From positions 515,153 through 579,152 of the forward strand of contig JBAZMP010000001.1 in NCBI GenBank assembly GCA_041649715.1: DNA of 64,000 nucleotides, given 5' to 3'. This DNA is from Patescibacteria group bacterium (GTDB lineage: Bacteria; Patescibacteriota; Patescibacteriia; JAXHNJ01). Positions 1 through 64,000 of the stretch are shown piece after piece; positions within the stretch are counted from its first letter, which is position 1; the number at the start of each line of letters is the position of its first letter. Position numbers and translations under genes: made by a program. Under the pieces are notes generated by a model that was not told where the DNA came from, searched no databases, and saw only the letters and a program-made list of their open reading frames with translations.

Positions 1-61
1 TCGAGAAAAGTTTACCGATGTATTTTTCCGAACCCTTAAAATCCACTATGGTTTTATTGTT

Positions 62-949
62 TTGCTTATTTTTGGCCTGGTTTATCTCATCTTTTTTTCA
101 GAAATTTTTCAGATTCACTTCATCGTGGTCAAGGGCGCAAACAAAGTTCCCGTTCAGACCATTGAAAACTATGTAAAAGAAGAGCTTTCTTTAAAACGGC
201 TGAATTTCCTTCCGCAGAGCAATTATTACTTTTTTGACGAAAAATCGGCCCGAGTCAAAGTCAGAGAAAAGATCGAAAAAACCATTGCCCTTGAGGAATA
301 TAACTTTAAAAAAGTATTTCCCCGCACGGTCACGGTTACCCTAAAAGAAGCAATACCTTCGCTAACCTGGTGGAATGGCACAAGTTACTATTACTTATCC
401 GCCACTGGCCTAGTCGCCCAAACCGTTCTGGAAAATGAGGTAAACAAAGAATATCCCCTGATTGAAGACTTAAATAAACTTTCGGTCAGTCCGCAAGATC
501 AGACCGTAAGCGCCGAATGGCTAGGCGCTATCTCTGAAATAAGGCAGAATCTGGCAAAAATTAATCTGCCCGTTGATCATTTTATCGTGCCGATAATCAC
601 CTGTTATAACCCCGATTTGCCCGAAGAAGAGGAGTCAGAAATAACCTTAAATTTAAATGCCAACACGAACCTAAATGCAAACAAGAACATTAACAGTAAT
701 AAAAACGAAAATCTCAACGAAAATACTAATACCAGTCTGCCCCCGTGCCAACTGAAAGAAGAACTAAATAAATTAAAACAAATTAATGTTTTGACCGCCG
801 AAGGGTATCAGATTTATTTGGCCGCGGATCAGGATATCGCGAAGCAGATAGAAAATCTGAATCTGGTGCTAGCAAGCAAGTTAAAGGGAAAAACCTCGAC
901 GCTAAAGTATATCGATTTAAGATTTGAAAACAGGATATATTACCAATGA
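62..949 (+). CDS. FtsQ/DivIB-like cell division protein with POTRA-like region and an Asn-rich low-complexity insert. TTG start; the frame stays open to the window edge, so it may be 5' partial.
   Basis: N-terminal TM segment; KIEKTIALEEY...TVTVTLKE resembles FtsQ POTRA; repeat NLNANTNLNANKNINSNKNENLNENTN. Confidence 0.45.
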   Translation: MLIFGLVYLIFFSEIFQIHFIVVKGANKVPVQTIENYVKEELSLKRLNFLPQSNYYFFDEKSARVKVREKIEKTIALEEYNFKKVFPRTVTVTLKEAIPSLTWWNGTSYYYLSATGLVAQTVLENEVNKEYPLIEDLNKLSVSPQDQTVSAEWLGAISEIRQNLAKINLPVDHFIVPIITCYNPDLPEEEESEITLNLNANTNLNANKNINSNKNENLNENTNTSLPPCQLKEELNKLKQINVLTAEGYQIYLAADQDIAKQIENLNLVLASKLKGKTSTLKYIDLRFENRIYYQ

Positions 950-2223
950 ATTATTTTGTCTTAGGCTTATTTATTCTCACTTACGTTTTTCTTATTTGGG
1001 GCAAACTCCATAAGCTCTGGGTGGTTGGAGTCGCCGCCGGAATTTTGATTTTTACGCGGACCATAAGCTTGCCCGAAGCCTTTAGTTTTGTCAATTGGAA
1101 CGTAATGACCCTTTTTGTCGGCATGCTAGTTTTAGCCGATCTTTTCATTGATTCCCAAGTGCCGGCATATTTTGCCCAGAAACTTGCCTCAAAAGCTAAA
1201 ACGATCGTCTTCGCCATGCTTTTTATCTGCGTTTTAACGAGTTTAATCTCCGCCTTTGTGGAAAACGTGGCCACGGTTCTGATTATCGCGCCGATTGCCA
1301 TCTCCTTGGCGAAAAATTTAAAAATCAAGGCGGCGCCATTTTTAATCGCCATTGCCATTTGTTCCAACCTTCAAGGCACGGCCACCTTAGTTGGCGACCC
1401 GCCAAGCATGATTTTAGGCAGCTACGCAAAATTAAGCTTTAATGATTTTTTTTGGTTTCACGGGCATCCCGGAATATTTTTTGCCGTGCAGGCCGGAGCG
1501 CTAGCTTCATTTATAGTCTTGTATTTTATTTTCCGCCATTACAAAGCTTCTGTCGGTCAAATTGAAATTGTTAAAGTAAAAACCTGGCGGCCCACGATTC
1601 TCATTGTCCTTTTGATCCTGGCGTTGGCCACCTCTTCTGTCATTGCTCCCGACGCTCCTCTTTTAAGCGGCATGATCACGCTTGTTTTCGCGCTGATTGG
1701 ATTTTTAAGCCAGGTCGTCAGGGTGGGGCATCGGGCTATTTCTGACCTGATAAAACCCCTGGACTGGAGCACGACTTTGTTTTTGCTCTTTATTTTTATA
1801 ATTGTCGGAAGCCTAACGCCCGCCGGCGTAATTGACAAAATCACTTATTTAATGAAGTCAATCACGGGCGATAATATTTTTCTGACATATACCCTCATCA
1901 TGTGGGTTTCCGTGTTATTATCCGCTTTTATAGACAATGTCCCGTATATATTAATGATGTTGCCGGTCGCCGGCGGATTAGCGGTTTATCTTGGGGTCAG
2001 TCCATATCTCTTTTATTTTTCGCTCTTGATTGGCGCTTCTGTCGGTGGTAATATTACTCCAATCGGCGCTTCCGCTAATATTGTAAGCGTGGGTCTGGCC
2101 CAAAAAAAAGCCGGGGAAAAGATCAGCTTCAAGGAATTCGTGAAAATGGGATTGCCGTATACATTGGCTGCGGTTAGCGCGGCCTGGCTGGTCGGCTGGT
2201 TCTTTTGGCGGAATTTAGTATGA
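946..2223 (+). CDS. ArsB/NhaD-superfamily anion permease (multi-TM)
   Basis: GDPPS motif in a hairpin loop, about 10 TM segments, starts 4 nt before the upstream stop. Confidence 0.6.
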   Translation: MNYFVLGLFILTYVFLIWGKLHKLWVVGVAAGILIFTRTISLPEAFSFVNWNVMTLFVGMLVLADLFIDSQVPAYFAQKLASKAKTIVFAMLFICVLTSLISAFVENVATVLIIAPIAISLAKNLKIKAAPFLIAIAICSNLQGTATLVGDPPSMILGSYAKLSFNDFFWFHGHPGIFFAVQAGALASFIVLYFIFRHYKASVGQIEIVKVKTWRPTILIVLLILALATSSVIAPDAPLLSGMITLVFALIGFLSQVVRVGHRAISDLIKPLDWSTTLFLLFIFIIVGSLTPAGVIDKITYLMKSITGDNIFLTYTLIMWVSVLLSAFIDNVPYILMMLPVAGGLAVYLGVSPYLFYFSLLIGASVGGNITPIGASANIVSVGLAQKKAGEKISFKEFVKMGLPYTLAAVSAAWLVGWFFWRNLV

Positions 2224-2317
2224 CGAGATTCGTGATTTGCGACTCGATATTCGGAGTCCTAATCACCAATCCCGAATCTCGAATCACGAAAATATCTAAA
2301 TAATCAATAAAAACAAC

Positions 2318-2692
2318 ATGCAATATACCAAAAAAGTTCTAGATCATTTCCAGAATCCGCATAATCTCGGTCGTATAGAAAACGCGGATGGGGTAGGGGA
2401 GGTGGGCAATCCGGTTTGCGGCGACATTATGAAACTATATATCAAGGTTAAAGACGATAAAATTACCGATATAAAGTTTGAAACCCTTGGTTGCGGCGCG
2501 GCCATTGCCACTTCCTCCATGATCACCGACCTTGCCCGCGGCAAAACGATTAAAGAGGCAAAAAGAATTTCCCGGGAAGATATCGCCGATGAACTCGGAG
2601 GCCTTCCGCCGGTAAAGATGCACTGCTCAAATCTGGCGGCGGAGGCCTTGGCGAAAGCGATCAAAGACTACGAAAATAAGCAAGATAAATAA
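2318..2692 (+). CDS. iscU: Fe-S cluster scaffold protein IscU/NifU
   Basis: VGNPVCGD, LGCGAAIATS, HCSNLAAEAL motifs. Confidence 0.85.
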   Translation: MQYTKKVLDHFQNPHNLGRIENADGVGEVGNPVCGDIMKLYIKVKDDKITDIKFETLGCGAAIATSSMITDLARGKTIKEAKRISREDIADELGGLPPVKMHCSNLAAEALAKAIKDYENKQDK

Positions 2693-2704
2693 TTATATTA
2701 ATTT

Positions 2705-3844
2705 ATGAAAAAACTCTTACTATCGGCGGTAAGTCTTATTATGGTCTTTGCTATGGCCGGTTGCGCCAAAAACGGAGTAACAGTCGATACGGGAAAAGAT
2801 GACAAAAATATAAACAAGGGGCAGGCGGTCAGTCAGATTGACCCGAATAATAAATTCGGCTGGCTGGGCGGCGATGAGAACAGTTTTCAGTATGTTTCCG
2901 GTCAGGGCGCTGGCTGGATCAGGCCGCACCCAGGCCCTTTTGTCTGGGATATGATGCAGATATCACAAACAGATGAAATTGATTTCACAAATATGGATAA
3001 AACAGTCTCTGACGCCCAAAAGTATGGCGTTAACTTGTTAATTACTATTTGGCCATTTGCCAATTGGGATCAGATAAAAAGAAGTAATGCCTCTTCTTGC
3101 CAGGTTTCTTCCGATGACGAATTTCTACCGCAAAATGATAAAAAGGGACGCGATTCATATTTACCGCTTTATCGCTGTAATCCCAATGATTGGAACGCGT
3201 ATAAAAGCTTTGTCACTCAAGTGGTGGAAAGATATGACGGAGACGGTGTGGATGATATAAAGGGGTTAACCTATCCGATCAGATACTGGGAAGTGATGAA
3301 CGAACCGGATCTAGAAGGAGGCATGGGCCTTGATTTTTATAAACAGGGATATACCGAATACGCCGAACTTCTTAAAAATACCTTTCAGGCGGTAAAAGAA
3401 GCAGACAGTACGGCCCAGGTTTTAATCGCCGGGGCGGCCGGAGCGGACAGCCGCTTTCTTAATTTTTACGAAAGCATGTTTAAAGCCGATGCGACTCTGG
3501 CTAATTATTTTGATATCGCCAATATTCACTGCATTTCCAACGACCGAAGCACTAATTCATTTAACGTCATCGCGTATAAGCAGATGCTTGACCGGCAGGG
3601 GATTTTAAAGCCGATTTGGGTGACCGAAGCGGAAATGATGACGGGTTCGACTCTGGATGAAAACGCGGAAACCACGAGTTTAAACGTAAAAAACGCCATA
3701 GCCGCCGGCGCCAGCAAGATATTTTTCACCCGCTACGATTTCGCCGACACCCGCACGGATATGAGTCAAAAATTCGAACCGTCAGAAAGTGAACAGTTAA
3801 GAAGCGACGAATTATACCGCGATATTATTAAAAGTAATAATTGA
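2705..3844 (+). CDS. Lipoprotein, glycoside-hydrolase-like TIM barrel
   Basis: Lipobox MAGC; YWEVMNEPD (NEP catalytic acid motif of GH clan A). Confidence 0.5.
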   Translation: MKKLLLSAVSLIMVFAMAGCAKNGVTVDTGKDDKNINKGQAVSQIDPNNKFGWLGGDENSFQYVSGQGAGWIRPHPGPFVWDMMQISQTDEIDFTNMDKTVSDAQKYGVNLLITIWPFANWDQIKRSNASSCQVSSDDEFLPQNDKKGRDSYLPLYRCNPNDWNAYKSFVTQVVERYDGDGVDDIKGLTYPIRYWEVMNEPDLEGGMGLDFYKQGYTEYAELLKNTFQAVKEADSTAQVLIAGAAGADSRFLNFYESMFKADATLANYFDIANIHCISNDRSTNSFNVIAYKQMLDRQGILKPIWVTEAEMMTGSTLDENAETTSLNVKNAIAAGASKIFFTRYDFADTRTDMSQKFEPSESEQLRSDELYRDIIKSNN

Positions 3845-4659
3845 TTAGTATGAGTAAAATTAGACCAAGCATAGGCCTGGCTTTAGGCAGCGGGGGATTC
3901 AGGGGTCTGGCGCATATTGGCGTCATAAAGGTTTTAGAGAAAAATAATATTCCTGTTGATTATATTGCCGGTTCCTCAATCGGGGCCTTAATTTCGACGC
4001 TTTATGCTTATTGCTTGGATATTTTGAAAATCGAAAAACTAGCTTTAAATACCTCTTGGCGTCGAGGATTATCTATATTTGATCTGGGACGACATGGCGG
4101 TCTTATCAAAGGCGCAAAAATCGAAAAATTGATTACTAATTGGCTTGAACATATTTGCCCGGGAAAACCATTGATTCCTTTAGCCATCGTGACGACGGAT
4201 TTAAATACCGGCCAGCCGGTTATTTTTAAGAAAGGTGATTTTGTCAAACCAATTCACGGCAGTATTGCTATTCCTTTGATTTTTGAACCCATAAATTATC
4301 AGGGTAAGCTTTTAGTTGATGGCGGTTTGGTTAATCCCGTGCCTGATGATATCGTAAAAAACATGGGCGCAGACAAGATCATTGCCGTTAATCTGGACCA
4401 AGGCGAATTTAAGCCCTTAATCGGCAAAAAAAATCCGACTTTTATTAATATCGGGTTAAGGTCTCTGGATATTATGGCTTGGTATTTGAATATAAACTCT
4501 ATCCATGACGCGGATGTCATTATCAACCCGTTAATTAAAGAAGAGGGGATAGTCGGTTTTGATAAGTTTTTGAATCGTAATATGGTCAAACGTTTGATTA
4601 AGATCGGCGAAACGGCGGCGGAAAAAGAATTGCCGAGGATAAAAAAATTAGTTAATTAA
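3841..4659 (+). CDS. Patatin-like phospholipase
   Basis: GSGGFRG oxyanion motif, GSSIG nucleophile elbow, DGG. Confidence 0.8.
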   Translation: MISMSKIRPSIGLALGSGGFRGLAHIGVIKVLEKNNIPVDYIAGSSIGALISTLYAYCLDILKIEKLALNTSWRRGLSIFDLGRHGGLIKGAKIEKLITNWLEHICPGKPLIPLAIVTTDLNTGQPVIFKKGDFVKPIHGSIAIPLIFEPINYQGKLLVDGGLVNPVPDDIVKNMGADKIIAVNLDQGEFKPLIGKKNPTFINIGLRSLDIMAWYLNINSIHDADVIINPLIKEEGIVGFDKFLNRNMVKRLIKIGETAAEKELPRIKKLVN

Positions 4660-4675
4660 AAATTTTATCTGATAT

Positions 4676-4710
4676 AAAAATCCCCTCCATTCGTAAGAGG
4701 GGATTTGTTG
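4676..4710. terminator. Bidirectional hairpin terminator
   Basis: aaaatcccctccattcgtaagaggggatttgtt. Confidence 0.7.
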
Positions 4711-4727
4711 ACATACTGACGCGGTTT

Positions 4728-5111
4728 TCAAGCCGCCTGACGGAGGTAGGTCCGGCGTTTACTTCGCAGCCAGATCAGCTGGTTGACAAGTGCCGCTCTA
4801 AGGACACGGGTAGTCTGACCGGAGAAGTTGACGCGGAATGCGAGGCGTCTCTTGCCATGATGAATGAGACGGATAGGATGGAAAGTGACGTTTTCATGAT
4901 CGTTCTTTTCGCCGATAATAATGAAGTTACAGGCCTTAAGGCCCATGATCTTGTGATCAACGTCTTCGGCGAGGAAATACGTCGTCGCTCCTGGCACCCG
5001 GCTGTCCCGATAAAGACTGATCGTCACGAGACCCTTTCGGTCAATCTGGCAGCACAAAGTGGTCGGATTCTCCAAGGTCTGGCAGAAAGTCGTGGCGACA
5101 AGTTTTGCCAA
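4728..5111 (-). CDS. Hypothetical small protein on a GC-rich segment; TTG start with AAGGAGG RBS
   Basis: ORF with RBS 6 nt upstream, island-type promoter upstream, GC clearly above neighbours. Confidence 0.4.
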   Translation of the reverse strand: MAKLVATTFCQTLENPTTLCCQIDRKGLVTISLYRDSRVPGATTYFLAEDVDHKIMGLKACNFIIIGEKNDHENVTFHPIRLIHHGKRRLAFRVNFSGQTTRVLRAALVNQLIWLRSKRRTYLRQAA

Positions 5112-5179
5112 GCTAGACCTCCTTGTTACGCGTTTTCTTAAACTCCTAACAAAGAACGGGATTACTTAGTGTTTAAGAT

Positions 5180-5208
5180 AATTTACCCCGTTTGAAAAAA
5201 GTTGTCAA
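5180..5208 (-). promoter_or_regulatory. Sigma70-like promoter TTGACA-17-TAAATT (island type)
   Basis: Exact 17-bp spacer, TCTTGACA extended -35. Confidence 0.5.
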
Positions 5209-5312
5209 GAAAAAATAATGTAATTAAAATATTTTGCGACACATTAGATTTGACGTTAAACATAAGATATACTAAAGTGTCTATAAACCGTTTTACCTTA
5301 GGGAGGATGACT

Positions 5313-5612
5313 ATGTTGCGCTGGATCTTAGTAGTCTCGGTAATATCTATCCTGATCGGCAAATGGCTATGCAACCGGTCAGTCAGAAACTTCCAGTACA
5401 AGACAAGAACCGGACAGCAGGCACTGAACAGATATATACTTGATCTTAATTTCTGCGAAAGCGAAGGAGACACCAACCTGATGATTGAAAGTCAGGCGTC
5501 CTACTGGAAGCAGAGGAGAGCCGGCCTTTTCCTGCAGTACGCCGGCGCTTTCTTGCTTCTGATTACGCTCATCTCAATAGCTCTTTACGTAGTGGAGAAT
5601 CTGAAATATTAA
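5313..5612 (+). CDS. Small two-TM membrane protein
   Basis: GGGAGG RBS 6 nt upstream of ATG; the longer ORF from 5202 lacks an RBS. Confidence 0.5.
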   Translation: MLRWILVVSVISILIGKWLCNRSVRNFQYKTRTGQQALNRYILDLNFCESEGDTNLMIESQASYWKQRRAGLFLQYAGAFLLLITLISIALYVVENLKY

Positions 5613-5631
5613 ACATTGAAGAAAAGAATTT

Positions 5632-5661
5632 CAGGCTGTTCCCTCGAGGACAGCCTTTTTT
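5632..5661 (+). terminator. Rho-independent terminator
   Basis: caggctgttccctcgaggacagcc followed by a T-run. Confidence 0.7.
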
Positions 5662-5676
5662 CTTAGGGAAGAGGTG

Positions 5677-5705
5677 TTGACGGACCTAAATGGCCTAGGT
5701 ATAAT
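5677..5705 (+). promoter_or_regulatory. Promoter TTGACG-17-TATAAT
   Basis: Consensus hexamers with 17-bp spacer upstream of the recombinase gene. Confidence 0.55.
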
Positions 5706-5747
5706 GAATATGTTAACTGTGTATAATATCCCTTACACTCATATAAT

Positions 5748-6725
5748 ATGACTAAAATTAGCCAAGCCAAAGCAAAGAGTTCTTTTAGGTCTTCCCTACC
5801 TAATGTCGATGATTTCTTATTGAATCTACAGACAAATAATTATTCCAAAGAAACAGTTTACAATTACGAAAGAGATTTAAAAGTATTTGAAGAGTATCTT
5901 TCGGAGATGAGTCTCCCCTGGAAAAAGCTCAACCGGAGGGCTATTGAGCAATACAAGGCCTATTTGACCTCCATTGATCGAAAAACGGCCCAGAACGCCA
6001 AAATAGAGGCCAAATTGGGCTCATACAGCATTAATCGCATGCTTTCAAGCCTTAGATCCTACTTGAAGTACTTAATTGATAATGAATACGAAACCCCCAT
6101 TTCACCCGAGGTGGTGAAGCTGACTAAGACAGAGAAGAAACACCCGCGGGTGGCTGAGCTGGCCGATCTTATCCGCTTGATCGAATCCCCTGCTATTTTT
6201 GAAAAAAATAAAGAAGTGATCTTGCGCAACCGCGCCATGCTGGAAGTTTTATTTTCCACCGGTCTTAGAATTTCTGAACTGGTCAATCTCAACCGCGACC
6301 AGATTGACAATTCCGGCAAGATCTTTGTCATGGGCAAAGGGAAAAAAGAAAGATTCGTCTATCTGACCGAGCGGGCCAAAGAATATCTGAAAAACTACTT
6401 AAATACACGGAAAGATGATTCCCCTAGCCTATTCATCCCCTATCGCGGCTCGGCGGTCAAAACCACGCACCGGAGAATTTCCATAAATTATATTCAGGAG
6501 AGAATAAAAAGATACCGCGAGCTTTTAAAAATTAACGTGCCGACGTCAGCCCACAGTTTGCGTCACGGCTTTGCCACGTATTTAGCCGAATCCGGCGCCA
6601 ATCCGGCGGCGATTCAGATTCTTTTAGGTCATGAATCATTAGACACTACGACAAGATATGTACATGCTTCGGATAGATATGCGGAAGAAACGATGAAAAG
6701 GTTTCATCCGTTAAAAAATAAGTAA
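5748..6725 (+). CDS. Tyrosine site-specific recombinase, XerC/XerD (phage integrase) family
   Basis: N-terminal SAM-like domain; catalytic R...HxxR...Y (HSLRHGFAT, TTTRYVHAS). Confidence 0.8.
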   Translation: MTKISQAKAKSSFRSSLPNVDDFLLNLQTNNYSKETVYNYERDLKVFEEYLSEMSLPWKKLNRRAIEQYKAYLTSIDRKTAQNAKIEAKLGSYSINRMLSSLRSYLKYLIDNEYETPISPEVVKLTKTEKKHPRVAELADLIRLIESPAIFEKNKEVILRNRAMLEVLFSTGLRISELVNLNRDQIDNSGKIFVMGKGKKERFVYLTERAKEYLKNYLNTRKDDSPSLFIPYRGSAVKTTHRRISINYIQERIKRYRELLKINVPTSAHSLRHGFATYLAESGANPAAIQILLGHESLDTTTRYVHASDRYAEETMKRFHPLKNK

Positions 6726-6733
6726 CTAATAAT

Positions 6734-7522
6734 ATGATTTATTTTAGAGAAAGAAACAAGCTAAAAAAGGATTATTCAGGCTTTCAAGAAGTTTCAAATT
6801 CTTTGAGAAATAAACTAAAAACTATCTGTGAAAAGTATATAATTAAAGGTATTGGTTTGGGTAACGAGAATTATTATTTGGATTACGATACTATAGCGTA
6901 TGAATTAAAAATACATCTTGATAAGGGAGATATCCTTGATATCATCGATACTGAAACATACGAGAATATTTTTGAAGCTATTGAAATATTCTTAAAAACT
7001 GCCGAAGGACACGTAATTCAAAGTGTTTATGAAGAAATCCTACTTAATATTGCTAGAGCCTTCAAACTTTCAGGAAGTGTATATAAAGTAAATTATGATG
7101 GTGAAATTGAGTTAAAAATAGATGAAAGCCTAGCCAAAAGCCTAAAAGAAACGGAAGAAATTTTAGGTGGTAATAAAAATGCCTATGAAACATTTTTTGA
7201 TGCCACTGCAGATTTATTAAAAAGAAAAGGCAAACCAGAAGATATTGTAAAAAATATTTTTGTAGCTTTTGAAGATTACTTAAAAAATGAGACTCATACT
7301 AATGGTTTTGATAAAGCCATTTCATGGTTAGAAAGCAAAAATATTATTAATGGACGACAAAAATCTATACTTGAAAAAATTAAATCGTATAGGAGTGACG
7401 CATATAAGGTTACACATGCGGGTGAATCCAGCAAACCAAGTGAAATTGACACTCTATGGTATTTAGATACAGTTGTCGCTCAATTAAAATTTATTGATAG
7501 GAAATTAAAAAATACGGCCTAA
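6734..7522 (+). CDS. Hypothetical protein, AT-rich, co-directional with the recombinase
   Basis: ORF only; no recognisable motifs. Confidence 0.4.
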   Translation: MIYFRERNKLKKDYSGFQEVSNSLRNKLKTICEKYIIKGIGLGNENYYLDYDTIAYELKIHLDKGDILDIIDTETYENIFEAIEIFLKTAEGHVIQSVYEEILLNIARAFKLSGSVYKVNYDGEIELKIDESLAKSLKETEEILGGNKNAYETFFDATADLLKRKGKPEDIVKNIFVAFEDYLKNETHTNGFDKAISWLESKNIINGRQKSILEKIKSYRSDAYKVTHAGESSKPSEIDTLWYLDTVVAQLKFIDRKLKNTA

Positions 7523-7562
7523 ATTAATAAAAATCAGGCCGAAAGGGTCTTATTTTTTAAAT

Positions 7563-7600
7563 AAAAAAGCGGTTCGCCAAAGGCGAACCGCGTCTGTTGA
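7563..7600. terminator. Bidirectional terminator between convergent genes
   Basis: aaaaagcggttcgccaaaggcgaaccgc plus T-run; a second weaker hairpin caggccgaaagggtct lies just upstream. Confidence 0.65.
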
Positions 7601-7612
7601 TTGAGTGAATCC

Positions 7613-8494
7613 TCACTTATAGAGCGCCTTGATGGCTCCCCAAGAAGATTCTTTAACGGCGATTGGCGGCCCATCACCGTAAGCACAAACAGAACCAATT
7701 ATTGTGGCATAGAGCCATCCCCAGCTGTTGATTGCGACACCAGTTGGATTAGGGGCTGTCGTTAATGAATATTGCATAACCCCGCCGCTGCTATACTTTA
7801 CCACGCCACTGGCAGTGTTTGTTGCCACATACACGAAGCCTGCGGCATCAGTTTCAAGATTGTAACAGCCTGGAGTCGACCACGTACTTATGGGATTCCC
7901 AAGTGTATCAAAAACGTCGACGACATTGGCACCCCGCTTGCCGACATAGACTAGTTGGCCGTTTTTATCCACCGCGACCCCGATACCATAACCACTCACG
8001 CCATAAGACCAGTGACGAATCAATTCACCGTCAGGAGTGAAGATAAGTATTTGAGCTTGAGAGGGATCGCAGACGTAGATCTCGCCGTTAGGTGCTTGAT
8101 CGATGCCGTACGGCCCGCTGAAGTTCGTGAATACGGGTATCGCCCATGATAGAACATGGTCTCCGTTCTGGGTGAACTTGCGTACCATACCGTTGTTTAA
8201 GTCGCAGACATAGATGTAGCCATCCTTTCCCGCCACGATACCGGTAGGAGTACTGAATAGTCCCGCCCCCCAAGTAAGGAGAGGCTGACCTTGATAATTG
8301 AGTTTGGTAACCCCTGCACCTATTTCTGTGTAGTAGATATTCCCACTCATATCAGCGGTAATATCTAGCGTAGTGCCGTTATTGGGGTCACCGGCAGGAA
8401 CACAGAAAATTTGCGATGGCGGGTTTTCCGCACTGGCGACGCCAGCGAAAGAGAAAGCGACAAACGCAATAATGACAAAGAGCATTCCTTTCAT
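7613..8494 (-). CDS. Secreted NHL-repeat beta-propeller protein (GC-rich island gene)
   Basis: Signal peptide MKGMLFVIIAFVAFSFAGVASA; repeated YVCD/YVAD blades; AGGAGG RBS before MKGM. Confidence 0.6.
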   Translation of the reverse strand: MKGMLFVIIAFVAFSFAGVASAENPPSQIFCVPAGDPNNGTTLDITADMSGNIYYTEIGAGVTKLNYQGQPLLTWGAGLFSTPTGIVAGKDGYIYVCDLNNGMVRKFTQNGDHVLSWAIPVFTNFSGPYGIDQAPNGEIYVCDPSQAQILIFTPDGELIRHWSYGVSGYGIGVAVDKNGQLVYVGKRGANVVDVFDTLGNPISTWSTPGCYNLETDAAGFVYVATNTASGVVKYSSGGVMQYSLTTAPNPTGVAINSWGWLYATIIGSVCAYGDGPPIAVKESSWGAIKALYK

Positions 8495-8554
8495 GACTTC
8501 TTCCTCCTTATTGTCATGAAAACCAAAAACACTTTTAACCATTTATATATCTAT

Positions 8555-8583
8555 GTCTTATATTAAATTGCCTTATTTGTCAA
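8555..8583 (-). promoter_or_regulatory. Island-type promoter GTCTTGACA-17-TAAGAC (weak -10)
   Basis: Conserved TCTTGACA block with 17-bp spacer. Confidence 0.35.
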
Positions 8584-8602
8584 GACAAAAATCAATCCTT
8601 AA

Positions 8603-8634
8603 TCAAAAAGCAGGCCGAAAGGGCCTCTTTTGTT
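8603..8634. terminator. Bidirectional terminator/insulator hairpin
   Basis: aaaaagcaggccgaaagggcctctttt; same caggccgaaaggg core as at 7532. Confidence 0.55.
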
Positions 8635-8689
8635 AAATCCGAAGCACTAAATCCAAAATCCTAAACTCTAAACCCTGGCATAAACAGGG

Positions 8690-8718
8690 TTGACAAAAAA
8701 ACAAAATACCGCTAAGGT
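8690..8718 (+). promoter_or_regulatory. Promoter TTGACA-17-TAAGGT
   Basis: 17-bp spacer; preceded by the hairpin accctggcataaacagggt. Confidence 0.5.
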
Positions 8719-8767
8719 TTTAGCGCCAAGGTTAATGTTTTCAAACACGAACCGGAGGTGGAAAGCC

Positions 8768-9235
8768 ATGCCAGAACGCTGGAATTTTCTGGTCCATGAT
8801 CCGATCAGATGGGCGAAATTCCGCTGCAACCTGGAAATTCCCAAATCGCTGCAAGAAGGCCGGGTCTACTGGGAATTCATCCCCTCAATCGGCGGCGGTA
8901 CGATCCTGAACCTTTTCAAGGTTCTGACCGTCAACGGGCATTTCGCCGAGATCCACATCATCTATCCCAGCTCGGTGGAGGAAAGGGATATCGTGCTCTT
9001 CTGCTGGAGCTGCGGGGAAGAATACATTCCCAGGAAACGCGAAGACATTTTCACCTGCCCCCTGTGCGGAATCAGCCAGGAGGATAAGGAGGCTAATGAC
9101 GAAGTAGCTGGGCAAAGCAGCGGCCCCCGCTGCCCCAAATGCGGCAGGACCATGTTTCCGGCGGATGAACACGGCCGTCAGGCCTGCCTTTGCGGAGGAA
9201 TGCGCGACATAGTCGCGGAGAACAGCGAACCGTAA
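8768..9235 (+). CDS. Hypothetical protein with two zinc-ribbon motifs
   Basis: GGAGGTGG RBS; CPLCG...CPKCG; the longer ORF from 8690 begins inside the -35 box. Confidence 0.5.
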   Translation: MPERWNFLVHDPIRWAKFRCNLEIPKSLQEGRVYWEFIPSIGGGTILNLFKVLTVNGHFAEIHIIYPSSVEERDIVLFCWSCGEEYIPRKREDIFTCPLCGISQEDKEANDEVAGQSSGPRCPKCGRTMFPADEHGRQACLCGGMRDIVAENSEP

Positions 9236-9265
9236 GGAGACAATATATCCTGAATCTAGCTCTTC

Positions 9266-9293
9266 GCCCGACGATCCTCGCCGGGCTTTTTCT
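9266..9293 (+). terminator. Rho-independent terminator
   Basis: gcccgacgatcctcgccgggc plus ttttt. Confidence 0.7.
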
Positions 9294-9354
9294 TTACCAA
9301 AAAACAGGACGAAATGACCTGATTTTGTTTCAAATCCAAGACTAAAAGTATGTC

Positions 9355-9383
9355 TTGACATTTATCATTTATTATGCTAACAT
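9355..9383 (+). promoter_or_regulatory. Promoter TTGACA-17-TGc-TAACAT
   Basis: gtcttgaca tttatcatttattatgc taacat. Confidence 0.6.
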
Positions 9384-9446
9384 TTTTCATTAAGAAGTTT
9401 TCCGATGCAAGCGATTCCTTGGTCTTAAAACAGGAGGTTGAGAAGC

Positions 9447-9959
9447 ATGAAGTTTATCGGCAATATCCGGTTGTTCTTTGAGAACGAAGAGATCCCGCTC
9501 GTCGTGCTCGAGAAATTCCGCGCTGACTGGAGCAAACTCAGCCTTCAGCCCGGTATTTTCGGCAGTGAATGGTCCAATCGGAGAGTGGCCTTGAGCCTGC
9601 TGTGCCAAAAGCTTCCTTTCGATATCGTGGCTGACGATCTCGCCGGCCAGCTTATGCTTCAGATTGAGCTGTCCCGTTTCCCCTACTCGATCAATGACCG
9701 GAAGGGATTCGAAGCTTTCAGCCTGAGGCTGGTTCCGGTCAAGGGGCGAATCGCCTTGATTCAGAAGGATACGGAAAGTCATATCGCCATCGATACTTTC
9801 GTATTTTCAGAAGAGGCTCTCTTCAGTAACGTGGGCAACGGCTCGGTTTACGTGGTAATCTACCGTGGCCGGCAGCCCAGAAAGTTGCCCGCTCTCTGCC
9901 CGCCGGATGGCTACCAGCCGGCTGTCGTCTTTGACGCAACCAACCCAGCGGGATTTTGA
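9447..9959 (+). CDS. Hypothetical protein (GC-rich island)
   Basis: AGGAGG RBS before MKFIG. Confidence 0.45.
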   Translation: MKFIGNIRLFFENEEIPLVVLEKFRADWSKLSLQPGIFGSEWSNRRVALSLLCQKLPFDIVADDLAGQLMLQIELSRFPYSINDRKGFEAFSLRLVPVKGRIALIQKDTESHIAIDTFVFSEEALFSNVGNGSVYVVIYRGRQPRKLPALCPPDGYQPAVVFDATNPAGF

Positions 9960-9975
9960 GATGTAAGTTAAGTAA

Positions 9976-10013
9976 GGTGCAACTCCATTCGGGAGCTCTG
10001 CACCTCTTTTTTT
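9976..10013 (+). terminator. Rho-independent terminator
   Basis: ggtgcaactccattcgggagctctgcacc plus tcttttttt. Confidence 0.75.
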
Positions 10014-10134
10014 AAATCCAAAATTTTAAATCCTAAATTTTAAACAAATTCGAAACACTAAAATCTAAAACCCGTTAGAATACTATTTCTAAATGGAAAA
10101 ATATGATTATCCCCTGATCTAATTTTTTTGGTAA

Positions 10135-10170
10135 TAAAAAAAGCGGGGCATTTAAGCTTGAAGCCCCGCC
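10135..10170 (-). terminator. Terminator of the minus-strand two-gene unit
   Basis: aaaaaaagcggggcatttaagcttgaagccccgc (T-run on the minus strand). Confidence 0.7.
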
Positions 10171-10195
10171 GATCAAAGGACTATCTTTTATGCGG

Positions 10196-10501
10196 CTAGA
10201 AACTCATGGCAAAGCCGTTTTCTCCGATTGCCCAGCAGTCGAAGCCGTCGCGGAAAGGCCCGATCACGATCTTGGCTTCCCCATTCGGCGTCATGAACTT
10301 GAACACTTTTTGCGCTTTCCGCCGCTTGCGAATACTGGCTTTTACCCTTTCCGGAGTCTTGGGATCACTCAGCAGATGATCCGCTATCGTGGATACTTTG
10401 AGGTTCGACACTTCCTCGAAGGTGACTTTGTCTGGATCCAAGCCGGCCATAGCGGCCGCATAGTGCTTGGCTTCTTCGACGCTTGAGAATTCCCTTGACA
10501 T
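10196..10501 (-). CDS. Hypothetical small protein, translationally coupled (ATGA overlap) to the upstream ORF
   Basis: Stop/start overlap with the 10501..10830 ORF. Confidence 0.45.
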   Translation of the reverse strand: MSREFSSVEEAKHYAAAMAGLDPDKVTFEEVSNLKVSTIADHLLSDPKTPERVKASIRKRRKAQKVFKFMTPNGEAKIVIGPFRDGFDCWAIGENGFAMSF

Positions 10502-10830
10502 CAGTCACTCCCTTCTTTGTCCATCTTTTTGAAATAAGCCGAGGCGTATTTCGCCGGTTTTCCATCCTTGTTTCTAAGCAGCTTCCCGCCCATCGTTTCA
10601 ATGCTGATCCACTGGGACGGCAAAGCGCCGCGGCCTCGGTCATTGACCAGCTGCTGGCGGAGATCCTTGCTTTTATCCTGGGAATGGCTTCCACGGGAAA
10701 AGTGCCTATCATTGCTTTCAACAGCCAGCACGATAAAAGGTCCTTGTCCGTCTTCATGGGCGATAGTAACGCTGGGATCCGCCCAATCAACTTTCTCGCC
10801 GACCTTGAATACCGGGCCGATAAGAGTCAT
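10501..10830 (-). CDS. Hypothetical small protein, first gene of the two-gene unit
   Basis: GGAGGG RBS; island-type promoter upstream. Confidence 0.45.
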   Translation of the reverse strand: MTLIGPVFKVGEKVDWADPSVTIAHEDGQGPFIVLAVESNDRHFSRGSHSQDKSKDLRQQLVNDRGRGALPSQWISIETMGGKLLRNKDGKPAKYASAYFKKMDKEGSD

Positions 10831-10889
10831 TGTTTACCCTCCCTGATTGTGATTTTAAAGAATCAGAATTGTTGCATGTTTAGCTAAAA

Positions 10890-10918
10890 ATGTTAGCAAA
10901 TATATTTAAGATTGTCAA
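10890..10918 (-). promoter_or_regulatory. Promoter TTGACA-17-TGc-TAACAT
   Basis: ccttgacaatcttaaatatatttgctaacat on the minus strand. Confidence 0.6.
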
Positions 10919-10933
10919 GGTTGAATTTTGGTT

Positions 10934-10965
10934 AAAAAAAGGAGCCTGGGCGGCTCCTTGCTTTT
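10934..10965. terminator. Bidirectional terminator
   Basis: aaaaaaaggagcctgggcggctccttgctttt. Confidence 0.7.
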
Positions 10966-10980
10966 AGTTTGGCAGAAGGT

Positions 10981-11310
10981 TTAAACATCCTCTTCCCGGC
11001 AATAGGGATTCCGAGGTATATGTCTGCGGCCGGATACCGGACTTCTTGGGCTCATTCTCGGTTGTTCGAGATCACGCACCGATTCGCCGGCCTTCGGCAC
11101 GGGAATGTCAAAAGCCGACTTTTTGGCGTCGCGCCAGCAGTGCGTGCAGAAATAGTTATTGGGGATTGTCACCTTCCCGTGGCAGCGGACGCAGATGCCG
11201 ATGCAGTCGGCACAGACCTTGATATGCTTCCACTTGGGATGGATCCTGGCCCCAAGCGCTGGCTTCATCTGCTTGCAGACCGAACACTTGATCATAGATT
11301 CTTCTGGCAT
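10981..11310 (-). CDS. Cys-rich zinc-binding small protein
   Basis: CSVCK...CADCIGICVRCHG...CTHCW. Confidence 0.5.
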   Translation of the reverse strand: MPEESMIKCSVCKQMKPALGARIHPKWKHIKVCADCIGICVRCHGKVTIPNNYFCTHCWRDAKKSAFDIPVPKAGESVRDLEQPRMSPRSPVSGRRHIPRNPYCREEDV

Positions 11311-11361
11311 TTACTCCCTCCTCGTTGACTGTTAATCAGGCTGAAATGTGCAAATCTGATT

Positions 11362-11390
11362 AACTTACACCCATTTTTTATTTTTGTCAA
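11362..11390 (-). promoter_or_regulatory. Promoter AATTAGATCTTGACA-17-TAAGTT
   Basis: Shares a 15-nt block with the promoters at 12405 and 12691. Confidence 0.5.
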
Positions 11391-11432
11391 GATCTAATTG
11401 CAAACACGACTATCCTCTATCTTTAGCTAGAT

Positions 11433-11468
11433 AAAAGCGAGCCCCGGGGAAAATCCCAACCAGGGCTC
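11433..11468 (-). terminator. Terminator
   Basis: gagccctggttgggattttccccggggctc plus gctttt on the minus strand. Confidence 0.6.
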
Positions 11469-11494
11469 AAGCTTGGTGAACGTATGTTCCGGCA

Positions 11495-11698
11495 CTACTT
11501 TTTTTCCGGAACCGGATCGTGGGCATGGGCTTTGGCGAACGCGATCATGGCATCCGAATTGCTCTGCTCTTTCAGCCAGAAAGCATGTTCCTCGTCTGTC
11601 GTGTCGCGCATCATCTCATCGCGCGTCTGCCCTCTTTCTTGGGCTGTGTGGTCGCAATAGTAGCGGCCACAGACCGGACATAAACTGGGCATTTCCAT
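11495..11698 (-). CDS. Small zinc-ribbon protein (67 aa)
   Basis: CPVCGRYYCDH. Confidence 0.45.
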   Translation of the reverse strand: MEMPSLCPVCGRYYCDHTAQERGQTRDEMMRDTTDEEHAFWLKEQSNSDAMIAFAKAHAHDPVPEKK

Positions 11699-11754
11699 CC
11701 TCCTGTGTAGGCGCCTTTTTGACAGATTTATTAGCTGATTTATAAGGATACATT

Positions 11755-11783
11755 AATTTAGCATGACCTGATAAAATAGTCAA
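11755..11783 (-). promoter_or_regulatory. Promoter TTGACT-17-TGc-TAAATT
   Basis: 17-bp spacer. Confidence 0.5.
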
Positions 11784-11800
11784 GATATTTAGGGCCTAAG

Positions 11801-11834
11801 AAAAAGCCGTCGGCAAGGCCAACGGCTTTCAAAA
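11801..11834. terminator. Bidirectional terminator
   Basis: aaaaagccgtcggcaaggccaacggctttcaaaa. Confidence 0.65.
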
Positions 11835-11855
11835 CTCCTTTCGGAAGTCTTGGTG

Positions 11856-12284
11856 CTAGGCGAGGTTACGGCGAAGGCCGTAATACTTGTTGGAGATATC
11901 CCGACGGATGATCTCCCAGGCCTCGCGAAAGAGCTGGCGGAGATGACGCATGGGCGAAGGACACATCTCTTTTTCGTAGCAGATCTCCGGCCAGATCAGA
12001 CCTCCCATAATCTTGAGGAACAGCTTCTTGGCATCGCGGATATCCACGAACTTGACCATCGCGAAATACATATCCCTTTGTCCGGACCACTGAATTTTCA
12101 GTGAGGCTTCGGCCGTCTTGTAACGGTATAAGCCCTGTTCTCGATGAGCGGTTACAGGAAAATGGACATAGGCCGTGCCGTAGTCATACCGCTGGCCATC
12201 CAGCACGGTCGGATCGGCGACTTCGAGCTCGCCCCCCACAGACATGAATTGCTCGGTCTCTCCATTGCGCCATAGATAGAACAT
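11856..12284 (-). CDS. Hypothetical protein (about 143 aa). The true start is at the internal Met (MFYLW) with a GGAG RBS.
   Basis: The upstream part of the long ORF, including its TTG start, coincides with the -35 box of its own promoter. Confidence 0.45.
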   Translation of the reverse strand: MFYLWRNGETEQFMSVGGELEVADPTVLDGQRYDYGTAYVHFPVTAHREQGLYRYKTAEASLKIQWSGQRDMYFAMVKFVDIRDAKKLFLKIMGGLIWPEICYEKEMCPSPMRHLRQLFREAWEIIRRDISNKYYGLRRNLA

Positions 12285-12376
12285 GGCTGACTCCTTTCTT
12301 CTTTCCGTCTCCGGTTTTTCCAAAGATCGGTGAGTGGAGGCCAATGTCAGTCGGGTATTTCCCGAATGACCAATCA

Positions 12377-12405
12377 TACTAGCACACTTTCTGATTTCTG
12401 TCAAG
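12377..12405 (-). promoter_or_regulatory. Promoter AATTAGGTCTTGACA-17-TGc-TAGTAT
   Basis: 17-bp spacer, extended -10. Confidence 0.55.
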
Positions 12406-12456
12406 ACCTAATTCCTAACACTGCTATCCCCTACTTTTCCGTTTTTAAGGCAATAA

Positions 12457-12656
12457 AAAAACGAGCCCGCACCGAAGTGGGGCTCTTGTAGGAGGGGATA
12501 TGCAAGAGATATGCGAAGGAACGATATTGAAGCGTGTACGCTTCGTGAGGTGGAGATGACGTTCGTAGACACTCCACTTGGACGCACCGAGCAGAATTGC
12601 TCAATTAGCGTCCTCGACGCGTTGACTAGGGGCTTGTACTGATTCTGCGCTACCTT
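12457..12656 (-). ncRNA. Candidate about 200-nt small RNA: island-type promoter and intrinsic terminator with no ORF of 60 aa or more
   Basis: Promoter at 12663-12691; terminator gagcccgcaccgaagtggggctc plus T7 on the minus strand; internal hairpins (gaagcgtacacgcttc; gtggag...ctccac); no ATG-initiated ORF. Confidence 0.3.
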
Positions 12657-12662
12657 TATTAA

Positions 12663-12691
12663 ACCTTATCATACCTCGTCTATATTGTCAA
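12663..12691 (-). promoter_or_regulatory. Promoter AATTAGGTCTTGACA-17-TAAGGT
   Basis: Drives the ORF-less unit. Confidence 0.5.
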
Positions 12692-12725
12692 GACCTAATT
12701 CAACGCTACTAAATAAATACAGATA

Positions 12726-12757
12726 AAAAGAAAAAGGACTCGCTAAGAGTCCTTTTA
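12726..12757. terminator. Bidirectional terminator
   Basis: aaaaaggactcgctaagagtcctttt. Confidence 0.7.
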
Positions 12758-12777
12758 TCACGAAATCAGAAAGTACA

Positions 12778-13146
12778 CTAGAGTCGGCGCAAATTGCCTC
12801 CGCCGGATTGAAAACTCAAGACCGCTTCCCTGATCGCCTGTACACGTCTATCTGACCAGCCTTCTTTAGAAACATTTCGGCAGATCTCGTCTGCGTCTAA
12901 AAGGCCGGGATTGGCCAGGCAGCTTTCGCAGAGAGAGAAACTGGCCTGACGGACAGGCTCCCCATTCTGGGGCTTATAAAGAATCAGGCCGGCTTCTTTG
13001 CCCCACCAAGTGTCTCGGCAGCCCGGACATTTTGTCCAGCCGTTTAGCGTTCCCGTCAGGTTACGAAGCCAGCGTAAACCGCCCGCCACGACGTACAAAA
13101 CGAAAAGACCGTAACAAAGTATCATTATTCCGAGCACTCTGTTCAT
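12778..13146 (-). CDS. TM-anchored Cys-containing hypothetical protein
   Basis: N-terminal TM; CPGC...CESC; GAGG RBS. Confidence 0.45.
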   Translation of the reverse strand: MNRVLGIMILCYGLFVLYVVAGGLRWLRNLTGTLNGWTKCPGCRDTWWGKEAGLILYKPQNGEPVRQASFSLCESCLANPGLLDADEICRNVSKEGWSDRRVQAIREAVLSFQSGGGNLRRL

Positions 13147-13194
13147 CTCTACCTCCTCGTTGTTAATCCCCTTTTAAGAAAAGATCAGCCTAAG

Positions 13195-13223
13195 ATATTA
13201 GCATAAGAATATATCTAAGTCAA
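13195..13223 (-). promoter_or_regulatory. Promoter TTGACT-17-TGc-TAATAT
   Basis: 17-bp spacer, extended -10. Confidence 0.55.
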
Positions 13224-13234
13224 GGCCCAATAAG

Positions 13235-15019
13235 TCAAATAAACCCACCGGCTTGAAGCTGCCAAAGATTCTTATATATGCCGTTCCGTTTCTTGATCAA
13301 CTGGTTATGAGCCCCCTCTTCCGTGATCCTGCCTCCATCTATCACAATGATACGATCCATTTTTTTAATGGTGGAAAGACGGTGGGCGATGGCCAAGACT
13401 GTTTTATTTTTCATCAGTTCATCTAATGCGTCCTGAATCAGCCGTTCTGATTCGGAATCTAAGGAAGAGGTCGCTTCATCCAATACCAAGATCGGCGCGT
13501 TATAAAGAATGGCCCGGGCAATCGCCACCCGCTGGCGTTCGCCGCTGGAAAGTTTGATCCCCCGCTCACCGACATGCGTCTCATACCCTTCAGCCAAATT
13601 AACGATAAATTCATGGCAGTGGGCAACTTTTGCCGCCCTGATCACCTCATTATCCGTTGCCTCGGGCCGGCCGTAACGGATGTTATCCCTAAGGCTCCGA
13701 TGGAACAATATCGGATCCTGGGGGACCAGACTGATTTGCCGGCGCAGACTTTTCTGGGTGACACGGCTTATGTTTTGGCCGTCGATGATGACGCGGCCGG
13801 CCGTCACTTCATGCAAACGCAGCAAGATTTTTATCAAAGTGGTTTTTCCGGCGCCGGAAGGACCGACCACGCCCAGTCTCTCGCAAGGTTTTACCGCCAA
13901 GTTAAATTTTTTCAGAACGGCGCGGGTCTTCTGGTAGTTAAAGTCTACCCGGTCAAAATTTATGATACCCTCTGACACCACTAGGTCTTTTGCCCCCGGC
14001 GCGTCCGTTATTTCAAGAGGCATCTCCAAAATGACCGTCATCTCTTCGGCATCAGCCAAACTTTCATAAATGTGACGGATCACTTTGCCAAAATCCCAGA
14101 TACGAGAAAAAATATTGATAAGGTAAGTTTGGATTAGAACAAAATCCCCGATAGTTATTATCTCCTTCTTCCACAAAAATATAGAAAGAAATAAAATTCC
14201 TATCTCCAGGCCGCTCATTAAGAATCCCTGAACCGCTTCAAAGATATTGCTGTAGTCCCAGGTCAGCTTGCGCAAAACTCGCAAGCGTTCATTAACCCGG
14301 CCAAACCCCTTGATTTCACGTTCGTAGCCGTCAAAAAGCTTGATCGTACTCTGGTTAGTGATCGTGTCGGCGATTACCGCCGTGGTCTTAGTTTCCGCCT
14401 CGCTGCGCCGGAGGTCATATTTTAGTTTAAATCGGATAAAAACGCCGTTTATTACCAGAAAAACCACAAGCCAAACCAATACACCGCCGCCTAAAAATAT
14501 ATTTCGCCGGAAAAGGATCGCGATAATAATACCGATATTTATTACCAGGGGGCCCAAATCCCAAAACAAACGGTCCGTGATAACTTCAAAAGAACGGGCG
14601 AACCATTTAACTTTTTTTACTAACGAGCCGACAAAGTTTTCGGTAAAAAAACCGAGAGAGTGTTTTTGCAAATAGGCAAAACAATACTCGGTAAGATCCG
14701 CCATGACCTTGGACTGAAAGTTACTGGCCGAAAATGTGGTTAATCGATAAAAAATCCATTGGGCGAGGCGCAAAAAAGTGATTATCACCACCACTGAAAT
14801 CAAACTGCTGACTACCGCTGAAATCAATTGTCCGCTGGTCAGCAGATCAACGAATTTTTTCAAATACAGGGGCACAATCACGTTCATTACCGCCGCTCCG
14901 ATAACGCCTACGAGGGTCAAGATGAGGGTTTTTTTGTAATGTAAACTCGCCCGCCAGTAATACGCTAATGTTTTTTTGATGTTTGATCTCATAAAATTAT
15001 TAATATCGGGATGTGGCAT
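13235..15019 (-). CDS. ABC transporter, fused permease/ATPase (MsbA-like exporter)
   Basis: 6 TM, Walker A GPSGAGKTT, LSGGERQR signature, Walker B LVLDEATS. Confidence 0.85.
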   Translation of the reverse strand: MPHPDINNFMRSNIKKTLAYYWRASLHYKKTLILTLVGVIGAAVMNVIVPLYLKKFVDLLTSGQLISAVVSSLISVVVIITFLRLAQWIFYRLTTFSASNFQSKVMADLTEYCFAYLQKHSLGFFTENFVGSLVKKVKWFARSFEVITDRLFWDLGPLVINIGIIIAILFRRNIFLGGGVLVWLVVFLVINGVFIRFKLKYDLRRSEAETKTTAVIADTITNQSTIKLFDGYEREIKGFGRVNERLRVLRKLTWDYSNIFEAVQGFLMSGLEIGILFLSIFLWKKEIITIGDFVLIQTYLINIFSRIWDFGKVIRHIYESLADAEEMTVILEMPLEITDAPGAKDLVVSEGIINFDRVDFNYQKTRAVLKKFNLAVKPCERLGVVGPSGAGKTTLIKILLRLHEVTAGRVIIDGQNISRVTQKSLRRQISLVPQDPILFHRSLRDNIRYGRPEATDNEVIRAAKVAHCHEFIVNLAEGYETHVGERGIKLSSGERQRVAIARAILYNAPILVLDEATSSLDSESERLIQDALDELMKNKTVLAIAHRLSTIKKMDRIIVIDGGRITEEGAHNQLIKKRNGIYKNLWQLQAGGFI

Positions 15020-15204
15020 TTTAAAAATCCCGCGCTCGGCGGGATGATTTCTTTGAAAAAAAGAGTGTTTTTCCCCAAATCACGCCGGTTTGAATCGGTT
15101 TTTTTTGAAATAAATTTGTCTGATTGAATAAATCATCTGCTGATCATTATAACGAAACCGTAAAAATGAGTCAAATTAAAGCATAAAAATGAGAGTTTAA
15201 TCGG

Positions 15205-15234
15205 CAAAAAAGGAGCCTTGGAGAGGCTCCTTAT
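15205..15234. terminator. Bidirectional terminator
   Basis: aaaaaaggagccttggagaggctcctt. Confidence 0.65.
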
Positions 15235-15257
15235 AAAGAACGGTCATGCGCCGCTTG

Positions 15258-15668
15258 TTACGGCTTAGCCTTGGGGCCGAAGAAACTGTCGAAGTGATCG
15301 GACAGCTGCTGGGCGAGATCACGCAGTTTGTGGCCGGAGCGTTGCATCACCCCGTAGAGACGGCCCTGAAAGGCGCGGAAGAGCGGATTGGTCGGGTTGA
15401 CCTCGAAATCCTCGAGCATCTTGATGGCGAAGACTTCGCCGAATTGACGATAGACCATGTCGACGGCCGCGCCGCAGCACTTCTCCACGTAGGTTCGGTC
15501 AAGCAGCGTGCCGACGCTCAAAGGCTCATCCTTTGTCCCGGTGTGCTTGGTGCCGCAGATCTCGCAGACGACGTTCCCAATCATGCTCTGGTTATTCGGA
15601 TTCCAGCCCAACCCGCTGACGAGCTGGCTAGGACCGACCGGAGCCTCAAAAATCGGCTTTTTGGGCAT
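15258..15668 (-). CDS. Hypothetical Cys-containing small protein on a GC-rich segment (outlier island module)
   Basis: AAGGAGGG RBS before MPKKPIF; CEICGTKH...EKCCGAA. Confidence 0.45.
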   Translation of the reverse strand: MPKKPIFEAPVGPSQLVSGLGWNPNNQSMIGNVVCEICGTKHTGTKDEPLSVGTLLDRTYVEKCCGAAVDMVYRQFGEVFAIKMLEDFEVNPTNPLFRAFQGRLYGVMQRSGHKLRDLAQQLSDHFDSFFGPKAKP

Positions 15669-15724
15669 CTTTTCCCTCCTTTGAAGAAACATGATAAAAG
15701 GACGCGAGGAATTTTATTATATAC

Positions 15725-15753
15725 ACCTTACTTGGCTTTGGGCAAAATGTCAA
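15725..15753 (-). promoter_or_regulatory. Promoter TTGACA-17-TAAGGT
   Basis: Island-type architecture. Confidence 0.5.
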
Positions 15754-15799
15754 GCCAAAAATCCTGGCCATAGATTATATTAATGATCATTTATGGTTA

Positions 15800-15838
15800 A
15801 AGAAAAAGAGCTCGTTGCCGAAGCTTCGAGCTCTCTCA
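15800..15838 (-). terminator. Terminator downstream of the M23 peptidase gene
   Basis: gagagagctcgaagcttcggcaacgagctc plus tttttcttt on the minus strand. Confidence 0.6.
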
Positions 15839-16008
15839 GATATGTGCGATTGTTCTTTAGAACTGATTATATATTAACATACCCAAAAATCATGTCAAGT
15901 ACTATTTTGGTTATTTTTTTGGCTAATATTCAAGGACTTATCACTAATAACATTAATTATCCCCAACTAAAAAAAGGTTTATAGCAGTTTACCCTTTTAT
16001 CCACATTT

Positions 16009-17409
16009 TTAATATAGATATGTAGCTGGATCGACAGGAATCGGAATACCGCTTTCATTGACTTTGCGGACTTCAAAATGCAGGTGCGCGCCGGTGGAAA
16101 AAACGCCCGCGCCGGCCGTGCCTGGCAGTCCCCCGCTGGCTCCTATTACCTGGCCTTTGGTGACAAAATCCCCTTCCGAGACATTGATACGGCTCAAGTG
16201 GCCGTAGACCGTGGAAAGGGTGTCGTTATGGATAATGCTCACGTAATTGTAAGCGGAACGTTTGCGGCCGCTGGCATCCGTCACCCAGTCCAGTTTTCGC
16301 GCAATGGCGACATAGCCGTCCGCGGCGGCATAGACCGGCGAGCCTTGGGACGTGGAAATATCCATGGCCGGATGGGAGCCCAGCCACCTTTGATAAGGAT
16401 AGCCATCGCAGTGGAAACCGCAGGTAACCACCTGGGAATCAACCGGCCAAACGAATGTGCCGGAAAATTCACCGTAATATGTTTCTCCTTTTTCTGAGGC
16501 CAATTTGGCCCGCATTCTTTTTTCCAAGGAGGACACTTCCGCTTCTACCGCTTGCTGCTGCTTGGTCAATTCCGCAAGCAAGGCCTGATATTCGCTTTCC
16601 GAACTCAAAGTTTGATCTAAAAGTATGTTTTGATAATCAACCTGCTGGCCTAAATCCGTTTTTTGGCGGACTAAAACCTCCTTGGTGTCGTCTAGTTCGG
16701 TCTTTTTACCCGAGAGATCTTCTTCTTTTACTTCCAAATCGTGTTTTAAGACGACGAACTCATCTAAATCCTTTTTAATCTCGCTTTGGATCTCATTTGT
16801 GTATTTGATCTGGCCGAAGAAATCGGAAAAACTGTCGTTCAGCAAGACAATTTCCAGATAGGATTTTTGGCCGTTCTTGTAAATGATTCTTAAGAACTCA
16901 GCGATCCGGCTCTTGCGCTGGTTTATTTCATCCTCTTTTTCCTTTATTTCGCTCTTGGTTTTTTCTATTTCAAGCTGGAGTTGTTCAATTTCCGTCTGTT
17001 TTTTGGTTATTTCAAGATTCGCCAAGCTTATCTGGTTATTCAGCAAATAAATTTCATTATTTAGGCTCGCTTTTTCTTTCTGCTTTTGGCTGATATTTTC
17101 TTGATAAACCCTTGATTGTTGGTTCAATTCATCGATGGCTTTTCTTTTTTCACTGATTTCGCTGGACAGGTTCCCCGTTTCTTCGGGGGCAGAAACAACC
17201 GTACTGTTCGTATTATCATTATTATTTGAGCGGTTCAAATTACTGTTCGCACTACCATTCACTTCCTGGGCGATAAGGGGCAGCGAAGAAATCAAAAAAA
17301 CAGCCAACATTATGAAGACTGTCATGTAGACAGAAATTTGTTTTGAGCGATTGATTATGTTTTTGTTTTTGGCCATTTTTGCTCTAGTTAGGCTTTCTTT
17401 CAACTGCAA
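16009..17409 (-). CDS. M23 family metallopeptidase with long N-terminal coiled coil (EnvC/LytM-like)
   Basis: C-terminal HxxxD...HLHFEVR M23 motifs; Q/E/K-rich coiled coil. Confidence 0.75.
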   Translation of the reverse strand: MQLKESLTRAKMAKNKNIINRSKQISVYMTVFIMLAVFLISSLPLIAQEVNGSANSNLNRSNNNDNTNSTVVSAPEETGNLSSEISEKRKAIDELNQQSRVYQENISQKQKEKASLNNEIYLLNNQISLANLEITKKQTEIEQLQLEIEKTKSEIKEKEDEINQRKSRIAEFLRIIYKNGQKSYLEIVLLNDSFSDFFGQIKYTNEIQSEIKKDLDEFVVLKHDLEVKEEDLSGKKTELDDTKEVLVRQKTDLGQQVDYQNILLDQTLSSESEYQALLAELTKQQQAVEAEVSSLEKRMRAKLASEKGETYYGEFSGTFVWPVDSQVVTCGFHCDGYPYQRWLGSHPAMDISTSQGSPVYAAADGYVAIARKLDWVTDASGRKRSAYNYVSIIHNDTLSTVYGHLSRINVSEGDFVTKGQVIGASGGLPGTAGAGVFSTGAHLHFEVRKVNESGIPIPVDPATYLY

Positions 17410-17435
17410 TGCATTATAGCAAAAAATGGCCGGTT

Positions 17436-18872
17436 TTACAAGTTTTCCAGTTTAATAAGCGCTTTTTTGACTTTATCAAGTGATTTTTGCCGGCCAAAAA
17501 TTTCGAGGATATCAAAGACATCCGGCGAAGCACGTTTGCCCGAGAGCGCCACCCGCAGGGGCCAAAGTACTTTCCCCGTCTTCAGATCATTCTCTTGAAT
17601 GTACTTTTCAAAGATTTGGCGCCAATCAGACGCTTTTAATTCAGCCTCCTTGACGTTTTCCAATTGCTTTTGGGCTAGCTTAAGGTTGCCGACTGTTTCG
17701 TTTTTATTGCTTTTTATCGGTATCAAGATTTCCGGCAAATAGTCGATCTCTTCAAAAACAAAATCGCAAAGTGAATTGATTTGTTTTAGAGTATTAATCC
17801 TTTCCTGGGCCATTCGCCAGACCTTTTCCAAGTTTATGTTCTTTTCCGTTGCCCTGGCCTGATATTCCGGTCGAAGATATGGCTGGCCAGCCTTGATCAA
17901 GCGCTCTAAAGACAGATTCCTGATATACAAACCGTTAAGCCAGAGAAGCTTGTCAAGATTAAAAACCGCTCCGGCTTTGTTTATGTTTTCTAAGGAAAAT
18001 TCCTTGATAAGCTCCTCGCGGCTGAAAAATTCCTTTTCTGTTTTGGGATTCCAGCCCAAAAAAGCGAGAAAATTCAGCATCGCTTCCGGTAGATAACCAT
18101 CCTTGATATATTGCAGGACAGAAGTCGCGCCGTGGCGTTTGGAAAGCTTTTTCTTATCATGGCCCAATATCATGGGCAGGTGGGCAAAAGCAGGCGGAGG
18201 AAATCCGAAAGCCTGGTAAAGCAAAATATGCTTGGGCGTCGAGGGCAGCCATTCTTCGGCGCGGATAACATGAGTAATGCCCATTTCATGGTCATCGACC
18301 ACCACGGCCAGGTGATAGGTGGGATAACCGTCAGATTTTAAAAGCACGGAATCATCAAGGTTATTATTTTCAAAAGAGACTATTCCCCGAATTATGTCTT
18401 TAAACTCCGTGACCCCGCTTTCCGGTATGTTCTGACGGATAACATAGGGCATCCCTTCTTTTAAATTTTTGTCAATTTCCCCCTGGTTTAATTTCAAGCA
18501 ACATTTGTCATAGCGCGGGGCCATTTTCTTTTCCGCCTGTTCGATTCTAAGCTTTTCCAGCCTGTCTTTTGAGCAAAAACAATAATAGGCCTTTTTTTCT
18601 CGTACCAGCCTTAAGGCCATTTTTTTATAGATCTCCCGCCTTTTTGACTGATAAATCGGGCCTTCGTCCCAAGCTAAACCCAGCCAGGTCAGCGCCTCCA
18701 TAATGCTTCCCACGCTTTTTTCCTGATATCTTTCCCGGTCGGTATCTTCAATGCGCAGTATAAACTGACCGCCCTCTTTTCGGGCAAACAACCAATTAAA
18801 CAGAGCGGTGCGCAATACCCCGACATGGGGTTCACCGGTGGGTGAGGGAGCGAAACGGACACGGACGCTCAT
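17436..18872 (-). CDS. gltX: Glutamate--tRNA ligase
   Basis: RFAPSPTGEPHVG (HIGH), KLSKR (KMSKS). Confidence 0.9.
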   Translation of the reverse strand: MSVRVRFAPSPTGEPHVGVLRTALFNWLFARKEGGQFILRIEDTDRERYQEKSVGSIMEALTWLGLAWDEGPIYQSKRREIYKKMALRLVREKKAYYCFCSKDRLEKLRIEQAEKKMAPRYDKCCLKLNQGEIDKNLKEGMPYVIRQNIPESGVTEFKDIIRGIVSFENNNLDDSVLLKSDGYPTYHLAVVVDDHEMGITHVIRAEEWLPSTPKHILLYQAFGFPPPAFAHLPMILGHDKKKLSKRHGATSVLQYIKDGYLPEAMLNFLAFLGWNPKTEKEFFSREELIKEFSLENINKAGAVFNLDKLLWLNGLYIRNLSLERLIKAGQPYLRPEYQARATEKNINLEKVWRMAQERINTLKQINSLCDFVFEEIDYLPEILIPIKSNKNETVGNLKLAQKQLENVKEAELKASDWRQIFEKYIQENDLKTGKVLWPLRVALSGKRASPDVFDILEIFGRQKSLDKVKKALIKLENL

Positions 18873-20008
18873 AATTTTTTTAATAAATTAATAATCTCAA
18901 AGACAACGCCCGTCGCAAAAATAAGGATATAAAAATATTTGGCGGGAGTCGGCATCCAAAAATTATAGGCGGTTTTGCCGAGACATGCTTTTTTGGCCCT
19001 TAGGCAGATCAAAAAAATCACTATCCCTTCGATACCCAGCATAAAAGCGCCGGTCACACCGATAATATTGATAAAGCTTTTCATGCCTAAAAGGTACAAA
19101 GCCAAGGGAATGAAGGTGGCGAAAAACCAGGAAAAATGCTTGGGTATGCCGTAATCATACCAGAATATTTTCTTTAGAACCAAGCCCAGGGTTATAAAAG
19201 AGGTAAAAGTGGCCAAAAAACCGAAGATATAGCTGAAAAGAATGATTTTTTCGCCCAATATACCAACCAAACCGCTGATTGCTTGCGGGGCGGTATTAAC
19301 CCCCGTGATGCCCAAAACAAGGAGAATAAATAGGATATAGAAGATGGCGGAAATAATCACGCCCCAGATCATGATTCCTTTCATTTTTGATTCTTCGCCT
19401 TTTAGCATTTCTTTTAATTCCGGCACGACCGATAAGCCCCAAAGAGAGAAAGTAAGCACGCCGAAAGGCAAAAAGATGTTTTTCGACGGAACCTTCAAAT
19501 TTTCCCAGTTAATGTGGGGAAAGCCAAAAAACATAAAAAGGATGACCAAAAGAAAAAACAAGATCATCATGATAATCTCCACCCGGGCGATCGTACGGGC
19601 GTCTTTAAAAATGAAAAAGGCGCCAAAGGCAAAATATACAAAAGCGTACAAGATCAAGGGGCCGCCCAGCAAAGGCTGAAAAAGACCGGCTAAAAATTCG
19701 CCGCCTATAATCAGATAAGAAAGGAGGGTGCCGATCAAACCCAGGGTGAGGGTGAAAAAAACGACATTTTTGGTTTTTTTGCCCAGGTACATTTCCGCAT
19801 AGCCGGGCAGACGCCTTGCGTCGCCGCTGGCCGTTACCACTTGGCCGTAAAGAAGTCCCGCCGCCAATATCGTGGAGCCGACAACTACAAAGTATATAAG
19901 CATGATCAGAAGACCGCTTTGCGAAGCAACATAAGGCAGGGCGAAAAAACCGGAGCCGATGATCGTACCGGTGAAAGTCGCCAGAGCCGAAATATATTTT
20001 TTGTTCAT
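18869..20008 (-). CDS. Amino acid permease-like multi-TM transporter (HAAAP/AAAP-like)
   Basis: 11 TM; IIGSGFFALP motif; overlaps neighbours by 4 nt. Confidence 0.5.
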   Translation of the reverse strand: MNKKYISALATFTGTIIGSGFFALPYVASQSGLLIMLIYFVVVGSTILAAGLLYGQVVTASGDARRLPGYAEMYLGKKTKNVVFFTLTLGLIGTLLSYLIIGGEFLAGLFQPLLGGPLILYAFVYFAFGAFFIFKDARTIARVEIIMMILFFLLVILFMFFGFPHINWENLKVPSKNIFLPFGVLTFSLWGLSVVPELKEMLKGEESKMKGIMIWGVIISAIFYILFILLVLGITGVNTAPQAISGLVGILGEKIILFSYIFGFLATFTSFITLGLVLKKIFWYDYGIPKHFSWFFATFIPLALYLLGMKSFINIIGVTGAFMLGIEGIVIFLICLRAKKACLGKTAYNFWMPTPAKYFYILIFATGVVFEIINLLKKL

Positions 20009-20751
20009 TTTATTTTTCTTTTATTTTTTAAAACCTCTGAGCTGAAATAGGCGGTCGCCTTGACAATGCGGGGAAAACGCCAGGGCTGACGATAAAGGCG
20101 GAAAAGCCACTCTAACCCGATTTTTCGCATGACAAGCGGGGCGCGTTTGACCTGGCCGGAAATATAATCAAAGGCCCCGCCCACGCCCATCCCTATCTTT
20201 ACCGTCTTCAATTTCGGCAAATAATGATAAAGCCATTTTTCCTGCTTAGGGGCCCCGTAAGCCACAAAAAGGATATCCGGCTTAACGCGATTTATTTTTT
20301 CAATGATAGTACTGTCCGACAAACGCCAACCCCAGCCCCGAAAACCATTGTCATATCCGGCGATTTTTAAAGAGGGATATTCTTTGATCAGCTTGATGGC
20401 GGTTTTTTCCGGCACCCTCCCCAGACCGCCGAGCAAATAAACGGAATAATTTTTTTGCGAGGCAAGCAAGCAAAGATCAAGCATTAAATCCACGCCGGTA
20501 ATCCTTTGCTTGATTTTATTTTTTAAATACAGGGAAGCCAGTATCAGGCCGAAGCCATCAGGTATAGCCAAATCGGATTTGTTCAGAATATTCCTTAGCT
20601 CTTGATTCTCTTGCGCTTGAAGCAAGATCTCGGGATTCGGCGTCGTGATCAAGTGGGGTCGGTCGCTCTTTAAAAAAAATCCCAGATCCTCCAGTATTTC
20701 CTTTTTTGGCTTGCTGTCAATGTCAACGCCTAATATATTTACTTTTGGCAT
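20005..20751 (-). CDS. WecB/TagA/CpsF family glycosyltransferase
   Basis: FVAYGAPKQEKW...GMGVGGAFD motifs. Confidence 0.8.
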   Translation of the reverse strand: MPKVNILGVDIDSKPKKEILEDLGFFLKSDRPHLITTPNPEILLQAQENQELRNILNKSDLAIPDGFGLILASLYLKNKIKQRITGVDLMLDLCLLASQKNYSVYLLGGLGRVPEKTAIKLIKEYPSLKIAGYDNGFRGWGWRLSDSTIIEKINRVKPDILFVAYGAPKQEKWLYHYLPKLKTVKIGMGVGGAFDYISGQVKRAPLVMRKIGLEWLFRLYRQPWRFPRIVKATAYFSSEVLKNKRKIK

Positions 20752-21362
20752 AAATTAAACGACTGGATGATTTTATAATTGGCGCCCTCCTTTGATAGAT
20801 CGCTTTTCATCAGTTCAAGGCTGGCCACTTTTTGCCGGCCGGAAATGCTCATACCCCTTAAAAATGAAAGGTCTCCGGCAAAACCTCTGGCGCGGGCGAG
20901 CGTTAAATGAGGTATGAATGCCCTAGTTTCCTCGTCCCCTATTTTTAATAAATTAAAAACTGAATTTATCTCTCCATACAATCTTGTTAAAGCGGGATTA
21001 TTTCTTATTCCAATGCCCAAGATTTTGCTCTGATAAAATGAGGGAAGGGCCACCAATCCGTCATATTCCAAGGCAAACGGCGTAATATTGGCCGCAATTT
21101 TACCCAGGCTACTCTCGGTTTCTTGTCTCTCCCGAAGGGAAATATCGCCCAAAAATCTTAAAGTAAGATGGATATTATCACTTTCAACAAACTTGAATCC
21201 GGGTAAATCTTTTTTAAGAGCGAGCGAAAAATCACCAATTTTTCTTTTTTCTTCAGGACTTAAATTTAGGGCCACAAAACATCGCATCAGCATAATTGAA
21301 TTATAACAAATTTTTGCCTTTTTGTAAATCTGCTTTAAAATGCTATAATATAATCCAGGCAT
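20739..21362 (-). CDS. 2'-5' RNA ligase / 2H phosphoesterase (LigT/ThpR). The real start is probably the internal Met near 21287.
   Basis: Two HxT/S motifs (HLTLRF, HLTLAR). Confidence 0.65.
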   Translation of the reverse strand: MPGLYYSILKQIYKKAKICYNSIMLMRCFVALNLSPEEKRKIGDFSLALKKDLPGFKFVESDNIHLTLRFLGDISLRERQETESSLGKIAANITPFALEYDGLVALPSFYQSKILGIGIRNNPALTRLYGEINSVFNLLKIGDEETRAFIPHLTLARARGFAGDLSFLRGMSISGRQKVASLELMKSDLSKEGANYKIIQSFNLCQK

Positions 21363-22377
21363 GAAAGAGGCATATCTATATCAAAAACTAAAGAATAAGA
21401 CGATAAAATGTCGGCTTTGTCAGCATGGCTGCCTGATTACGCTTGGACAACGCGGTCTTTGCGGTGTGAGAGAGAACAAAAGCGGCGTCCTTTATTCTTT
21501 GGTTTATGCTCAGGCGATCAGTGAAGCGGTAGACCCAATTGAAAAAAAACCATTTTTTCATTTCTTGCCTGGAAGTATGGCCTTGTCCGTCGCCACTTTA
21601 GGCTGTAATTTACGCTGTGATAATTGCCAAAACTGGCCGATTTCCCAAGGAGTTAAAACAGCCGGGAAAATCGTCGGCCAAGACTTACCGCCGGAAAAGA
21701 TCATTGAGGATGCCTTAAAAAACAAGTGCGCTTCTATCGCTTATACTTACACGGAACCGACCATATTTTTTGAATACGCCCTCGACACGATGAAATTAGC
21801 CAAGAAGAAAGGATTAAAAAATTTATTTGTCTCCAACGGCTACATGTCTGATGACTGCCTTAAAATGGCCGATGGATATCTTGATGCTATAAACGTTGAT
21901 TTAAAATTTTTCGATGATCAAGCATACGTCAAAAACTGCGGCGCTCACCTCCCCCCCATCTTGCATAATTTGACCACCCTAAAAAAAATGGGCGTCTGGC
22001 TGGAAATCACCACTCTTGTAATTCCCACTCTTTCTGATTCGACGGCCATGTTTGAACAGATGTCAGAATTCATCCGCCACGAATTAGGACCGGAAGTTCC
22101 CTGGCATCTCTCCCGTTTTTCTGGCTCAATATCTTATAAGCTTGGAAACATTCCCGACACGCCGGTGGACACCTTAGTCAGGGCCAGAAAGATTGGTCTT
22201 AAAAACGGGCTTCGATACGTCTATATCGGTAATGTCGTTGGAGAAGGAGAAAACACCCAATGTCCTAAATGCCGAGCCTTAGTCATTAAGCGTTTCGGCT
22301 ATGACATAGAAAGAAAAGATAAACAAGGTCGCTGCCCGGAATGCGGCCGAAAATTAGAAGGGAAAATAATAAAATGA
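21361..22377 (+). CDS. amrS: AmmeMemoRadiSam system radical SAM enzyme
   Basis: CxxxCxxC-like cluster CNLRCDNCQNW plus N-terminal CRLCQHGC; the partners amrA/amrB lie downstream. Confidence 0.75.
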   Translation: MKEAYLYQKLKNKTIKCRLCQHGCLITLGQRGLCGVRENKSGVLYSLVYAQAISEAVDPIEKKPFFHFLPGSMALSVATLGCNLRCDNCQNWPISQGVKTAGKIVGQDLPPEKIIEDALKNKCASIAYTYTEPTIFFEYALDTMKLAKKKGLKNLFVSNGYMSDDCLKMADGYLDAINVDLKFFDDQAYVKNCGAHLPPILHNLTTLKKMGVWLEITTLVIPTLSDSTAMFEQMSEFIRHELGPEVPWHLSRFSGSISYKLGNIPDTPVDTLVRARKIGLKNGLRYVYIGNVVGEGENTQCPKCRALVIKRFGYDIERKDKQGRCPECGRKLEGKIIK

Positions 22378-23747
22378 AAAAAATATCTCTAATTATCTGT
22401 CTTTTTGCTCTTTTTCTTCCCCAAAGCCTCATGGCCCTGAGTTTTGATAAAAATAATATTATCTCCGATTCAGATCTGACTGATGGATCAGCGATGTCTT
22501 TAAATAGGATCCAAGATTTTCTCAACCGTCAAACCGGTACCTTGAAACAATACCGCTCAAGCGTCGACGGAGTGGCTAAAAACGCCAGTCAGATAATCTA
22601 TGACTTTTCCGTAAGCTATGATATCAACCCAAAATTCATCCTGGCCACGCTCCAAAAAGAACAAAGCCTGGTGACGGATTCAACGCCATCCACCGATCAG
22701 TATGATTGGGCTATGGGCTACGGCGTCTGCGACAGCTGCTCGAAAAGCGACCCCGCCCTCCAAGTATACAGGGGTTTTTCCAATCAATTGTCCTACGCCG
22801 TTCAGCGTCTAAGGGGAGATTATTATTTAGGCGGTTTGGAAAAATACGGACACACGATTTCCGGCTGGGGTCCGGGGATCACGAAAATGGTTGACGGTCA
22901 GTCAGTAACCCCCGTAAATAACGCCACGGCCGTCCTCTATACCTATACTCCGCATATTTCCGGAAATTTATCCTTTTGGAATATCTGGACGCGCTGGTTC
23001 GTTAAAAGATACCCCAACGGCTCTCTTCTGCGGGTCAGGGGTGAGTCTGGTATTTGGCTAATACGAAACAACAAAAGATATAATTTTGTTTCCCGATCCG
23101 CTTTTTTATCGAGTTACAGTTTTGATAAAGTAATCGACGTTTCCATAAATGATATAATGGCCTATGATTACGGCGCGCCGATCAAATTCGCCGATTTCAG
23201 CCTTTTGCAGGCCCCTTCCGGCGGAGTTTACCTCCTTGTTAACGGAGAAAAGAGACCGATAACTTCGCGCGAAGCTTTCCGCAATTTAGGCTACAGCCCG
23301 GAAGAAACCGTTATGGTTACCTGGGAAGACTTGGCCGCCTATCCAGCCGGTGAGAAAATAACGCTTGATACGACAAATCCATCCGGCGTTCTTTTACAGG
23401 TCAAAGAAACCGGCGGTATCTATTATATTGAAAAAGGGGTCAAGCGGGCCATTTTTTCTCGGGAAATATTAAACTCGCAGTTCGCCAAGCGCCGATGGAC
23501 AACCGTCCCCGGAGCCGAATTGGATAAATACCCGACTGGCGAGCCGGTTAAATTCCGCGACGGCGAATTGGTAACCTCACCATCGGCCAATGGCGTATAT
23601 CTGATCGCCGACGGCCAAAAACACGGGATCAGATCGCCAGAAATTTTCAATCAGATGGGTTTTAAATGGACTAATATCATAAGAACCACGGACCGGGCCT
23701 TGGAAATTCATCCTTTGGGCGATCCCATTGATTATTTAACTCAATAA
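22374..23747 (+). CDS. Secreted protein with C-terminal about 55-aa triplicated repeat, inserted inside the amr cluster
   Basis: ATGA overlap with the amrS stop; signal peptide MKKISLIICLFALFLPQSLMA; repeats GGVYLLVNGEKRPITSREAF / GGIYYIEKGVKRAIFSREIL / NGVYLIADGQKHGIRSPEIF. Confidence 0.5.
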   Translation: MKKISLIICLFALFLPQSLMALSFDKNNIISDSDLTDGSAMSLNRIQDFLNRQTGTLKQYRSSVDGVAKNASQIIYDFSVSYDINPKFILATLQKEQSLVTDSTPSTDQYDWAMGYGVCDSCSKSDPALQVYRGFSNQLSYAVQRLRGDYYLGGLEKYGHTISGWGPGITKMVDGQSVTPVNNATAVLYTYTPHISGNLSFWNIWTRWFVKRYPNGSLLRVRGESGIWLIRNNKRYNFVSRSAFLSSYSFDKVIDVSINDIMAYDYGAPIKFADFSLLQAPSGGVYLLVNGEKRPITSREAFRNLGYSPEETVMVTWEDLAAYPAGEKITLDTTNPSGVLLQVKETGGIYYIEKGVKRAIFSREILNSQFAKRRWTTVPGAELDKYPTGEPVKFRDGELVTSPSANGVYLIADGQKHGIRSPEIFNQMGFKWTNIIRTTDRALEIHPLGDPIDYLTQ

Positions 23748-23752
23748 ATATT

Positions 23753-24544
23753 GTGCTTACTTTTGCTTCTATTTGCCCCCATCCGCCCCTCTTAATACCT
23801 AATATAGGGCAGGAAAATATAAAACAAGTGGTTAAGACCCAAAAATCCCTGGAAAAACTGGAGGAAATTTTTTACGCCTCAAAACCTGATGCCGTCGTTA
23901 TTATTTCCCCCCACGCCCCTCTTATACCCGAGTCATTTGGCATAAACATTGCGGAAAAATTTACCGGTGATTTTCAGGAATTCGGGGATTTCAGCCTGAA
24001 GCTAAAATATAAATCGGATCAGGCCTTTGCCCATCGTTTACGAGAACGCGTGGAAAAAAATCAGTTTCCCTCGGTTTTGATCAATCAAGAAAACCTTGAT
24101 CATGGTAATTTGGTCCCCCTTTATTACCTGACTAGGCATTTACCAAACCTGCCTTTAATTCCCCTGAGCTTTTCTCTTCTTGATCTAAAAACCCACTATG
24201 ACTATGGCCGGATTATTTCCGAGGAAATACATGCCACCAACCGGAGAATCGCGGTTATCGCTTCCGGCGATCTTTCCCATCGGTTGATTCCGTCGGCCCC
24301 GGCCGGCTATTCCCAAAAAGGGAAAGTTTTCGATAAAAAACTCATCGAACTCATCCAAAAAAGGGAGGCCGAGGAAATAATACGCCTCGATCCCCTTTTA
24401 ATCGAAGAAGCCGGAGAATGCGGCCTACGTTCAATTTTAATTCTCCTGGGCTGTCTAAATCAGAAAGAATATACTCCGGAAATCCTTTCCTATGAAGGAC
24501 CTTTTGGCGTCGGTTATTTAGTGGCCAATTTCCGTCTAGGTTGA
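23753..24544 (+). CDS. amrB: AmmeMemoRadiSam system protein B (MEMO1/LigB-superfamily)
   Basis: ISPHAPL...ASGDLSHR motifs; position between amrS and amrA. Confidence 0.55.
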   Translation: MLTFASICPHPPLLIPNIGQENIKQVVKTQKSLEKLEEIFYASKPDAVVIISPHAPLIPESFGINIAEKFTGDFQEFGDFSLKLKYKSDQAFAHRLRERVEKNQFPSVLINQENLDHGNLVPLYYLTRHLPNLPLIPLSFSLLDLKTHYDYGRIISEEIHATNRRIAVIASGDLSHRLIPSAPAGYSQKGKVFDKKLIELIQKREAEEIIRLDPLLIEEAGECGLRSILILLGCLNQKEYTPEILSYEGPFGVGYLVANFRLG

Positions 24545-24596
24545 ATATGCTATTTGGCCGAAAATATTATTTAATTTTTGGGTATCATTAACCAAA

Positions 24597-25115
24597 ATGG
24601 ATGAATATGTCAAATTAGCCAGGAACTCGCTGGAAACCTATATAAGGACCGGCCAGATAATAAGTCTCCCGGCGGATATTCCGTCAGAAATGAAGGAAAA
24701 AAAAGCCGGCGTTTTTGTTTCTTTACACAAAAAATCCAGCCGTGAATTGCGCGGTTGTATCGGCACCTTTTTGCCGACTAAAAAAAACGTGGCTCATGAG
24801 ATTATCAGTAACGCGGTCAGCGCGGCGGTTGACGACCCCCGCTTTAATCCCCTTACTCCGAAGGAACTGACCGATTTAGAAATAAATGTTGATGTTTTGA
24901 GCGAGCCGGAGAAAATCGAAAGCCAAAAAGAACTAAACCCAAAAATATACGGAGTAATCGTAAAATCAGCCGATGGACGCGCCGGCTTGCTTCTGCCGGA
25001 TATCGAAGGTGTGCGCACCGTCAACGACCAAATATCGATCGCCTGCCAAAAAGCGGGTATCTCTAGCCAGGAGAAAATTTCACTTTACCGGTTCACCGTT
25101 AGCAGGCACAAATGA
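24597..25115 (+). CDS. amrA: AmmeMemoRadiSam system protein A (AMMECR1 domain)
   Basis: RGCIG motif. Confidence 0.8.
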   Translation: MDEYVKLARNSLETYIRTGQIISLPADIPSEMKEKKAGVFVSLHKKSSRELRGCIGTFLPTKKNVAHEIISNAVSAAVDDPRFNPLTPKELTDLEINVDVLSEPEKIESQKELNPKIYGVIVKSADGRAGLLLPDIEGVRTVNDQISIACQKAGISSQEKISLYRFTVSRHK

Positions 25116-27010
25116 ACATGTTCGCCGAAATATTACCATTACGAAAAATGCCTAAAAATCTGGATTATTTTGATTACCGGGTGCCTTTTGATTTATCAGG
25201 TAAAATAAAGCTTGGCCAGGAAGTGATAATCCCCTTTAGAAATCTAAACATACGCGGAATCGTCTATAAATTCAAAGATGCGACAAATTATAAAAATATC
25301 CGTGAAATCAAAGAGATTGTCCAGAGCGAACCGGTCTTGACGGCCGGTCAGATCAAACTGGCGACCTTTGTCTCTGATTACTATCTTACTTCCCTGCCCA
25401 CTGTTTTAAAACAGATCGCCCCGCCCTTTTTATCAAAACCGCGCCCGGTGAAAAGTGCGTCTGTCAAATCGATTTCCGCCCCCGTCTGTCCGGCTGAAAT
25501 TGCCTCTTTAGCCCAAAAAGTTACGGCTAGCCGGCAAAAAAAGTATCTTTTCTTTTATCGACATCCTGAAAACAATATTTCTTTCTTTCTCAATCTTATT
25601 GAAAATTTTATAAAGAAACAAAGCCAGATTTTGATCGTTTTTCCGGAAATAATTGACATCGAGAATTTTAAGCGCCGCGTGCCGGAAAAATATCAGGCAA
25701 AAACTATCGTTATTCACCGCCGGCTTTCGTCCTCTGCATATCTTAAAAATTACTGGCTGATCAAAAACAAGGCTGTAAACCTCATATTGGGCACGCCAAT
25801 CAGCGTTTTTCTTCCCTTCAAAAAACTTGGATTGATTATTATTGATCAGTCAGAAAATCAGAATCACAAACAGTACGATCAAAATCCGCGTTTTAACGCC
25901 AAAAAAATCGCGGAAAAGATGGCCGAAACGACCCCGGCAAAAGTGGTATTTTCAAGCGTTTCTCCCGACATCGAGACATTTAATAAGACGGTAAAAAATG
26001 AATTCAAGCGATTAAACGCCCCGCCCTGCCCCGGCCGTGTAAAATTAGTGGATTTGAGAAAAAGTCGTTCTGATCAGGCGATCTCCCCGGTTTTACTAGA
26101 TGAAATTAAAAAAACTTTGTCCGCCAAGGGAAAACTCCTGCTGTTTTTAAATCGCCGCGGTTTTAGCCGCTCCTTGGTCTGTCTTGATTGCGGTCAAACG
26201 TTGAAATGCCCGTTTTGTGATCTGCCCTTCATCCTCCACCAGGAGGGAAACGGCTATTATTTGCTTTGCCATCGTTGTGGCCGAAAGGAAAAGAGCCTTT
26301 CTGTTTGTCCGGTCTGCCGGGGAACACGCCTTAAAAACATCGGAATCGGCACGGAAAAAGTCGAAAGCGAATTAAGAGTTCTTTTTCCCGGGGCAAAAAT
26401 AGGCCGTTTTGAGGAAAAGCTGCCGAAAAACTTATCCCTTACCCGTCTTGATATAATAATTACGACTCAATTGGTCTTTAAACGCCTTGATTGGCAAAAA
26501 ATAAGCCTTATCGGAGTTGTTTCGGCGGATACCATCTTAAATCTACCAGATTATCGCGCCCAGGAAAAAACCTTCCAGCAACTTACCCGTTTATTATCAT
26601 ATTCGCTGATTAATAAAAACTGCCGTTTGGTCATACAGACATATCATCCGGATAATCCGGCCATAAAATATTTTCCCGACCAATTTGAAATATTTTTCCG
26701 CCAGGATTTAAAAATGAGAAAAGATTATTTTTATCCCCCTTTTTCAAAAATTGCGAAATTAACTTGTCAGCATAAAGACAGCCGGCAAGCTTTGGCCCAA
26801 GCGAGAATAGTTTACGAAAATCTAATTAAACTGACCGATTTTTCCATCTCCCCGCCTTTGCCCGCTTTTATTTTCAGGCAATATGGAAATTTCCGTTATC
26901 AGTTGATTATTAAAATTCCGCTCGCCACGCCGCTAAAATCACTAAAAGATATGCTTAAGATTGTGCCGGATAATTGGCTGATAGATGTTGATCCGGAAAA
27001 TCTGCTCTAA
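25112..27010 (+). CDS. priA: Primosomal protein N' (PriA)-like with degenerate Walker A/B
   Basis: Cys4+Cys4 zinc region CLDCG...CPFC...CHRCG...CPVCRG; GxGKT replaced by RHPENNIS and DEEH by DQSE. Confidence 0.6.
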   Translation: MNMFAEILPLRKMPKNLDYFDYRVPFDLSGKIKLGQEVIIPFRNLNIRGIVYKFKDATNYKNIREIKEIVQSEPVLTAGQIKLATFVSDYYLTSLPTVLKQIAPPFLSKPRPVKSASVKSISAPVCPAEIASLAQKVTASRQKKYLFFYRHPENNISFFLNLIENFIKKQSQILIVFPEIIDIENFKRRVPEKYQAKTIVIHRRLSSSAYLKNYWLIKNKAVNLILGTPISVFLPFKKLGLIIIDQSENQNHKQYDQNPRFNAKKIAEKMAETTPAKVVFSSVSPDIETFNKTVKNEFKRLNAPPCPGRVKLVDLRKSRSDQAISPVLLDEIKKTLSAKGKLLLFLNRRGFSRSLVCLDCGQTLKCPFCDLPFILHQEGNGYYLLCHRCGRKEKSLSVCPVCRGTRLKNIGIGTEKVESELRVLFPGAKIGRFEEKLPKNLSLTRLDIIITTQLVFKRLDWQKISLIGVVSADTILNLPDYRAQEKTFQQLTRLLSYSLINKNCRLVIQTYHPDNPAIKYFPDQFEIFFRQDLKMRKDYFYPPFSKIAKLTCQHKDSRQALAQARIVYENLIKLTDFSISPPLPAFIFRQYGNFRYQLIIKIPLATPLKSLKDMLKIVPDNWLIDVDPENLL

Positions 27011-27067
27011 TCGCCTTGAAATATCCTGATATTTTGTTATACTATAAGCGATTTTAAAGACAGATTT

Positions 27068-27544
27068 ATGGCCAAACTAAACATTCAAAAAGAGGGCTCC
27101 CCGATTTTAAGAAAAAAAGCGGAGTCCGTTAAAATTATAGACGCAGGCGTTTTAAAGTTATCGGCGGACATGCTGGAGACGCTGGATAAAGAAAACGGTC
27201 TTGGCTTGGCTGCCCCACAGATCGGCAAATCTCTCCGGGTAATCTGTGTTAAAAGTAAGGAGGGAGGTCTTATCTTCGTCAATCCCGAAATTACAAAAAA
27301 ATCGTTCAGAAAAAACACCGCCGAAGAAGGCTGTCTGAGCATTCCGGGGATTTTTGGCTACGTAAAAAGGCATAATTCTATCGTCCTGGAAGCGGACAGC
27401 CTGGAAAGGACAAGAATAAAATTAAAAGCCAAGGGTCTGATGGCCCGCGTCATCCAACACGAGTTAGATCACCTTTCAGGCATACTCTTCACCGACAAAG
27501 TGGAAAAAAAACATAAAGGCAATAAAGATGAAAGAAAAATCTAG
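27068..27544 (+). CDS. def: Peptide deformylase
   Basis: GLAAPQIG, EGCLS, QHELDH. Confidence 0.9.
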   Translation: MAKLNIQKEGSPILRKKAESVKIIDAGVLKLSADMLETLDKENGLGLAAPQIGKSLRVICVKSKEGGLIFVNPEITKKSFRKNTAEEGCLSIPGIFGYVKRHNSIVLEADSLERTRIKLKAKGLMARVIQHELDHLSGILFTDKVEKKHKGNKDERKI

Positions 27545-28466
27545 GATAGTTTTTTTCGGTACGCCCCCTTTTGCCGGAAAAGTTTTACAGGCATTAATTG
27601 AGGAAAATTTCAATGTCGTCGCCTGTGTCACCAAGCCCGATTCAAAAGCGGGACGTAAACTTAAATTAAGCGTGTCCGCGGTCAAAAAAATCGCCACGGA
27701 AAATAACATCCCCGTCCTGCAGCCGGAGAAAATGAAAGACGAGGGATTTTCTCGTCAATTAGCCTCGCTTAAACCGGAAATCATTATCGTGGTGGCTTAC
27801 GGAAAAATATTGCCTGCCTCAATTCTAAACTTACCGCCCTTCGGTTCTCTTAATATCCATGCTTCGCTTTTGCCAAGGTACCGCGGAGCCTCCCCTATCC
27901 AGGCCGCTTTATTAAACGGTGATCAGGAAACCGGCGTCACGATAATGAAAATGGATGAACAGATGGATACCGGCCCGATTTTGGCACAGGAAAAAGTCGG
28001 CCTTTCACCAGGGACCGGTCTGGAAACTTTACATGACGCGCTGGCTTTCGTCGGGGCTAAATTATTGATAAAAACCCTGCCTCTTTATTTAGCCGGTAAA
28101 ATAATTCCCGAACCTCAAGATAACGACCGGGCAAGTTATGTCAAAATAATCAAAAAAGAAGACGGTCATCTTGATTTTAGCTTGCCGGCGGAAATCTTGG
28201 CAAGAAAAATACTCGCCCTAAATCCTTGGCCGGGCACCTATGTTATTTGGCGAGATAAAAGCCTAAAAATTTTAGAAGCGGAAATAAATGAAAAGAACAA
28301 CGGGCGCAAGCCAGGCCAGGTAACCGTCGATAAAGGAGGTCTATACGTGGCCGCCCAAGACCGGATTATGGCCATCAAAAAACTTCAGCTTTCCGGCCGG
28401 CAGCAAACCGGCGCCCGCGATTTTATCCTCGGCCATCCGGAGATTAAAGACGCGGTTTTTGCCTAA
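27528..28466 (+). CDS. fmt: Methionyl-tRNA formyltransferase
   Basis: N-terminal formyltransferase fold (IHASLLPRYRG), C-terminal domain. Confidence 0.9.
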   Translation: MKEKSRIVFFGTPPFAGKVLQALIEENFNVVACVTKPDSKAGRKLKLSVSAVKKIATENNIPVLQPEKMKDEGFSRQLASLKPEIIIVVAYGKILPASILNLPPFGSLNIHASLLPRYRGASPIQAALLNGDQETGVTIMKMDEQMDTGPILAQEKVGLSPGTGLETLHDALAFVGAKLLIKTLPLYLAGKIIPEPQDNDRASYVKIIKKEDGHLDFSLPAEILARKILALNPWPGTYVIWRDKSLKILEAEINEKNNGRKPGQVTVDKGGLYVAAQDRIMAIKKLQLSGRQQTGARDFILGHPEIKDAVFA

Positions 28467-29971
28467 GTTTTTCTTACCTTTTTTGTCGTCTGAAAACCGA
28501 GGTATTTGCCCAACATCAGCCTGGTTTGAGCGTCAATGGCAGGAAATGAACCAAAAACGATCATGCTGATCGGAAATAATATCCATTGCAGAGCCATCAA
28601 CGGATATTTTAAATATGTGTGTTTTTTCGGCCGCGGTGGCAGAATAATTAAGCTTAAGATGGCGGAAATAAATAAACCGATCATGGCCGCTCCCATCAGC
28701 CAGTTCAAAATATTGGGGGTATTGGAAACAACCGGATTGTAAATTTCCGGCCGCTCGAAATGTCTGATCACCCAGACCGGCAACCTGCCCAAGACAAAAA
28801 TAAGAATTGGGGCGGTCGCCCAAGAATATACCCCCTCCAGCTGATTCCAGATATAACGGAGTTTGGGCCAAACTCGAATTTTGCTATTGGGAAAAAAATT
28901 CCAAAACATGAAAGGGAAATTTTCCACGCCGTAGGCCCAGCGTCTCTGCTGTTTATAGAGATTCTTTAAACTTTCCCAATTATTTTTCCCCAATACCGTA
29001 TCCATGGAAATCGGAATATACATGGGCGTCACCTGATAATCACCGTCATACTGAATGAAACCCTGAATAAATATCCGCGAATCTTCGGTCACAATATCAG
29101 ACTGCCAAAAGTCAACGTCGATCAAGGCCTTGAAACTCATGGAATGCGAGGAAAAGGTGAAGAGACGGTCCGGGCGTAAAGTCTCGCTCATAAGCCAAAA
29201 AGTGGTGCTGTTAGAGGCCACCCGCATCAAGGCGGGCGAATCCCAGATATTGTTATTGAACAACGGAATAGGCTGAAAACTGGTATGCGTCGGGTTGGCC
29301 ACGGTCAGATATTTGTAGGTCAAGTAGGAAAAATACTCCGGGTGAACGCAGGAATCAACATCAAAGGACGAAACGGCGATATTTTCATAAGGAATCCTTG
29401 CGGCATCGATCCATTTTTTTATCTGCCTTCCGGCGTAAGCGATATTGGAACCCTTGCCCGCGACTTCGCCCGGCGTATCTTTTGGGTGAAGAGCCCAGAA
29501 GAATTTAAAGAACTTTCCCGAGAATTCGCCTTCAATTAACCGAGCCTTGGCCTGGGCTTCTGCGCCCTCTCTTTCTTCGAGCGCCAAAACGACAATCAAT
29601 TTATCCAAAGGATAGGAGATTTTTGTGAGGTATAAAAGAGAGGTGCGGATGATTTCAATCTCATCCTTGTAGGAAGCAATGACCACTAAATGGTATATCC
29701 CCGTCCACTTTGGTATTTTTTGGCAGGCCGCCAGCCAATTTACCCTGATGTCGCGACGGTAACGGACATAAGCGATTATTAAATATACGAATACGTAGAC
29801 GACCCTGATCAGCCAATAGAAATCAAAAACTATGATAAAATATATAACCCACAAAGGAACAACAAAAGAAAGGACCAGGGCTAAAAAAAAGGTCAGCCAA
29901 ATGGATAATCCGGGTATTATTTCCAAAATCCGGTATTTTGTGTGCGGGGATATATTAGACCAAATAATCAT
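28463..29971 (-). CDS. Membrane-bound family 2 glycosyltransferase (processive, cellulose/chitin-synthase-like)
   Basis: N-terminal and C-terminal TM segments; DxD-like FDVDS; QRRWAYG (QxxRW). Confidence 0.65.
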   Translation of the reverse strand: MIIWSNISPHTKYRILEIIPGLSIWLTFFLALVLSFVVPLWVIYFIIVFDFYWLIRVVYVFVYLIIAYVRYRRDIRVNWLAACQKIPKWTGIYHLVVIASYKDEIEIIRTSLLYLTKISYPLDKLIVVLALEEREGAEAQAKARLIEGEFSGKFFKFFWALHPKDTPGEVAGKGSNIAYAGRQIKKWIDAARIPYENIAVSSFDVDSCVHPEYFSYLTYKYLTVANPTHTSFQPIPLFNNNIWDSPALMRVASNSTTFWLMSETLRPDRLFTFSSHSMSFKALIDVDFWQSDIVTEDSRIFIQGFIQYDGDYQVTPMYIPISMDTVLGKNNWESLKNLYKQQRRWAYGVENFPFMFWNFFPNSKIRVWPKLRYIWNQLEGVYSWATAPILIFVLGRLPVWVIRHFERPEIYNPVVSNTPNILNWLMGAAMIGLFISAILSLIILPPRPKKHTYLKYPLMALQWILFPISMIVFGSFPAIDAQTRLMLGKYLGFQTTKKVRKT

Positions 29972-31470
29972 AACCGGCGGATTTTATAAATAATGACCTG
30001 ATTTAAGGCTTTTTTGGCCAATAAAATACGCTCCCGGTTACGGGCGAACAAGGTGATTAATTTTTCCCCTTTTTCAACGTCATCGCCGATTTTTTGATGC
30101 AGGCGCATGCCCGCTAACTTGTCATTGGGGGCCCCCAAACTACGAGTTACTTCATCGATAGCTCGATTATCGATATCAGTGATCCGCCCCTTGTTATTCG
30201 CGTAAATTCTTAATTTTTGGGCGCCTAGGGTTATGGATTCCGAATCTATTTTATTTTTACCGCCCTGTGCGACTATCATTTCATTCATTTTCTGCCAGGC
30301 TTTACCGGAACATAAAAGGCGCTGGGCCATGGCTTCCCCTTCTCCCGGGCGCGCCCGGCCGCAAAGCTCAAAAAGCTGGCCAGCCAGATATAAAGATTTG
30401 TTTTCCAGATCAAGGGGTCTTTTCTCTTTCTGCTGCAAGACCCGCAAAACATCTCTTGCTTCCAGGGCCGGCCCGATGCCGTTGCCAATCGGCTCTTTCG
30501 CTTCAAGAATGGTCACTTTTAGCTTGATGCCGAATTTATCGCACAGATACTGAAATTTGGCGGCTACCTGGTGAGCGGTGTCTTGATCCTGTATCTTGGC
30601 GGAGGGACCGACGGGAATGTCAATCAAGAGGTATTTGACGCCCATGGCCACCTTTTTGGCCATGATTGAAACGATCATTTTGGACAATGGCTCAAGAGAA
30701 ATATCTTTAGTCAAACGGATGATCATGTCGTCGGCCGGGGCGATATTTGTCGCTCCGCCCCAAACCAAGCAGCCGTTATGTTTAAGCACCAAACGTTCCA
30801 CTTCTTTTAATTTAAAGGTGACGGGAGCCAGAACCTCCATCGTATCAGCCGTGCCGGCCGGTGAGGTGACGGCTCTGGAGGAAGTCTTAGGGATGAAAAG
30901 GCCGGAAGAAGCGATAATCGGGACCACTACCATCGTCGTGCGGTTGCCGGCCAGTCCGCCGACGCAGTGCTTATCCACCACCGTTTTCCCCGTAAAATCT
31001 ATTCTTTCTCCGGTATCAACCATGGCTTTGGTCAAATAAAATAATTCTTCGTCGCTGAATTCATTGGTGAAACCGGAGGCAATAAAAAAGGCCAGCTCAC
31101 AATCACTGATCCGGCCGGCCAGCAGATCCCGAATAATCGTGTACATTTCGTGATAACTCAATGATTCGCCTTTCAGCTTCTTTTTAATCGCCTTGATTGA
31201 GGTCGGGCGGTCGAATAGTTCCAAATAAATGATTTCGTTGTTCCTTATTTTTGTTTTTAGGCTGGTTTCTTTAAACAAACCGATAAATCCCGGAACTATT
31301 TTAGTTTTTGTCGTTTCAATATTAACGACTGCTTCCTTCTTTTGCCAGTTAAGCTCGGTGCGATCGCCGGCCTGCAAACCAAAAATATCGGCGTCTTTTT
31401 CATTGATCATCACCGTCATGGCTTGACCGGATTTAAAATCCATTCTTTTTGCCCTAAGAAAAAACGACAT
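29968..31470 (-). CDS. AMP phosphorylase (thymidine phosphorylase family)
   Basis: Pyrimidine-nucleoside phosphorylase fold with N-terminal extension; sits next to RuBisCO and R15P isomerase. Confidence 0.75.
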   Translation of the reverse strand: MSFFLRAKRMDFKSGQAMTVMINEKDADIFGLQAGDRTELNWQKKEAVVNIETTKTKIVPGFIGLFKETSLKTKIRNNEIIYLELFDRPTSIKAIKKKLKGESLSYHEMYTIIRDLLAGRISDCELAFFIASGFTNEFSDEELFYLTKAMVDTGERIDFTGKTVVDKHCVGGLAGNRTTMVVVPIIASSGLFIPKTSSRAVTSPAGTADTMEVLAPVTFKLKEVERLVLKHNGCLVWGGATNIAPADDMIIRLTKDISLEPLSKMIVSIMAKKVAMGVKYLLIDIPVGPSAKIQDQDTAHQVAAKFQYLCDKFGIKLKVTILEAKEPIGNGIGPALEARDVLRVLQQKEKRPLDLENKSLYLAGQLFELCGRARPGEGEAMAQRLLCSGKAWQKMNEMIVAQGGKNKIDSESITLGAQKLRIYANNKGRITDIDNRAIDEVTRSLGAPNDKLAGMRLHQKIGDDVEKGEKLITLFARNRERILLAKKALNQVIIYKIRRL

Positions 31471-31473
31471 AAG

Positions 31474-32700
31474 TTAGAAATGTTTTAACGCCGTTTCTAA
31501 TTCTTGATGAGTAAGAGAATATTTTTTCAGACTGACATCTTTTTTCACGGCTTCCAAGGCTTGCCTGACCGCCAGCACCCCCGCTCTTGCTCCTTGCGGA
31601 TGGCCGTAAATTCCCCCGCCGAAATTCAAGACAACATCTTTGCCCAGTAAGGAAATAAGCCTGGGGATCAAAGCGGGATGCAGGCCACCGGAAGCAATGG
31701 GGAGGGTCTTTTTTAAGCCATGCCAATTTGAGGTTAAAAAATTATTTATATTTAAAACCTGTTCTCGGCCCCCTTCCATCTTTCCGACAATCGTCCCCGA
31801 ATGCAACTGGTCAACGCCGGCCAAGCGAGCCAGCTTACTTAAGACTAAAATAGATAAACCATGGTGAGACTCTCGCGTGAACGCCGAGTGCATCGCCCGA
31901 TGACCATGGATTATAAGCCCTAAATTTGCCCTTCTTAGGGCAAGAACGCCGGAGAAGCCACAAGTGACTATGTCAATCATCACACACCGTCCGCCGCAGG
32001 TTTTGACGAATCTCGCCCTTTTTATCATCTCGCCGGTCTCGGCCGTGACATTAAAAGCGACCAATTTTCGGGTAGGGCTTGTTTTTTCCACTTTTTTGAC
32101 CAGGGCGAGCGTTTTTACCACTCTTTCCTTGAAAGGGTTGAATTTTTGATCGGTCAAATTTTCGTCGTCTTTGACCAAATCCGCTCCTGCGGATAATACT
32201 TCATAAGCCAGCTGAGCATGCTGGGTGGCCGACAGACCTAATTTAGGCTTCATTATTGACCCGATTAACGGGCGACCTCTGATGCCGGTCAACTTTCTGA
32301 TTTCCTCTAAACCAAAAGCCGGACCAGCGAATGATCTGACGTATTTTCCGGGTAACTCAAAATCCAACAGCTTTAGATGTTTTATTTCCTTAAGACTGTA
32401 GATATTTCCGGCGATAGAAGAGAGCAGTTGGGGTATATTTCCCGGCTCAAACAAATCCAGAGGATAGGCGACTTTGAAGATATTTTTCTTAAAATCAATA
32501 TAATAAACCTTGGCGGCCAACTGGTCAAATTTCTTTTTATTCTGTGTTTTTACTTTTGTCCAAGTACCGATTGATGACTCGGTAGCGATCGCCGCCGCCG
32601 CCTCCCTGTCACCCAGAGAAGAATCAACAAAAAACGTCACAAAAATATTATTTTTGGGGTTGAATTTTTTCCCTAAGGCTAAATAATTCAAATCGTACAT
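31474..32700 (-). CDS. rbcL: RuBisCO large subunit, form II/III-like
   Basis: GADLVKDDE (carbamylated Lys), GGLHP, GGGIYGHPQG. Confidence 0.8.
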   Translation of the reverse strand: MYDLNYLALGKKFNPKNNIFVTFFVDSSLGDREAAAAIATESSIGTWTKVKTQNKKKFDQLAAKVYYIDFKKNIFKVAYPLDLFEPGNIPQLLSSIAGNIYSLKEIKHLKLLDFELPGKYVRSFAGPAFGLEEIRKLTGIRGRPLIGSIMKPKLGLSATQHAQLAYEVLSAGADLVKDDENLTDQKFNPFKERVVKTLALVKKVEKTSPTRKLVAFNVTAETGEMIKRARFVKTCGGRCVMIDIVTCGFSGVLALRRANLGLIIHGHRAMHSAFTRESHHGLSILVLSKLARLAGVDQLHSGTIVGKMEGGREQVLNINNFLTSNWHGLKKTLPIASGGLHPALIPRLISLLGKDVVLNFGGGIYGHPQGARAGVLAVRQALEAVKKDVSLKKYSLTHQELETALKHF

Positions 32701-32701
32701 A

Positions 32702-33619
32702 TTATTTTAGCAAATCCTGATAATGACTTTTAACCAAAAGTCTTATGCCACTTGGTTTTATTAAGCCAAATTCCGTGATAAAAGCGGTAATAAACTTGGC
32801 CGGAATATAATCAAAAGCATAGTTTTCCAGTTTTAGACCCCTTGGGGCTTCCGGCCAAATTTCCCGGCTGCTTCTTTTTTCCAAAGGAATACGAATATTA
32901 ACCCGGCTTTTAGGATCTATTTTTAACAGACTGGTCGCCACGTAAACCGGTATCCTTGATTCCCAGGCCGCGAGCGCCAAACCGAAACTGCCGATCTTAT
33001 TCACGGCCCAGCCGTTCAGACCCACCGCATCGGCTCCGATAATCAATTTATTGATCTTGATGTCATCGCCGGAATGATCGCTTATCAAAAAAGCAGCGGC
33101 GGAATCACATACCTGCGACACTTTTATATGATTTTTGATCAAATTTTTTGCGGTTATTCTACCTTGAAAAAGCGGCCGCGTCTCCGAATTATAAACGTGA
33201 AAATTTTTCCCGTCTTTTCTGGCTTTAACCAATATTTTTTCCACCAGCGAAGAATGGCAATGCGTGAAGATATTTTCCCGGCTTTTTATCAATAAAGACC
33301 CCCTTTTTACGATTTTGGCCTCAATTTCTTCATAAGCCTTTATTAGGCGTTCAACCTCGTTGGTTACACTTTTTCGGTCCAGTGATTTTTTTACCCCTAA
33401 CCTTTTTTCTATTATGCCAAACAGGTTAATGACCAGGGGTTCAGTCGGCCTTCGGCATAAAATGCCATTTTTAAAAAGTTTGATCGATTTGATCGTTTCC
33501 GCCGCCCGTTTTTTAAACGGCATTCCTTTTAATGTCAAAAGAGAGGTTAGAGCGATTTGGCTTGCCCCTTGGATTTTTATTTTTTTTAATTCCCTTAATG
33601 TTCTTTTCCACGTTACCAT
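32702..33619 (-). CDS. Ribose-1,5-bisphosphate isomerase (eIF-2B alpha/beta/delta family)
   Basis: e2b2-fold motifs; 1-nt gap to the RuBisCO gene. Confidence 0.7.
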   Translation of the reverse strand: MVTWKRTLRELKKIKIQGASQIALTSLLTLKGMPFKKRAAETIKSIKLFKNGILCRRPTEPLVINLFGIIEKRLGVKKSLDRKSVTNEVERLIKAYEEIEAKIVKRGSLLIKSRENIFTHCHSSLVEKILVKARKDGKNFHVYNSETRPLFQGRITAKNLIKNHIKVSQVCDSAAAFLISDHSGDDIKINKLIIGADAVGLNGWAVNKIGSFGLALAAWESRIPVYVATSLLKIDPKSRVNIRIPLEKRSSREIWPEAPRGLKLENYAFDYIPAKFITAFITEFGLIKPSGIRLLVKSHYQDLLK

Positions 33620-33655
33620 GGCTGTATTATATCATTTAAATATTCTTTTATAAAG

Positions 33656-34345
33656 CTATCGGCCTAATTCTCGGTATTTTTTAAACTTTGGTAAATACCT
33701 GAATAAAGCGTAAAGAAGACTGCTCGTGCCGGCGGCCATAAATATAAAAATCCAGGGACTTAAACTTTGGCCGGTCGCGCCAAAAATAACCGCAACTAAA
33801 ATATTTGGCGCGCGGCCCAAGATAGCCGCCAACACCCCCTGCCAGAGGGGTATATAAGTTAAACCCAGTATAAAACAAAGAACATCATCCGGTAAGCCAG
33901 GTATCAAAAAAAGCAGGACAAAAAACCAAAATGTTCGATGACCGATCTTCTTGTATATTCTATCCACTTTTTCCTGGCTTAATATTTTGAAGACTAGTGG
34001 CTGTCCGTATTTCCTGGCCAGTAAAATCGCAATAATTGAACCAATAGTAATACCTATAAATGAGTTAAATGATCCCCGTATTATCCCGAATATATAGCCG
34101 TTGGCCATATCGACGGCCTGACCAGGCAAAGGAGCCAAGACGACCTGAATAATTTCGTAAGTAATAATTACTAGAGAGGCCCAGGGTCCATAAGACAATA
34201 TCTTATCCCTTAAAAGTGTCTGAGAAAAAAGCAGCTGACGCCAGTAATTATCCGTAAAAACAATAATTAAAAAAACAAGACTACTAAAAATTATAGCCGT
34301 CACGACCCAAAACGCTCTCATTTTATAAACCTTGCTCTTTGCCAT
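33656..34345 (-). CDS. DedA/TVP38/TMEM64 family membrane protein
   Basis: VTT-domain-like hydrophobic profile; GLPDDV-like segment. Confidence 0.65.
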   Translation of the reverse strand: MAKSKVYKMRAFWVVTAIIFSSLVFLIIVFTDNYWRQLLFSQTLLRDKILSYGPWASLVIITYEIIQVVLAPLPGQAVDMANGYIFGIIRGSFNSFIGITIGSIIAILLARKYGQPLVFKILSQEKVDRIYKKIGHRTFWFFVLLFLIPGLPDDVLCFILGLTYIPLWQGVLAAILGRAPNILVAVIFGATGQSLSPWIFIFMAAGTSSLLYALFRYLPKFKKYRELGR

Positions 34346-34440
34346 AAAAAAAGTCAGCCGTACTATATCTGATTCAACTAAAAATCGTCTGGTATGGAAT
34401 ATATTTCGACGCTAATAAATTGTGATATTCTTCGGCAAAT

Positions 34441-34511
34441 CTGCGGGACCTGGAATCGAACCAGGATTGACGGCTCCAAAGGCCGCTGTCCTACCATTAG
34501 ACGACCCCGCA
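34441..34511 (-). tRNA. tRNA-Gln (anticodon UUG), no encoded CCA
   Basis: Cloverleaf; acceptor TGCGGGG/TCCCGCA; anticodon loop CTTTGGA; T-loop GGTTCGATTCC. Confidence 0.7.
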
Positions 34512-34622
34512 ACACTGAGGTAAATTTTTTATCTTTAATAATCCCGCAGATTTGCCGACAATAATTTGTAATATAATAGTGATCTAAGAAACCAAGTTTA
34601 AATCATAGGATACCACCTTTAA

Positions 34623-35546
34623 TTACACTCGTAAATAACGCCGGACGGCGATCAATGAGCTTAACACGCACATAATGATAGAAAGGACGACCAAGCTGGC
34701 AAAAATAAGGAGAAAATTTTGATTGAAGTAATCGACAATATTCAGTTCGTAACCGGCAAAGAATCGGTTAAGGAAAGGGGCAATCGTGTTGATCAGGGTG
34801 AAAATAAGGCCCAAACAGATCAAGCTGGCAATCAGCGCGTAAATAATGCTTTCAATGACAAAGGGCGCCCGGACAAAACCGTTTGAGGCTCCGACCAGCT
34901 TCATAATGCCGATTTCCTCGCGATAAGAATAAATATTGATCCTAATGGTGTTGAAAATCATAAGAATGGCAATCACGGCAAAAACAGCTGCCAGGACCAG
35001 ACCGAATTTATTTATATTATTGGTGATATTTGAAAGCTTATCGATAATACTCTGGTTATTCTCAAAATCCCTCGCTTTATCCTGGATGATGTTTTGGTAA
35101 ACCGGATCGTCTAAAACGTCGATGATTGCCGGATAATCAGAAAGCTCTTTTGATTTTATGACCAAAGCGGCGCCCAAGGGATTGGTATCCAGGGCTTCAA
35201 TCGCCTCTAAAACCACCGGATTATCCTTATTGTCCTCTTTAAATTTGGTCAAAGCCTCGTCAGGGGAAATATAAGTCACTTGAGTCACCTCCGGCATTTC
35301 CTCAAGCCTTGCCTGAAGCTCGGTCACCACGGTTTTGTCGGCCGTCGAGGAAAAATATACGCTCATATCGACTTTATCCTTGACGGAATCAAGGGTCTTA
35401 TCCGCGACCACCTTAACGGTCACGATCAATGAGATAAGAAATAAGGTCAGGATCAAAATTAAAACCGTCACTAATGACAGCCAGCGGTTCCGCCAAAAAT
35501 TCTGCCACCCTAGTTTTAAGGCCCGGTAAGAAGAAGTAAAAATCAT
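34623..35546 (-). CDS. ftsX: Cell division ABC transporter permease FtsX
   Basis: 1 TM plus large extracytoplasmic loop plus 3 C-terminal TM; follows ftsE with a 4-nt overlap. Confidence 0.8.
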   Translation of the reverse strand: MIFTSSYRALKLGWQNFWRNRWLSLVTVLILILTLFLISLIVTVKVVADKTLDSVKDKVDMSVYFSSTADKTVVTELQARLEEMPEVTQVTYISPDEALTKFKEDNKDNPVVLEAIEALDTNPLGAALVIKSKELSDYPAIIDVLDDPVYQNIIQDKARDFENNQSIIDKLSNITNNINKFGLVLAAVFAVIAILMIFNTIRINIYSYREEIGIMKLVGASNGFVRAPFVIESIIYALIASLICLGLIFTLINTIAPFLNRFFAGYELNIVDYFNQNFLLIFASLVVLSIIMCVLSSLIAVRRYLRV

Positions 35547-36226
35547 AAGATGTATTTGCCTCCTTCCTGATCGGAAATAATCACGCCCTGATCAATGGTG
35601 ATCACCCGCTTTTTTAAATAGTTGACAATCTCACGGTTATGCGTCACTAAGACCACGGTCGTGCCGAATTCGTTGATCTTCTCCAGCAGCATGATAATTT
35701 CGTGGGCGTTAATTGAATCAAGATTGCCGGTCGGCTCATCGGCCAGAAGTATTTTGGGGCGATGGACAAGCGCCCTGGCAATGGCCACCCTCTGCTGCTC
35801 GCCGCCCGAGATCTCCGTCGGAAAACGGTTTTTCTTGCCTTCAAGGCCAACGATCTTCAAAACCTGCGGCACCATTTCTTCTATCTTCTTGCTTTCTTCG
35901 CCGCAGACCTCCAGGGCGAAAGCAACATTTTCAAAAACGGTTTTTTTGTTTAAAAGCTTAAAATCCTGGAAAACCATGCCGATCTGTCTTCTTAAAATCG
36001 GAACTTCGCTTTCACTGATATCAGTGATGTCCCAATCCCCGATTATCACCTTCCCCTTGGTTGGCCTTACTTCGGCGATAATAAGCTTGATCATCGTGCT
36101 TTTTCCCGTTCCTGATTGGCCGACGATGGAAACAAATTCACCCGGATACACCTGGAAATTGATGTTCTTTACCCCCACTGCCCTATCCGGCTGATAAATT
36201 TTCGTGACATTAACAAATTTGATCAT
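35543..36226 (-). CDS. ftsE: Cell division ATP-binding protein FtsE
   Basis: Walker [30 protein letters not shown]. Confidence 0.85.
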   Translation of the reverse strand: MIKFVNVTKIYQPDRAVGVKNINFQVYPGEFVSIVGQSGTGKSTMIKLIIAEVRPTKGKVIIGDWDITDISESEVPILRRQIGMVFQDFKLLNKKTVFENVAFALEVCGEESKKIEEMVPQVLKIVGLEGKKNRFPTEISGGEQQRVAIARALVHRPKILLADEPTGNLDSINAHEIIMLLEKINEFGTTVVLVTHNREIVNYLKKRVITIDQGVIISDQEGGKYIL

Positions 36227-36234
36227 AAAAATTC

Positions 36235-37458
36235 CTATTCGTAACGCAGGGCGTCTATCGGTTTTAACCGGCTGGCCCGGATGGCGGGCGCGACGCCAAA
36301 AATAATGCCGATCACTAAGGAAAAGCCGATCGCCACCCCGACCGAGTAAAAATTAATTATGGGCTCAAAATTGAATTTATATTTAACGATTAAACTGCCG
36401 ACTTTGGCCAGGCCGACTCCGATTACGCCGCCAAAAAGCCCCAAAATAACGGCTTCAGTCAAAAATTGGATTAAGATGGAACTATTGGAAGCACCGACCG
36501 CTTTCCGCAAACCGATCTCCTTAGTCCTCTCCGTCACGGAAACAAGCATGATATTCATGATACCGATACCGCCGACAATCAGTGATATAATGGCAAGAGT
36601 TAAAAGCATGTTCGTCATAAGGCTTAAAATCTGGTCGAACATGCTTAAGATTTCTTCTTGCGTAAAAATGGTAAATTCCTCTATTCCGTCATGGGCCGCC
36701 AGTAATTCCGTTTTTATTTTCTCCTGCACATCCTTAACTTGTTCCGCCTCGGCGACCTTTATGGCAATGCGGTGGACTTTATTAGAATTGTTAATGCTTT
36801 CCGCGACCGTATACGGAATAAGCACCATATTATCAAATTCACTTTCCTGACCAAAAGTCACGGACGCCTCGGTTTCTTTATAGGCCACTATTTCGAATTC
36901 TTCTTTGTTCAAAAGAATTTTTTTTCCGATTGGATCCTCGTTGGGAAAAAACTGGTTTTTTAAACCCGTAAATATTACGGCTTTTTTCGCTTTATTTACT
37001 ACGTCCTCGTCGGCAAACATCTGCCCGTGTGTTTGGCCAGAAGTAGATTCCCCCTGGACAGTATACTGTATCGCCGGATTAGTCCCCAAGGGTATGGCGC
37101 CCCTGGCTATTTGACCCTGGTAAGACACCTGGGCGCTGGCAAACATTAGGGGTGAAACAAACTGGACCCCGGCCGTATTTTTAATGATATCCACATCTTT
37201 GATTGTCAACGTACTTTCGCCGACCAATCCTGTCGGTACGCTCCCCTTTTCCATCTTACCAGGCAAGACAACTAAAAGATTTGAACCCAATCCCTCTACT
37301 TGCTTTGAAACCTCTTTTTTAATCGACTGGCCGACGCCGATAAGTATGATTATGACAAAGACACCGATGATGATACCCAGCATCGTCAAAAAGGCCCGGC
37401 CCTTGTTCGTCCTGATGGCCATCAGGGCTAATTTAATATTTTCCCAAAATTTTGTCAT
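36235..37458 (-). CDS. ABC transporter permease, MacB/FtsX family
   Basis: N-terminal TM, periplasmic domain, C-terminal 3 TM. Confidence 0.8.
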   Translation of the reverse strand: MTKFWENIKLALMAIRTNKGRAFLTMLGIIIGVFVIIILIGVGQSIKKEVSKQVEGLGSNLLVVLPGKMEKGSVPTGLVGESTLTIKDVDIIKNTAGVQFVSPLMFASAQVSYQGQIARGAIPLGTNPAIQYTVQGESTSGQTHGQMFADEDVVNKAKKAVIFTGLKNQFFPNEDPIGKKILLNKEEFEIVAYKETEASVTFGQESEFDNMVLIPYTVAESINNSNKVHRIAIKVAEAEQVKDVQEKIKTELLAAHDGIEEFTIFTQEEILSMFDQILSLMTNMLLTLAIISLIVGGIGIMNIMLVSVTERTKEIGLRKAVGASNSSILIQFLTEAVILGLFGGVIGVGLAKVGSLIVKYKFNFEPIINFYSVGVAIGFSLVIGIIFGVAPAIRASRLKPIDALRYE

Positions 37459-38120
37459 AGGATCTGCCCGTCTAGAATATTAATTATTTTTTGGGCATAA
37501 CCGGCGATTTTAGCGTCATGCGTTACCATCACGATCGTAACCCCTTGTTTATTTAAATAACCGAGCAACTTCAAAATTTCTTCGCCGTTTTTTGAATCAA
37601 GATTGCCGGTCGGCTCATCGGCTAAAACCACCTTGGGTTCCGTGACTAAAGCCCGGGCAATCGCCACCCGCTGGGTTTCCCCGCCGGACAATTCGTTCGA
37701 TTTATGATTCAAGCGGCTTTCCAGACCGACTTTTTTTAGGGCGGTAAGAACTTTTTCCTGTCTTTGTTTGCCGTTAAGACCAAGATAAATTAAGGGCAGC
37801 TCGACGTTTTTCGCCACCGTTGTCCTGGGCAATAAATTAAAGGTCTGAAAGACAAAGCCGATCTCGCGGCCCCGAATCTTGGCCAGCTGGCTTTGCGATT
37901 TCTTGGAAATATCCTGGTTGTCTAAAAAGTACTGGCCGGAGGTAGGCACGTCCAGACAGCCTATTATGTTCATTAAAGTGGATTTTCCCGAGCCGGAAGG
38001 GCCCATCAGGGCGATAAAATCACCCTTATTTACTTCCAGATTTATCCCCCGCAAAGCGGAAAAAATAATTTTTCCCAAGCGGTAGTTTTTACAGACTTTT
38101 TTTAAACTGATTAAACTCAT
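37455..38120 (-). CDS. ABC transporter ATP-binding protein (MacB/LolD type)
   Basis: [28 protein letters not shown]. Confidence 0.85.
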
Positions 38121-38122
38121 GT

Positions 38123-39709
38123 TTAAAAAACCTTCAAGCCGTACTCAATTAGATTCTTCGCGTCTGAGGCCCGTGTATAGACGGTCGGACTGTTTAAAAT
38201 CACGGCCACAAATTCCCGGCCATCGCCCGTCCTGGCTTTGGCCACGAGACAATAACCGGATTCGTTGATATAGCCGGTTTTGGCCGCGACCATCGGAACA
38301 TTAGCCAAAGTATTGGTATATAGATAGACGGGGTTATGGATCGTTCTGTTTTCGCTTTTGTTAATAATGGTATAAGTGTAATCTCCCCGGATAGAAGCGT
38401 ACCTAACTCCGGGTCTTTTCATGATATAATTGGTCAGTAAAGCGATATCGGTCGTCGTGGAAATATTTCCCACTGTTATGCCGGAAGGGTCGACAAAATG
38501 CGTGCTCATCATATCCAAAATTACGGCTTTTTTATTCATCTTTTTCACGAATTCATCACGAGTCAGGCCGGTAGAACGGGCCAGGGCGTAAGCCGCGTTA
38601 TTGGCCGACCCGGTGATCATAGCGTTAAACAAATCTCTCACCGTAATCTGGTCGCCGGGGGCAACCGCAATCGTCACTCCGGCCTCGGGCCGCGGCCAAT
38701 CAGATTCATCAATGGTCACCACTTTTTCAAAATCAGGATTTGTCTCCAAAAAAACCAAAGCGGTCATCAATTTAGTGATGGAAGCCACGTTTTGCTTGAC
38801 GTATGAATTCTTCTCATAAATAACTTTTTTATTTTCCGCGTCGTAAATCATGGCAACCGGTGCGTTCACTAACGGCGCGGCTAGACCTTGAACCTGCGGG
38901 TTTAAAGCAACGGGTGCAGCCGAGTTTACGGAAGCGGCGACGTCAGCGGCCTCAACATGGACCTTGGCGGTACCTTCCCAGGTTTCAGCGATCGCCTTGA
39001 AAGCGGTCGAAGAAAGATCAATTATGCGATTAGCCACAAAAGGACCAGTGGACTTCACCTGACAGATAACTGTCTTTTTATTGTCTAAGTTAGTCACGCG
39101 CAATCTTGTATCCAGGGGATAATCATTGGAAGCGCAACCTGAAGGATAGCGGTAAGAACGGTACCAAGAAGCATATCCCTCGTATGAATCATCGCTTTCA
39201 AAAACGGCGACTTTTGAATACGGCAGATGGGCGTAGGCCCGGACGGATTTATCGACAACATTTGTTTCGGAAAAGAGCGGCCGCCACTTAATGTTTATGC
39301 TGTCGTAAAAATATATCTTCTTGGTCTTTAAGTTATCTGAACGGTATTTCATAACAATAACCAGATCTTTGGCGAAAATCTTGATTGGATCGGTCCTGAT
39401 GTCATACTCCAAAATATCACTGACCAAATTTAGATCTTGGGGCATCGTTAACCCCTCCTGGGTCATGCTTTTCAGGCTGACGTCAGCCGGAATATCCAAG
39501 ACATAGGGGTTGATCGCTAGTTTCATCAAACCATCGGGTTTAATTATTGTGTAACCCCTGGGTATCACTTCGGCGCTTAAATGCAGGGTTATATCGGAAT
39601 CCCTTAAGTTGACTGACAAAGCAGGATAACCGCTAAAGGCGTTGACTATAACAAAAACACCAACAAATATAGGTATAATAAGCTTTAGTTTGACTTGAAA
39701 ACTCGCCAT
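38123..39709 (-). CDS. Fusion protein: RlpA-like double-psi beta-barrel domain plus serine-type D-Ala-D-Ala carboxypeptidase (PBP5/DacA family)
   Basis: GYASWYRSYR...TASGE-like DPBB segment; SITKLM (SxxK), SGS, KTG. Confidence 0.7.
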   Translation of the reverse strand: MASFQVKLKLIIPIFVGVFVIVNAFSGYPALSVNLRDSDITLHLSAEVIPRGYTIIKPDGLMKLAINPYVLDIPADVSLKSMTQEGLTMPQDLNLVSDILEYDIRTDPIKIFAKDLVIVMKYRSDNLKTKKIYFYDSINIKWRPLFSETNVVDKSVRAYAHLPYSKVAVFESDDSYEGYASWYRSYRYPSGCASNDYPLDTRLRVTNLDNKKTVICQVKSTGPFVANRIIDLSSTAFKAIAETWEGTAKVHVEAADVAASVNSAAPVALNPQVQGLAAPLVNAPVAMIYDAENKKVIYEKNSYVKQNVASITKLMTALVFLETNPDFEKVVTIDESDWPRPEAGVTIAVAPGDQITVRDLFNAMITGSANNAAYALARSTGLTRDEFVKKMNKKAVILDMMSTHFVDPSGITVGNISTTTDIALLTNYIMKRPGVRYASIRGDYTYTIINKSENRTIHNPVYLYTNTLANVPMVAAKTGYINESGYCLVAKARTGDGREFVAVILNSPTVYTRASDAKNLIEYGLKVF

Positions 39710-39724
39710 TTTTTGTTTATAATT

Positions 39725-39798
39725 TTGTTATCCGCGGGTATAGTCTAGTGGTAAGACACATCCTTCCCAAGGATGAGTGACGGGTTCGATTCCCGTTA
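39725..39798 (+). tRNA. tRNA-Gly (anticodon CCC), CCA encoded
   Basis: Acceptor GCGGGTA/TACCCGC; anticodon loop TTCCCAA; GGTTCGATTCC; discriminator U. Confidence 0.75.
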
Positions 39799-39832
39799 CC
39801 CGCTCCAAATTTGCGAGGTTAGCTCTCCCGGA

Positions 39833-39852
39833 GGCGGGCGGCCCGCTTTTTA
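39833..39852. terminator. Hairpin terminator after tRNA-Gly
   Basis: gcgggcggcccgc plus ttttt. Confidence 0.6.
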
Positions 39853-39904
39853 AAAAAGCCTTAGTTTTAAGGTTTTTTTATTATAACACAAAATTCGTTA
39901 TTTG

Positions 39905-40588
39905 TTAAATCAGCGCGGCCCTCTCCCGGATAAAACGGTGGATTTTAAAGAAAATTTCTTCCTGGCCGGGAAAATTTGAAATGATAATGTGCTGATCAGT
40001 ATTGATATATTCAATCTTTTTATCAGGACTCTTGATTTTTCGGTATAGATAATCCGCGCTCCAGGAGTTAATATCAGTATCATTCGTGGATTGAAAAATA
40101 TAGACAGGAAGGTTTATCTCGGGCAAGATTTCCTTTGTTTCCTGAACCAGTTTATAGAACTGCCAGGCGCTATCCAAAGGAATGCGGGTATAAGACCCCT
40201 TACTCCCATTCTCAAAATAATCCCTAATATCCTGTGTCCTTTTTTTTGTCGTGAACTTTTTAAAATTTTTTATTAAAGGGATAAACCAGAATATCAGACG
40301 GCCGGGTTTGGTATAGATCGGAGTGTTTATTAAAATCAAACCATCGACTCCTCGTTCAATTTTCGTGAAAAGAAGAGCTAAATTACCGCCCATGGAAAAA
40401 CCGACAATAAATATTTTTTTTACTTTTTGCCTTAACTCATCCGCCGCCATTTTAAACGAATAGTACCAGTCAAAACGGTTAATTTTTTCGGGAACTTCGT
40501 GATAAACTTCATGACCAGACAATCTTACTCCCGCGACGGTGAAACCTTTATCGGCCAAATATTCCCCGAGCGGCCGTAAATCTTTAGG
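39905..40588 (-). CDS. Alpha/beta hydrolase (esterase/lipase). The conserved N-terminal HGF motif lies upstream of the first in-frame Met, so it is either a non-canonical start or a frameshifted pseudogene.
   Basis: GFSMGG nucleophile elbow; HGFAGSPKDLRPLGEYLADKGF translates upstream of the called ATG, with an in-frame TGA 7 codons before HGF and no ATG/GTG/TTG start. Confidence 0.6.
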   Translation of the reverse strand, partial: PKDLRPLGEYLADKGFTVAGVRLSGHEVYHEVPEKINRFDWYYSFKMAADELRQKVKKIFIVGFSMGGNLALLFTKIERGVDGLILINTPIYTKPGRLIFWFIPLIKNFKKFTTKKRTQDIRDYFENGSKGSYTRIPLDSAWQFYKLVQETKEILPEINLPVYIFQSTNDTDINSWSADYLYRKIKSPDKKIEYINTDQHIIISNFPGQEEIFFKIHRFIRERAALI

Positions 40589-40745
40589 GCTGCCGGCAAA
40601 ACCATGGACTAAATTACCCCCAATTCACTACCTTTGTAAAAAAACGGCTTGGTATTTTCAAGAATATTTTCTTCCTCTTTCATGTTATTTTGATCAGCGT
40701 ATATTCTTTATATGGGGAATTTATTACGTTTTTGGATATTTAATA

Positions 40746-40818
40746 AGCCACCGGTCGGATTCGAACCGACGACCTTTGCTTTACGAAAGCACTGCTCTAC
40801 CAGCTGAGCTACGGTGGC
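40746..40818 (-). tRNA. tRNA-Thr (anticodon CGU)
   Basis: Acceptor GCCACCG/CGGTGGC; anticodon loop TTCGTAA; GGTTCGAATCC. Confidence 0.75.
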
Positions 40819-40904
40819 GTGAGTTAATACTAGATTATTTTCAAGATCTTGGCAATCGGGTCAAATAAAAAAATCACGCCGTCTGGCGCAAGACGATAAT
40901 AAGC

Positions 40905-41918
40905 TTATTGCTGATTGGCCGCCGTAGAAATCGCCTCACCGGTCGTTTTATCCCATTTCAGGCCTTTCTTAAAAACATAGACCCTGGCCTTCGCTAATTG
41001 AGCGGTGATATATTCGTCTATATCCTGGGTCATGATCAAGATATGGCTGACTTCCCGGGTCTGAGATTCGCCTTCACCCGTTATATTCAAAACTTTGATA
41101 ATGTGAAAACCGTAAGTAGTGCGAACGAGATCGCTTATCTCTCCTTTTTCGAGCTTAAAAGCGGCTTCTTCAAATTCTGACACCATCTGCCCGCGCGCTA
41201 TCGTGCCAAGATTACCGCCATTTTCAGCGCTGGTCGTATCCTCACTTGAGGTCTTGGCAATACTGGCAAAATCATCAGGATTGGCTCTTACTTCGGCCAA
41301 CACACTATCGGCCTTTTTTTTCGCTTCGATATTATTAGGCAGATTGTCGTCAAAAGATAACTTTTCGGCCAGTTTACTGCGCAAGAGGTAATAATAAACG
41401 ACGTTATCACGGTATTGCTCCGGTGTCCAATTATAAAGGGTCTTTAGAGTGTTAATGGCCGTTGTTTCGTCATCAGACTGAGCCATGATTTTTTGCAGTT
41501 CCTGATCCGACTCTAATTTTGTCACTTTGACCTTGTATTCTTTGGCAAGCTGACGAGTAATCTCATTTCTGATCATTCTTTTTAAGACCGCCTTCTCCAT
41601 GCTCTCCGCGCTGGGAGTCGCTATCCCCGCGTTCTCACTGACGCCGCCTTCTTGATAATAGTGAGCCAAAGTATCCAAATCAAAATTATAGGAGTTAAAG
41701 GTCAAAAACTTATAATCGACCAGAGCCGCGGGATAAGGAACTATTTTTTCCACTTTTTGCGTCCATTTGTCTTGCCAGCTAAACACATAAATTCCCAGGG
41801 CAAAAACCGCGATAAATATAAAGATTAAAGCAATAACAATGATCACTGCCCAGCCAGCCACTCGGCCGGTCTTTTTTGCTCTTACTTCGTCTTTTTTGTT
41901 CTCAATTTCGTTATTCAT
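40905..41918 (-). CDS. Membrane-anchored parvulin-type peptidyl-prolyl isomerase (PrsA/SurA-like)
   Basis: N-terminal TM; C-terminal PpiC motif GGNLG...MVSEFEEAAF...GFHIIKV. Confidence 0.75.
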   Translation of the reverse strand: MNNEIENKKDEVRAKKTGRVAGWAVIIVIALIFIFIAVFALGIYVFSWQDKWTQKVEKIVPYPAALVDYKFLTFNSYNFDLDTLAHYYQEGGVSENAGIATPSAESMEKAVLKRMIRNEITRQLAKEYKVKVTKLESDQELQKIMAQSDDETTAINTLKTLYNWTPEQYRDNVVYYYLLRSKLAEKLSFDDNLPNNIEAKKKADSVLAEVRANPDDFASIAKTSSEDTTSAENGGNLGTIARGQMVSEFEEAAFKLEKGEISDLVRTTYGFHIIKVLNITGEGESQTREVSHILIMTQDIDEYITAQLAKARVYVFKKGLKWDKTTGEAISTAANQQ

Positions 41919-41930
41919 TTTAGCTTAATG

Positions 41931-42335
41931 TTAATTTTTAAAAAAATATTGCCACCATTTTTGAGGAGAACTGCTCTGAACGTCCGCATTGGAGGCGGTC
42001 GACTCAATCGAATCAGTGCTAGTGTTGACGTTATTATCTTCGGGTAAAATGATGATATTTTCACCCGGCTTTTTCAGGCCTAATTTAAGCCTCGCCTCCC
42101 TCTCTCGATAAGATTCGCTTTTTAAATAATCTATCAGGGCGGTTAAATCCGTGTTTCTTTTTTCAAGGCTACTGATTTCACTATTCAAAGAAGAAACTCT
42201 CTGGGAAATCTCCACCCGGCGGGCAAATTCCTTGCTCAAGGACACTCCAAAAAAAATCAAAACCGCGATCCCCGTTATGATAAATAATTTGGAAGAGATT
42301 ATTTGGGTGAAAAACGAGCTTTTTTTAAGAGGCAT
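41931..42335 (-). CDS. Septum formation initiator (FtsB/DivIC/FtsL-like)
   Basis: Single TM followed by a coiled coil; size 134 aa. Confidence 0.6.
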   Translation of the reverse strand: MPLKKSSFFTQIISSKLFIITGIAVLIFFGVSLSKEFARRVEISQRVSSLNSEISSLEKRNTDLTALIDYLKSESYREREARLKLGLKKPGENIIILPEDNNVNTSTDSIESTASNADVQSSSPQKWWQYFFKN

Positions 42336-42391
42336 GATCGTTTTTGAGATAACTTAACCTATTTTACTACAATTTTGATAATACGTAAAGA

Positions 42392-42991
42392 TTAGGGATG
42401 AAAAAGTTTCTTTATGGCTTCCTCATCGACCTGGGCGTTGATTTTTTGGGCGGCGGTTAATAATTCTTCTTTCGTCAAAACGGTCCCAGCCGGGCGGTAA
42501 TCAGACGTTCTCTGCTGGTCGGTAATCACTTCTTGGACACGGGCGGGATTTTTGATAAAATTAAGCTCCAAGTTGGCGACATTGCCGGCCGTCTGAATTT
42601 GAATGCTGCCAAAATGAAAAATGGTGGCCATTATCCCTTTGATCTTATAGCTTACGTCCTGGATTTTGCTATAGTTGCATTCGGAAACGGTCTTGTTGAA
42701 AAAGCCGTGCTGATCGATATCGATCACCCGCTTGCTGGTGATGACAAAAGTATTTTTTGACCAGATGACCCAGGTTCGAAAAACCAGGAGAGAAACGACC
42801 GACAGGACGACAAAAAATATCAGCACGCCCCACCAGCCTTGGGCAAACAGCAGGGTCAGCAGGAAAAAATCCAAGATAACAAAGACTCCGCCAATCACCA
42901 TGGGGCCGGCCATCGTAATAGGGTGACGGCGCACGACTTGCACCAATATTTCACCTTCTTCTAGGTTTTTGCTATAATTAATAGGGTTCAC
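42392..42991 (-). CDS. Membrane protein with bacterial PH (bPH_2/YdbS-like) domain
   Basis: 2 TM followed by a YdbT-like beta-rich segment. Confidence 0.5.
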   Translation of the reverse strand: MNPINYSKNLEEGEILVQVVRRHPITMAGPMVIGGVFVILDFFLLTLLFAQGWWGVLIFFVVLSVVSLLVFRTWVIWSKNTFVITSKRVIDIDQHGFFNKTVSECNYSKIQDVSYKIKGIMATIFHFGSIQIQTAGNVANLELNFIKNPARVQEVITDQQRTSDYRPAGTVLTKEELLTAAQKINAQVDEEAIKKLFHP

Positions 42992-43114
42992 GGGTTGTTA
43001 AATATATGATTTCCAAAAATCAAAAGAAAAATATGAGCCGTATTTGGCTGGTCATCACCATTATTGGCATATTGGCTATGCTTTTTTTCACGATCATGCC
43101 GGCTTTTTACTAAT

Positions 43115-44899
43115 CTATCTTTTTAAAAGCTTCAAATACACTTGGGCGGGAATTTCCACGCTGCCTCTTTCCAGCATCTTCTTCTTGCCCTTTTTTTGTT
43201 TTTCCAGGAGCTTTCTTTTGCGGGTGACATCACCGCCGTAAAGTTTGGCCGTAACGTCTTTTCTCAAGGCGCGCAAGTGGCTGGCGGCGATTATTTGACC
43301 CCCTAAGGCGGCCTGTATTTTCACCACGAACTGCTGCTTGGGTAAAATCTCTTTTAGAGTGTCGACCACTCGCCTGCCCTCGGCATAAGCCTTGCTCCGA
43401 TAGACCAGACTCGCCAAAGCAGGGACCCTTTCTTCTGCCACTAAAATATCCAGTTTTACGAGATCCACCGGCCGGTAATCCAAGAGCTCATAATTAAGAG
43501 AGGCAAACCCCGAACTGGCACTTTTTAGTTTATCATAGAAATCGACTAAAATGGAAGCGAGCGGCATTTCATAATGCAGGATAAGCCGTGAATTCTCGCT
43601 GAAATCCAAATATTCGGTCGCCTTATACAATCCGCAAAAATCATTGAGAAGAGAAAAGATCTGACCGATATATTCTTTAGAAGTGACTATATCCAATTTT
43701 ACAAAAGGCTCTTCGGCTCTTTTGATAAGGCTCGGATTAGGCCACTCCTCCGCGCTATGAATAGTAGTGGCCTCCTCCCGATTTAAAAGAAAGACCTTGT
43801 AGGCGACACTCGGCACGGTCGTTACGACCGGCAGATTGTATTCTCTGGCCAGTCTTTCCTGGACGATTTCCAAATGAAGCAATCCTAAAAATCCGCCGCG
43901 AAAGCCGAAACCCAGGGCGGGCGAATGCTCCGGGACAAATGTTAAAGCGGCGTCGTTCAATTTCAACTTTTCCAAGGCCTCTCTTAATTTTTCATAGCCT
44001 TCGCCGGTCGAGGAATACAGACTGGCATAAACCATCGGTTTGACCTCCTTATAGCCCGGCAAAGGGGGCGTATCGACCCCTTCCTTCATGACCGTATCGC
44101 CCACTCTCACGAGATTTAATTCCTTTAAACCGGAAGCGAGATAACCGATCTGGCCGACGACCAATCTTTCCCCCTTTTTCAATTCCGGCGAAAAACTTCC
44201 GACCTCCAGCACTTCGGTCACTTTTTGACTGGCAAAGAACTTTACGTGCGTTGAAGCCCTCACTTCTCCGGACATCACGCGGATAAAGGCGACCACCCCC
44301 CGATATTCATCATACTGGGAATCAAAGATCAAAGCTTGAAACGCTCCCTCGCGCTCGCCCTTTGGCGCCGGAACATCTTTTATTATCCGGTCCAGTATCG
44401 GCGCAATATTGTCCCCTCTTTTCGCTGATATCCTTAAGATAGTGTCTGGGGGAACGCCGAGCAGCTGACTTAATTCTTTAGCCGTTCTCTCCACTTCCGC
44501 GTTCGGCAAATCGATTTTATTAACGACGGGAATTATCGTTAAATTGTGCTCAAGCGCCAGGTAGAGATTGCCCAGAGTTTGCGCCTGTATCCCCTGAGTG
44601 GCGTCAACCAACAAGACCGCTCCTTCGACGGCAGCCAGGGAACGGGAAACTTCATAGGTAAAATCCACGTGGCCGGGCGTATCGATCAGATTCAATTCAA
44701 AATCCTTATAATTAAGCTTGACCGGCTGTAATTTTATGGTGATGCCCCTTTCCCTTTCCAGATCCATCTGATCCAGATATTGTTCGCGCATTTTCCTTTC
44801 CGGTATTTGATGGGTGATATCCAAAAAACGGTCGGCCAGGGTGGATTTTCCGTGATCAATATGCGCGATTATGCAGAAGTTGCGAATATTCTCAGACAT
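43115..44899 (-). CDS. lepA: Elongation factor 4 (LepA)
   Basis: NFCIIAHIDHGKSTL; LepA C-terminal domain; real start at MSENIRNF. Confidence 0.9.
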   Translation of the reverse strand: MSENIRNFCIIAHIDHGKSTLADRFLDITHQIPERKMREQYLDQMDLERERGITIKLQPVKLNYKDFELNLIDTPGHVDFTYEVSRSLAAVEGAVLLVDATQGIQAQTLGNLYLALEHNLTIIPVVNKIDLPNAEVERTAKELSQLLGVPPDTILRISAKRGDNIAPILDRIIKDVPAPKGEREGAFQALIFDSQYDEYRGVVAFIRVMSGEVRASTHVKFFASQKVTEVLEVGSFSPELKKGERLVVGQIGYLASGLKELNLVRVGDTVMKEGVDTPPLPGYKEVKPMVYASLYSSTGEGYEKLREALEKLKLNDAALTFVPEHSPALGFGFRGGFLGLLHLEIVQERLAREYNLPVVTTVPSVAYKVFLLNREEATTIHSAEEWPNPSLIKRAEEPFVKLDIVTSKEYIGQIFSLLNDFCGLYKATEYLDFSENSRLILHYEMPLASILVDFYDKLKSASSGFASLNYELLDYRPVDLVKLDILVAEERVPALASLVYRSKAYAEGRRVVDTLKEILPKQQFVVKIQAALGGQIIAASHLRALRKDVTAKLYGGDVTRKRKLLEKQKKGKKKMLERGSVEIPAQVYLKLLKR

Positions 44900-44968
44900 A
44901 TAAATTAAATATATTTGTCCATCCTGAGCCGAGCCGAAGGATGAGCGATAATGCAAAAATTGCGGATA

Positions 44969-46600
44969 TTACTGCTCATGTCCGTTTTCCTCGTTATTTT
45001 CGATCTCTTTTTTCTTCTTGAACAGCCACTGGCGCAAGATGGAAATCTCGTCAAAATGAAAGATAAAAGCGATCGCCAGATAAACCAAGACGCCGACCGC
45101 TCCGGCAACCACGCCTTCCAGCAGAACGCCGACAAAAGTCTGCATATTAAGGCCTAAAACCAGGAATCTCTTGACCAGCCAGATGACGCCGCCCATAAAA
45201 AAAGAGGCTAATAAAATCCTGACCGTCGAATTGATGATTTTTTTGTCATCCAGATCGCCGAATCGGCGGCGCAATACCAAGATAAGAAGCGCCATATTAA
45301 CCAGATTGGAAATAGAAAATGAAAGAGCCAAGCCCAAAATTCCCATATAGCGGCTCAGAATGACAGAACCCAATATATTTATCAGGAGCGAGACAACGCT
45401 TATCTTTACCGGCGTTTTCGTATCCTGGTGGGCGTAAAATGACCGCGCCAGCATCGGAATAAGACTTTGGGCGAAAAGAGAAAGAGAAAAATAACCCAAG
45501 GCTTGAGCGGTCAAATATGTATCCTGCCAGTCAAAAGCGCCGGCCCCCAAGATTACCCGGACGATCTGCGCCCTCAGCAAGATAAACAACACCGAAGCGG
45601 GAATGATTAAGAACAAGACCCGGCGCAGGGTGACAGAAAACTGGACAACAAATTTATCCGTTTCGCGGGCGGCAAAAGCCTCGCTCATCAGGGGAAAAGC
45701 AGCGATGGCCAGGGAAACACCGATAACATTGATCGGGAAACTCTGCAGATTATTCGCCAGGTTAAATACGGCGAGCGAACCGGCCGCTAAAAAAGAAGCG
45801 ATGACCGTGATCACGAGCTGATTTATCTGCCCCACGGCCAGTCCAAAAGTTCGGGGTAAAATCAGGCGGAACATTTTTCTGACGCCGGGATGTTTAAAGT
45901 CAAAAAGCCATTGGTAACGGAAACCGGTTTTCAAAACCGAAGGCACTTGAATGGCTAAATGCAAAAAAGCGCCGACCACAACGCCCCAGGCTAAACCCTC
46001 CACGCCCCACCATTTATAAAAAAGGAGAATTCCGAAAATAATGCCGATGTTGTACATCACCGGCGCGAAGGCAAAGGCCAGAAACTTGCGGAATGAATTC
46101 AGGATACTGCCGAAAATATTGGAGATTCCAAAAATAAAAATGGAAGCCAACATGATCCGCGTCAGATCCACGGTCATGGCCTGTTTGACCGGGGAAAATC
46201 CCGGAGTGATAAGACGCGTAATGGGTGTGGCAAAAATAAAAAAGAACAAACCCAAAACAAGCAATATCAGGCAAATAATGTTTAGAACGGAATTGGCGAT
46301 CCGCCAAGCTTCTTTAGTGCTAAAATTTGCCTCTTTATCCTTTTGCCAGTATTCCAAAAAAACCGGGATAAAAGCGGCCGAAAGTGCCCCTAATACCAAA
46401 ACGTTGAAGATCAAATCCGGCAGGCGGAAAGCCGCGTAATAACTGTCCAAAATGTCCCCCGCCCCAAAGGTAGAGGCGAACAAACGGTCACGTAACAATC
46501 CCAAGAGCCGGGATACAATCGAAGCGAAAGCGATGATAATCGCGCCGCCGGCCACCGTCGTTTGTAATTTATGCCAAATTCTCCTTAACATAATAGCCAA
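44969..46600 (-). CDS. murJ: Lipid II flippase MurJ (MviN)
   Basis: 14 TM, MviN/MOP family profile. Confidence 0.85.
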   Translation of the reverse strand: MAIMLRRIWHKLQTTVAGGAIIIAFASIVSRLLGLLRDRLFASTFGAGDILDSYYAAFRLPDLIFNVLVLGALSAAFIPVFLEYWQKDKEANFSTKEAWRIANSVLNIICLILLVLGLFFFIFATPITRLITPGFSPVKQAMTVDLTRIMLASIFIFGISNIFGSILNSFRKFLAFAFAPVMYNIGIIFGILLFYKWWGVEGLAWGVVVGAFLHLAIQVPSVLKTGFRYQWLFDFKHPGVRKMFRLILPRTFGLAVGQINQLVITVIASFLAAGSLAVFNLANNLQSFPINVIGVSLAIAAFPLMSEAFAARETDKFVVQFSVTLRRVLFLIIPASVLFILLRAQIVRVILGAGAFDWQDTYLTAQALGYFSLSLFAQSLIPMLARSFYAHQDTKTPVKISVVSLLINILGSVILSRYMGILGLALSFSISNLVNMALLILVLRRRFGDLDDKKIINSTVRILLASFFMGGVIWLVKRFLVLGLNMQTFVGVLLEGVVAGAVGVLVYLAIAFIFHFDEISILRQWLFKKKKEIENNEENGHEQ

Positions 46601-47030
46601 ATTTTAGCAGAATTTTGGCTTTTTGACAACTTGCCGTCTTTTTCAAAAATCAGTTTAGGTGGCTTAAAAGAACCATTTTTATGTAAAAACCAATAACCAA
46701 GAAACAAGAGAAAACAATGTCAATATTCAATATTCAATTTTCAAACTGTTAAGCGGCAAAAAGCGTTTGGTTATTGAGATTTGAAATTTAAATATTATTT
46801 GGAATACTTGTATCTTGTCTCTTGTTTCTTAACCAAAAAGCTGCCTATAAGCTTTGTCAATTTGAGAATGACTGTTCAGTAGCTTTGCTCCAGAAACTTT
46901 TGGTCCCTGAAACAAGAGGAGAGAGATTTGCTATTGCCACAGAAATTCTTGATTTTAGGCTTATAGACAGCTTTCTGTCTTCAATATAGAACACTATTGA
47001 AGAATTTGTCAAGAAGGTTTTTTAAAAGAA

Positions 47031-47101
47031 CCTCGTCTTAAGCTTACTAATTAGATAAATAAGCTTGAGAAGAGGGGGAAGACGCAACAAGGGTCTTCCC
47101 C
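47031..47101. repeat. Array element copy (terminal, degenerate): hp1-like ctcgtcttaagctta...taagcttgagaagag plus GC hairpin ggggaagacgcaacaagggtcttcccc
   Basis: Matches the element consensus and lies after the last array gene. Confidence 0.5.
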
Positions 47102-47112
47102 GCGAACAAGAA

Positions 47113-47553
47113 CTATTCATTGGCCGCTTTCAAAAATTCAGCGGCTTTCTGGACCGCACCCAGGGTCACGGTTTCCCACACTTCAACGCCCTTGAAACCG
47201 AGGCGAACCACTTGATAACCAGTTACTTCGCCCGCGTTGATAATCGGAACGTACCCGATCTCACCGCAGAGCTTCACGCGGCCGAGTCGTATTGCTTCCC
47301 GCCAGGGGAAGAATCGATTCTTTGTCCGACCGAGATATCTGTCTAGGATGATGCCGAGGCTGCGACCGCCCCTGTCTTGCAAACTAATCATAAACAAACT
47401 GTACGGCAGACGACCGTTTTCCCGAAAAAAATCCAGCACCGCCAACGAGAGGACGGCTTTATAATTCTGCAGCTCGCCATTGCTGTAGGAATAGACAAGC
47501 AGCACAAGAACGCAGATCACGGCGAGAATAGCGACGACCATCAAAGCGATCAT
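47113..47553 (-). CDS. Array gene: N-terminally TM-anchored hypothetical protein (146 aa)
   Basis: ORF with RBS. Confidence 0.5.
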   Translation of the reverse strand: MIALMVVAILAVICVLVLLVYSYSNGELQNYKAVLSLAVLDFFRENGRLPYSLFMISLQDRGGRSLGIILDRYLGRTKNRFFPWREAIRLGRVKLCGEIGYVPIINAGEVTGYQVVRLGFKGVEVWETVTLGAVQKAAEFLKAANE

Positions 47554-47596
47554 GACATATTACCTCCGAATCAAGTTGTAACGACATAAAGCAGTA

Positions 47597-47785
47597 TTAG
47601 TCGCGAGGCTTCCACTCCCGGTAAAACACGCTGAAGACAATATATGTCAAAAAGCCGGCATAAAAACACAGGATGGCCGCCCAAAGATTGAATCCCTTAA
47701 GCGCCATAAAGGTCTTAACCGCAGAAATTAGGAACAGAAGCAATACCGCAATCGAGAAATACTTTTTACCTGACATTTCAACCAT
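47597..47785 (-). CDS. Array gene: 62-aa two-TM peptide. No element separates it from the next gene, so the two share one cassette.
   Basis: Hydrophobic profile; 44-nt gap to the next gene with a GGAGG RBS. Confidence 0.45.
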   Translation of the reverse strand: MVEMSGKKYFSIAVLLLFLISAVKTFMALKGFNLWAAILCFYAGFLTYIVFSVFYREWKPRD

Positions 47786-47817
47786 CCCCTTTTGATGATG
47801 TTTCTATGTTTTAAAAG

Positions 47818-47897
47818 ATCCGTCTTAAGCCACAAGATTTTCTTATGACTTAGGAGGGACGGGCGCAGAGCAAGAATAAAAACTTGTCCGCGCCCGG
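47818..47897. repeat. Array element copy (degenerate, variant-2 type)
   Basis: tcttaagccacaag...cttatgacttaggag followed by the hairpin gggcgcagagcaag...cttgtccgcgccc. Confidence 0.45.
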
Positions 47898-47913
47898 GAA
47901 AAAAGGGAATGAA

Positions 47914-48333
47914 CTACTCGTTTTCCCAGGGGTGATAGCAGTAGGCAACCACATAGTCACGCAGATGCCAATCGATGTAGACATCATAGCCGTCAAGCCC
48001 CAGGGCGGAAACGTCGGCCAGGCCGATCTCGCTGCCGTGAAAGGTAATCTTGCGATTGCCCTCGGACAGCACCAGGCTGTTTCGCAAATCTTTTTGGTCA
48101 AAACTATCTAGGACCGTTTCGAAAATCGTCCGGCCATCAGACAGTTTCGCCAGCAAATTTGCCGGCAAAATACTGTTGGTCAGACGGTATTCCTCGCAAG
48201 AGGAAAAGACTTGCTCGGCAATCAGCCGACACTCGTCTGCCTCTTTACTGAGGTTCATATTCGCCGCAAGCATGTACGCCAGGCTTAACACGACGATAAT
48301 GATCACGGTAAGAAGGAAAGTCCGGTAAGACAT
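47914..48333 (-). CDS. Array gene: TM-anchored hypothetical protein (139 aa)
   Basis: GGAGG RBS. Confidence 0.5.
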   Translation of the reverse strand: MSYRTFLLTVIIIVVLSLAYMLAANMNLSKEADECRLIAEQVFSSCEEYRLTNSILPANLLAKLSDGRTIFETVLDSFDQKDLRNSLVLSEGNRKITFHGSEIGLADVSALGLDGYDVYIDWHLRDYVVAYCYHPWENE

Positions 48334-48377
48334 TACTAACCTCCGTTCGCTAAGAATGAATGGTTACTTTCAATGAA

Positions 48378-48447
48378 CTCTCTTGAGCCTGCCAATATTA
48401 ATTGCCAGACTCGAGAGAGCGGGCCAAGACTTGAAGTGCCTGGCCCG
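48378..48447. repeat. Array element, variant 1: CTCTCTTGAGCCTGCCAA-tattaa-TTGCCAGACTCGAGAGAG plus hairpin cgggccaagacttgaagtgcctggcccg
   Basis: Imperfect palindrome plus adjacent GC hairpin. Confidence 0.7.
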
Positions 48448-48482
48448 AAGAACAAATCGCGAATACCGAAACATGACATGTC

Positions 48483-48917
48483 TCAGAACTGTTTGGATGA
48501 TTTAGCAACACATTCAACACCGAACATAATCAGCAGACAGACGGGACCAAAGAATAAGAGAGCGGGGGCTGGCGGATATTGACGTGCGATGAGAATAAGA
48601 ACGCCGGCGACGATGATCAGGAATAAGCCGAAGTAGAACCAGTGCCTGCGATGTCTAAGCGGCCGGTACTTACGCACTGCCGCAACGAGTCCCTCAAGCA
48701 ATTTATTGAAGGCTCCGGCCGCGACGAAGATCAGAAAAAACAGCGCCAAAGCGATCATTTCCCGCTCAATAATGAGAAGAAAAACCCCGCCGGCGAAACA
48801 GAGAAAAACAACGACGCACAGAACCCAGGAAAACGGCATGGCCATCACATAATGCATGGCTATCATCGCCATTACCGTGGCAAACAGACCCAGACACAGC
48901 AGAGCAAAGTGTCTCAT
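48483..48917 (-). CDS. Array gene: four-TM membrane protein (144 aa)
   Basis: Hydrophobic profile. Confidence 0.5.
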   Translation of the reverse strand: MRHFALLCLGLFATVMAMIAMHYVMAMPFSWVLCVVVFLCFAGGVFLLIIEREMIALALFFLIFVAAGAFNKLLEGLVAAVRKYRPLRHRRHWFYFGLFLIIVAGVLILIARQYPPAPALLFFGPVCLLIMFGVECVAKSSKQF

Positions 48918-48968
48918 TTTGCTACCTCCGCAAAGTTAGGGGCGACTTTTTATTGACTACTCAATGTA

Positions 48969-49049
48969 CTCTCTTGAGTCTGCCAAACTAGTGTTTGCCA
49001 AACTCGAGAGAATGGAGGAGAAAAAGAGGAAGACCTCTCCTTCTCCTCC
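48969..49049. repeat. Array element, variant 1, plus hairpin ggaggagaaaaagaggaagacctctccttctcctcc
   Basis: CTCTCTTGAGTCTGCCAA-actagtgt-TTGCCAAACTCGAGAGA. Confidence 0.7.
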
Positions 49050-49068
49050 GTATTTACAGAACGACTTC

Positions 49069-49494
49069 TCAGGGAACGGGCGGCGTGCGATCGATCAGCT
49101 GATCGACGTTTCCGTCACCCCCCAAGACGTAAAGAACATAGCCCGAGGCATGGTTCGGATTTTCCGAAGCCGGCTGATACTTCAGGGCGCCGGGCTGGAA
49201 AATCGAAGTACGGTTGTCCCAGTCGCGCGGCTCGCTGTGACGCAGCGTGTAGGGATTAACCAGCTTCTCGCCCTTGGGCAAGAACTGGACCATCTCCCCT
49301 GCGGTCATGGGATACGTGCTGTGCAAACGGTAATAGGCCGAGAGGGCCTTTTCCGTCTGATCGCAGTTCTGCTTGACGACCTTGTCCACGGCCTGGTCGT
49401 AGTGGTTGAGGGCCGGCGGAAGAACGCCGAAGAAAAGAATGACAACGACAGCGATTGCCGCGACGACGATAGTCGACCTCTGAATTCTGGTCAT
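49069..49494 (-). CDS. Array gene: pilin-fold-like protein (GspG/pseudopilin-like C-terminus) with a plain N-terminal anchor lacking a prepilin cleavage motif
   Basis: NPYTL...YVLYVLGGDGNVD resembles the T2SS-G C-terminal region; no G/F-xxxE motif. Confidence 0.4.
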   Translation of the reverse strand: MTRIQRSTIVVAAIAVVVILFFGVLPPALNHYDQAVDKVVKQNCDQTEKALSAYYRLHSTYPMTAGEMVQFLPKGEKLVNPYTLRHSEPRDWDNRTSIFQPGALKYQPASENPNHASGYVLYVLGGDGNVDQLIDRTPPVP

Positions 49495-49544
49495 CTGGAC
49501 CTCCTCTAACCAGGTTAAGTGAAACTTCGTAACACTCTGCCTTA

Positions 49545-49670
49545 TTTAGCAATTGGCAGCGGCATGATTATTAGCATATGACATATGGCTTATAGCTTAG
49601 AGATAAATTGCTTATCGCAAACCATAAGCCATAAGCTATGTGCCAACTAACAACCAACCCGCTGCCAACC
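49545..49670. mobile_element. Small IR-bounded insert (MITE-like, about 125 bp)
   Basis: Terminal IR aattggcagcggc / gccgctgccaacc; internal IR catatggcttatagc / ataagccataagctatg. Confidence 0.35.
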
Positions 49671-49684
49671 TTTTTGTAATGTGC

Positions 49685-49750
49685 TCTCTTGAGCCTGCCA
49701 ATTTTACTTGCCAGACTCAAGGGAAGGAGAGAAGCGGCTTGCCTCTCTCC
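49685..49750. repeat. Array element, variant 1, plus hairpin ggagagaagcggcttgcctctctcc
   Basis: CTCTCTTGAGCCTGCCAA-ttttac-TTGCCAGACTCAAGGGA. Confidence 0.7.
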
Positions 49751-49762
49751 GATGAATTAGCG

Positions 49763-50110
49763 TTACTTGATAAAGAGCGTGGAAGCTCGTGGCGCGGTCC
49801 GACAACGCATGTAGACGACTTCCGTCACCTTGACTTCCGCTCCATAAAGAATGTTTCGGTACGGGACGACGAACACGGTAAAAAGACAGCGATCACTCCA
49901 TCTCATGACCACGACGACTCCCATATCAAGACCCACCAAGTGTTGTACGTCGCTGAAAGTCGTAAATGAATCATCGGAAGAAAAGTCAGAAACTCTCATA
50001 TGTTTCTGCTCCTGGAGCTGCTTTTGAAGCTCTTCTCCCGTCCGCTGGTGTTTACAACCCGCCGAAAGCGTCAAAACAGCCGCCAGCAGGACAAACAACA
50101 TAGTTCTCAT
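49763..50110 (-). CDS. Array gene: lipoprotein (115 aa)
   Basis: Lipobox LSAGC; GGGAGG RBS. Confidence 0.5.
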   Translation of the reverse strand: MRTMLFVLLAAVLTLSAGCKHQRTGEELQKQLQEQKHMRVSDFSSDDSFTTFSDVQHLVGLDMGVVVVMRWSDRCLFTVFVVPYRNILYGAEVKVTEVVYMRCRTAPRASTLFIK

Positions 50111-50175
50111 CAGGAAACCTCCCTTTCGCTTGAAAGACTTCAAGTATTTACTACTACTCTTAAATTCGCAACGAG

Positions 50176-50245
50176 CTCGCTTGAGCCTGCCAAACTATTA
50201 TTTGTCAGACTCGAGTGAATGGGCCAAACCGAGGAGGTCTGGCCC
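50176..50245. repeat. Array element, variant 1, plus hairpin gggccaaaccgaggaggtctggccc
   Basis: CTCGCTTGAGCCTGCCAA-actattat-TTGTCAGACTCGAGTGA. Confidence 0.7.
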
Positions 50246-50267
50246 AAGGAGCGAAGGTGAAAGAGTC

Positions 50268-50534
50268 TCAGCCTTTAACGGCATGAAACTCTCCCTCATA
50301 TACGAAATAGCGACGAACACACTTCTTGCATTCCAGATAATCAACGGCAACGACTGATTGTGATCCGGTAAATGAATTCTTCATAGCCAGATCACACTTA
50401 GACTCGCGCCAATCCGGACGATGAATACCGGAGCTGGTAATGTGGATCGTGGTCTTGAAAAGGCGTTGCATAATCATCGAAACAACGACCCCCACTATTA
50501 CCAACAAAATAGCAACCAACGCGAACTCTTTCAT
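50268..50534 (-). CDS. Array gene: TM-anchored small protein (about 88 aa)
   Basis: AAGGAGG RBS before MKEFALV. Confidence 0.5.
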   Translation of the reverse strand: MKEFALVAILLVIVGVVVSMIMQRLFKTTIHITSSGIHRPDWRESKCDLAMKNSFTGSQSVVAVDYLECKKCVRRYFVYEGEFHAVKG

Positions 50535-50583
50535 TTCTATCCTCCTTAGAGAGATAAACTCCAGATTTCGATTATTCAATGTG

Positions 50584-50659
50584 CTCTCTTAAATAAACCA
50601 ACAACATTTGATTTACTAAAGAGATGAGGGAACGCACTTCCTATTAAGAAGGGTTCCCT
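50584..50659. repeat. Array element (degenerate hp1) plus hairpin gagggaacgcacttcctattaagaagggttccctc
   Basis: ctctcttaaataaaccaa...ttgatttactaaagagatgag. Confidence 0.5.
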
Positions 50660-50670
50660 CGGTTGTGCGA

Positions 50671-51060
50671 TTATTTCAGGACGATCACGGCCGAGAGGAT
50701 CCATTCCTCGTAGCCTTCGCCTTCCCCAGAACATCTGGTAAAGGCGACGATGGTCCCATTCTTCCCGTTGACCAGGGCGTAGACCACCGGATTATCGAGC
50801 TTCCCGTCATAGAGAAGACCGGCGCTGTCGTAGACTCGGACAGTGGAGCTGTCGTCGATGTACGAAGTTCCGTCGTAGAAAATCTCGATGGTTCTGGATC
50901 GCTCGTAGGCCGGCTTTTCCGACTTCATGGTAATCTCGCCGGTGCCACCCCAGATGTGCTTGTCGACTTTGATGTTGACCGGGGGCCCGGCGAAGCTGTT
51001 GCTGCCCGCGAACGGAAGCATGACCACGAGGATCATGATAACGAGCATGAACTTTTTCAC
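50671..51060 (-). CDS. Array gene: secreted protein; probable GTG start giving MKKFMLVIM
   Basis: Signal peptide; GGAG RBS 7 nt before the GTG. Confidence 0.45.
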   Translation of the reverse strand: MKKFMLVIMILVVMLPFAGSNSFAGPPVNIKVDKHIWGGTGEITMKSEKPAYERSRTIEIFYDGTSYIDDSSTVRVYDSAGLLYDGKLDNPVVYALVNGKNGTIVAFTRCSGEGEGYEEWILSAVIVLK

Positions 51061-51130
51061 GCTTGGCTCCTTTCGGTAAAACTGATCTTCTGCCATCTTA
51101 GGCTGGCAGACGCCCTTACTAGTCAAAGAA

Positions 51131-51199
51131 CTCCCTCTTAAGCCAACCAGAGATGCCTGATTGACTTGAGAGAGAGGGACGTTTTTTAGGAAACGTCCC
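51131..51199. repeat. Array element, variant 2: CTCTTAAGCCAACCA-gagatgcc-TGATTGACTTGAGAG plus hairpin gggacgttttttaggaaacgtccc
   Basis: Lies inside a roughly 105-nt block nearly identical to 52715-52830. Confidence 0.7.
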
Positions 51200-51312
51200 G
51201 CGTATTTCAGTTCACGGCCCGCCAGCCGGTGGTTTTTTAAGGTGGTGTCACATCTCCACCGGACTAGGCATGACTTATTCCACTCCCCTCTTTTATAAGA
51301 TATCAGCGACGG

Positions 51313-51753
51313 TCAGGCCTGACGCTTAATCCACCAAGCGGACAGGAAGAATACGATCGCAAATAGTCCGGAAATACACGCCAGAAATATGAATGAATAA
51401 CGCTCCCACCGGAATACCGCAATCAAGGAAATCAAACAGATAAACGCTTCGACTATCCCGAAGAGGCACTGCCGTGTCGGCAAATCTTGCTTGGCCTTGC
51501 TGAAAATGCCGGCAATCATCCCAAAGATTCCCAACAAGAAAAAGAGAATCGTCATGATGATGCCCAAGAAGGCAAAAAACAGCCACTCGAGAATGTCGCG
51601 CTCGACGTAGACGATCACGACACCTCCTCCGACGATTAGAACTCCAATCGTCAGAAGCCAGGGATCGAACCCAGGCATGTAGTGCAGGACCACGACGCCG
51701 CACGTGATCGCCACAATCCCGAGAACAAAGATAATGATGCTTTTCATCACCAA
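51313..51753 (-). CDS. Array gene: four-TM membrane protein, paralog A
   Basis: Shares VVVLxxMxGFDPWLLxIGVL with 52873..53328. Confidence 0.55.
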   Translation of the reverse strand: MVMKSIIIFVLGIVAITCGVVVLHYMPGFDPWLLTIGVLIVGGGVVIVYVERDILEWLFFAFLGIIMTILFFLLGIFGMIAGIFSKAKQDLPTRQCLFGIVEAFICLISLIAVFRWERYSFIFLACISGLFAIVFFLSAWWIKRQA

Positions 51754-51790
51754 CCTCCAGGTTTATAGCCTTTTTGATTCAAAGATCTAA

Positions 51791-51857
51791 CTCTCTTAAG
51801 CCAACCAATGTTTGATTGACTTGAGAGAATGGAGGGACCCACGGGGTGGATCCCTCC
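51791..51857. repeat. Array element, variant 2, plus hairpin ggagggacccacggggtggatccctcc
   Basis: CTCTCTTAAGCCAACCAA-tgtt-TGATTGACTTGAGAGA. Confidence 0.7.
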
Positions 51858-51873
51858 GGAACGAACGTAGTGG

Positions 51874-52443
51874 CTAGGCCGCTGCCCCCACCTTCTGGCG
51901 CGCCTCCTGCGGATAGTAGACGCGCAGGTCCCGGCTGCCGATGTTGGCGAGATTCGCGATGTCAGCGCAGTGGTAAAAGCCCACAGCCCTGGCCGCAGTC
52001 CGGGAGAGAATGACGATCCGACCATCGGTCAGAGCGGCATCCATGAAGGCGGCACCGGCGGTCTTGAGCACGCAGCAGGTAAGCTCCTTGTCGCGGAGCT
52101 CGAGAACGCTGCCCGTGTGGACACCTTCGCCGTCGATCCAGCACACTTGCCCTTTGGGAAGCGGCGGGAACGGCACGGCGAGGAGCGCCTTCACCCTCGC
52201 GACGATCTGTTCGTCGGAAAGCCAGCCTTCCGGCTTAGGCGGCAACGTTCTGACGTTGCGGGCCTGCGGTTTCCCATCGAGGGCGTTGATCGGTTCGAAG
52301 ACGACCTCCTCCCCGATCTTCCAGTACTGCCGGCAGCTCGACGCGATGGCCCAGTTGGGCACATAGCGGTCGACGCCATTTTCGTCGGTGATGAAGGAAT
52401 ACACGGCGCCGATTGACTTGACCTTACCATTCATCTGAGACAT
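51874..52443 (-). CDS. Array gene: protein with N-terminal cold-shock-domain-like segment plus about 130-aa extension
   Basis: MSQMNGKVKSIGAVYSFITDENGVDRYV compared with the CspA pattern GxVKWFNxxKGFGFITxxxGxDVFV; AAGGAGG RBS. Confidence 0.45.
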   Translation of the reverse strand: MSQMNGKVKSIGAVYSFITDENGVDRYVPNWAIASSCRQYWKIGEEVVFEPINALDGKPQARNVRTLPPKPEGWLSDEQIVARVKALLAVPFPPLPKGQVCWIDGEGVHTGSVLELRDKELTCCVLKTAGAAFMDAALTDGRIVILSRTAARAVGFYHCADIANLANIGSRDLRVYYPQEARQKVGAAA

Positions 52444-52495
52444 GAGAGACCTCCTTTTCCGAAGCACCTTGGAACACTGTGACTTCTTTCTTGAG

Positions 52496-52660
52496 CCACC
52501 TCACTGGAGGTGAGGCTAAATTGGGAGCTTTCATTAGAAAATGAAAGGCCTGAAAGGATAATCGAGTGAATGACTTAGTAGACCAAGCCAGACGCTTAAA
52601 TTATCCTCAATCGATTGTCCCCGTTAGAAATTTATTTCTAATGGGATGTCTCACCCTCCA
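52496..52660. mobile_element. MITE copy A (about 165 bp), hairpin-ended, with a 28-bp palindromic internal insert
   Basis: Ends gccacctcactggaggtgagg / tcaccctccatggaggtggc; the internal about 75 nt is identical to copy B. Confidence 0.6.
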
Positions 52661-52693
52661 TGGAGGTGGCTAAGAAAAATTTTAGTCAAAGAA

Positions 52694-52761
52694 CTCTCTC
52701 TTAAGCCAACCAATTTACTTGATTGACTTGAGAGAGAGGGACGTTTTTTAGGAAACGTCCC
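52694..52761. repeat. Array element, variant 2, plus hairpin gggacgttttttaggaaacgtccc
   Basis: CTCTCTCTTAAGCCAACCAA-tttact-TGATTGACTTGAGAGAGAG. Confidence 0.7.
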
Positions 52762-52872
52762 GCGTATTTCAGTTCACGGCCCGCCGGCCGGTGGTTTTTT
52801 AAGGTGGTGTCACATCTCCACCGAACTAGTCTTAGTCATTAACACCCCTCTTTTGCAGATTTTGGCGCCGGA

Positions 52873-53328
52873 TTATACCCGTGACATCCGGCGGTTGTTC
52901 CTCCTGCCGATGGTCAGGCAATACAGAGCGACCAGGGCGAAGGGCACTCCAAGGATGAAAATGATGGTATAGAGCGGGTGCCCCCAGTACAGAAGGCCGA
53001 CTGTGATGTCGTATAGGCCGATCAGACCATATGTCCAACTGAAGATTCGCCAATTGCTGTCCAGGAAGCGTCTGACTGGCCGCGACCAGGCGACCATTTT
53101 CTCCATGCCTTTCAAGAGGACATAGAGGATCGCGAAGATGATGCCGAGAAAGATAAAGAAATCCTCCTCAAGAACATCGCTCACAGCGTAAGTCAGGCTG
53201 ACACCACCGGCGATGCAGAGGACTCCGATCACCAGAAGCCAGGGATCGAACCCCGACATATGGCGCAGGACGACGACGCCGACCACGATCGCGATCATAC
53301 CCATAACGAACAGCATGTTGTTCCGCAT
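52873..53328 (-). CDS. Array gene: four-TM membrane protein, paralog B
   Basis: Paralog of 51313..51753; GGAGG RBS. Confidence 0.55.
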   Translation of the reverse strand: MRNNMLFVMGMIAIVVGVVVLRHMSGFDPWLLVIGVLCIAGGVSLTYAVSDVLEEDFFIFLGIIFAILYVLLKGMEKMVAWSRPVRRFLDSNWRIFSWTYGLIGLYDITVGLLYWGHPLYTIIFILGVPFALVALYCLTIGRRNNRRMSRV

Positions 53329-53631
53329 TACAAACCTCCATTAGAGTTAGATGACTAGTTTCGTTTGAAAAATCAAAGTGCTTTATCATTTTCTGAAAGC
53401 ACTAATCTATTAATGCTTTCGGAAAAGTCAGGGAGGCCGATGAAACGCATTTCATCAAAACCTCCCTGGATAGTTTTACCCATCTCGGGTCACCCCGGAT
53501 GGAACCCAGCCGCCCATTTGTTGGCCGGGGTTGAGGCTAGAGTGTTCGCAGGAGGCGAAGCACCCATAGCCCGTGATGGACCAGGTTTTTCACCTGTCCA
53601 CCTCCTTTCTTTTATGATTTAAAGAGCTTCG

Positions 53632-53781
53632 CTAGCTGATCACGATGCAGCAGGAAATCCCGAGAATCCCCAGCACCGTAGGCACAAAGCCAAGCGCCGG
53701 ATGGCCGGAATGCATAATCGCCTTCCCCGCGATAAAGCATAGCAGGGAAACGACGAGTAACGGGCCAAGGTGCTTTTTCAT
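53632..53781 (-). CDS. Unannotated 49-aa two-TM membrane peptide (MKKHLGPLLVVSLLCFIAGKAIMHSGHPALGFVPTVLGILGISCCIVIS)
   Basis: GGAGGGAAGAA RBS with ideal spacing; below the 60-aa ORF-track cutoff; a more plausible reading than the overlapping 53612..53800 ORF. Confidence 0.5.
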   Translation of the reverse strand: MKKHLGPLLVVSLLCFIAGKAIMHSGHPALGFVPTVLGILGISCCIVIS

Positions 53782-53824
53782 TTCTTCCCTCCGAGTTCAA
53801 GACGTATAACGTATAAAGATCGTT

Positions 53825-53904
53825 CCTCTCTTGAAAGTCCTAAATCTTTAAGGCTTTTAAGAGAGGGCTCGGCAAAGAAGGTAGAACAAGTTGATGACCG
53901 AGCC
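53825..53904. repeat. Array element (divergent) plus hairpin gctcggcaaagaaggtagaacaagttgatgaccgagcc
   Basis: cctctcttgaaagtcc-taaatctttaa-ggcttttaagagagg. Confidence 0.55.
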
Positions 53905-53961
53905 TTTTAACGAGCGGATTTTGAGGTGGGATACCGGTTAGGGTGACCGGTGGCGGGAAAA

Positions 53962-54576
53962 TCAGGCAAAGACCATCATTCTTTGGCGGTATTCTATCCG
54001 AAGCATGAAGGCAACCACCAGAAGAGTCGTAACTGTCGCCCGAGTGGCATAGAGAACGGCTAGACTGTCGCCGTCAATCAGGGCCGGATAGAGGGCGATG
54101 AGCATTGCGATGCCCGTTCCGATCCAGACTGAGAACGGCTCGGTGTTTTTTGGCGACGTCCACAAATGCTGGAGGGTAGCGATGTAACCGATGACCACCA
54201 GCAGCTGAGTGAGAACGTTCGACCAGGAGGCCTGGCGGAACATCATCCAGAATAGGATGATTCCCGCGGCCGCAACAAGCGTGCCTTTCTGAAACCGGCT
54301 GAAAGCCAGCTTCAGTTCTCCGTCACGGTATCTCGTCCAGAGGACGAAGAAACAAATGACAGAGGTATTGAGAACGCCAGTCGCGTTGCCGACGTTGCCG
54401 GTCCAGCTGTGAACCGGCGAACGCATGTAGGTGATAAAACCGAGGATCATCGTCAAGCTGATAATAATCCAGGTCGCCGGCACAGGATGCTTGGCCCGGG
54501 TGTTAATCAGATAGCAGTATCTGATAGTCACACCGAACATGATCAAAGCGACGAGAATAACCGACAGTTCTCTCAT
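53962..54576 (-). CDS. Array gene: multi-TM membrane protein (about 204 aa)
   Basis: GAGGTG RBS before MRELSVIL; 5-6 TM. Confidence 0.5.
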   Translation of the reverse strand: MRELSVILVALIMFGVTIRYCYLINTRAKHPVPATWIIISLTMILGFITYMRSPVHSWTGNVGNATGVLNTSVICFFVLWTRYRDGELKLAFSRFQKGTLVAAAGIILFWMMFRQASWSNVLTQLLVVIGYIATLQHLWTSPKNTEPFSVWIGTGIAMLIALYPALIDGDSLAVLYATRATVTTLLVVAFMLRIEYRQRMMVFA

Positions 54577-54805
54577 TTCACACCTCAACTTTTTTAATTC
54601 AATGTGCATTGAAATTCTGGTGGCGGCGAGGGAGTTTAACCCTACTTTTTCAAGTCCCGATCGCCTTGCTAGGCAGGACTTCTCATCCTCTTTTTGTCGG
54701 GACGCCGCCTTTTTCAAACTAATGAATCTTGATCATAAGCTTGAAAAAGGTGAAGAGTCAGATAGTCCGTACTAACTGACTCTTCGCGCGTAGGAACCCT
54801 TGGCT

Positions 54806-55054
54806 TCAGAGACTCAGTCTCTTTTTGCCCTTGTTGTAGCCGGCGACTTGCTTCATCGCCTTGATTTTCTCCAGGAACGAAAGCCGCGGGTCTTTCGGCA
54901 CCAGATCCGTGTTGCCGAGAACATAGATAACGGCCGAAAGAAAATCCTCCAACGTAATCTCGTAGTCGCCGAGATATACGACCTGAGGACCGAAACCATC
55001 GGTCTTAACCGATAGTCCCTCCGGCTTGCTTCCCTGATTTAGGATCAAACTCAT
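54806..55054 (-). CDS. Array gene: small soluble hypothetical protein (about 83 aa)
   Basis: GGGAGG RBS before MSLILNQG. Confidence 0.45.
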   Translation of the reverse strand: MSLILNQGSKPEGLSVKTDGFGPQVVYLGDYEITLEDFLSAVIYVLGNTDLVPKDPRLSFLEKIKAMKQVAGYNKGKKRLSL

Positions 55055-55100
55055 GATTTTCCTCCCTTCAGCATGTGTTATTCTGTCCGATGTAAGGTGC

Positions 55101-55168
55101 TCGCTTGAGCCAACCAAGGACAAGCTTTGATTGACTTAAGTGAGGGAGGGATCCAGGGGGATCCCTCC
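55101..55168. repeat. Array element, variant 2, plus hairpin gggagggatccagggggatccctcc
   Basis: CTCGCTTGAGCCAACCAA-ggacaagct-TTGATTGACTTAAGTGAG. Confidence 0.7.
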
Positions 55169-55190
55169 GTTGTTTTGGACTTTCGTCCGG

Positions 55191-55772
55191 TTAGAACGAG
55201 CAGATGAGCGCGAACCAGCGTTCATTGGTGTCCCCGAGTTTGAACGCGGCGCACAGTCTGGCCGAGCTGAAGGGCCCGACCTTGCCGAGTTCGACGAATG
55301 GGCCGACCCGCGGGTTCAGAGCCTCATCACCGTTCTTGGTGAGATGGCCGATCAGACCGACGGGGAAAGTTCCGCACGTGATCCATTCCCGAAGCAACAG
55401 GAAATTCGGCGCGCCGTGCTGTCCAAACTGCATCAGATCATAGCTCTGCCAGTGTATCGGACCGAAATCCAGGCCGAAGCTTGCGTCGAAGTTCACGTAC
55501 ATGACGCCGATCTTGTCGCCGCCGATATCGCCGAAGCTCAAGCCAGATCCGAACTGGAACGGACCGATCTTGGGTCCGACCGAGAAAGCGACCTCGGTCC
55601 CCGGCGTCGTCCAGATATTGCATCCGAGACGGGGAATGAAAAGAGAGTCTCTGCCCGCGCAACCGAACAGGTTGCCCGTCGGGTAGAACTCGACCGAGGC
55701 GTAGGAACCGGCCAAGCAGACCGCCGGAACCATGAGGATCAGGATAAGCGTGATGAGCATGAACGACTTCAT
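55191..55772 (-). CDS. Array gene: secreted Gly-rich protein (about 193 aa)
   Basis: Signal peptide MKSFMLITLILILMVPAVCLA; AGGAGG RBS. Confidence 0.5.
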   Translation of the reverse strand: MKSFMLITLILILMVPAVCLAGSYASVEFYPTGNLFGCAGRDSLFIPRLGCNIWTTPGTEVAFSVGPKIGPFQFGSGLSFGDIGGDKIGVMYVNFDASFGLDFGPIHWQSYDLMQFGQHGAPNFLLLREWITCGTFPVGLIGHLTKNGDEALNPRVGPFVELGKVGPFSSARLCAAFKLGDTNERWFALICSF

Positions 55773-55819
55773 CGCGAACCTCCTTAAGGCTACAGAGTTT
55801 GGGAACACCCTTCTTCTTC

Positions 55820-55964
55820 GCCACCTCACTGGAGGTGAGGCTAATATGGCAACTTCCACTAGAAAGTGAAAGGCCTGAAAGGATAATCGAGTGAATGACT
55901 TAGTAGACCAAGCCAGACGCTTAAATTATCCTCAATCGATTGTCTCACCCTCCATGGAGGTGGC
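55820..55964. mobile_element. MITE copy B (about 145 bp)
   Basis: Same hairpin ends and internal sequence as copy A. Confidence 0.6.
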
Positions 55965-55995
55965 GAAAAAATGTATAAATGTAAAGGACTTTTTT

Positions 55996-56063
55996 CTCGC
56001 TTGAGCCTGTCAATCTTTTGTTGGCAGACTCGAGTGAGGGGCCAAGACTTAGGAAGCTTGGCC
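55996..56063. repeat. Array element, variant 1, plus hairpin ggggccaagacttaggaagcttggccc
   Basis: CTCGCTTGAGCCTGTCAA-tcttttg-TTGGCAGACTCGAGTGAG. Confidence 0.7.
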
Positions 56064-56085
56064 CAGAAATCTTCTGGAACGAACG

Positions 56086-56430
56086 CTAGCCTCTAAACAC
56101 GTGGAAGTAAGCTTGGTTCACATCAGGAAGAAGCGCTCTGAACACGACTTCATCGTGACGGATGATCTGAATCGCCACAATGGAACAATTATCGATGTTC
56201 AGTATCACCTCTTCGCCTACGTCGACCCTTGGCAGACCGTCAGCCGGAATCACATATCCCTTGCCGTTAACCTTTAGGCTAAGGACGCTATGGAAGCCAG
56301 ACGAAGGCTCGTGCAAGTCCAAGCTTGCTTCTTCTACGACACCGCGTATGACCGTTTCTGTGACAGGTTCACGCTCTTCATACCCAATCTCGCCCATTCT
56401 GTAAACTCTAGTTACTTCCGATATCTTCAT
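56086..56430 (-). CDS. Array gene: small soluble hypothetical protein (about 114 aa)
   Basis: AAGGAG RBS before MKISEVT. Confidence 0.45.
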   Translation of the reverse strand: MKISEVTRVYRMGEIGYEEREPVTETVIRGVVEEASLDLHEPSSGFHSVLSLKVNGKGYVIPADGLPRVDVGEEVILNIDNCSIVAIQIIRHDEVVFRALLPDVNQAYFHVFRG

Positions 56431-56464
56431 CGCCTGCTCCTTTATATAAAGATCTCCTTCCAAA

Positions 56465-56523
56465 GCACTAGTACTTTACTAATGCCTTCGAGAGAGAGGG
56501 CCAAGCCACGAAGGCTTGACCCG
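56465..56523. repeat. Array element (left arm degenerate) plus hairpin gggccaagccacgaaggcttgaccc
   Basis: ...CCTTCGAGAGAGA plus a GC hairpin. Confidence 0.45.
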
Positions 56524-56553
56524 TATGTACGAACGGCGGAAACGCCGGTGTCG

Positions 56554-56781
56554 CTAGATATGCCTGGTAACAAAACGACCCACCAGAGCGATGACGAACC
56601 AGATCGCGAGACAGAAAACGACGTAACCGATCAAGGCGATCGCGATGGCCCCGTAAAAGGCCGGGATCACGATGAGCAAGCGCAGAATGTCGTTTCCGTT
56701 CACGAACTGGATCTTGAGGATCTGGGGGCCGAGAAGAGCGAATAGAATACAGATAATGGTAATCACGATAAACCACTTCAT
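56554..56781 (-). CDS. Array gene: 75-aa two-TM peptide (first gene of the array)
   Basis: GGAGG RBS; hydrophobic profile. Confidence 0.5.
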   Translation of the reverse strand: MKWFIVITIICILFALLGPQILKIQFVNGNDILRLLIVIPAFYGAIAIALIGYVVFCLAIWFVIALVGRFVTRHI

Positions 56782-56814
56782 TTCTGACCTCCGTTTTTTA
56801 TGACCTTCTCAAAG

Positions 56815-56891
56815 ATCTCCTTCTAAGACACTAACCATTGGCTAATGTCCTTGAGAGAGAGGGCAACCATCCGACAGAGTCGTGGTTGCCC
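56815..56891. repeat. Array element (degenerate, upstream of the first gene) plus hairpin gggcaaccatccgacagagtcgtggttgccc
   Basis: ...TCCTTGAGAGAGAG plus a GC hairpin. Confidence 0.45.
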
Positions 56892-57817
56892 AGGCTATCA
56901 CTCATCATTCGCTATGCGATAACTTGATATGATAGAAGGAACGATATGAAAGAGCGAAATTATCGCCAGGTGAATATTTTCATTCATGAATCCACGGGGG
57001 ATTCAATATGAAGACGCTTGCTATTGTCAGGACAATCAAGCGGAGGTGAGATTAAAAGTGGTATCTTCTCAAGCTTTCGCAAAGAGAAGGCCTAAAGGCG
57101 AAGCGCTTGGAGAGGTCGAGTGAAACCCAACCTCGCAAGCCTCTACGCCCAAATAATATCTTTCTCACCCTCCCCTTGACTGTTCTGAAATATTTTTATT
57201 TTGTCGAAGGACTGATGCGGGAGAAGAGGAGGCACTAAGGCCTCCTCCCCTACCGTCTGCTCTGTAAGATCTTACAGAGGAAGTTGGAAGCTAAATTTTC
57301 ATTACCGACCAACTTCCTCTTTACGATCCTTACGAAAAAAGACCCTTCCACATTTGAGAGAGTCTATTCAATCGATTTATAAACAAAACATATGTCTATA
57401 AATCACCGATTCAAAAAATCGGTACTCTCTCCTCATATTAAGTTGTCAAAGTCTCCTCTCCTTTAAGACCTTGTTCTCTCTCCTATTTCTAGCTTGACAC
57501 CTCACTATATAGGGGGGTGGTTTTCTTGTCAAGGGGGGTTATCCCCACCTCTGGCAATTTTGACCTAATCTTAGGTAAAATTAATTCTAAAAAATATCCT
57601 TAAATATTAATTTTTGACGGTTTTTGACCTATTTTTTGCCGCAAAAAAAACAGCCATTTTTAGCCTTTTGTGGATAACTGGCAAAACTCAAACAAACGGG
57701 AGTTTTGCCACCCTGAGCGAAGTCTCGCTAAGCGGGACAAGCGAAGGGTCTTACATTAAAATATATTGCCCCGTGTTTGCGAATGGATCCCGAATAAGAC
57801 AGAGAGTCTAGTCGATT

Positions 57818-59980
57818 TTATTTCCTCTCTAAGATTACTCCGTATTCCCGATCTTTATCCAATGTCGCTTGATATTTGAGCAAGTTATTTTCCTCGGCCA
57901 AGCCTTGGGGCGCCTTAGCCCGCACCTGATAATCTGCCGGTATTTCAAACACCGCTTCTATCCCTGACTCCTTGGCCCCGGCCTGTTTCTGCAGATAAAG
58001 CGAATAAGCCTCTTCTTCCGCCGTCAGTTTAAAGGGCAGCTTATACTTAAGAGTGACTTCTCGGCTTTCCCCCGCCTCCAAATTGAACCAGTTGGCAAAG
58101 CAGGTTTTTCCGAATTCCGAAGTGATCCGAGTTCCGCTTCTTTCGTTTATGACCGGGTCTTTTTCATAGGCCAGTAAATCCTTGTCTTCCGCCGCCTTAT
58201 CATCCGGAAGAATAAACAGATTGGTATCGATCTTAGAAAAACCTGTCGCTTCCAAAAGCTCGGCGCCGGCGGGCACGTATACTCTTAAGTAATCGATATT
58301 TTTTATTTTCGTGTACGCATCCTGCGGGTCTCCCCGATGGGTCCGTTTTATTTTGACGGTGTCAATGATCGTCCCGTCGCTTTGCACAACCACCGCGTGA
58401 TTTATTTCCTGATCTATTACGCCGTCTGTCTTGCCGCCGCCCACATTCGTATTGACGACCATGAGAAAATCTTTTGCGGCGTTCTTAATTTCACCGGCCA
58501 GACCCAGATCTTTCAGGCTGCTTTCCGTTCCCTCATCAGCGGAATAAATCAGGATATCCTTCTCTGTAAATCCCTTTTGAAAAACATTTAAAAGGTCCAG
58601 GAATTCGCCGGACTTTGTTTGGGCAATTTTAGTGATCAAAATAGGCATCAGGTCGCCGATCAGCGCTTTCGGACGGTTCACTTCCTTGTCATACTCTTTT
58701 TCCACTTTCTCTTGCGTTTCCGTAATAAAATTTTCACTGGTAATCACCGTCTGGTATTTATCCAAGGTGATTGGCCCGGTAATCTTTAAAAGCTCTACTA
58801 TGATATCCGGGGTAAAACTTATTATGCCGTCAACCTTAAAACCGCGCGCCGCCTCGTAAAACCAGTTGATCTTAGCCGCCGTGGCCGGAAAATCGGGGAA
58901 CCAGTTGGCATCCTGGATCTGCCACTTATTGTTTACCAGCCACAGGGGTTTGGGCGGAATGATATCCAGGGTTGAATCTTCATTTATTTCATAGGAGCCT
59001 TTGCCGGGAACCTCTAAAATCTTGATTTTGCCCCGGTCCACCTTGACCAAAGCAACGCTGCCGATAAATCCTCCGGTCGCCCGGATTTCCTGGTTATTCT
59101 GGAAAATAAACATATACTCCCGTGATTTTTCCTGGCCCAAAAGCGACGAGGTCACGCCGAAAAGCTTTTTTGCGTATTGGAAATAATCGGCTAAAGCCGG
59201 CAGTATTTGGCGGATTTTTTCCATTTCCGGCCGATACTGCTCGGGCAGGCTCTCCACCTTCACCTTCGCTAAATGACGGCTGATATTATCGATCTTTTTC
59301 TCTATTGTGTCAAAACTTTCATTTAAGGAAAATAAAAACTGGGGCAGGACATATTCATCCTCTTTTACGGCGAGGGCGGAATCCGCCAGGGGTTCGACTC
59401 TTTCGCTGATTATCTGGCCGATCCCGGCCAGCTCCTTGCCCGCCGAAATCAAATGCTGCCCGGAAGTCAGGGTCTGGCCTTTAAAAGGAACCAGCTTTAC
59501 CAGAGCCAGGACCAGACTGTTTATTTTTTTTAATTCTGTTTCCGCGGCGGTAAAATCATTCTGAGCCTGGATAAAACCCTGCTTGGCGGAAGGAATGTCA
59601 AAATTGGTCATCGCCAGTCCGGCCGACTTCAAATCTTCCAGGGCCGTGACGGAAGCGCCCAGCACCTGGCCCTTAACCGTATTAATCCGGCTGAAACCCA
59701 TGGCGGCCATAAAAGGTAAAATGATGATCAAACAAAAAAGGCCGAAAACCAGGATATTGCGCCATTTGATTTCCAAAATAGAGAAGGGGCTTTTCCCCCA
59801 GGTTTTTTCCAGGCGCTTATATATCTTAGCCGATTTGGGCATTGACCTTTCCTTGGCTTTAGTTTCCTGCTCCACTAAAAGTTTCTTTAAGTCAATAACA
59901 TTATCGGAGGGGATCTTCGTCTTCCTTAAATAATCGTCTAGATCTGAAGGTGGTAATTTTTGGTTGGATTTTGCGCTCAT
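57818..59980 (-). CDS. Large N-terminally membrane-anchored extracytoplasmic protein (720 aa), first gene of the polysaccharide cluster
   Basis: Single N-terminal TM after a charged N-terminus; no catalytic motif recognised. Confidence 0.5.
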   Translation of the reverse strand: MSAKSNQKLPPSDLDDYLRKTKIPSDNVIDLKKLLVEQETKAKERSMPKSAKIYKRLEKTWGKSPFSILEIKWRNILVFGLFCLIIILPFMAAMGFSRINTVKGQVLGASVTALEDLKSAGLAMTNFDIPSAKQGFIQAQNDFTAAETELKKINSLVLALVKLVPFKGQTLTSGQHLISAGKELAGIGQIISERVEPLADSALAVKEDEYVLPQFLFSLNESFDTIEKKIDNISRHLAKVKVESLPEQYRPEMEKIRQILPALADYFQYAKKLFGVTSSLLGQEKSREYMFIFQNNQEIRATGGFIGSVALVKVDRGKIKILEVPGKGSYEINEDSTLDIIPPKPLWLVNNKWQIQDANWFPDFPATAAKINWFYEAARGFKVDGIISFTPDIIVELLKITGPITLDKYQTVITSENFITETQEKVEKEYDKEVNRPKALIGDLMPILITKIAQTKSGEFLDLLNVFQKGFTEKDILIYSADEGTESSLKDLGLAGEIKNAAKDFLMVVNTNVGGGKTDGVIDQEINHAVVVQSDGTIIDTVKIKRTHRGDPQDAYTKIKNIDYLRVYVPAGAELLEATGFSKIDTNLFILPDDKAAEDKDLLAYEKDPVINERSGTRITSEFGKTCFANWFNLEAGESREVTLKYKLPFKLTAEEEAYSLYLQKQAGAKESGIEAVFEIPADYQVRAKAPQGLAEENNLLKYQATLDKDREYGVILERK

Positions 59981-59986
59981 TTAAAA

Positions 59987-61114
59987 TTAAATTACCGACT
60001 GATAAACTTCAAGAGTTTTGGCGGCCAGGTCCGGCCAGGAATATTTTTTTACCTGTTTAAAACCTTTTTGACGCAGATCGACGCGCAGGTCTTTGTCATC
60101 GATCAAACGCATAAGGGCGTAAAGCATGCTTTCTTCGTCATCCGCTTCAAAATAATAGGCGGCTTCCCCCAGGACTTCCGGCAGGCAGGAGGAGCGGCTG
60201 GCGGCCACCGGCAATCCTTGAGCCATCGCTTCCAGGGGCGGCAAGCCGAATCCTTCCGCCAGCGAGGGGAAAACATAAAGAAGGGCTTTTTGGTAGATAA
60301 ACTTCAACTCCTCATCCGGCAAATAGCCGGGAAAAAATACCCGCCCACCCAATTTTAACTCATCAACCAGATTTTTCAAACGGGAAAAAAAATAATCCAT
60401 TTTGCCGACCAGAACCAAATTCATGTCGTAACCTTTTTTTGTGACAAGCGTTCTAAAAACGGCCAGCAATTTTTCCAGGTTCTTATGCGGGTAGGCGTTG
60501 CCGACATACAATAAAAAAGGCGGTTTAAACCCGAATTTTTCAAAAAAACGCCTGGCGTTGACCTCCGCGGGCGTGGGCTTAAAATCACTGGTCGCCTCAT
60601 AGGTCACCGTGATTTTATCGGCCGGGACGCCAAAATCATCCATGATCTGTTTTTTTGAATAATGGGAAACGGTGATGATTTTGGCGGATTTTTTCACCGC
60701 CTGACTGATGACCGCCTGATAGACCCGGTGTTTAAGCCCGTATAAAAAGGGGCCCAAAGTTGACGCTCTTTCCGTCGGAAAATGTGACAAAATCAAGTCA
60801 TGGATCGTGACCACAAATTTGCCCCGAAAAACCAGGGGCACATTGAAATGCGGAAAATGCATCAGGTCAAGGCGCTGTTTTCGGATTAACGAAGGAAGGG
60901 CGATCTGTTCGGCTGGTGAATACCAGCGGTAATCAGCCAGCACTTTCTTAAAATTCGGGGCCGGCTTAAACCCCTCCCAAGTTTCCTTTCTTAAAAAAAC
61001 AGTGTATTCGTTTTGCCGGTCCTGCTCTTCAAGATACTGGATCAATTTTTCCGTGTAGCGTCCCAATCCCTTGGTCCCAGGGCCGTAAAATCTCGCGTCA
61101 ATGCCGATACGCAT
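59987..61114 (-). CDS. Glycosyltransferase family 4 (GT-B)
   Basis: EGFGLPPLEAMAQGLPV motif. Confidence 0.8.
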   Translation of the reverse strand: MRIGIDARFYGPGTKGLGRYTEKLIQYLEEQDRQNEYTVFLRKETWEGFKPAPNFKKVLADYRWYSPAEQIALPSLIRKQRLDLMHFPHFNVPLVFRGKFVVTIHDLILSHFPTERASTLGPFLYGLKHRVYQAVISQAVKKSAKIITVSHYSKKQIMDDFGVPADKITVTYEATSDFKPTPAEVNARRFFEKFGFKPPFLLYVGNAYPHKNLEKLLAVFRTLVTKKGYDMNLVLVGKMDYFFSRLKNLVDELKLGGRVFFPGYLPDEELKFIYQKALLYVFPSLAEGFGLPPLEAMAQGLPVAASRSSCLPEVLGEAAYYFEADDEESMLYALMRLIDDKDLRVDLRQKGFKQVKKYSWPDLAAKTLEVYQSVI

Positions 61115-61117
61115 AGT

Positions 61118-61744
61118 CTATAAGTTGTCCTTTTTTTCGTCTTTAAAATAATCAATGAGATATACCAGGAGCAGGGAGACAAACAGACCGGCCAAAAAGC
61201 CGATGACGGTGTTAAGAATAGTGTTTGGCCTGACCGCGACAATCACCGCCGGAGAAGGGACCGCTTCAAAGAGTGATTTTGAGTCGGCGGATTTGTTTAG
61301 ATCAAGGACTTTCTGGCGAATGACATCCACCGCGGCTTGCGCCACTTTATCGGCGATGCCCTCTTCTTTTTCCGTGAATTTAACGCCGATATTCTGTCCT
61401 GAATATTTCTTCGTGTTAAAAAGAGTGGCATACTTATTCATGGAATTGAAGGTCGGATTAATTCCCGCTTTGGCGTATATTTCCTTAACTACGGAGGGCG
61501 TGGAAAACCAGCTGACCACGGTTTGAGACACCAGGTCTGAAGCCTGAATGGCGTAGTAACCGTCATACTGGTACTGGCTTGTCTCTTCCCGGTTGGTCCG
61601 GTTGACGGCAAAAGAAAGAGAAGCCTCGTAGGCCACCGGCTTGAAATAGCTAATTAGAAAAGAGACCAAAGCGGCGGTAACGGTCAAAAAAACCACCAGG
61701 CTCTTATGCTTATTGACGATCAACAAATATTCTTTTAATTCCAT
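61118..61744 (-). CDS. Wzz/YveK-like polysaccharide chain-length determinant
   Basis: TM at both ends, periplasmic domain, position in the EPS cluster. Confidence 0.6.
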   Translation of the reverse strand: MELKEYLLIVNKHKSLVVFLTVTAALVSFLISYFKPVAYEASLSFAVNRTNREETSQYQYDGYYAIQASDLVSQTVVSWFSTPSVVKEIYAKAGINPTFNSMNKYATLFNTKKYSGQNIGVKFTEKEEGIADKVAQAAVDVIRQKVLDLNKSADSKSLFEAVPSPAVIVAVRPNTILNTVIGFLAGLFVSLLLVYLIDYFKDEKKDNL

Positions 61745-61754
61745 ATTTTTTCCT

Positions 61755-62861
61755 TTATTTAATTTTTTCTTGATATTTTAAATAGGTATTTTCCACAAAT
61801 TTTTTGATTCTTTCCTTGAATTTTTCCGTATCATACTCAAAAGCATGATTCTTTATGGCCTGGGGGTTGAATTTTTCCGGCTTGAAACGGATGACCGTAT
61901 CAGCTAAAGCTTCCCACTCCTGATCATCAAAAAAGACTCCGGTCTGGCCGGCAACCACGGTTTCCAGGGCTCCGCCGGCGGCATAGGCGATGACCGGCCG
62001 GCCGGAAGCCATGGCCTCCACAGCCGTGATACCGAAATCCTCCTCCTGGGGATGGATAAAGGCGATCGCTTCGCTGTAAAGCTTTTTTAAATCTTCGCCG
62101 CCCACTTTGCCCAAGAATTCGATATTTGGCTTGGCCATTTCGCGTAATTTCTGGTATTCGGGGCCTTCGCCGAAAATTTTTAAAGGAATTCCCAACTTGG
62201 AAAAAGCCCTCACCGCTAAGTCATATCTTTTGTAGGCGACAAGCCGTCCACCGATCAGATAATAGTCGCCGGTTTTTTCCGCGATAGAAAAATTAGTCGT
62301 ATCTACCGGCGGCAGTATAACGGCCGAATCACGGCGGTAATATTTATGGATCCTTTTCTGGATTGTTTGCGAATTAGCGATAAATTCATCCACGCGGTTG
62401 GCCGCCAGCGTGTCCCACATCCTTAAACGACTTAAATAATAAGGGATAATCTTTTTAATAACCCGATTATAGGAAAGTTCCTCCACGTAACTGTGGGTAT
62501 CGCTCCATAAATACCGCGTCGGTGAATGGCAGTAACAGATATGAACGGTTTTGGGCCGCGTGATCACGCCCTTGGCGAAAGCCGAAGCCGAAGAAAGGAC
62601 CACGTCGAATTCAGAAAAATCAAAGCTTTCGATGGCCGACGGCATCAAAAGCAAAAACCATTTGTATTTTTTTACGCCCCAGGGCAGCCGCTGAATAAAG
62701 GAAGTCCGGATATCTTTGCCGGCAAAAGCAGGGCTGGCTTCTTTTTTATCATAAAGCAAGGTATAGGTCGGCGCTTCGGGATAAAGGTTTTGAAAAACCC
62801 TTAAGACCTTTTCCGCCCCGCCATCCTGGGCTAAATGTTCGTGGACTAAAGCAACCTTCAT
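61755..62861 (-). CDS. Glycosyltransferase family 4
   Basis: EDFGITAVEAMASGRPVIA motif. Confidence 0.8.
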   Translation of the reverse strand: MKVALVHEHLAQDGGAEKVLRVFQNLYPEAPTYTLLYDKKEASPAFAGKDIRTSFIQRLPWGVKKYKWFLLLMPSAIESFDFSEFDVVLSSASAFAKGVITRPKTVHICYCHSPTRYLWSDTHSYVEELSYNRVIKKIIPYYLSRLRMWDTLAANRVDEFIANSQTIQKRIHKYYRRDSAVILPPVDTTNFSIAEKTGDYYLIGGRLVAYKRYDLAVRAFSKLGIPLKIFGEGPEYQKLREMAKPNIEFLGKVGGEDLKKLYSEAIAFIHPQEEDFGITAVEAMASGRPVIAYAAGGALETVVAGQTGVFFDDQEWEALADTVIRFKPEKFNPQAIKNHAFEYDTEKFKERIKKFVENTYLKYQEKIK

Positions 62862-62870
62862 AAATATTTA

Positions 62871-63977
62871 TTACCCGGCTGATTTCCCCGAAAATACGAC
62901 CAAGGGGGTTTTAATGATAATTTGCAAATCAAGATTAAGCGACCAATTTTCAATATAGTAAGTGTCTAATTTTGCTTCTTCATCAAATTTAAGGTCCGAA
63001 CGGCCGGAAATCTGGGCCAAACCCGTAAGACCCGGTTTGATGGCCAAAAGTTTCCTCTGATGTTTTTCGTACTTGGCGACTTCTTCCGGTTCATGGGGCC
63101 GCGGTCCGACCAAGCTCATTTCCCCCCGGAGAACGTTATAAAGCTGGGGCAATTCATCCAAAGAAGTCTTGCGGATAAAGCGGCCGACGCGGGTAATACG
63201 GGGGTCGTTCTTGATCTTGAAAAGAGGGCCGTCGTTTCTTTCGTTCAAAGCGATAAGATTTTTTTTCATTTCATGGGCGTTTCTTATCATCGAACGAAAC
63301 TTAAAAAGGATAAATGGCCGACCGGCCTCGCCGATCCTTTCCAGCCGGACGAAGACGGGGCCGCTGGAATCCAGTTTCACGGCCAAAGCGACGATCAAAA
63401 AAACCGGGGATAAAACCATAAGAAAAAGCAAGGAAAAAATAAAATCCAGGGTTCTTTTAATGATCTTGCCCCAACCGTCCAAAGGCGTTCTTTTCACTTC
63501 AACGATAGGGATACCGGCCATGGTATTCACTTCCAGATGAACCGTTTGAGCTTCGGAAATTCCGGCCGCGTATTTAAATATAAGATGATAATCGTTGCAT
63601 AAATCGATTAATCGCAAAACATCCTCCCGGGGAAGATTATTTTCCGCTTGAATAACCTCATCAATGGCCTTGTTTTGCGCCCAGGAAGCCGCCTGCTTAA
63701 GTTTTTCTTCGTCAAAATTATCAAAACGGCCGGCCAGTTTATAACCCAGGCCGGGTTTGATGCTGATCTCCCGGATAATCTCGTCCGCGGTGCGGTCCGA
63801 GCCGATTACCAAAACATTATGCGTGCCGACACTTCTTCGGAATAAGGCATGCTGCAGGGCTCTGACCAATATCCTGACCAACGAGACAAAAATTATGCTC
63901 AAGACCCAGCCGGAAAGAATGATGAAACGAGAAGAAAAAAATTCGCGCTTAAAGAAAATGATGATGATGATCAACAT
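62871..63977 (-). CDS. Polyprenyl-phosphate sugar phosphotransferase (bacterial sugar transferase, WbaP/CpsE-like)
   Basis: DELPQLYNVLRGEMSLVGPRP signature; N-terminal TMs. Confidence 0.8.
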   Translation of the reverse strand: MLIIIIIFFKREFFSSRFIILSGWVLSIIFVSLVRILVRALQHALFRRSVGTHNVLVIGSDRTADEIIREISIKPGLGYKLAGRFDNFDEEKLKQAASWAQNKAIDEVIQAENNLPREDVLRLIDLCNDYHLIFKYAAGISEAQTVHLEVNTMAGIPIVEVKRTPLDGWGKIIKRTLDFIFSLLFLMVLSPVFLIVALAVKLDSSGPVFVRLERIGEAGRPFILFKFRSMIRNAHEMKKNLIALNERNDGPLFKIKNDPRITRVGRFIRKTSLDELPQLYNVLRGEMSLVGPRPHEPEEVAKYEKHQRKLLAIKPGLTGLAQISGRSDLKFDEEAKLDTYYIENWSLNLDLQIIIKTPLVVFSGKSAG

Positions 63978-64000
63978 TATGGCGGTTGAGCAAGCGACAA

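Follow-up and report, generated by a model that had tools for sequence, protein, structure and literature searches.

Nine transcription units lie between 7.6 and 13.2 kb of the window, the whole stretch of 64,000 nt of Patescibacteria DNA that was analysed. As a first-pass annotation of the bare sequence had proposed, these are insulated units with their own promoter and terminator: eight of the nine have a near-consensus promoter, and all nine a hairpin followed by a U-run. A typical cassette consists of a near-consensus sigma-70 promoter, a leader of 35–95 nt, an AGGAGG-type ribosome-binding site, one small gene and an intrinsic terminator; one cassette bears two genes, and another a candidate sRNA instead of a gene. 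The two genes are F109 and E101, which overlap by ATGA under a common promoter and terminator. The small-gene units that code for protein thus number seven and their small proteins eight, instead of the seven proteins originally listed. Four of them, not five, contain CxxC motifs (B155, G109, H65 and K122). The annotation was right that enzymatic motifs are lacking, as no unit bears an enzymatic signature.

The first unit encodes an NHL/SGL beta-propeller protein of 293 aa (7613..8494, minus strand; Pfam NHL 36.7 bits, SGL 37.2 bits) with a Sec-type signal peptide at its N-terminus (MKGMLFVIIAFVAFSFAGVASA). Its promoter combines TTGACA (8578–8583) with a non-standard -10 element, either TATAAG after 15 bp or TAAGAC after 17 bp, and its terminator hairpin lies at 7569–7591 (dG -19.7 kcal/mol). 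Two cassettes on the plus strand follow. B155 (8690..9328; promoter 8690–8718; CDS 8768–9235, 155 aa) ends in two weak terminators (9266–9286 and 9309–9328). Its product has two Cys4 zinc-ribbon-like sites, for which zinc-ribbon Pfam matches were sub-threshold only, the best being the HVO_2753 zinc-binding pocket (26.4 bits, cut-off 33.2), and it is an orphan, matching only itself among 1.84 billion representatives. For C170 (9355..10005; promoter 9355–9383; CDS 9447–9959, 170 aa; terminator 9975–10005), the AF2 model (pLDDT 91.7, pTM 0.87) had no Foldseek match at E < 0.1 in the PDB or among viral models.

The remaining cassettes are on the minus strand. The bicistronic one (10142..10918; promoter 10890–10918; terminator 10142–10170) holds F109 (CDS 10501–10830) and E101 (CDS 10196–10501). 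G109 (10939..11390; promoter 11362–11390; CDS 10981–11310, 109 aa) has four CxxC motifs and a bidirectional terminator (10939–10959). The H65/H67 product (11439..11783; promoter 11755–11783; CDS 11495–11692; terminator 11439–11468), for which a word-index search gave no homologue, is probably 65 aa long, with the second ATG as its start (67 aa if from 11698); NCBI WC528_02700 is likewise 65 aa. I142 (11802..12404; promoter 12376–12404; CDS 11856–12284, 142 aa; terminator 11802–11830) gave an AF2 model with pLDDT 92.4 and no fold match in the PDB, and matched no ribosomal-protein or RNA-binding family. K122 (12732..13223; promoter 13195–13223; CDS 12778–13146, 122 aa; terminator 12732–12756) has a transmembrane helix at its N-terminus, then CPGC...CxxC. 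Save for the NHL protein with its signal peptide and K122 with its one helix, the cassette products look cytoplasmic. Four have Cys4 zinc-ribbon-like sites, and there is one membrane-anchored Cys4 protein in addition. The products would most likely be small zinc-dependent nucleic-acid- or protein-binding factors.

Between I142 and K122 stands the ORF-less unit (12455..12691, minus strand; promoter 12663–12691; terminator 12463–12485), a candidate sRNA gene of ~200 nt with a predicted transcript at about 12455–12656 and a folding z of -4.1. It has no match in Rfam. Its promoter, core and terminator are kept on two other contigs, L048 (9705–9914) and L060 (161–375). Two pairs are compensatory, and the comparison gave no conserved ORF. 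A structured leader of about 90 nt (12285–12369) is conserved in front of I142. It is absent from Rfam and was found upstream of I142 homologues only, and its hairpin shows compensatory changes at eight of ten pairs across six genomes. I142 would probably repress its own translation through this predicted hairpin, which lies beside its ribosome-binding site.

Two modules of the same type had been placed outside the island, at 4728..5111 and 15258..15668. Both do have the same promoter, but the list was incomplete, as M99 (5313–5612) and an ORF-less unit of ~60 nt (about 15808–15898) are also of this type. The first module, X127 (4678..5208, minus strand; promoter 5180–5208; CDS 4728–5111, TTG start, 127 aa; terminator 4678–4706), has a GC3 of 0.625 and one homologue, 49% identical. 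The second, Y136 (15210..15753, minus strand; promoter 15725–15753; CDS 15258–15668, 136 aa; terminator 15210–15232), has an invariant CxxCG...CCG.

The promoter pattern TTGACW-N17-TAnnnT occurs 12 times in the 64 kb, versus 0.85 expected and at most five across 100 shuffles. Eight matches lie within 8690–13223, the outside modules account for one match each (5180 and 15725), and one precedes an ABC transporter gene. TG is present at -15/-14 in seven of ten cassette promoters, and extends to TGC in five of these seven. The single architecture claimed for every unit thus holds for eight of the nine, the NHL promoter being the deviant. Every unit terminator is a hairpin followed by a U-run (dG -14 to -25 kcal/mol), although that of B155 is weak. 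From these signals, each product is probably expressed independently of its neighbours, and at a high level.

A Xer-type tyrosine recombinase (5748..6725, plus strand; GC3 0.49, of backbone composition) is embedded among the cassettes. Its NCBIfam scores (XerC 203, XerD 191, XerA 179 bits) are all below their cut-offs. It is a generic Xer enzyme and does not mark the edge of the island, since cassettes are present on its far side too and neither att-like repeats nor a tRNA gene lie nearby: no direct or inverted repeat of at least 13 nt joins the two flanks, and the tRNA gene that had been mentioned was not found within 20 kb. The AT-rich ORFan p262 adjoins the recombinase and has a weak PADLOC match (PDC-S32, E = 5e-4).

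A tyrosine recombinase next to hairpin-separated small genes of no assigned function might recall an integron-like array, in which the Xer enzyme would insert small cassettes at hairpin recombination sites. This is very improbable. On the integron integrase model the recombinase reaches 70 bits, versus a cut-off of 265 (about 200 bits on the generic XerC/D models). The hairpins, perfect GC stems with U-runs that are unrelated to each other, are terminators and not a conserved attC family. Moreover, each cassette has its own promoter, and cassettes occur in two orientations and on both sides of the recombinase. An integron array was rejected for failing these defining features, an IntI-type integrase and an attC family.

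The units had also been likened to phage morons or to defence and host-interaction cargo, which a prophage or a defence island by the recombinase might have left behind. The promoter-gene-terminator layout and the deviant composition are indeed moron-like, a tyrosine recombinase is nearby with p262 and its PADLOC match beside it, and the NHL protein is secreted. However, genes for phage structure, replication or lysis are absent. In PHROG, nothing matched beyond a generic beta-propeller hit of the NHL protein and a marginal zinc-ribbon hit of B155 (E = 3.5e-4); in PADLOC, the one match among the cassette proteins was again a marginal zinc-ribbon hit of B155 (E = 0.003). When all ten small proteins were compared by tblastn with 50,697 phage records, no match came up. 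The two families tested in IMG/VR (I142 and Y136) have no relatives there, nor has the sRNA core, and viral structure models do not match C170. Secretion signals are missing from most products, and homologues lie amid housekeeping genes. This reading is largely refuted at the sensitivity reached, and we consider such an origin unlikely.

The family search retrieved 327 representatives at E <= 1e-3. Families of 9–59 clusters at 50% identity, each with invariant motifs, were found for five of the ten small proteins (Y136 59, I142 34, E101 23, C170 21, K122 nine), and small families for G109 and F109 (three and two clusters). In the K122 family, C40, C43, C73 and C76 are invariant over the nine clusters. 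The hosts have small, mostly low-GC genomes; two homologues are labelled Patescibacteria and, on the basis of the few labelled records and of gene context, most families so far come only from Patescibacteria-like genomes. Homologues have ClpB and LepA (L049) or trmD and rny (L050) on either side, Grx, DivIC, LepA and MurJ nearby (L052/L053), or YchF, DnaB, YceG and MnmA nearby (L056, L058, L065). The first-pass annotation had allowed that the small proteins might prove to be conserved core genes. This is partly so: five families are widespread, with homologues amid housekeeping genes, and a related genome has K122 and the ORF-less unit in synteny, with everything else in the region replaced.

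In that genome (L048, ABC transporter 83% identical) the order is WecG, AA-permease, GluRS, M23, ABC, sRNA, K122, then unrelated small genes. Its K122 homologue, 68% identical, is in the same place after the ABC gene, and Y136 is absent from its M23-ABC intergenic gap. That the host of the window is a Patescibacteria (CPR) genome is borne out by its ABC transporter, 56–66% identical to counterparts in Patescibacteria MAGs, and by NCBI, where the same proteins (locus tags WC528_) carry the label 'Patescibacteria group bacterium'. Promoters are conserved with their genes for K122, the sRNA, F109 and every I142 homologue examined. In L060, the F109 homologue retains its promoter (TTGACAAT...TTTGCTAACnT), the cassette adjoins an rve transposase, and the next gene is an unrelated one of 74 aa, homologous to the gene after K122 in L048 (E = 1e-13). 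As read from gene order, cassettes are reshuffled, F109 being paired with E101 here and with the 74-aa gene in L060.

The unit of conservation is the cassette including its promoter, with homologous cassettes at unrelated chromosomal sites and in other combinations; between the two related species, all but K122 and the sRNA has been replaced. Such cassette-wise conservation and replacement suggests that the region gains and loses cassettes as wholes, and that Patescibacteria probably exchange them with one another. As to how cassettes move, no repeats, tRNA or clean indel borders were found. We lean towards a flexible (accessory) stretch of a Patescibacteria/CPR chromosome, assembled from autonomous expression cassettes. 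That GC-rich pieces of another organism were joined into the contig during assembly is hardly credible, despite the metagenomic source and the sharp compositional steps: three contigs of up to 608 kb, assembled independently, encode the same proteins, the junction of ABC with sRNA/K122 is kept in a different genome, and backbone genes (Xer, ABC) are interspersed with the cassettes one gene at a time.

GC content in 1-kb intervals rises from 0.39 (6–8 kb) to 0.46–0.52 (8–14 kb). The nine island CDS have a GC of 0.531 and a GC3 of 0.616, versus 0.443 and 0.501 for 41 backbone CDS. A codon index, opposing S-ending to W-ending codons for AT-type amino acids, was 0.48–0.71 in all 12 cassette genes and 0.15–0.44 in all 41 backbone genes, a complete separation (Mann-Whitney U = 492 of 492, p = 1.8e-7). 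The difference in composition and codon usage announced earlier is thus quantified, with index ranges that do not overlap. GC1 and GC2 are also raised, which fits an origin from a GC-richer donor; within four-fold codon families there is no shift whatever. Promoters as good as those of the cassettes precede the ABC and Xer genes, yet the codon usage of these two genes is that of the backbone, which makes a dependence of codon use on expression less convincing. At 47–57 kb, another island has the same codon dialect without these promoters; with it, about a quarter of the window bears the dialect, which seems too much for a signature of high expression.

A rival reading is recent import, in which cassettes from GC-richer (~53%) Patescibacteria, or from a mobile element of theirs, would be truly foreign in composition and still unadapted to their host, their promoters functioning because they fit the universal sigma-70 consensus. 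Besides the bimodal split in codon usage and the shift of GC1 and GC2 alongside GC3, it is favoured by I142 homologues of native composition on contigs of GC 0.51–0.53, which are possible donors, by the turnover of gene content relative to L048, by the transposase beside the related cassette pair in L060, and by gene exchange in Patescibacteria being mostly within the group (PMC12455944). We nevertheless find it doubtful. The synteny with L048 extends to K122 and the sRNA, and K122 has diverged (68%) like core genes (64–83%), so that both elements are older than the species split, yet GC-rich in both genomes. In addition, the four-fold families are unshifted, and att sites and tRNA are absent. 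Finally, family GC3 follows the host (0.34–0.70) with an offset, instead of having one donor value. In most host genomes examined, family genes exceed their neighbours in GC3 (L049, 0.335 vs 0.15–0.24; L052, 0.49 vs 0.22–0.42; L054, 0.49 vs 0.28–0.39; L064, 0.38 vs 0.10–0.24; L065, 0.415 vs a median of 0.30; L048, 0.645 vs 0.44–0.625), the offset being larger in AT-rich hosts, with little or none in hosts of GC 0.53. Composition is therefore poor evidence of recent foreign origin.

For a flexible chromosomal region built of cassettes, the GC-rich composition looks intrinsic to the gene families, not recently foreign. The codon dialect would then be a lasting trait of these families in any carrier genome, which may stem from codon selection in strongly expressed genes or from biased gene conversion in recombining DNA, and not from recent import.

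Several known systems resemble parts of this region. In leaders of ribosomal-protein operons, a hairpin by the ribosome-binding site lets RNA-binding proteins repress their own translation. The I142 family similarly has a covarying hairpin abutting the ribosome-binding site in six genomes, but neither a ribosomal-protein or RNA-binding match nor a leader in Rfam. Phage morons, reportedly described by Hendrix and colleagues about 2000, are promoter-gene-terminator units between conserved prophage genes. The cassettes share with them the single small gene with autonomous promoter and terminator and a composition unlike the surroundings; in contrast, they have no prophage context and no match in phage collections, and their homologues lie on chromosomes, with housekeeping genes around them. 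Integron arrays also hold small genes of no assigned function near a tyrosine recombinase, with cassette-wise turnover, but here the cassettes have their own promoters and both orientations, and there is no IntI-type integrase or attC family. Archaeal one-domain zinc-finger micro-proteins such as Haloferax HVO_2753 are small and cytoplasmic (PMC6562870). They too have one or two C(P)xCG zinc-binding sites and no enzymatic domain, whereas the present proteins are from a bacterial (CPR) host and have no significant sequence relationship to HVO_2753. Patescibacteria have many genomic islands, exchanged mostly among themselves, and highly expressed genes (ribosomal proteins, tuf, groS) were also flagged as transferred there (PMC12455944, mSystems 2025), a parallel to the ambiguity between expression-linked and foreign composition met here. 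Like those islands, the region has a deviant composition, many hypothetical genes, a content variable among relatives and mainly within-phylum exchange. It differs from them in that it has no tRNA, direct repeats or edge integrase, that its genes, each a transcription unit of its own, form a gene-by-gene mosaic with the backbone, and that its compositional offset tracks gene families across genomes.

The window is contained in a 382-kb metagenome contig (ENA ERZ27247363), and a 608-kb NCBI contig labelled 'Patescibacteria group bacterium' (locus tags WC528_) carries the same proteins. Between 7.6 and 13.2 kb, nine transcription units were delimited, each a cassette consisting of a promoter, one or two genes and a terminator (protein names give the length in aa). 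The first encodes a secreted NHL propeller (7613-8494, minus strand) and is followed by B155 (8768-9235) and C170 (9447-9959), both on the plus strand. The remaining six are on the minus strand: a bicistron of F109 (10501-10830) and E101 (10196-10501) with an ATGA overlap, G109 (10981-11310), H65 (11495-11692), I142 (11856-12284), an ORF-less unit (~12455-12656) and K122 (12778-13146), so that two of nine units are oriented opposite to the rest. Two modules outside the region, X127 (4728-5111) and Y136 (15258-15668), are each preceded by a promoter of the cassette type. The ABC transporter gene next to K122 (13235-15019) shares 56-66% identity with counterparts from Patescibacteria MAGs and 83% with that of GCA_043812155.1, the related genome whose locus is called L048 below. 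In the gene calls of the ENA contig, B155, X127 and Y136 are replaced by antisense ORFs, at 8885-9361 (minus), 4857-5141 (plus) and 15246-15773 (plus), respectively. The strand retained here is backed for all three by promoter, ribosome-binding site and terminator, and for X127 and Y136 also by homologues.

Inspection of the promoters revealed 12 matches to TTGACW-N17-TAnnnT in the window, versus 0.85 expected and a maximum of five in shuffled sequence. Eight of them lie within the region, and two more precede X127 and Y136. The TG extension is present in seven of ten cassette promoters, and every unit has an AGGAGG-type ribosome-binding site. Of 14 backbone operons whose start follows a gap of at least 40 nt, three have such a promoter: M99 (a further small unit, 5313-5612), the Xer recombinase and the ABC transporter, all within the 4.7-15.8 kb stretch. 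A hairpin followed by a U-run closes each unit (dG -14 to -25 kcal/mol), the B155 terminator being weak. One terminator type (AGGCCGAAAGGGCCU) is present in three copies (7529-7562, 8605-8638 and 9299-9332), and a stretch 5' of the -35 box (AATTAGGTCTTGACA) is common to the G109, I142 and ORF-less unit promoters, with 78-100% identity; a repeated regulatory stretch is found at 11374-11424 and 12388-12438. A second ORF-less unit, at ~15808-15898 (minus), is flanked by the M23 peptidase gene and the Y136 cassette; it has a TTGACA-16-TAATAT promoter with TG extension and a terminator hairpin about 30 nt further on, for a predicted RNA of ~60 nt.

Coding GC is 0.531 in the region versus 0.443 in the 41 backbone CDS, and GC3 0.616 versus 0.501. 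The codon shift is confined mainly to AT-type codons, the four-fold families being unchanged: between cassettes and backbone, usage differs for TTC (0.75 versus 0.27), AAG (0.61 versus 0.29), ATC (0.63 versus 0.39) and CTC (0.29 versus 0.06). The AT-type codon index of all 12 cassette genes (0.48-0.71) does not overlap that of all 41 backbone genes (0.15-0.44; p = 1.8e-7). The first-pass annotation had described autonomous promoter/terminator units of deviant composition. Promoters, terminators, GC/GC3 and codon index bear that description out; its gene counts needed correction in small respects.

An exhaustive HMMER search of the concatenated proteins against 1.84 billion representatives gave 327 hits, which were clustered at 50% identity. 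Family sizes were unevenly distributed: 59 clusters for Y136, 34 for I142, 23 for E101, 21 for C170, nine for K122, three for G109, and two each for F109 and X127; B155 retrieved itself only. A word-index search of low sensitivity with H65 (also called H67) likewise returned only the query. Alignments revealed invariant motifs in Y136 (CxxCG...CCG...D; C35, C38, C64, C65), K122 (CPxC...CxxC beyond a TM helix; C40, C43, C73, C76), I142 (R..G.Y...GxIWP...RHLRQL) and C170 (RFPYSI...GNGS). Four cysteines in two CxxC-type knuckles, as in a zinc ribbon, make B155, G109, H65, K122 and Y136 predicted zinc-ribbon proteins; these cysteines are conserved across the family in K122 and Y136, and are motif positions in B155, G109 and H65. 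Two small-protein families have confident structure models without a PDB counterpart. A homologue of E101 sits after trmD, which raised ribosomal protein L19 as an identity for E101; since E101 matches nothing in Pfam, this was dismissed.

Two RNA elements were recognised. Folding of the ORF-less unit is good (z = -4.1); L048 and two further loci (L060/L061) retain promoter, core and terminator, and each of two hairpins shows one compensatory change, with no conserved ORF. A 57-aa ORF that might have made it a small-protein gene crosses the terminator and is broken in L048. We regard the unit as a putative sRNA gene of ~200 nt. The second element is the ~90-nt leader of I142, in which a CCACU box and a 10-bp hairpin are followed by AAAGAAGAAAGG and the start codon. 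Compensatory changes affect eight pairs of this hairpin over six genomes (window 12285-12369, minus strand; L054 7311-7415; L055 380-487; L056 7759-7868; L057 31-138; L058 7683-7793), and all occurrences of the motif that were found precede I142 homologues. The leader is a candidate cis-regulatory RNA whose layout, with the hairpin next to the ribosome-binding site, suggests translational autoregulation of I142. For the ORF-less unit and this leader, Rfam gave no match at gathering thresholds in the window, and none relevant at E <= 1 in 7400-13400. The ABC transporter gene also has a leader of ~150 nt (~15020-15145, minus), strongly conserved with L048 together with its promoter; a terminator-like hairpin (AUCCCGCCGAGCGCGGGAUUUUU) directly 5' of the start codon may be a transcription attenuator.

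Homologues of the cassette genes were located in ordinary chromosomal surroundings of small, mostly low-GC genomes. Y136-like genes lie between ClpB and LepA/DivIC (L049) and beside YchF (L065), an E101-like gene between trmD and rny (L050), C170-like genes beside Grx, DivIC, LepA and MurJ (L052/L053), and I142-like genes beside YchF and DUF5671 (L056) and between YceG and MnmA (L058). In L049, the Y136 homologue has a 170-aa neighbour, which is unrelated to C170, and no co-occurrence of cassette families was seen among the loci examined. In L048, gene order is kept from WecG through the AA-permease, GluRS, M23 and ABC genes to the ORF-less unit and K122 (68% identity). Beyond K122 there are unrelated small genes, a larger NHL protein and others, so that K122 and the sRNA are all that L048 has in common with the region. 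The Y136 cassette is absent from the M23-ABC gap of L048, and neither att-like repeats nor a clean insertion border were found around it. L002, the closest relative in the genome_contigs set (66% ABC identity), has neither synteny nor island.

Promoter and gene are kept together for K122, the sRNA and F109, and a TTGACA-type promoter precedes every I142 homologue examined. In L060, the F109 relative is followed by a 74-aa gene, E101 not being there; the homologue of this gene in L048 (E = 1e-13) lies 3' of K122, and in L060 an rve transposase adjoins the pair. The cassettes thus recombine in differing combinations. Two further arrangements were observed. At 8800-20330 of L064 (GCA_030647965.1, labelled Nanoarchaeota), about 20 same-strand small ORFans, among them a K122 relative, have a GC of 0.33-0.45 over a backbone of 0.27; the neighbouring TGT, alanine racemase and GatB genes suggest a bacterial rather than archaeal genome, and the label may therefore be wrong. 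At 16134-17417 of L048, a radical-SAM gene precedes one for a 62-aa Cys/Asp-rich peptide (GGCDCDGDCGQNDCDCPSG), a pair which looks like a RiPP maturase and precursor.

In most host genomes, GC3 of the family genes was above that of their neighbours: 0.335 versus 0.15-0.24 in L049, 0.49 versus 0.22-0.42 in L052, 0.49 versus 0.28-0.39 in L054, 0.38 versus 0.10-0.24 in L064, 0.415 versus a median of 0.30 in L065, and 0.645 versus 0.44-0.625 in L048. No clear excess was seen in L050, L066, or the contigs L056 and L058 (GC 0.53). GC3 therefore follows the host with an offset, which is smaller at higher host GC. K122 is GC-rich in both species compared, yet its protein divergence (68%) is core-like (64-83%), which argues against a recent foreign origin and favours an intrinsic cause. 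This could be codon selection in strongly expressed genes, with which the consensus promoters and strong ribosome-binding sites are consistent. Against it, the ABC and Xer genes combine good promoters with backbone codons, GC1 and GC2 are raised too, and a second island at 47-57 kb shares the dialect without having TTGACW-17-TAnnnT promoters. Alternatively, GC-biased conversion might act where DNA recombines often, and donor origin is a third, less likely reading. A survey of Patescibacteria reported many genomic islands, with exchange mostly inside the phylum, and labelled ribosomal proteins, tuf and groS 'transferred' (PMC12455944); the latter hints at the same ambiguity between expression and foreign origin.

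This second, larger GC-rich island (47000-57000, genes on the minus strand; CDS GC 0.53, GC3 0.67) comprises ~15 small ORFans, many of which carry a TM helix or signal peptide at the N terminus; paralogues are among them (51313-51753 and 52873-53328). A stereotyped element of ~45 nt separates each upstream terminator from the ribosome-binding site that follows, for example at 48378-48420, ~48968, ~49680, ~50175, ~50580, ~51133, ~51790, ~52700, ~53830, ~56480 and ~56840. Read on the coding strand, eleven copies adopt a common hairpin (CUCUCnAG...CUnAAGAGAG), 7 of whose 15 pairs show compensatory changes, and a conserved AGnTCWTTGA comes after it. The element fits neither promoter consensus considered: for sigma-54, its GG-to-GC spacing is ~2 nt too long, and for sigma-70, it lacks a consistent -10 downstream of TTGA. 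In addition, a structured-looking repeat of ~180 nt is present in two copies (52480-52680 and 55805-55975; nhmmer E = 2e-34), each upstream of a second-island gene, and had no match in Rfam at gathering thresholds.

The region was compared with known types of element. The first-pass annotation had likened the cassettes to phage morons or defence cargo, and a single gene surrounded by its own promoter and terminator is indeed the moron layout. No phage genes were detected at 3-17 kb, the flanks being ABC, M23, GluRS and patatin genes. None of the ten small proteins had a tblastn match among 50,697 phage records (INPHARED), IMG/VR scans for the family motifs of I142 and Y136 and for the sRNA core found no relatives, and the C170 structure model had no counterpart among viral structure models. 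Pfam recognised only the NHL/SGL propeller, plus zinc ribbons below threshold; PHROG matched the NHL protein to a generic propeller and B155 marginally. PADLOC returned nothing for nine of ten cassette proteins, and an unconvincing match for B155 (E = 0.003, on the zinc-ribbon stretch). The comparison with morons and defence cargo is thus not borne out: by these searches, the region is neither a phage nor a known defence element. F109/E101 were also considered as a type II toxin-antitoxin system. The genes overlap, yet neither has a Pfam or PADLOC match, the F109 homologue pairs with the unrelated 74-aa gene, and the E101 homologue, located between trmD and rny, has no partner gene.

The nearby Xer-type recombinase (5748-6725) has backbone composition with cassettes on either side; in two relatives that are more distant, Xer and the ABC gene are ~1 kb apart. 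An integron was rejected on three grounds. The IntI-type integrase model TIGR02249 scored 69.9 bits versus a cut-off of 265, the top matches being generic XerC/XerD; in place of attC sites, the repeats between cassettes consist of promoters and of terminator hairpins whose sequences are unrelated; and integron cassettes are expected to be promoterless and in one orientation, whereas here each has a promoter and both strands are used. Directly after Xer, a 262-aa ORFan (p262; 6734-7522, plus) has a GC of 0.29 and the lowest GC3 of the window (0.20); Pfam and NCBIfam gave no match for it, and PADLOC an unconvincing one (PDC-S32, E = 5e-4).

With genomic islands, the region shares atypical GC and codon usage, as well as variable presence relative to one close relative, L048. 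Insertion beside a tRNA between direct repeats, for which the first-pass annotation had proposed a search, did not turn up: the nearest tRNA lies at position 34.4 kb and no repeat of at least 13 nt links the flanks. We conclude that the region is real, compositionally distinct, accessory and of fast turnover, and consists of autonomous cassettes for lineage-specific small proteins and an sRNA.

CPR/Patescibacteria have tiny genomes with a large share of genes without known function, on which the region offers a handle: it supplies small-protein families bearing clear expression signals, and two conserved RNA elements, the sRNA and the 5' leader, with covariation support. Since the GC-rich signature goes with the families across hosts, composition-based calls of foreign DNA may mislead, which calls for care when islands are predicted in Patescibacteria. 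If exchange from promoter to terminator is true, it would give streamlined symbionts a simple way to renew accessory genes. A broader proposal, which we hold to be improbable as a whole, is that of a Patescibacteria-wide pool of self-contained cassettes, for small proteins that bind zinc, for unmatched folds and for one or more sRNAs, which would move from chromosome to chromosome as units, without recognisable mobile-element machinery and keeping their GC-rich dialect irrespective of host composition. Such a pool would be a main source of 'hypothetical' genes in reduced Patescibacteria genomes. Among known systems, the region belongs with genomic islands or flexible regions, a general kind already described, and the pool, if it exists, would be a cellular counterpart of phage morons.

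Follow-up and report, generated by a model that had tools for sequence, protein, structure and literature searches.

Genes, elements and promoter-like sites of the array

Analysis of the window (the whole 64-kb stretch of DNA that was studied) revealed an array of small genes on the minus strand, comprising 17 genes (49 to 204 aa, within 47113-56781) and 17 copies of a repeated element. The array is richer in GC than the rest of the window (0.509 versus 0.444), and the GC3 of its coding sequences is 0.68, compared to 0.54 in the flanking genes. N-terminal or multiple hydrophobic segments were detected in 14 of the 17 products. A sequence-only reading had described such a GC-rich run of 17 small minus-strand genes with an envelope bias, including pilin-fold, lipoprotein and cold-shock fusion products, and these descriptions were confirmed. 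The features are listed below in the 5'-to-3' direction of the minus strand.

57504..57532, minus: promoter-like site upstream of the array, TTGACA-17-TATAGT (11/12)
56892..57497, minus: long untranslated leader with GA-rich boxes at about 57485-57430
57190-56990, minus: structured leader motif, copy 1, inside the untranslated leader
47031-56891, minus: array of small genes (17 genes and 17 element copies, all on the coding strand)
56816..56891, minus: E0, before g1 (hairpin 1, 56891-56861; hairpin 2, 56860-56816)
56554..56781, minus: g1, 75 aa, three hydrophobic segments in a crude hydropathy scan
56453..56522, minus: E1, element copy
56086..56430, minus: g2, 114 aa, soluble, without family match
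55996..56064, minus: E2, element copy
55800..55990, minus: structured leader motif, copy 2, upstream of g3
55191..55772, minus: g3, 193 aa, with signal peptide; apart from g3 itself, a single homologue in a set of 5.8 billion proteins
55100..55168, minus: E3, element copy
54806..55054, minus: g4, 82 aa, soluble
54708..54785, minus: E4, divergent element copy (36.7 bits)
53962..54576, minus: g5, 204 aa, multi-pass membrane protein
53825..53904, minus: E5, element copy
53632..53781, minus: g6, 49 aa, two hydrophobic segments
53389..53467, minus: E6, divergent element copy
52873..53328, minus: g7, 4-TM family protein of 151 aa, paralogous to g9 and g14
52694..52761, minus: E7, element copy
52470..52690, minus: structured leader motif, copy 3, upstream of g8
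51874..52443, minus: g8, 189 aa, fusion of an N-terminal cold-shock domain with an uncharacterized C-terminal part
51790..51857, minus: E8, element copy
51313..51747, minus: g9, 144 aa, 4-TM family
51131..51199, minus: E9, element copy
50671..51048, minus: g10, 125 aa, signal peptide
50585..50660, minus: E10, element copy
50268..50534, minus: g11, 88 aa, TM-anchored
50176..50246, minus: E11, element copy
49763..50110, minus: g12, 115 aa, lipoprotein signal with lipobox (LSAGC)
49684..49750, minus: E12, element copy
49069..49494, minus: g13, 141 aa, type IV pilin/pseudopilin-like
48968..49049, minus: E13, element copy
48483..48917, minus: g14, multi-TM protein of 144 aa, distantly paralogous to g7 and g9
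48377..48447, minus: E14, top-scoring element copy
47914..48333, minus: g15, 139 aa, pilin-like
47818..47896, minus: E15, element copy of the type of the terminal element of L004 and L008
47597..47785, minus: g16, 62 aa, two TM segments, one unit with g17
47113..47553, minus: g17, 146 aa, TM-anchored
47031..47101, minus: E16, element copy after the last gene (g17)
46983..47012, minus: promoter-like site directly after the array, TTGACA-18-TATATT (11/12), conserved in relatives
46830..46978, minus: conserved small RNA of ~150 nt; long terminal helix, CU-rich box (AAAUCUCUCUCCUCUUG) left exposed, intrinsic terminator

A covariance model was built from the intergenic copies of the array and run on the window. 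Exactly 17 full-length matches were obtained at 47024-56868, without exception on the minus strand (36.7 to 63.8 bits, E 1e-14 to 2e-7), and the best match outside the array reached 14.7 bits (E 0.15 in 64 kb). A broader model (33 copies from 9 loci) returned the same 17 matches and none further in the 64 kb, which represent ~17% of the 382-kb source contig. Terminal copies had been claimed at 56815-56891 and 47031-47101 and were located at 56816-56891 and 47031-47101. The 17 copies bound 16 units, in agreement with the proposed N+1 layout, and the g16/g17 gap (47554-47596) carries no copy, as had also been noted. The element is a gene-boundary signal, as previously suggested, and is confined to the array within the 64 kb.

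Strong minus-strand promoter-like sites occur only at 57532-57504 and, past the array, at 47012-46983; no such sites and no canonical terminators were found inside the array. The upstream site has a counterpart at the same place in the related loci L007 and L086, and the untranslated leader is 72% identical to positions 2283-2679 of L007. The distribution of these sites supports as probable the earlier suggestion that the array is cotranscribed from the 57-kb end. The small RNA has no match in Rfam. Its CU-rich box is complementary to the GA boxes of the leader, and the small RNA may be a partner that acts in trans on the array transcript. Three RNA-related components are conserved along with the array: this small RNA, the structured leader motif and the cold-shock-domain gene.

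Structure of the element

Each element copy is about 70 to 85 nt long and consists of two abutting hairpins (gap, 0±1). Hairpin 1 varies in sequence, is rich in GC and lacks a U-tract. Hairpin 2 (~44 nt) is conserved and has a CUCUCUC/GAGAGAG base, a C·A mismatch at the seventh base pair, a covarying upper stem and a YCNUUG tail. The conserved sequence is limited to about 10 to 20 nt at the hairpin base. The distance from the stop codon to hairpin 1 is 10 to 35 nt in 12 of 16 cases, and the next start codon follows hairpin 2 at a distance of 22 to 250 nt. In the related locus L089, hairpin 2 occurs without hairpin 1 on the 3' side of an internal consensus promoter and would thus lie in a 5'UTR.

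In the hairpin 2 alignment, 94.1% of the cells were paired, compared to 72% after shuffling and 28 to 54% with partners slid. Compensatory changes were present at 14 of the 15 hairpin 2 pairs in an alignment that was itself fitted to the model, in which copies from one genome are nonindependent observations and the distinct related loci number nine (10 locus ids; L092 is identical to L008). G·U pairs outnumbered A·C mismatches 106 to 27 in 35 copies from 7 loci (27 to 0 in hairpin 1 alone), and the sense strand was the more stable one in 31 of these copies, by 6.2 kcal/mol on average (Wilcoxon p 1e-5; 7 loci). These results indicate that the structure of the element is selected on the transcribed strand. 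The strand bias favors RNA; it is also compatible with folding of single-stranded DNA because G·T pairs form there too and because the sense strand of the array is probably the lagging-strand template, as judged from GC skew.

The elements could conceivably act as conditional transcription attenuators, although we consider this unlikely. At each gene boundary, the paired hairpins would make RNA polymerase pause or terminate, and the cold-shock-domain protein of the array, an RNA chaperone, would melt them and allow read-through, with a polarity gradient along the array. CspA-family cold-shock proteins are transcription antiterminators, which suits this reading as general background. The elements lie shortly 3' of stop codons, about half of the copies carry a U-rich tail (UUCUUUG or UCUUUU) past hairpin 2, and not only the array of the window but also those of L007, L086 and L091 contain a cold-shock-domain gene that has a conserved leader of its own. 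However, a simple hairpin-plus-U-tract terminator definition fitted 0 of the 17 copies, and the residues 3' of hairpin 1 are CUCUCUC, not U. The neighboring small RNA has a canonical terminator, so the organism does use such terminators. Moreover, BLASTP (E <= 1e-4) detected no cold-shock-domain homologue in the L005, L089 and L090 arrays, which are partial or diverged.

The element locus in related Patescibacteria

The same element was found in eight distinct loci of related Patescibacteria, located between DUF4012 and murJ wherever both flanks are visible. In 874 kb around more distant murJ genes, no element was found, save in one 88% relative, and in the more distant L009 (56% MurJ identity) DUF4012 and murJ are 3 nt apart. 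The element is kept across relatives with 62 to 100% MurJ identity, and the genes between its copies are replaced; relatives at 62 to 88% identity carry the element and have hardly any genes in common. The sequence-only reading had proposed a comparison of synteny, an invariant locus being evidence against it, and the related element-bearing loci proved to be nonsyntenic, with almost entirely different genes.

Homology break-points were located at the element edges, on either side, with no single fixed crossover point. L004 and L008 share 87% identity starting just before hairpin 1, and their upstream genes are unrelated. Compared to L004, the window contains an additional g16-g17-E16 unit, and g15 matches the final gene of the L004 array at 44% identity. 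The order in L091 is g10'-E10'-leader-g3'-element-CSD', which differs from that in the window; E10 is 81% identical to L091 72-157, the C-terminus of the g10 homologue is visible, and the junction is at most 7 nt away from the hairpin 2 3' end. Comparison of g3 with L091 revealed g3 without its downstream element as companion, and gene and element are thus uncoupled. Within the array of the window, whole blocks of 110 to 137 nt are near-identical; for example, E7 with its 3'UTR is 98% identical to the E9 region over 110 nt. The array is a fast-changing locus of surface-protein genes in a small lineage of Patescibacteria, which are ultra-small bacteria. The comparison of relatives shows that the elements double as recombination break-points at which genes are replaced, deleted, duplicated and reordered, a role attributable to the presence of the same sequence at every gene boundary and to the near-identical 110- to 137-nt blocks.

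The conserved part of the element (about 10 to 20 nt) is short for RecA-type recombination, and break-points at both element edges would equally suit a structure-specific nuclease.

It is rather improbable that the elements are structure-specific single-stranded DNA recombination sites, integron-like in logic only, at which a recombinase or HUH-type nuclease encoded elsewhere would cut the hairpin feet and move gene units between elements. The N+1 layout, the uniform orientation, the promoterless small ORFan genes, an upper stem conserved in structure and not in sequence, and the replacement and reordering of genes with junctions at element edges would all agree with such sites. The GC3 difference and the L005 array (GC 0.46 versus 0.37 in its flank) suggest imported genes, and the folded strand would be the lagging-strand template. 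Against this, attC core boxes (RYYYAAC/GTTRRRY) are absent from all 17 copies, and nonexhaustive scans of ORFs across the 64 kb, which may have missed a Y1/HUH gene, found no IntI, HUH, RAYT or transposase gene. The sole recombinase found in the window is of the XerC/D type (203 bits, versus 70 bits with the integron-integrase model), at a distance of 40 kb from the array. The junctions flank the element on both sides instead of falling at one nucleotide, a gene moves without its downstream element, the strong G·U enrichment, that of hairpin 1 included, is the usual signature of RNA, and three independent assemblies of one strain agree fully at this locus.

An identification of the element as an integron site was rejected, given the missing attC boxes, an Xer-type enzyme as the only recombinase found in the window, and G·U counts and folding energies that point to the transcribed strand. 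The sequence-only reading was correct in stating that the element is not a canonical attC and that no recombinase gene lies inside the array, and its interpretation was supported as to the boundary signal, the probable cotranscription and the nonsynteny of relatives. An integron/attC-like or REP/RAYT-like DNA recombination site was not supported, in view of the missing attC boxes, the lack of IntI in the scanned ORFs, the two hairpins, selection on the transcribed strand, the two-sided break-points and the gene not travelling with its downstream element. That the elements are functionless selfish miniature repeats (REP/BIME- or MITE-like) which spread through the intergenic regions of the operon is very improbable: they are short, palindromic, intergenic and in part near-identical (E7 and E9), but they occupy one locus and one strand only in every genome seen, are retained at 62 to 100% MurJ identity despite replacement of the intervening genes, have no target-site duplications and no RAYT or transposase gene in the scanned ORFs, and keep the structure of a sequence-variable hairpin 1 along with covarying hairpin 2 stems, which indicates site-by-site selection rather than copy-and-paste.

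Proposed function and comparison with known systems

We lean toward the view that the element is an RNA module between cistrons, with a role in processing, stability or attenuation, and that it also provides recombination break-points in a hypervariable pilin-associated operon. The bipartite RNA structures would punctuate a single long transcript of a type IV pilin-associated surface-protein locus and would act co- or posttranscriptionally. We infer cotranscription of the array, cleavage or pausing of its transcript at the hairpin junction, and an effect on transcript stability. Hairpin 1 would then shield the 3' end of the upstream cistron and hairpin 2 would give the downstream cistron a structured 5' end, so that the small genes may be expressed and decay independently. 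Putative partners are the array-encoded cold-shock-domain protein, the GA-rich leader and the downstream-encoded CU-rich small RNA.

REPs are dispersed genome-wide in both orientations, with a conserved 5' tetranucleotide and a co-occurring RAYT gene. REP/BIME are likewise intergenic palindromic repeats, which can stabilize upstream mRNA and promote rearrangements, but none of these four REP hallmarks was seen here (64 kb; ORFs scanned). CALINs are clusters of attC sites lacking an integrase. Like integron arrays and CALINs, the array holds promoterless, same-orientation small genes of unknown function between folded imperfect palindromes, with structure conserved above sequence and gene content varying among relatives. 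Unlike them, it has no R''/R' core boxes, no IntI in the scanned ORFs, two hairpins instead of one, no fixed crossover point and no comovement of gene and downstream element; the structure is favored on the coding (top) strand, whereas attC recombines via the bottom strand.

In phage T7, RNase III hairpins lie between the early genes. As in T7 and in E. coli operon signals (PMC5927463), conserved hairpins would separate the cistrons of one long transcript, with one hairpin closing the upstream message on its 3' side and a structured 5' end opening the downstream one. That structures of this kind at the 3' and 5' ends reshape the stoichiometry of operons (PMC5927463) is a precedent for the proposed module. 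A double-strand-specific RNase could plausibly act on the ~20-bp element stem with its internal mismatch. Unlike in T7 and E. coli, cleavage here is a prediction, the CUCUCUC/GAGAGAG base, C·A mismatch and YCNUUG tail match no described site, and the element is bound to one hypervariable locus, where it marks recombination junctions.

The latter property resembles PeSL, the promoter-early stem-loop regulatory cassettes in hyperplastic regions of T4-type phages, which combine a terminator stem-loop with a strong sigma-70 early promoter (PMC2839356, PMC4122927). In both cases, a short conserved stem-loop motif lies between small, mostly ORFan genes of a hypervariable region, insertion, deletion and replacement junctions between relatives fall at the motifs, and the motif itself provides homology without a dedicated recombinase (none was seen here). 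Unlike PeSL, the element has no associated promoter, consists of two abutting hairpins and resides in a bacterial chromosome, not a phage. On the reading favored here, the element-punctuated array, with a motif of its own, would be akin to known intercistronic RNA signals combined with PeSL-like break-points.

Genomic context and gene content of the array

The window belongs to a 382-kb contig (ENA ERZ27247363 k141_3042223) from a Patescibacteria metagenome-assembled genome, and a second sample contained an identical 6.5 kb (100% identity). Genes for a form II/III-type RuBisCO large subunit, an AMP-phosphorylase-like protein and an IF-2B-family isomerase adjoin at 29968-33619. They represent the nucleoside-salvage trio typical of CPR bacteria, which supports the taxonomic assignment.

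Analysis of the region between a DUF4012 gene and murJ revealed 17 genes (g1 to g17) encoding proteins of 49 to 204 aa, all on the minus strand. One copy of a bipartite double-hairpin element is located in each intergenic gap except that between g16 and g17; one extra copy precedes g1 and another follows g17 (copies E0 to E16).

Features of the locus in the window
44969-46591: murJ, one flank of the array
46830-47012, minus strand: small RNA with its promoter (TTGACA-18-TATATT)
47031-56891, minus strand: array of g1 to g17
57818-59980: DUF4012 gene, other flank of the array

The G+C content of the array is 0.509 compared with 0.444 in the rest of the window, and this contrast is strongest at third codon positions (0.68 versus 0.54). 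Gene calls, a covariance model of the element and composition confirmed the coordinates, the counts and the GC-richness given in the sequence-only reading.

Searches of Pfam, NCBIfam, PADLOC and PHROGs assigned no significant family to the cassette proteins. Protein family searches revealed a weak GspG match for g13 and a sub-threshold TMEM187 match for g7. For g3, a single homologue besides itself was found among 5.8 billion proteins. Inside the window, g7, g9 and g14 constitute a 4-TM family. Two minus-strand intergenic gaps, g12-g13 (49530-49670) and g6-g7 (53329-53631), are unusually long and carry extra predicted structure: one holds an extended hairpin of ~110 nt (UUGGCAGCGG...CCGCUGCCAA) and the other a GC-rich stretch of about 200 nt. 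These extra structures have no Rfam match.

Structure and strand preference of the element

The covariance model yielded 17 full-length matches at 47024-56868, all on the minus strand, with scores of 36.7 to 63.8 bits. Outside the array, the top score in the 64 kb (about 17% of the contig) was only 14.7 bits (E 0.15). A second model, based on 33 copies from nine loci, again recovered the 17 array matches and none elsewhere in the window.

Each copy, read as coding strand, is a pair of abutting hairpins (gap of 0±1 nt). Hairpin 1 (24-39 nt) is GC-rich and varies in sequence among copies, with a purine-rich 5' arm and a pyrimidine-rich 3' arm. Hairpin 2 (38-46 nt) is built on a stem of 16-19 bp that includes a 1x1 internal mismatch. 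Its CUCUCUC/GAGAGAG base contains a C·A mismatch at the seventh position and carries an upper stem of 10-12 pairs, in which the sequence varies among copies and pairing is kept; a loop of 3-9 nt completes the hairpin, which is followed by a YCNUUG tail. Across 33 copies, 94.1% of the cells of the 15 modelled pairs of hairpin 2 were standard pairs, compared with 72% after shuffling and 28-54% with slid partners; these figures are flattered by an alignment fitted to the model, but the contrast is large. Changes on both sides were detected in 14 of the 15 pairs in the same 33 copies, those within one array not being independent observations. The distance from the upstream stop codon to hairpin 1 is 10-35 nt in 12 of 16 cases, and 22-250 nt separate the end of hairpin 2 from the next start codon.

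A conserved 3'UTR block (GGUGGAGAUGUGACACCACC UUAAAAAAC CACCGGC...) was observed at 51200-51312 and 52762-52872 (minus strand) and at 4978-5060 in the related locus L007. It precedes E7, E9 and one L007 element, and the genes upstream of it are unrelated. On the opposite (plus) strand, positions 51219-51232 and 52777-52794 of the block read as a hairpin-plus-T-run terminator of canonical form.

Minimum-energy folds of the coding strand (35 copies, seven loci) contained 106 G·U pairs versus 27 A·C single mismatches, and the latter were mostly the single conserved C·A. For hairpin 1 alone, the corresponding numbers were 27 and 0. In 31 of the 35 copies, the fold of the coding strand is more stable than that of the complement, with a mean difference of 6.2 kcal/mol (Wilcoxon p 1e-5). 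The G·U bias and the stability bias are the usual signature of structure selected in a transcript; folding of that strand as single-stranded DNA would be the less likely alternative.

The array interior contains no promoter-like site scoring at least 10/12. The coding strand of the interior is likewise free of hairpin-plus-U-tract terminators, and a consensus scan flagged 0 of the 17 elements. Strong promoter-like sites were found only at 57532-57504, before a leader of ~700 nt, and at 47012-46983, just past the last element. One long transcript punctuated by the elements would be the simplest reading of this arrangement.

Related loci, accompanying RNAs and gene exchange

Relatives were retrieved through MurJ homologues. 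Nine distinct related loci were available under ten identifiers (L092 is identical to L008), mostly on short metagenome contigs. In the eight loci listed below at 62-88% MurJ identity, the same bipartite element lies between small genes that share one strand.

Related loci and their MurJ identity to the window
L004, L008: 88%, element array
L007, L086, L087: 71-73%, element array
L005: 66%, element array
L089, L090: 62-63%, element array
L009: 56%, DUF4012 and murJ genes 3 nt apart, without array

Where both flanks are visible (L007, L086 and L090), the array sits between the DUF4012 gene and murJ, as in the window. A total of 874 kb surrounding more distant murJ genes yielded no element copy. 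Scans with an exact element pattern, which is too strict for diverged copies, gave no match in JGI metagenome contigs or viral contigs and one chance match in GTDB species genomes. In both 88% relatives, a gene in reverse orientation that belongs to the 23S_rRNA_IVP family (four-helix bundle) lies between the small RNA and murJ on the minus strand (L004 980-1438; L008 ~900-1330); it is not present in the window.

Gene content is nearly all different from array to array. The only families in common are pilin-like proteins, an N-terminal cold-shock-domain protein and, within the window itself, the 4-TM family. The pilin-like group includes g13, g15, genes in L087 and L004 and a canonical type IV prepilin in L086. 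Its profile matched GspG in the PDB (E 1e-6), and L087 also encodes a prepilin peptidase. The cold-shock-domain protein is the most conserved protein component of the arrays and occurs in four of them (g8, 51874-52443; L007 5361-6086; L086 5660-6346; L091 1197-1647), with a profile that matched cold-shock proteins in the PDB (E 5.5e-7). In L007, L086 and L091, the domain is fused to a zinc-ribbon-like C-terminal part. One element-bounded unit of L007 (3096-3983) contains a gene for a P-loop-like protein of 191 aa that overlaps a Csx3-like gene (PF09620, 23.1 bits). Because of this Csx3-like gene, array cargo goes beyond envelope proteins.

Two further structured RNAs accompany the element. The first is a leader motif of roughly 130-200 nt.

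Copies of the leader motif
56990-57190, minus strand: window, array start
55800-55990, minus strand: window, before g3
52470-52690, minus strand: window, before g8
L007 2283-2440 and 5120-5320
L086 3960-4100 and 4870-5020
L091 150-400

The conserved parts of the motif are GGAGGGUGA, a GGUCU(G)ACU hairpin, UUUAGGCC and CUCACCUCC, and compensatory changes are present. In its 3' part an alternative hairpin is possible (CCUCACC/GGUGAGG), and the predicted fold of this part resembles a riboswitch-like expression platform. The second RNA is a small RNA of ~150 nt, which was found with a conserved promoter directly after all seven arrays whose 3' end was examined.

Homologues of the small RNA of the window
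L004 616-800
L008 591-780
L007 6203-6400
L086 6522-6712
L087 2088-2275
L005 5473-5680

The small RNA has a canonical terminator and a long 5'/3' terminal helix in which compensatory changes occur; an apical loop contains an invariant CU-rich box (AAAUCUCUCUCCUCUUG). The CU-rich box has complementarity to GA-rich boxes near the start of the array leader, over 10 nt in the window and over 12 nt in both L007 and L086, and partial complementarity to the 3' arm of hairpin 2. Neither the leader motif nor the small RNA has an Rfam match. A search of the window against Rfam 15 returned only three tRNAs at the gathering score, and at E <= 5 the region 46500-58000 gave only chance miRNA and U7 matches far under the cutoffs. 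Stretches resembling a tRNA T-arm/acceptor stem (GGUUCGAUUCC / GGGUUCGACUCCC) were noticed in leader/array regions of L086 (4120-4200) and L005 (1990-2060); ARAGORN called neither tRNA nor tmRNA there.

Comparison of the relatives for gain, loss or shuffling of genes between elements, a check suggested together with the sequence-only reading, revealed that genes were replaced, added and re-ordered with junctions at the elements. Between L004 and L008, sequence identity is 85-87% in murJ and in the stretch beginning ~10 nt before hairpin 1; the genes just upstream of that stretch are unrelated. Compared with L004, the window carries an extra unit, g16-g17-E16, between an E15-type element and the conserved downstream promoter. 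In L091, the C-terminal end of a g10 homologue is followed by an element with 81% identity to E10, the leader motif and a g3 homologue with 72% amino-acid identity; next come a different element and the gene for the cold-shock/zinc-ribbon protein. In the window, g3 is positioned 5 kb upstream of g10 among other neighbours, and homology between the two loci switches within ~7 nt of the 3' end of hairpin 2. Inside the window, the 3'UTR and element after g7 and after g9 share 98% identity over 110 nt, whereas the proteins are only 55% identical, and two leader-motif copies are 94% identical over 125 nt. Such near-identical blocks indicate recent conversion or duplication and constitute long repeats available to homologous recombination. 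The alignments show that the elements mark recombination junctions.

Proposed function and comparison with known systems

From the strand-specific structural selection, the position of the element, the absence of promoters and terminators inside the array and the RNA-related partners, we infer that the element acts as an intercistronic RNA module, whose most likely role would be to separate and stabilise, or attenuate, the individual messages of a long operon of small surface/pilin-associated genes.

The junctions could also belong to a new gene-cassette platform. The gene for a structure-specific nuclease or recombinase would lie elsewhere in the genome, and the enzyme would recognise the double hairpin folded on the lagging-strand template and cut at the hairpin feet, with gene units exchanged between elements and genomes. 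We consider this combined scenario improbable. GC skew indicates that the coding strand is probably the lagging-strand template. Junctions were found both 5' of hairpin 1 and 3' of hairpin 2 (in few comparisons), and ORF scans detected no recombinase within or adjoining the array. Because the break-points lie on either side of the element and a gene does not carry its downstream element, homology-driven exchange fits better, in this small number of comparisons, than a site-specific enzyme with a single cross-over. If true, such a platform would be an integron analogue with unrelated sites and an unrelated enzyme, diversifying the surface/pilin-associated proteins of an episymbiont.

The likeness to integron cassette arrays proposed from the sequence alone did not survive. 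Each element was scanned with regular expressions on both strands, together with 25 nt of flank at either end; the R''/R' pair (RYYYAAC / GTTRRRY) in attC order and size occurred in 0 of 17 elements. An attC site is one imperfect hairpin, with folding and recombination on the bottom strand, whereas the element has two abutting hairpins and favours the coding strand. An integron cassette moves as an ORF with its own downstream site and a fixed cross-over; in contrast, g3 and its L091 homologue have leader and coding sequence in common and neither the upstream nor the downstream element. In a CALIN, IntI next to the array is not required. The sole tyrosine recombinase found in the window (5748-6725, plus strand) lies 40 kb from the array and is of the XerC/D type, with full-length matches to the XerC (203 bits) and XerD (191 bits) models and a partial match of 70 bits to the integron-integrase model (cutoff 265). 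Its gene adjoins a GC-rich small-ORF stretch ("island 1", 8000-13500), which contains no element copy.

The REP/RAYT-like arrangement offered as the other parallel was likewise discarded. REP/BIME copies are dispersed over many intergenic regions in both orientations, whereas the element was found within the 64 kb in the array only and on one strand. Pfam scans of ~56 ORFs of the window and the gene calls for 39-59 kb revealed no RAYT (Y1/HUH) transposase; the other scanned ORFs are housekeeping or envelope genes. A MITE/REP origin was rejected on the distribution within the 64 kb and on per-site covariation. A dif-like Xer site (11-6-11) in the upper stem of hairpin 2 was rejected, as arms and spacer vary and covary without a single binding sequence and the spacer measures 3-9 nt. 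The element is neither a promoter using TCTTTGA after hairpin 2 as a -35 box (a -10 box is missing at the 16-18 nt spacing, and the distance to several start codons is only 22-35 nt) nor a Rho-independent terminator (hairpin 1 is followed by CUCUCUC without a U-tract).

For the intercistronic RNA module, RNase III-type sites offer a model in which cleavage within an intercistronic stem of ~20 bp leaves a 3' hairpin on the upstream message; the predicted fold of hairpin 2 is compatible with this. The RNase III sites in the early mRNA of phage T7 are a precedent for intercistronic processing. Operon reshaping by protective RNA structures also has precedent (PMC5927463).

Patescibacteria (CPR bacteria) are mostly uncultured episymbionts whose host attachment and surface variation are poorly understood. 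The locus presents a compact, conserved RNA architecture (promoter, structured leader, double-hairpin element, cold-shock-domain protein and flanking small RNA) around almost freely exchangeable small envelope/pilin-like genes. Its three RNA motifs are new to Rfam, and it provides a concrete, testable model of how many tiny genes might be expressed from one transcript. The element model could serve as a marker for hypervariable surface loci in metagenomes.

In the PeSL regulatory cassettes of T4-type phages, regulatory motifs act as recombination junctions (PMC2839356, PMC4122927). A PeSL combines a terminator stem-loop with a strong sigma-70-type promoter, whereas the element has neither. The likeness lies in the junctions: insertion, deletion and replacement break-points coincide with the element in L004 versus L008, the window versus L004 and the window versus L091. 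The element would thus parallel PeSL in its junction role, with no promoter part, and the locus would be a bacterial-chromosome case of regulatory motifs doubling as recombination scaffolds, a principle described so far mainly for T4-type phages.

Follow-up and report, generated by a model that had tools for sequence, protein, structure and literature searches.

Integrons are defined by IntI and the AAC/GTT core, and clusters of attC sites without an integrase are known as CALINs. To our knowledge, no well-understood system other than integrons recombines DNA by shape and not by sequence. Within an attC site the R box comprises R'' and R' with a conserved AAC/GTT triplet (RYYYAAC...GTTRRRY), compensatory changes preserve a stem whose base is conserved in sequence, the recombined strand shows a G:T asymmetry, and the bottom strand is the better-folding, G:T-enriched one (PMC5027507). 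The searchable literature on integrons or attC sites in Patescibacteria (CPR) yielded nothing comparable to the array of gene cassettes described here. We propose, with a probability of roughly 45%, that the repeated modules of this array are structure-specific recombination sites of an integron-like cassette platform, which would be folded on the top strand.

The window, i.e. the whole stretch of 64 kb that was analysed, is part of a Patescibacteria (CPR) MAG (ENA ERZ27247363, contig k141_3042223). Its array, counted by reading and folding, consists of 17 complete and co-oriented modules on the minus strand (47031-56890), lies between a DUF4012 gene and murJ-lepA in surroundings of cell-envelope genes, and has a G+C content of 50-53% compared to 41-47% around it. 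The original prediction had described an imperfect palindrome with an abutting second hairpin. Both are real and belong to the larger set of 17 modules. In the element concerned (E3, 48378-48447, minus strand) the imperfect palindrome of 42 nt, CTCTCTTGAGCCTGCCAA-TATTAA-TTGCCAGACTCGAGAGAG in plus-strand orientation, occupies positions 48378-48419 and is directly abutted by a GC hairpin of 28 nt (48420-48447). All 17 palindromes have a GC hairpin that begins 0-2 nt beyond. The 12-nt left-arm pattern occurs 11 times, with 0.3 occurrences expected, and the full degenerate palindrome 5 times, with 0 expected. Read on the gene (minus) strand, a module of ∼75-105 nt follows the stop codon mostly after 12-35 nt and runs from the GC hairpin (stem of 7-16 bp) through the 18-bp imperfect palindrome and a further 0-18 nt to a YWCWTTGA motif, for example TTCTTTGA, ATCTTTGA or CACATTGA. 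Another ∼20-40 nt lead to the ribosome-binding site and start codon of the next gene, and in most cases the module ends ∼30-50 nt before this start codon. The single-stranded motif 3' of the palindrome, where the homology between copies stops, had been missed by the original prediction, as had the cassette context: the modules are the 3' ends of apparently promoterless cassettes whose gene content turns over.

E1 (47031-47100; palindrome 47031-47075, GC hairpin 47076-47100), with which the array ends, has GTTCTTTTAAAAAACCTTC behind it on the sense strand, and next a TTGACA promoter. E2 (47819-47896; palindrome and hairpin, in this order here and below, 47819-47859 and 47860-47896) is homologous to the last module of two related loci, L008 and L014. 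Beyond E3, and likewise on the minus strand, lie E4 (48969-49049; 48969-49012 and 49014-49049), E5 (49684-49750; 49684-49725 and 49726-49750), E6 (50176-50246; 50176-50219 and 50220-50246), E7 (50584-50657; 50584-50628 and 50629-50657), E8 (51131-51198; 51131-51176 and 51177-51198), E9 (51791-51857; 51791-51829 and 51831-51857) and E10 (52694-52760; 52694-52738 and 52739-52760). E11 (53389-53468; 53389-53427 and 53429-53468) and E13 (54708-54785; 54708-54750 and 54752-54785) are of diverged arm types, the latter without a clear downstream motif, and E12 (53825-53905; 53825-53866 and ∼53866-53905) is homologous to positions 1557-1655 of the related locus L010. The array continues with E14 (55100-55168; 55100-55144 and 55145-55168), E15 (55996-56064; 55996-56038 and 56039-56064) and E16 (56453-56521; 56453-56498 and 56499-56521) up to E17 (56816-56890; 56816-56861 and 56862-56890), the first module after the leader. 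E17 is conserved with positions 2587-2680 of the related locus L009, and this homology stops after GAGATCTTTGAGAAGG.

Contrary to the prediction of a second hairpin that differs in almost every copy, the GC hairpins fall into families that are co-inherited with the palindrome type, such as GGGCCAAG in E3, E6, E15 and E16 or GGAGGGATCC in E9 and E14. Since these families travel with palindrome types behind unrelated genes, the idea that the GC hairpin is the native terminator of a captured gene is weakened. Within the array, the segment 51120-51294 with E8 is a 91% duplicate of 52683-52854 with E10, and the similarity of the two copies is lost right after GTTCTTTGACTA. The ORFs 51313-51747 and 52873-53328 are paralogous multi-pass membrane-protein cassettes with ∼70% identity in their coding parts and 91-98% identity in 3' UTR and module (51120-51294 and 52683-52854). 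A 3' UTR and module of this type also follows an unrelated ORF in L009 (4978-5130).

A covariance model built from 12 module copies matched the window inside the array alone, except for one match of 9.7 bits (E=3.2), and in every case its best matches were those to the minus strand; in murJ loci from other Patescibacteria (874 kb) it had none. Pair statistics were taken from the model-based alignment, as a MAFFT alignment of 30 copies set several rows out of register. In the model alignment 88.3% of cells were paired, compared to 76.4% in shuffles, and 16 of 18 stem pairs were changed on both sides. The covariation score of 0.424 (0.218 in shuffles) was reached by none of 500 shuffles and fell to at most 0.14 once the register was slid. 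Each of the inner positions 11-14 shows 5-7 different standard pair types across the copies. The predicted self-complementarity of co-varying arms is thus borne out, and so is the conservation of the non-pairing positions, since non-Watson-Crick pairs recur at positions 7, 11 and 15. On the sense strand these are C.A at position 7 in 11 of 23 copies, T.G at position 11 in 10 of 23, and at position 15 T.G in 15 of 23 and G.G in 3 of 23. The arms align free of gaps, and the irregularities are mismatches at these three positions and not bulges.

Instead of two arm variants, at least eight arm sequence types were found within the window. The outer arms had been predicted to be conserved in sequence, which holds for the CTCTCTC/GAGAGAG base of the stem in the window, with inner arms kept in structure only; in the relatives, however, the outer arms covary as well (TTTTCC/GGAAAA-like, CCTACC/GGTAGG and ATTTTTT/AAAAAAT). 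The module is therefore conserved in secondary structure rather than in sequence. The loop is variable in length as predicted, with a measured range of 3-9 nt instead of 4-9 nt, and its variability does argue against a double-stranded core site with a fixed spacer. Double-stranded sites for a dimeric protein, either a repressor operator or a Xer/dif-like recombinase core, could account for the dyad symmetry and the conserved outer half-sites, and a Xer-like recombinase is present in the genome. Still, the inner arms are wholly different between copies in one genome while each remains self-complementary, and together with the variable spacer this diversity means that one protein cannot read all sites as duplex DNA, which makes such sites extremely improbable. 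A Xer/dif core in the strict sense, with two conserved arms of 11 bp and a fixed spacer of 6-8 bp, was rejected on account of the loop of 3-9 nt and of inner arms that are unrelated between copies.

The mispairs are unequally distributed between the strands. The gene strand has 52 G.T-type and 27 A.C-type pairs (2.26 versus 1.17 per site) and is the richer in G.T at 16 sites versus 2 (binomial p=0.007, for copies that are not independent of each other). Folding of both strands, a check that the original prediction had proposed, also favoured the gene strand, by 2.7 kcal/mol in MFE for the palindrome (p=0.06) and by 1.8 kcal/mol for the GC hairpin (p=0.03). Hence the hint that the minus (coding) strand matters has been strengthened, and the bias toward the gene strand is moderate. 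As judged from sequence, RNA and ssDNA readings appear to fit alike: the strand bias leaves RNA and single-stranded DNA unseparated, because the recombined strand of attC sites has a like G:T asymmetry (PMC5027507).

The strongest rival to recombination sites is a role at the RNA level. Tandem hairpins would then act in the polycistronic mRNA only, in processing, stability or insulation, and turnover would come about by homologous recombination or transformation that uses the modules as homology. The stem of 18-20 bp would be an RNase III-type processing or protein-binding site, the GC hairpin a 3' stabiliser of the upstream message, and the U-rich YWCWUUGA a single-stranded cleavage or entry site. 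We regard this as possible, though rather unlikely. In agreement with it, the transcribed strand folds better and contains twice as many G.U-type pairs, a single promoter must serve 17 genes across a 10-kb transcript, and the modules hold a constant position between cistrons. The stem length suits RNase III, and the module form, an 18-bp stem with mismatches, would be compatible with an RNase III site of ∼20-bp irregular duplex. Furthermore, the locus is rich in sense-strand structured RNAs, namely a leader RNA with 17/34 compensatory pairs and a distal sRNA-like unit. However, a pure RNA role leaves unexplained how unrelated genes each came by a module that sits at a set distance behind the stop codon, and why the rest of the 64 kb and 874 kb of related loci are free of modules. 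Nor does it account for the C.A mismatch that persists at position 7 of the RNA strand, or for the completeness of the two outermost modules, of which the last precedes no gene and the first follows none; and the G.T asymmetry is also a trait of ssDNA attC sites (PMC5027507).

The 16 gene-bearing cassettes contain 17 small ORFs of 49-204 aa, all on the minus strand (47113-56781), with a module-to-module spacing of 363-903 bp; ORFs of 62 aa and 146 aa share one cassette. No Pfam, NCBIfam or PHROG family was found above threshold for any of the 17, and homologue searches with the 189-aa and 139-aa proteins returned only themselves. According to the translations, 14 of these proteins begin with a hydrophobic or signal segment, and one of the 14 also has a lipobox; one of the 17 is faintly similar to pseudopilins. 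The proteins encoded at 49069-49494, 47914-48333 and 47113-47553 start with a hydrophobic helix followed by pseudopilin-like motifs, as do those at 80-487 of L014 and 5089-5517 of the related locus L091, the latter beginning with KGFTLLT. None of the pilin hints reaches its threshold (T2SSG E=0.018, GspG E=0.007, and N_methyl E=0.029 in L091), and pilin cargo was not accepted as identified on such similarity. These hints would suit an array that may store alternative pilin-like surface proteins.

Only two sites on the gene strand match the sigma-70 consensus at 11/12, and they bracket the array. The array promoter TTGACA-17-TATAGT (57532-57504, minus strand) reads into the cassettes and is conserved in L009, L091 and a further related locus, L012, and the distal-boundary promoter TTGACA-18-TATATT (47012-46983, minus strand) lies just past the array. 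None of the 17 module hairpins is followed by a T-run on the gene strand; CTCTCTC follows each. With one upstream promoter and hairpins that lack T-runs, the cassette genes therefore look promoterless and co-transcribed. A sigma-54 or sigma-70 promoter within the palindrome was dismissed, because the spacings are unfit and no -10 element follows. Intrinsic terminators or attenuators that make each gene its own transcription unit would likewise agree with GC-rich stems of 7-16 bp located 12-35 nt after stop codons. This explanation is highly unlikely given 0 of 17 hairpins with a T-run on the gene strand, no internal promoters of comparable quality, and stand-alone CPR homologues that use ordinary T-run terminators. 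These homologues belong to one cassette family (193 aa), whose members in other CPR genomes stand alone, each transcribed from a promoter of its own and ended by a T-run terminator.

Small ORFs that belong to no known family also form a second island in the window (8500-13200, both strands, G+C ∼49%). Each of these ORFs is preceded by a repeated promoter-like box, e.g. TTGTCAAGACCTAATT, several have ordinary T-run terminators, and the island contains no palindrome modules. In another part of the window (29968-33619, minus strand), RuBisCO large-subunit-like, IF-2B-family and nucleoside phosphorylase-like genes adjoin each other, a set that suggests a nucleoside salvage pathway.

Relatives of the same locus in other metagenomes (the loci with L numbers) were found via homologues of MurJ, with identities of 88% for L008 and L014, 73% for L009, 71% for L091, 66% for L010, 63% for L012 and 56% for L015. 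L009, L091 and L010 carry arrays, and the loci of L008 and L014 are partial. These loci have in common the promoter, a leader with CTTTGA followed by GAGGAGAGAG, a structured RNA, an E17-type first module, further modules built alike, and a conserved RNA before murJ. Apart from a single homologue (44%) in L008, none of the 17 proteins of the window was found at the five loci, L009 and L010 encoding none at all, and in an all-against-all blastn comparison shared segments were confined to modules, leader and RNAs. Between L008 and L014 the palindrome is 100% identical and the hairpin similar, the genes upstream of the hairpin are unrelated, and 7-16 nt between palindrome and flank differ. A cassette that L008 lacks (the 62-aa and 146-aa ORFs with E1) is placed in the window exactly between the E2-type module and the flank. 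Related genomes thus share the modules and the position of the locus and differ in the cassettes that they carry there. In L012 the leader and distal RNA are present and modules are absent. In L015 DUF4012 abuts murJ with no array in between, and the array is therefore an insertion. A gene for a 23S rRNA intervening-sequence protein (PF05635) was noticed in the two closest relatives, L008 (980-1438) and L014 (∼900-1330), on the minus strand of those loci, where it separates the sRNA-like unit from murJ; the window lacks this gene. The exact degenerate palindrome pattern had 0 matches in genome, metagenome and viral contig collections, and a synteny search of genome contigs with the DUF4012 protein gave no relatives.

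This distribution also bears on the idea that the module is a selfish non-autonomous element (MITE-, REP- or IS200/IS605-end-like) that was repeatedly inserted between the genes of an older operon. A compact unit of ∼75-105 nt with hairpins and a short 3' motif does resemble single-strand transposon ends, and the modules form sequence families. Nevertheless, it is the genes that vary between genomes and not the modules, no copies lie outside the array, each gene unit has a single copy and all of these point the same way, and the window ORFs that were scanned yielded no HUH, TnpA or RAYT gene. We consider a selfish element improbable. The predicted likeness to REP or IS200/IS605 elements did not hold for the same reasons: a single array contains all copies, and a HUH or RAYT gene was not found in the window.

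The array is framed by two conserved RNA elements. At its proximal end, the leader motif CTTTGA (57446-57451, minus strand) is followed by GAGGAGAGAG at 57425-57434, and both are conserved in L009, L091 and L012. This leader segment (57425-57451) is a hairpin-less copy of the module 3' motif and a candidate for an attI-like primary site. Further into the leader lies a structured RNA-like element (57038-57192, minus strand), of which copies are found in cassette 5' UTRs (55806-55972 and 52486-52682, minus strand) and in the relatives L009 (2288-2436 and 5128-5316) and L091 (3958-4100 and 4878-5022). There is always one copy in the array leader, with the others in cassette 5' UTRs. The element is ∼145-195 nt long, has a P1 stem of GGAGGGUGA/UCUCACCUCC and conserved UGGUCUGACU, UUAGGCC and GCCAA, and 17 of its 34 predicted pairs are compensatory across 7 copies. 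It has no match in Rfam, its conserved word had 0 matches in the viral contig collection, and it could be a cis-regulatory or antitermination leader. In the leader region of the L091 array a tRNA-like segment was seen (4118-4200), with a GGTTCGATTCC T-loop and an acceptor-like stem GGCGGC.../...GCCGCC.

At the distal array boundary (46833-47012, minus strand), between array and murJ, the promoter is followed by a conserved sRNA-like unit of ∼150 nt that ends in a long closing stem and a T-run, with 12 of 29 predicted pairs compensatory and an invariant unpaired AAAUCUCUCUCCUCUUG. Its unpaired CUCUCUCCUC (46916-46925) is complementary to the leader GAGGAGAGAG and partly complementary to the GAGAGAG arms of the palindromes. 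The unit is also found in L008 (616-800), L014 (600-782), L009 (6203-6400), L091 (6520-6712) and L010 (∼5470-5672). Rfam scans at gathering and relaxed thresholds returned only three tRNAs and chance miRNA-like matches; Rfam holds no attC family.

If the modules are recombination sites, as we favour, each of these 3'-terminal pieces of promoterless gene cassettes would be a functional analogue of the integron attC, read on the top (gene, window-minus) strand. The crossover would be placed at the single-stranded YWCWTTGA, 0-18 nt 3' of the 18-bp hairpin, because the inter-copy homology ends there. Cassettes are stacked at one chromosomal site, DUF4012-murJ, behind a single strong promoter, with the leader CTTTGA as putative hairpin-less primary site, and by gain, loss and reshuffling related strains come to have different sets of small envelope proteins. 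The data show the architecture, the covariation and the turnover of cassettes at a fixed locus with shared modules; we infer both the function as recombination substrate and the action as folded top-strand ssDNA, and the enzyme can be named only as a candidate. This is a Xer-like tyrosine recombinase (5748-6725, plus strand), the only one found in the 64-kb window, 41 kb from the array. It scores 69.9 bits on the integron-integrase model TIGR02249, which has a cut-off of 265, and 179-203 bits on the XerC, XerD and XerA models (XerC 203), all below the cut-offs. It would be a candidate enzyme, with no link to the array. More tentatively, the locus may represent a non-IntI gene-capture platform of a Patescibacteria clade, situated between leader RNA and sRNA gene, in which cassettes for small envelope proteins, some of them pilin-like, are swapped via top-strand tandem-hairpin sites, with the junction at single-stranded YWCWTTGA and the lone Xer-like or another enzyme as catalyst.

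Several features support the platform: one co-oriented module per cassette, 17 in all; a stem that is kept like that of attC by compensatory change with a stem base kept by sequence (PMC5027507); bracketing promoters, conservation of the locus, and unrelated genes behind the palindrome shared by L008 and L014; the extra cassette relative to L008, the direct contact of DUF4012 and murJ in L015, the G+C content of the array, and the stand-alone CPR homologue; and modules that are confined to the array and have a G.T excess on one strand, as on the recombined strand of attC (PMC5027507). Other features count against it. No recombinase adjoins the array, AAC/GTT core, R stem and extrahelical bases are absent, and it is the transcribed strand that folds better, as an RNA role would equally explain. 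The cassette that comes first (leader RNA and E17) is conserved between genomes, unlike the newest cassette next to attI, and turnover could proceed via homologous recombination between repeated modules. Moreover, no excision product, empty site or rearrangement within the population was seen, and the two assemblies of this population are identical.

What would be new here is a cassette platform that resembles an integron but has tandem-hairpin sites of a non-canonical kind and lacks IntI in the 64-kb window, a proposal to which, mechanism included, we give somewhat less than even odds. If it is true, it would suggest that the capture of cassettes by structure arose repeatedly in evolution, or else that its age and spread have been greatly underestimated. 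It would also reveal how ultrasmall bacteria that live attached to hosts and have reduced genomes diversify their surface proteins, and new sequence-independent recombination sites may become available as tools. Should the hairpins prove to be RNA elements, there is still a clear hypervariable island of cassettes here, along with two structured RNAs not described before, in a phylum that is poorly understood.

Among known systems, the ends of IS200/IS605 and REP/RAYT elements and the nic sites of relaxase oriT, all handled by HUH enzymes, resemble the modules as imperfect hairpins recognised in single-stranded form, with a cut expected in a short motif a few nt 3' of the stem. They differ in that the window has no HUH gene, no pair of left and right ends and no GTAG, and IS200/IS605 and REP/RAYT copies are dispersed instead of lying in one array; as to REP/BIME with RAYT, copies were found in the array alone and no HUH domain among the scanned ORFs of the window. 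The RNase III hairpins of phage T7 early and late mRNAs are likewise irregular, mismatched stems of ∼20 bp between the genes of a long transcript and leave a 3' hairpin on the upstream message, as the modules may do. However, they are not tied to the turnover of unrelated genes, and they are not tandem hairpins with a conserved 3' motif. Xer modules (IMEX, Acinetobacter pdif) also consist of genes bounded by short imperfect palindromes, with a recombinase encoded elsewhere, but dif-type sites have an 11-6-11 bp layout with fixed spacer and conserved arms, whereas the arms here are 18 bp long and kept inside in structure only, around a loop of 3-9 nt.

A close likeness in architecture exists to integron gene cassettes and their attC sites, above all those of sedentary chromosomal integrons and CALINs. 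A site that is recognised as a folded single strand, as originally predicted, is reasonable for DNA or RNA, but it is neither a canonical attC nor REP- or IS200/IS605-like. Pairs of RYYYAAC...GTTRRRY were absent from both strands of 47000-56999 (0 versus 1.8 expected by chance), and module flanks paired no better (-4.6 kcal/mol) than mismatched-partner controls (-4.2 kcal/mol). Without R''/R' cores a canonical attC is ruled out, as is an outer stem or four-way junction by flank pairing equal to that of controls; the predicted attC likeness fails in its canonical form, with RYYYAAC...GTTRRRY pairs, outer R stem and bulged bases all missing. The modules thus stand outside the attC family. Unlike attC sites, with their extrahelical bases, unpaired central spacer and nested variable terminal structure, they have neither R box nor AAC/GTT core, and mismatches in place of extrahelical bases; a separate GC hairpin beside the stem takes the place of the nested structure, and the junction seems to fall within a single-stranded motif beyond the 3' end of the stem. 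The top strand is favoured where attC sites have a G:T-enriched bottom strand, no IntI adjoins the array, whose flanks are DUF4012 and MurJ, or occurs in the 64-kb window, and the host phylum is Patescibacteria. In common with integrons, tandem and co-oriented promoterless cassettes of ∼0.4-0.9 kb, mostly ORFans, follow one promoter, and each ends in one 3' imperfect palindrome that is conserved in structure over sequence, with a sequence-conserved stem base. Likewise shared are site families behind unrelated genes, G.T mispairs on one strand, and a cassette content that varies among close relatives at the same platform. The logic of the platform, which combines a fixed position and turnover with a structure-conserved terminal module and one promoter, is that of an integron.
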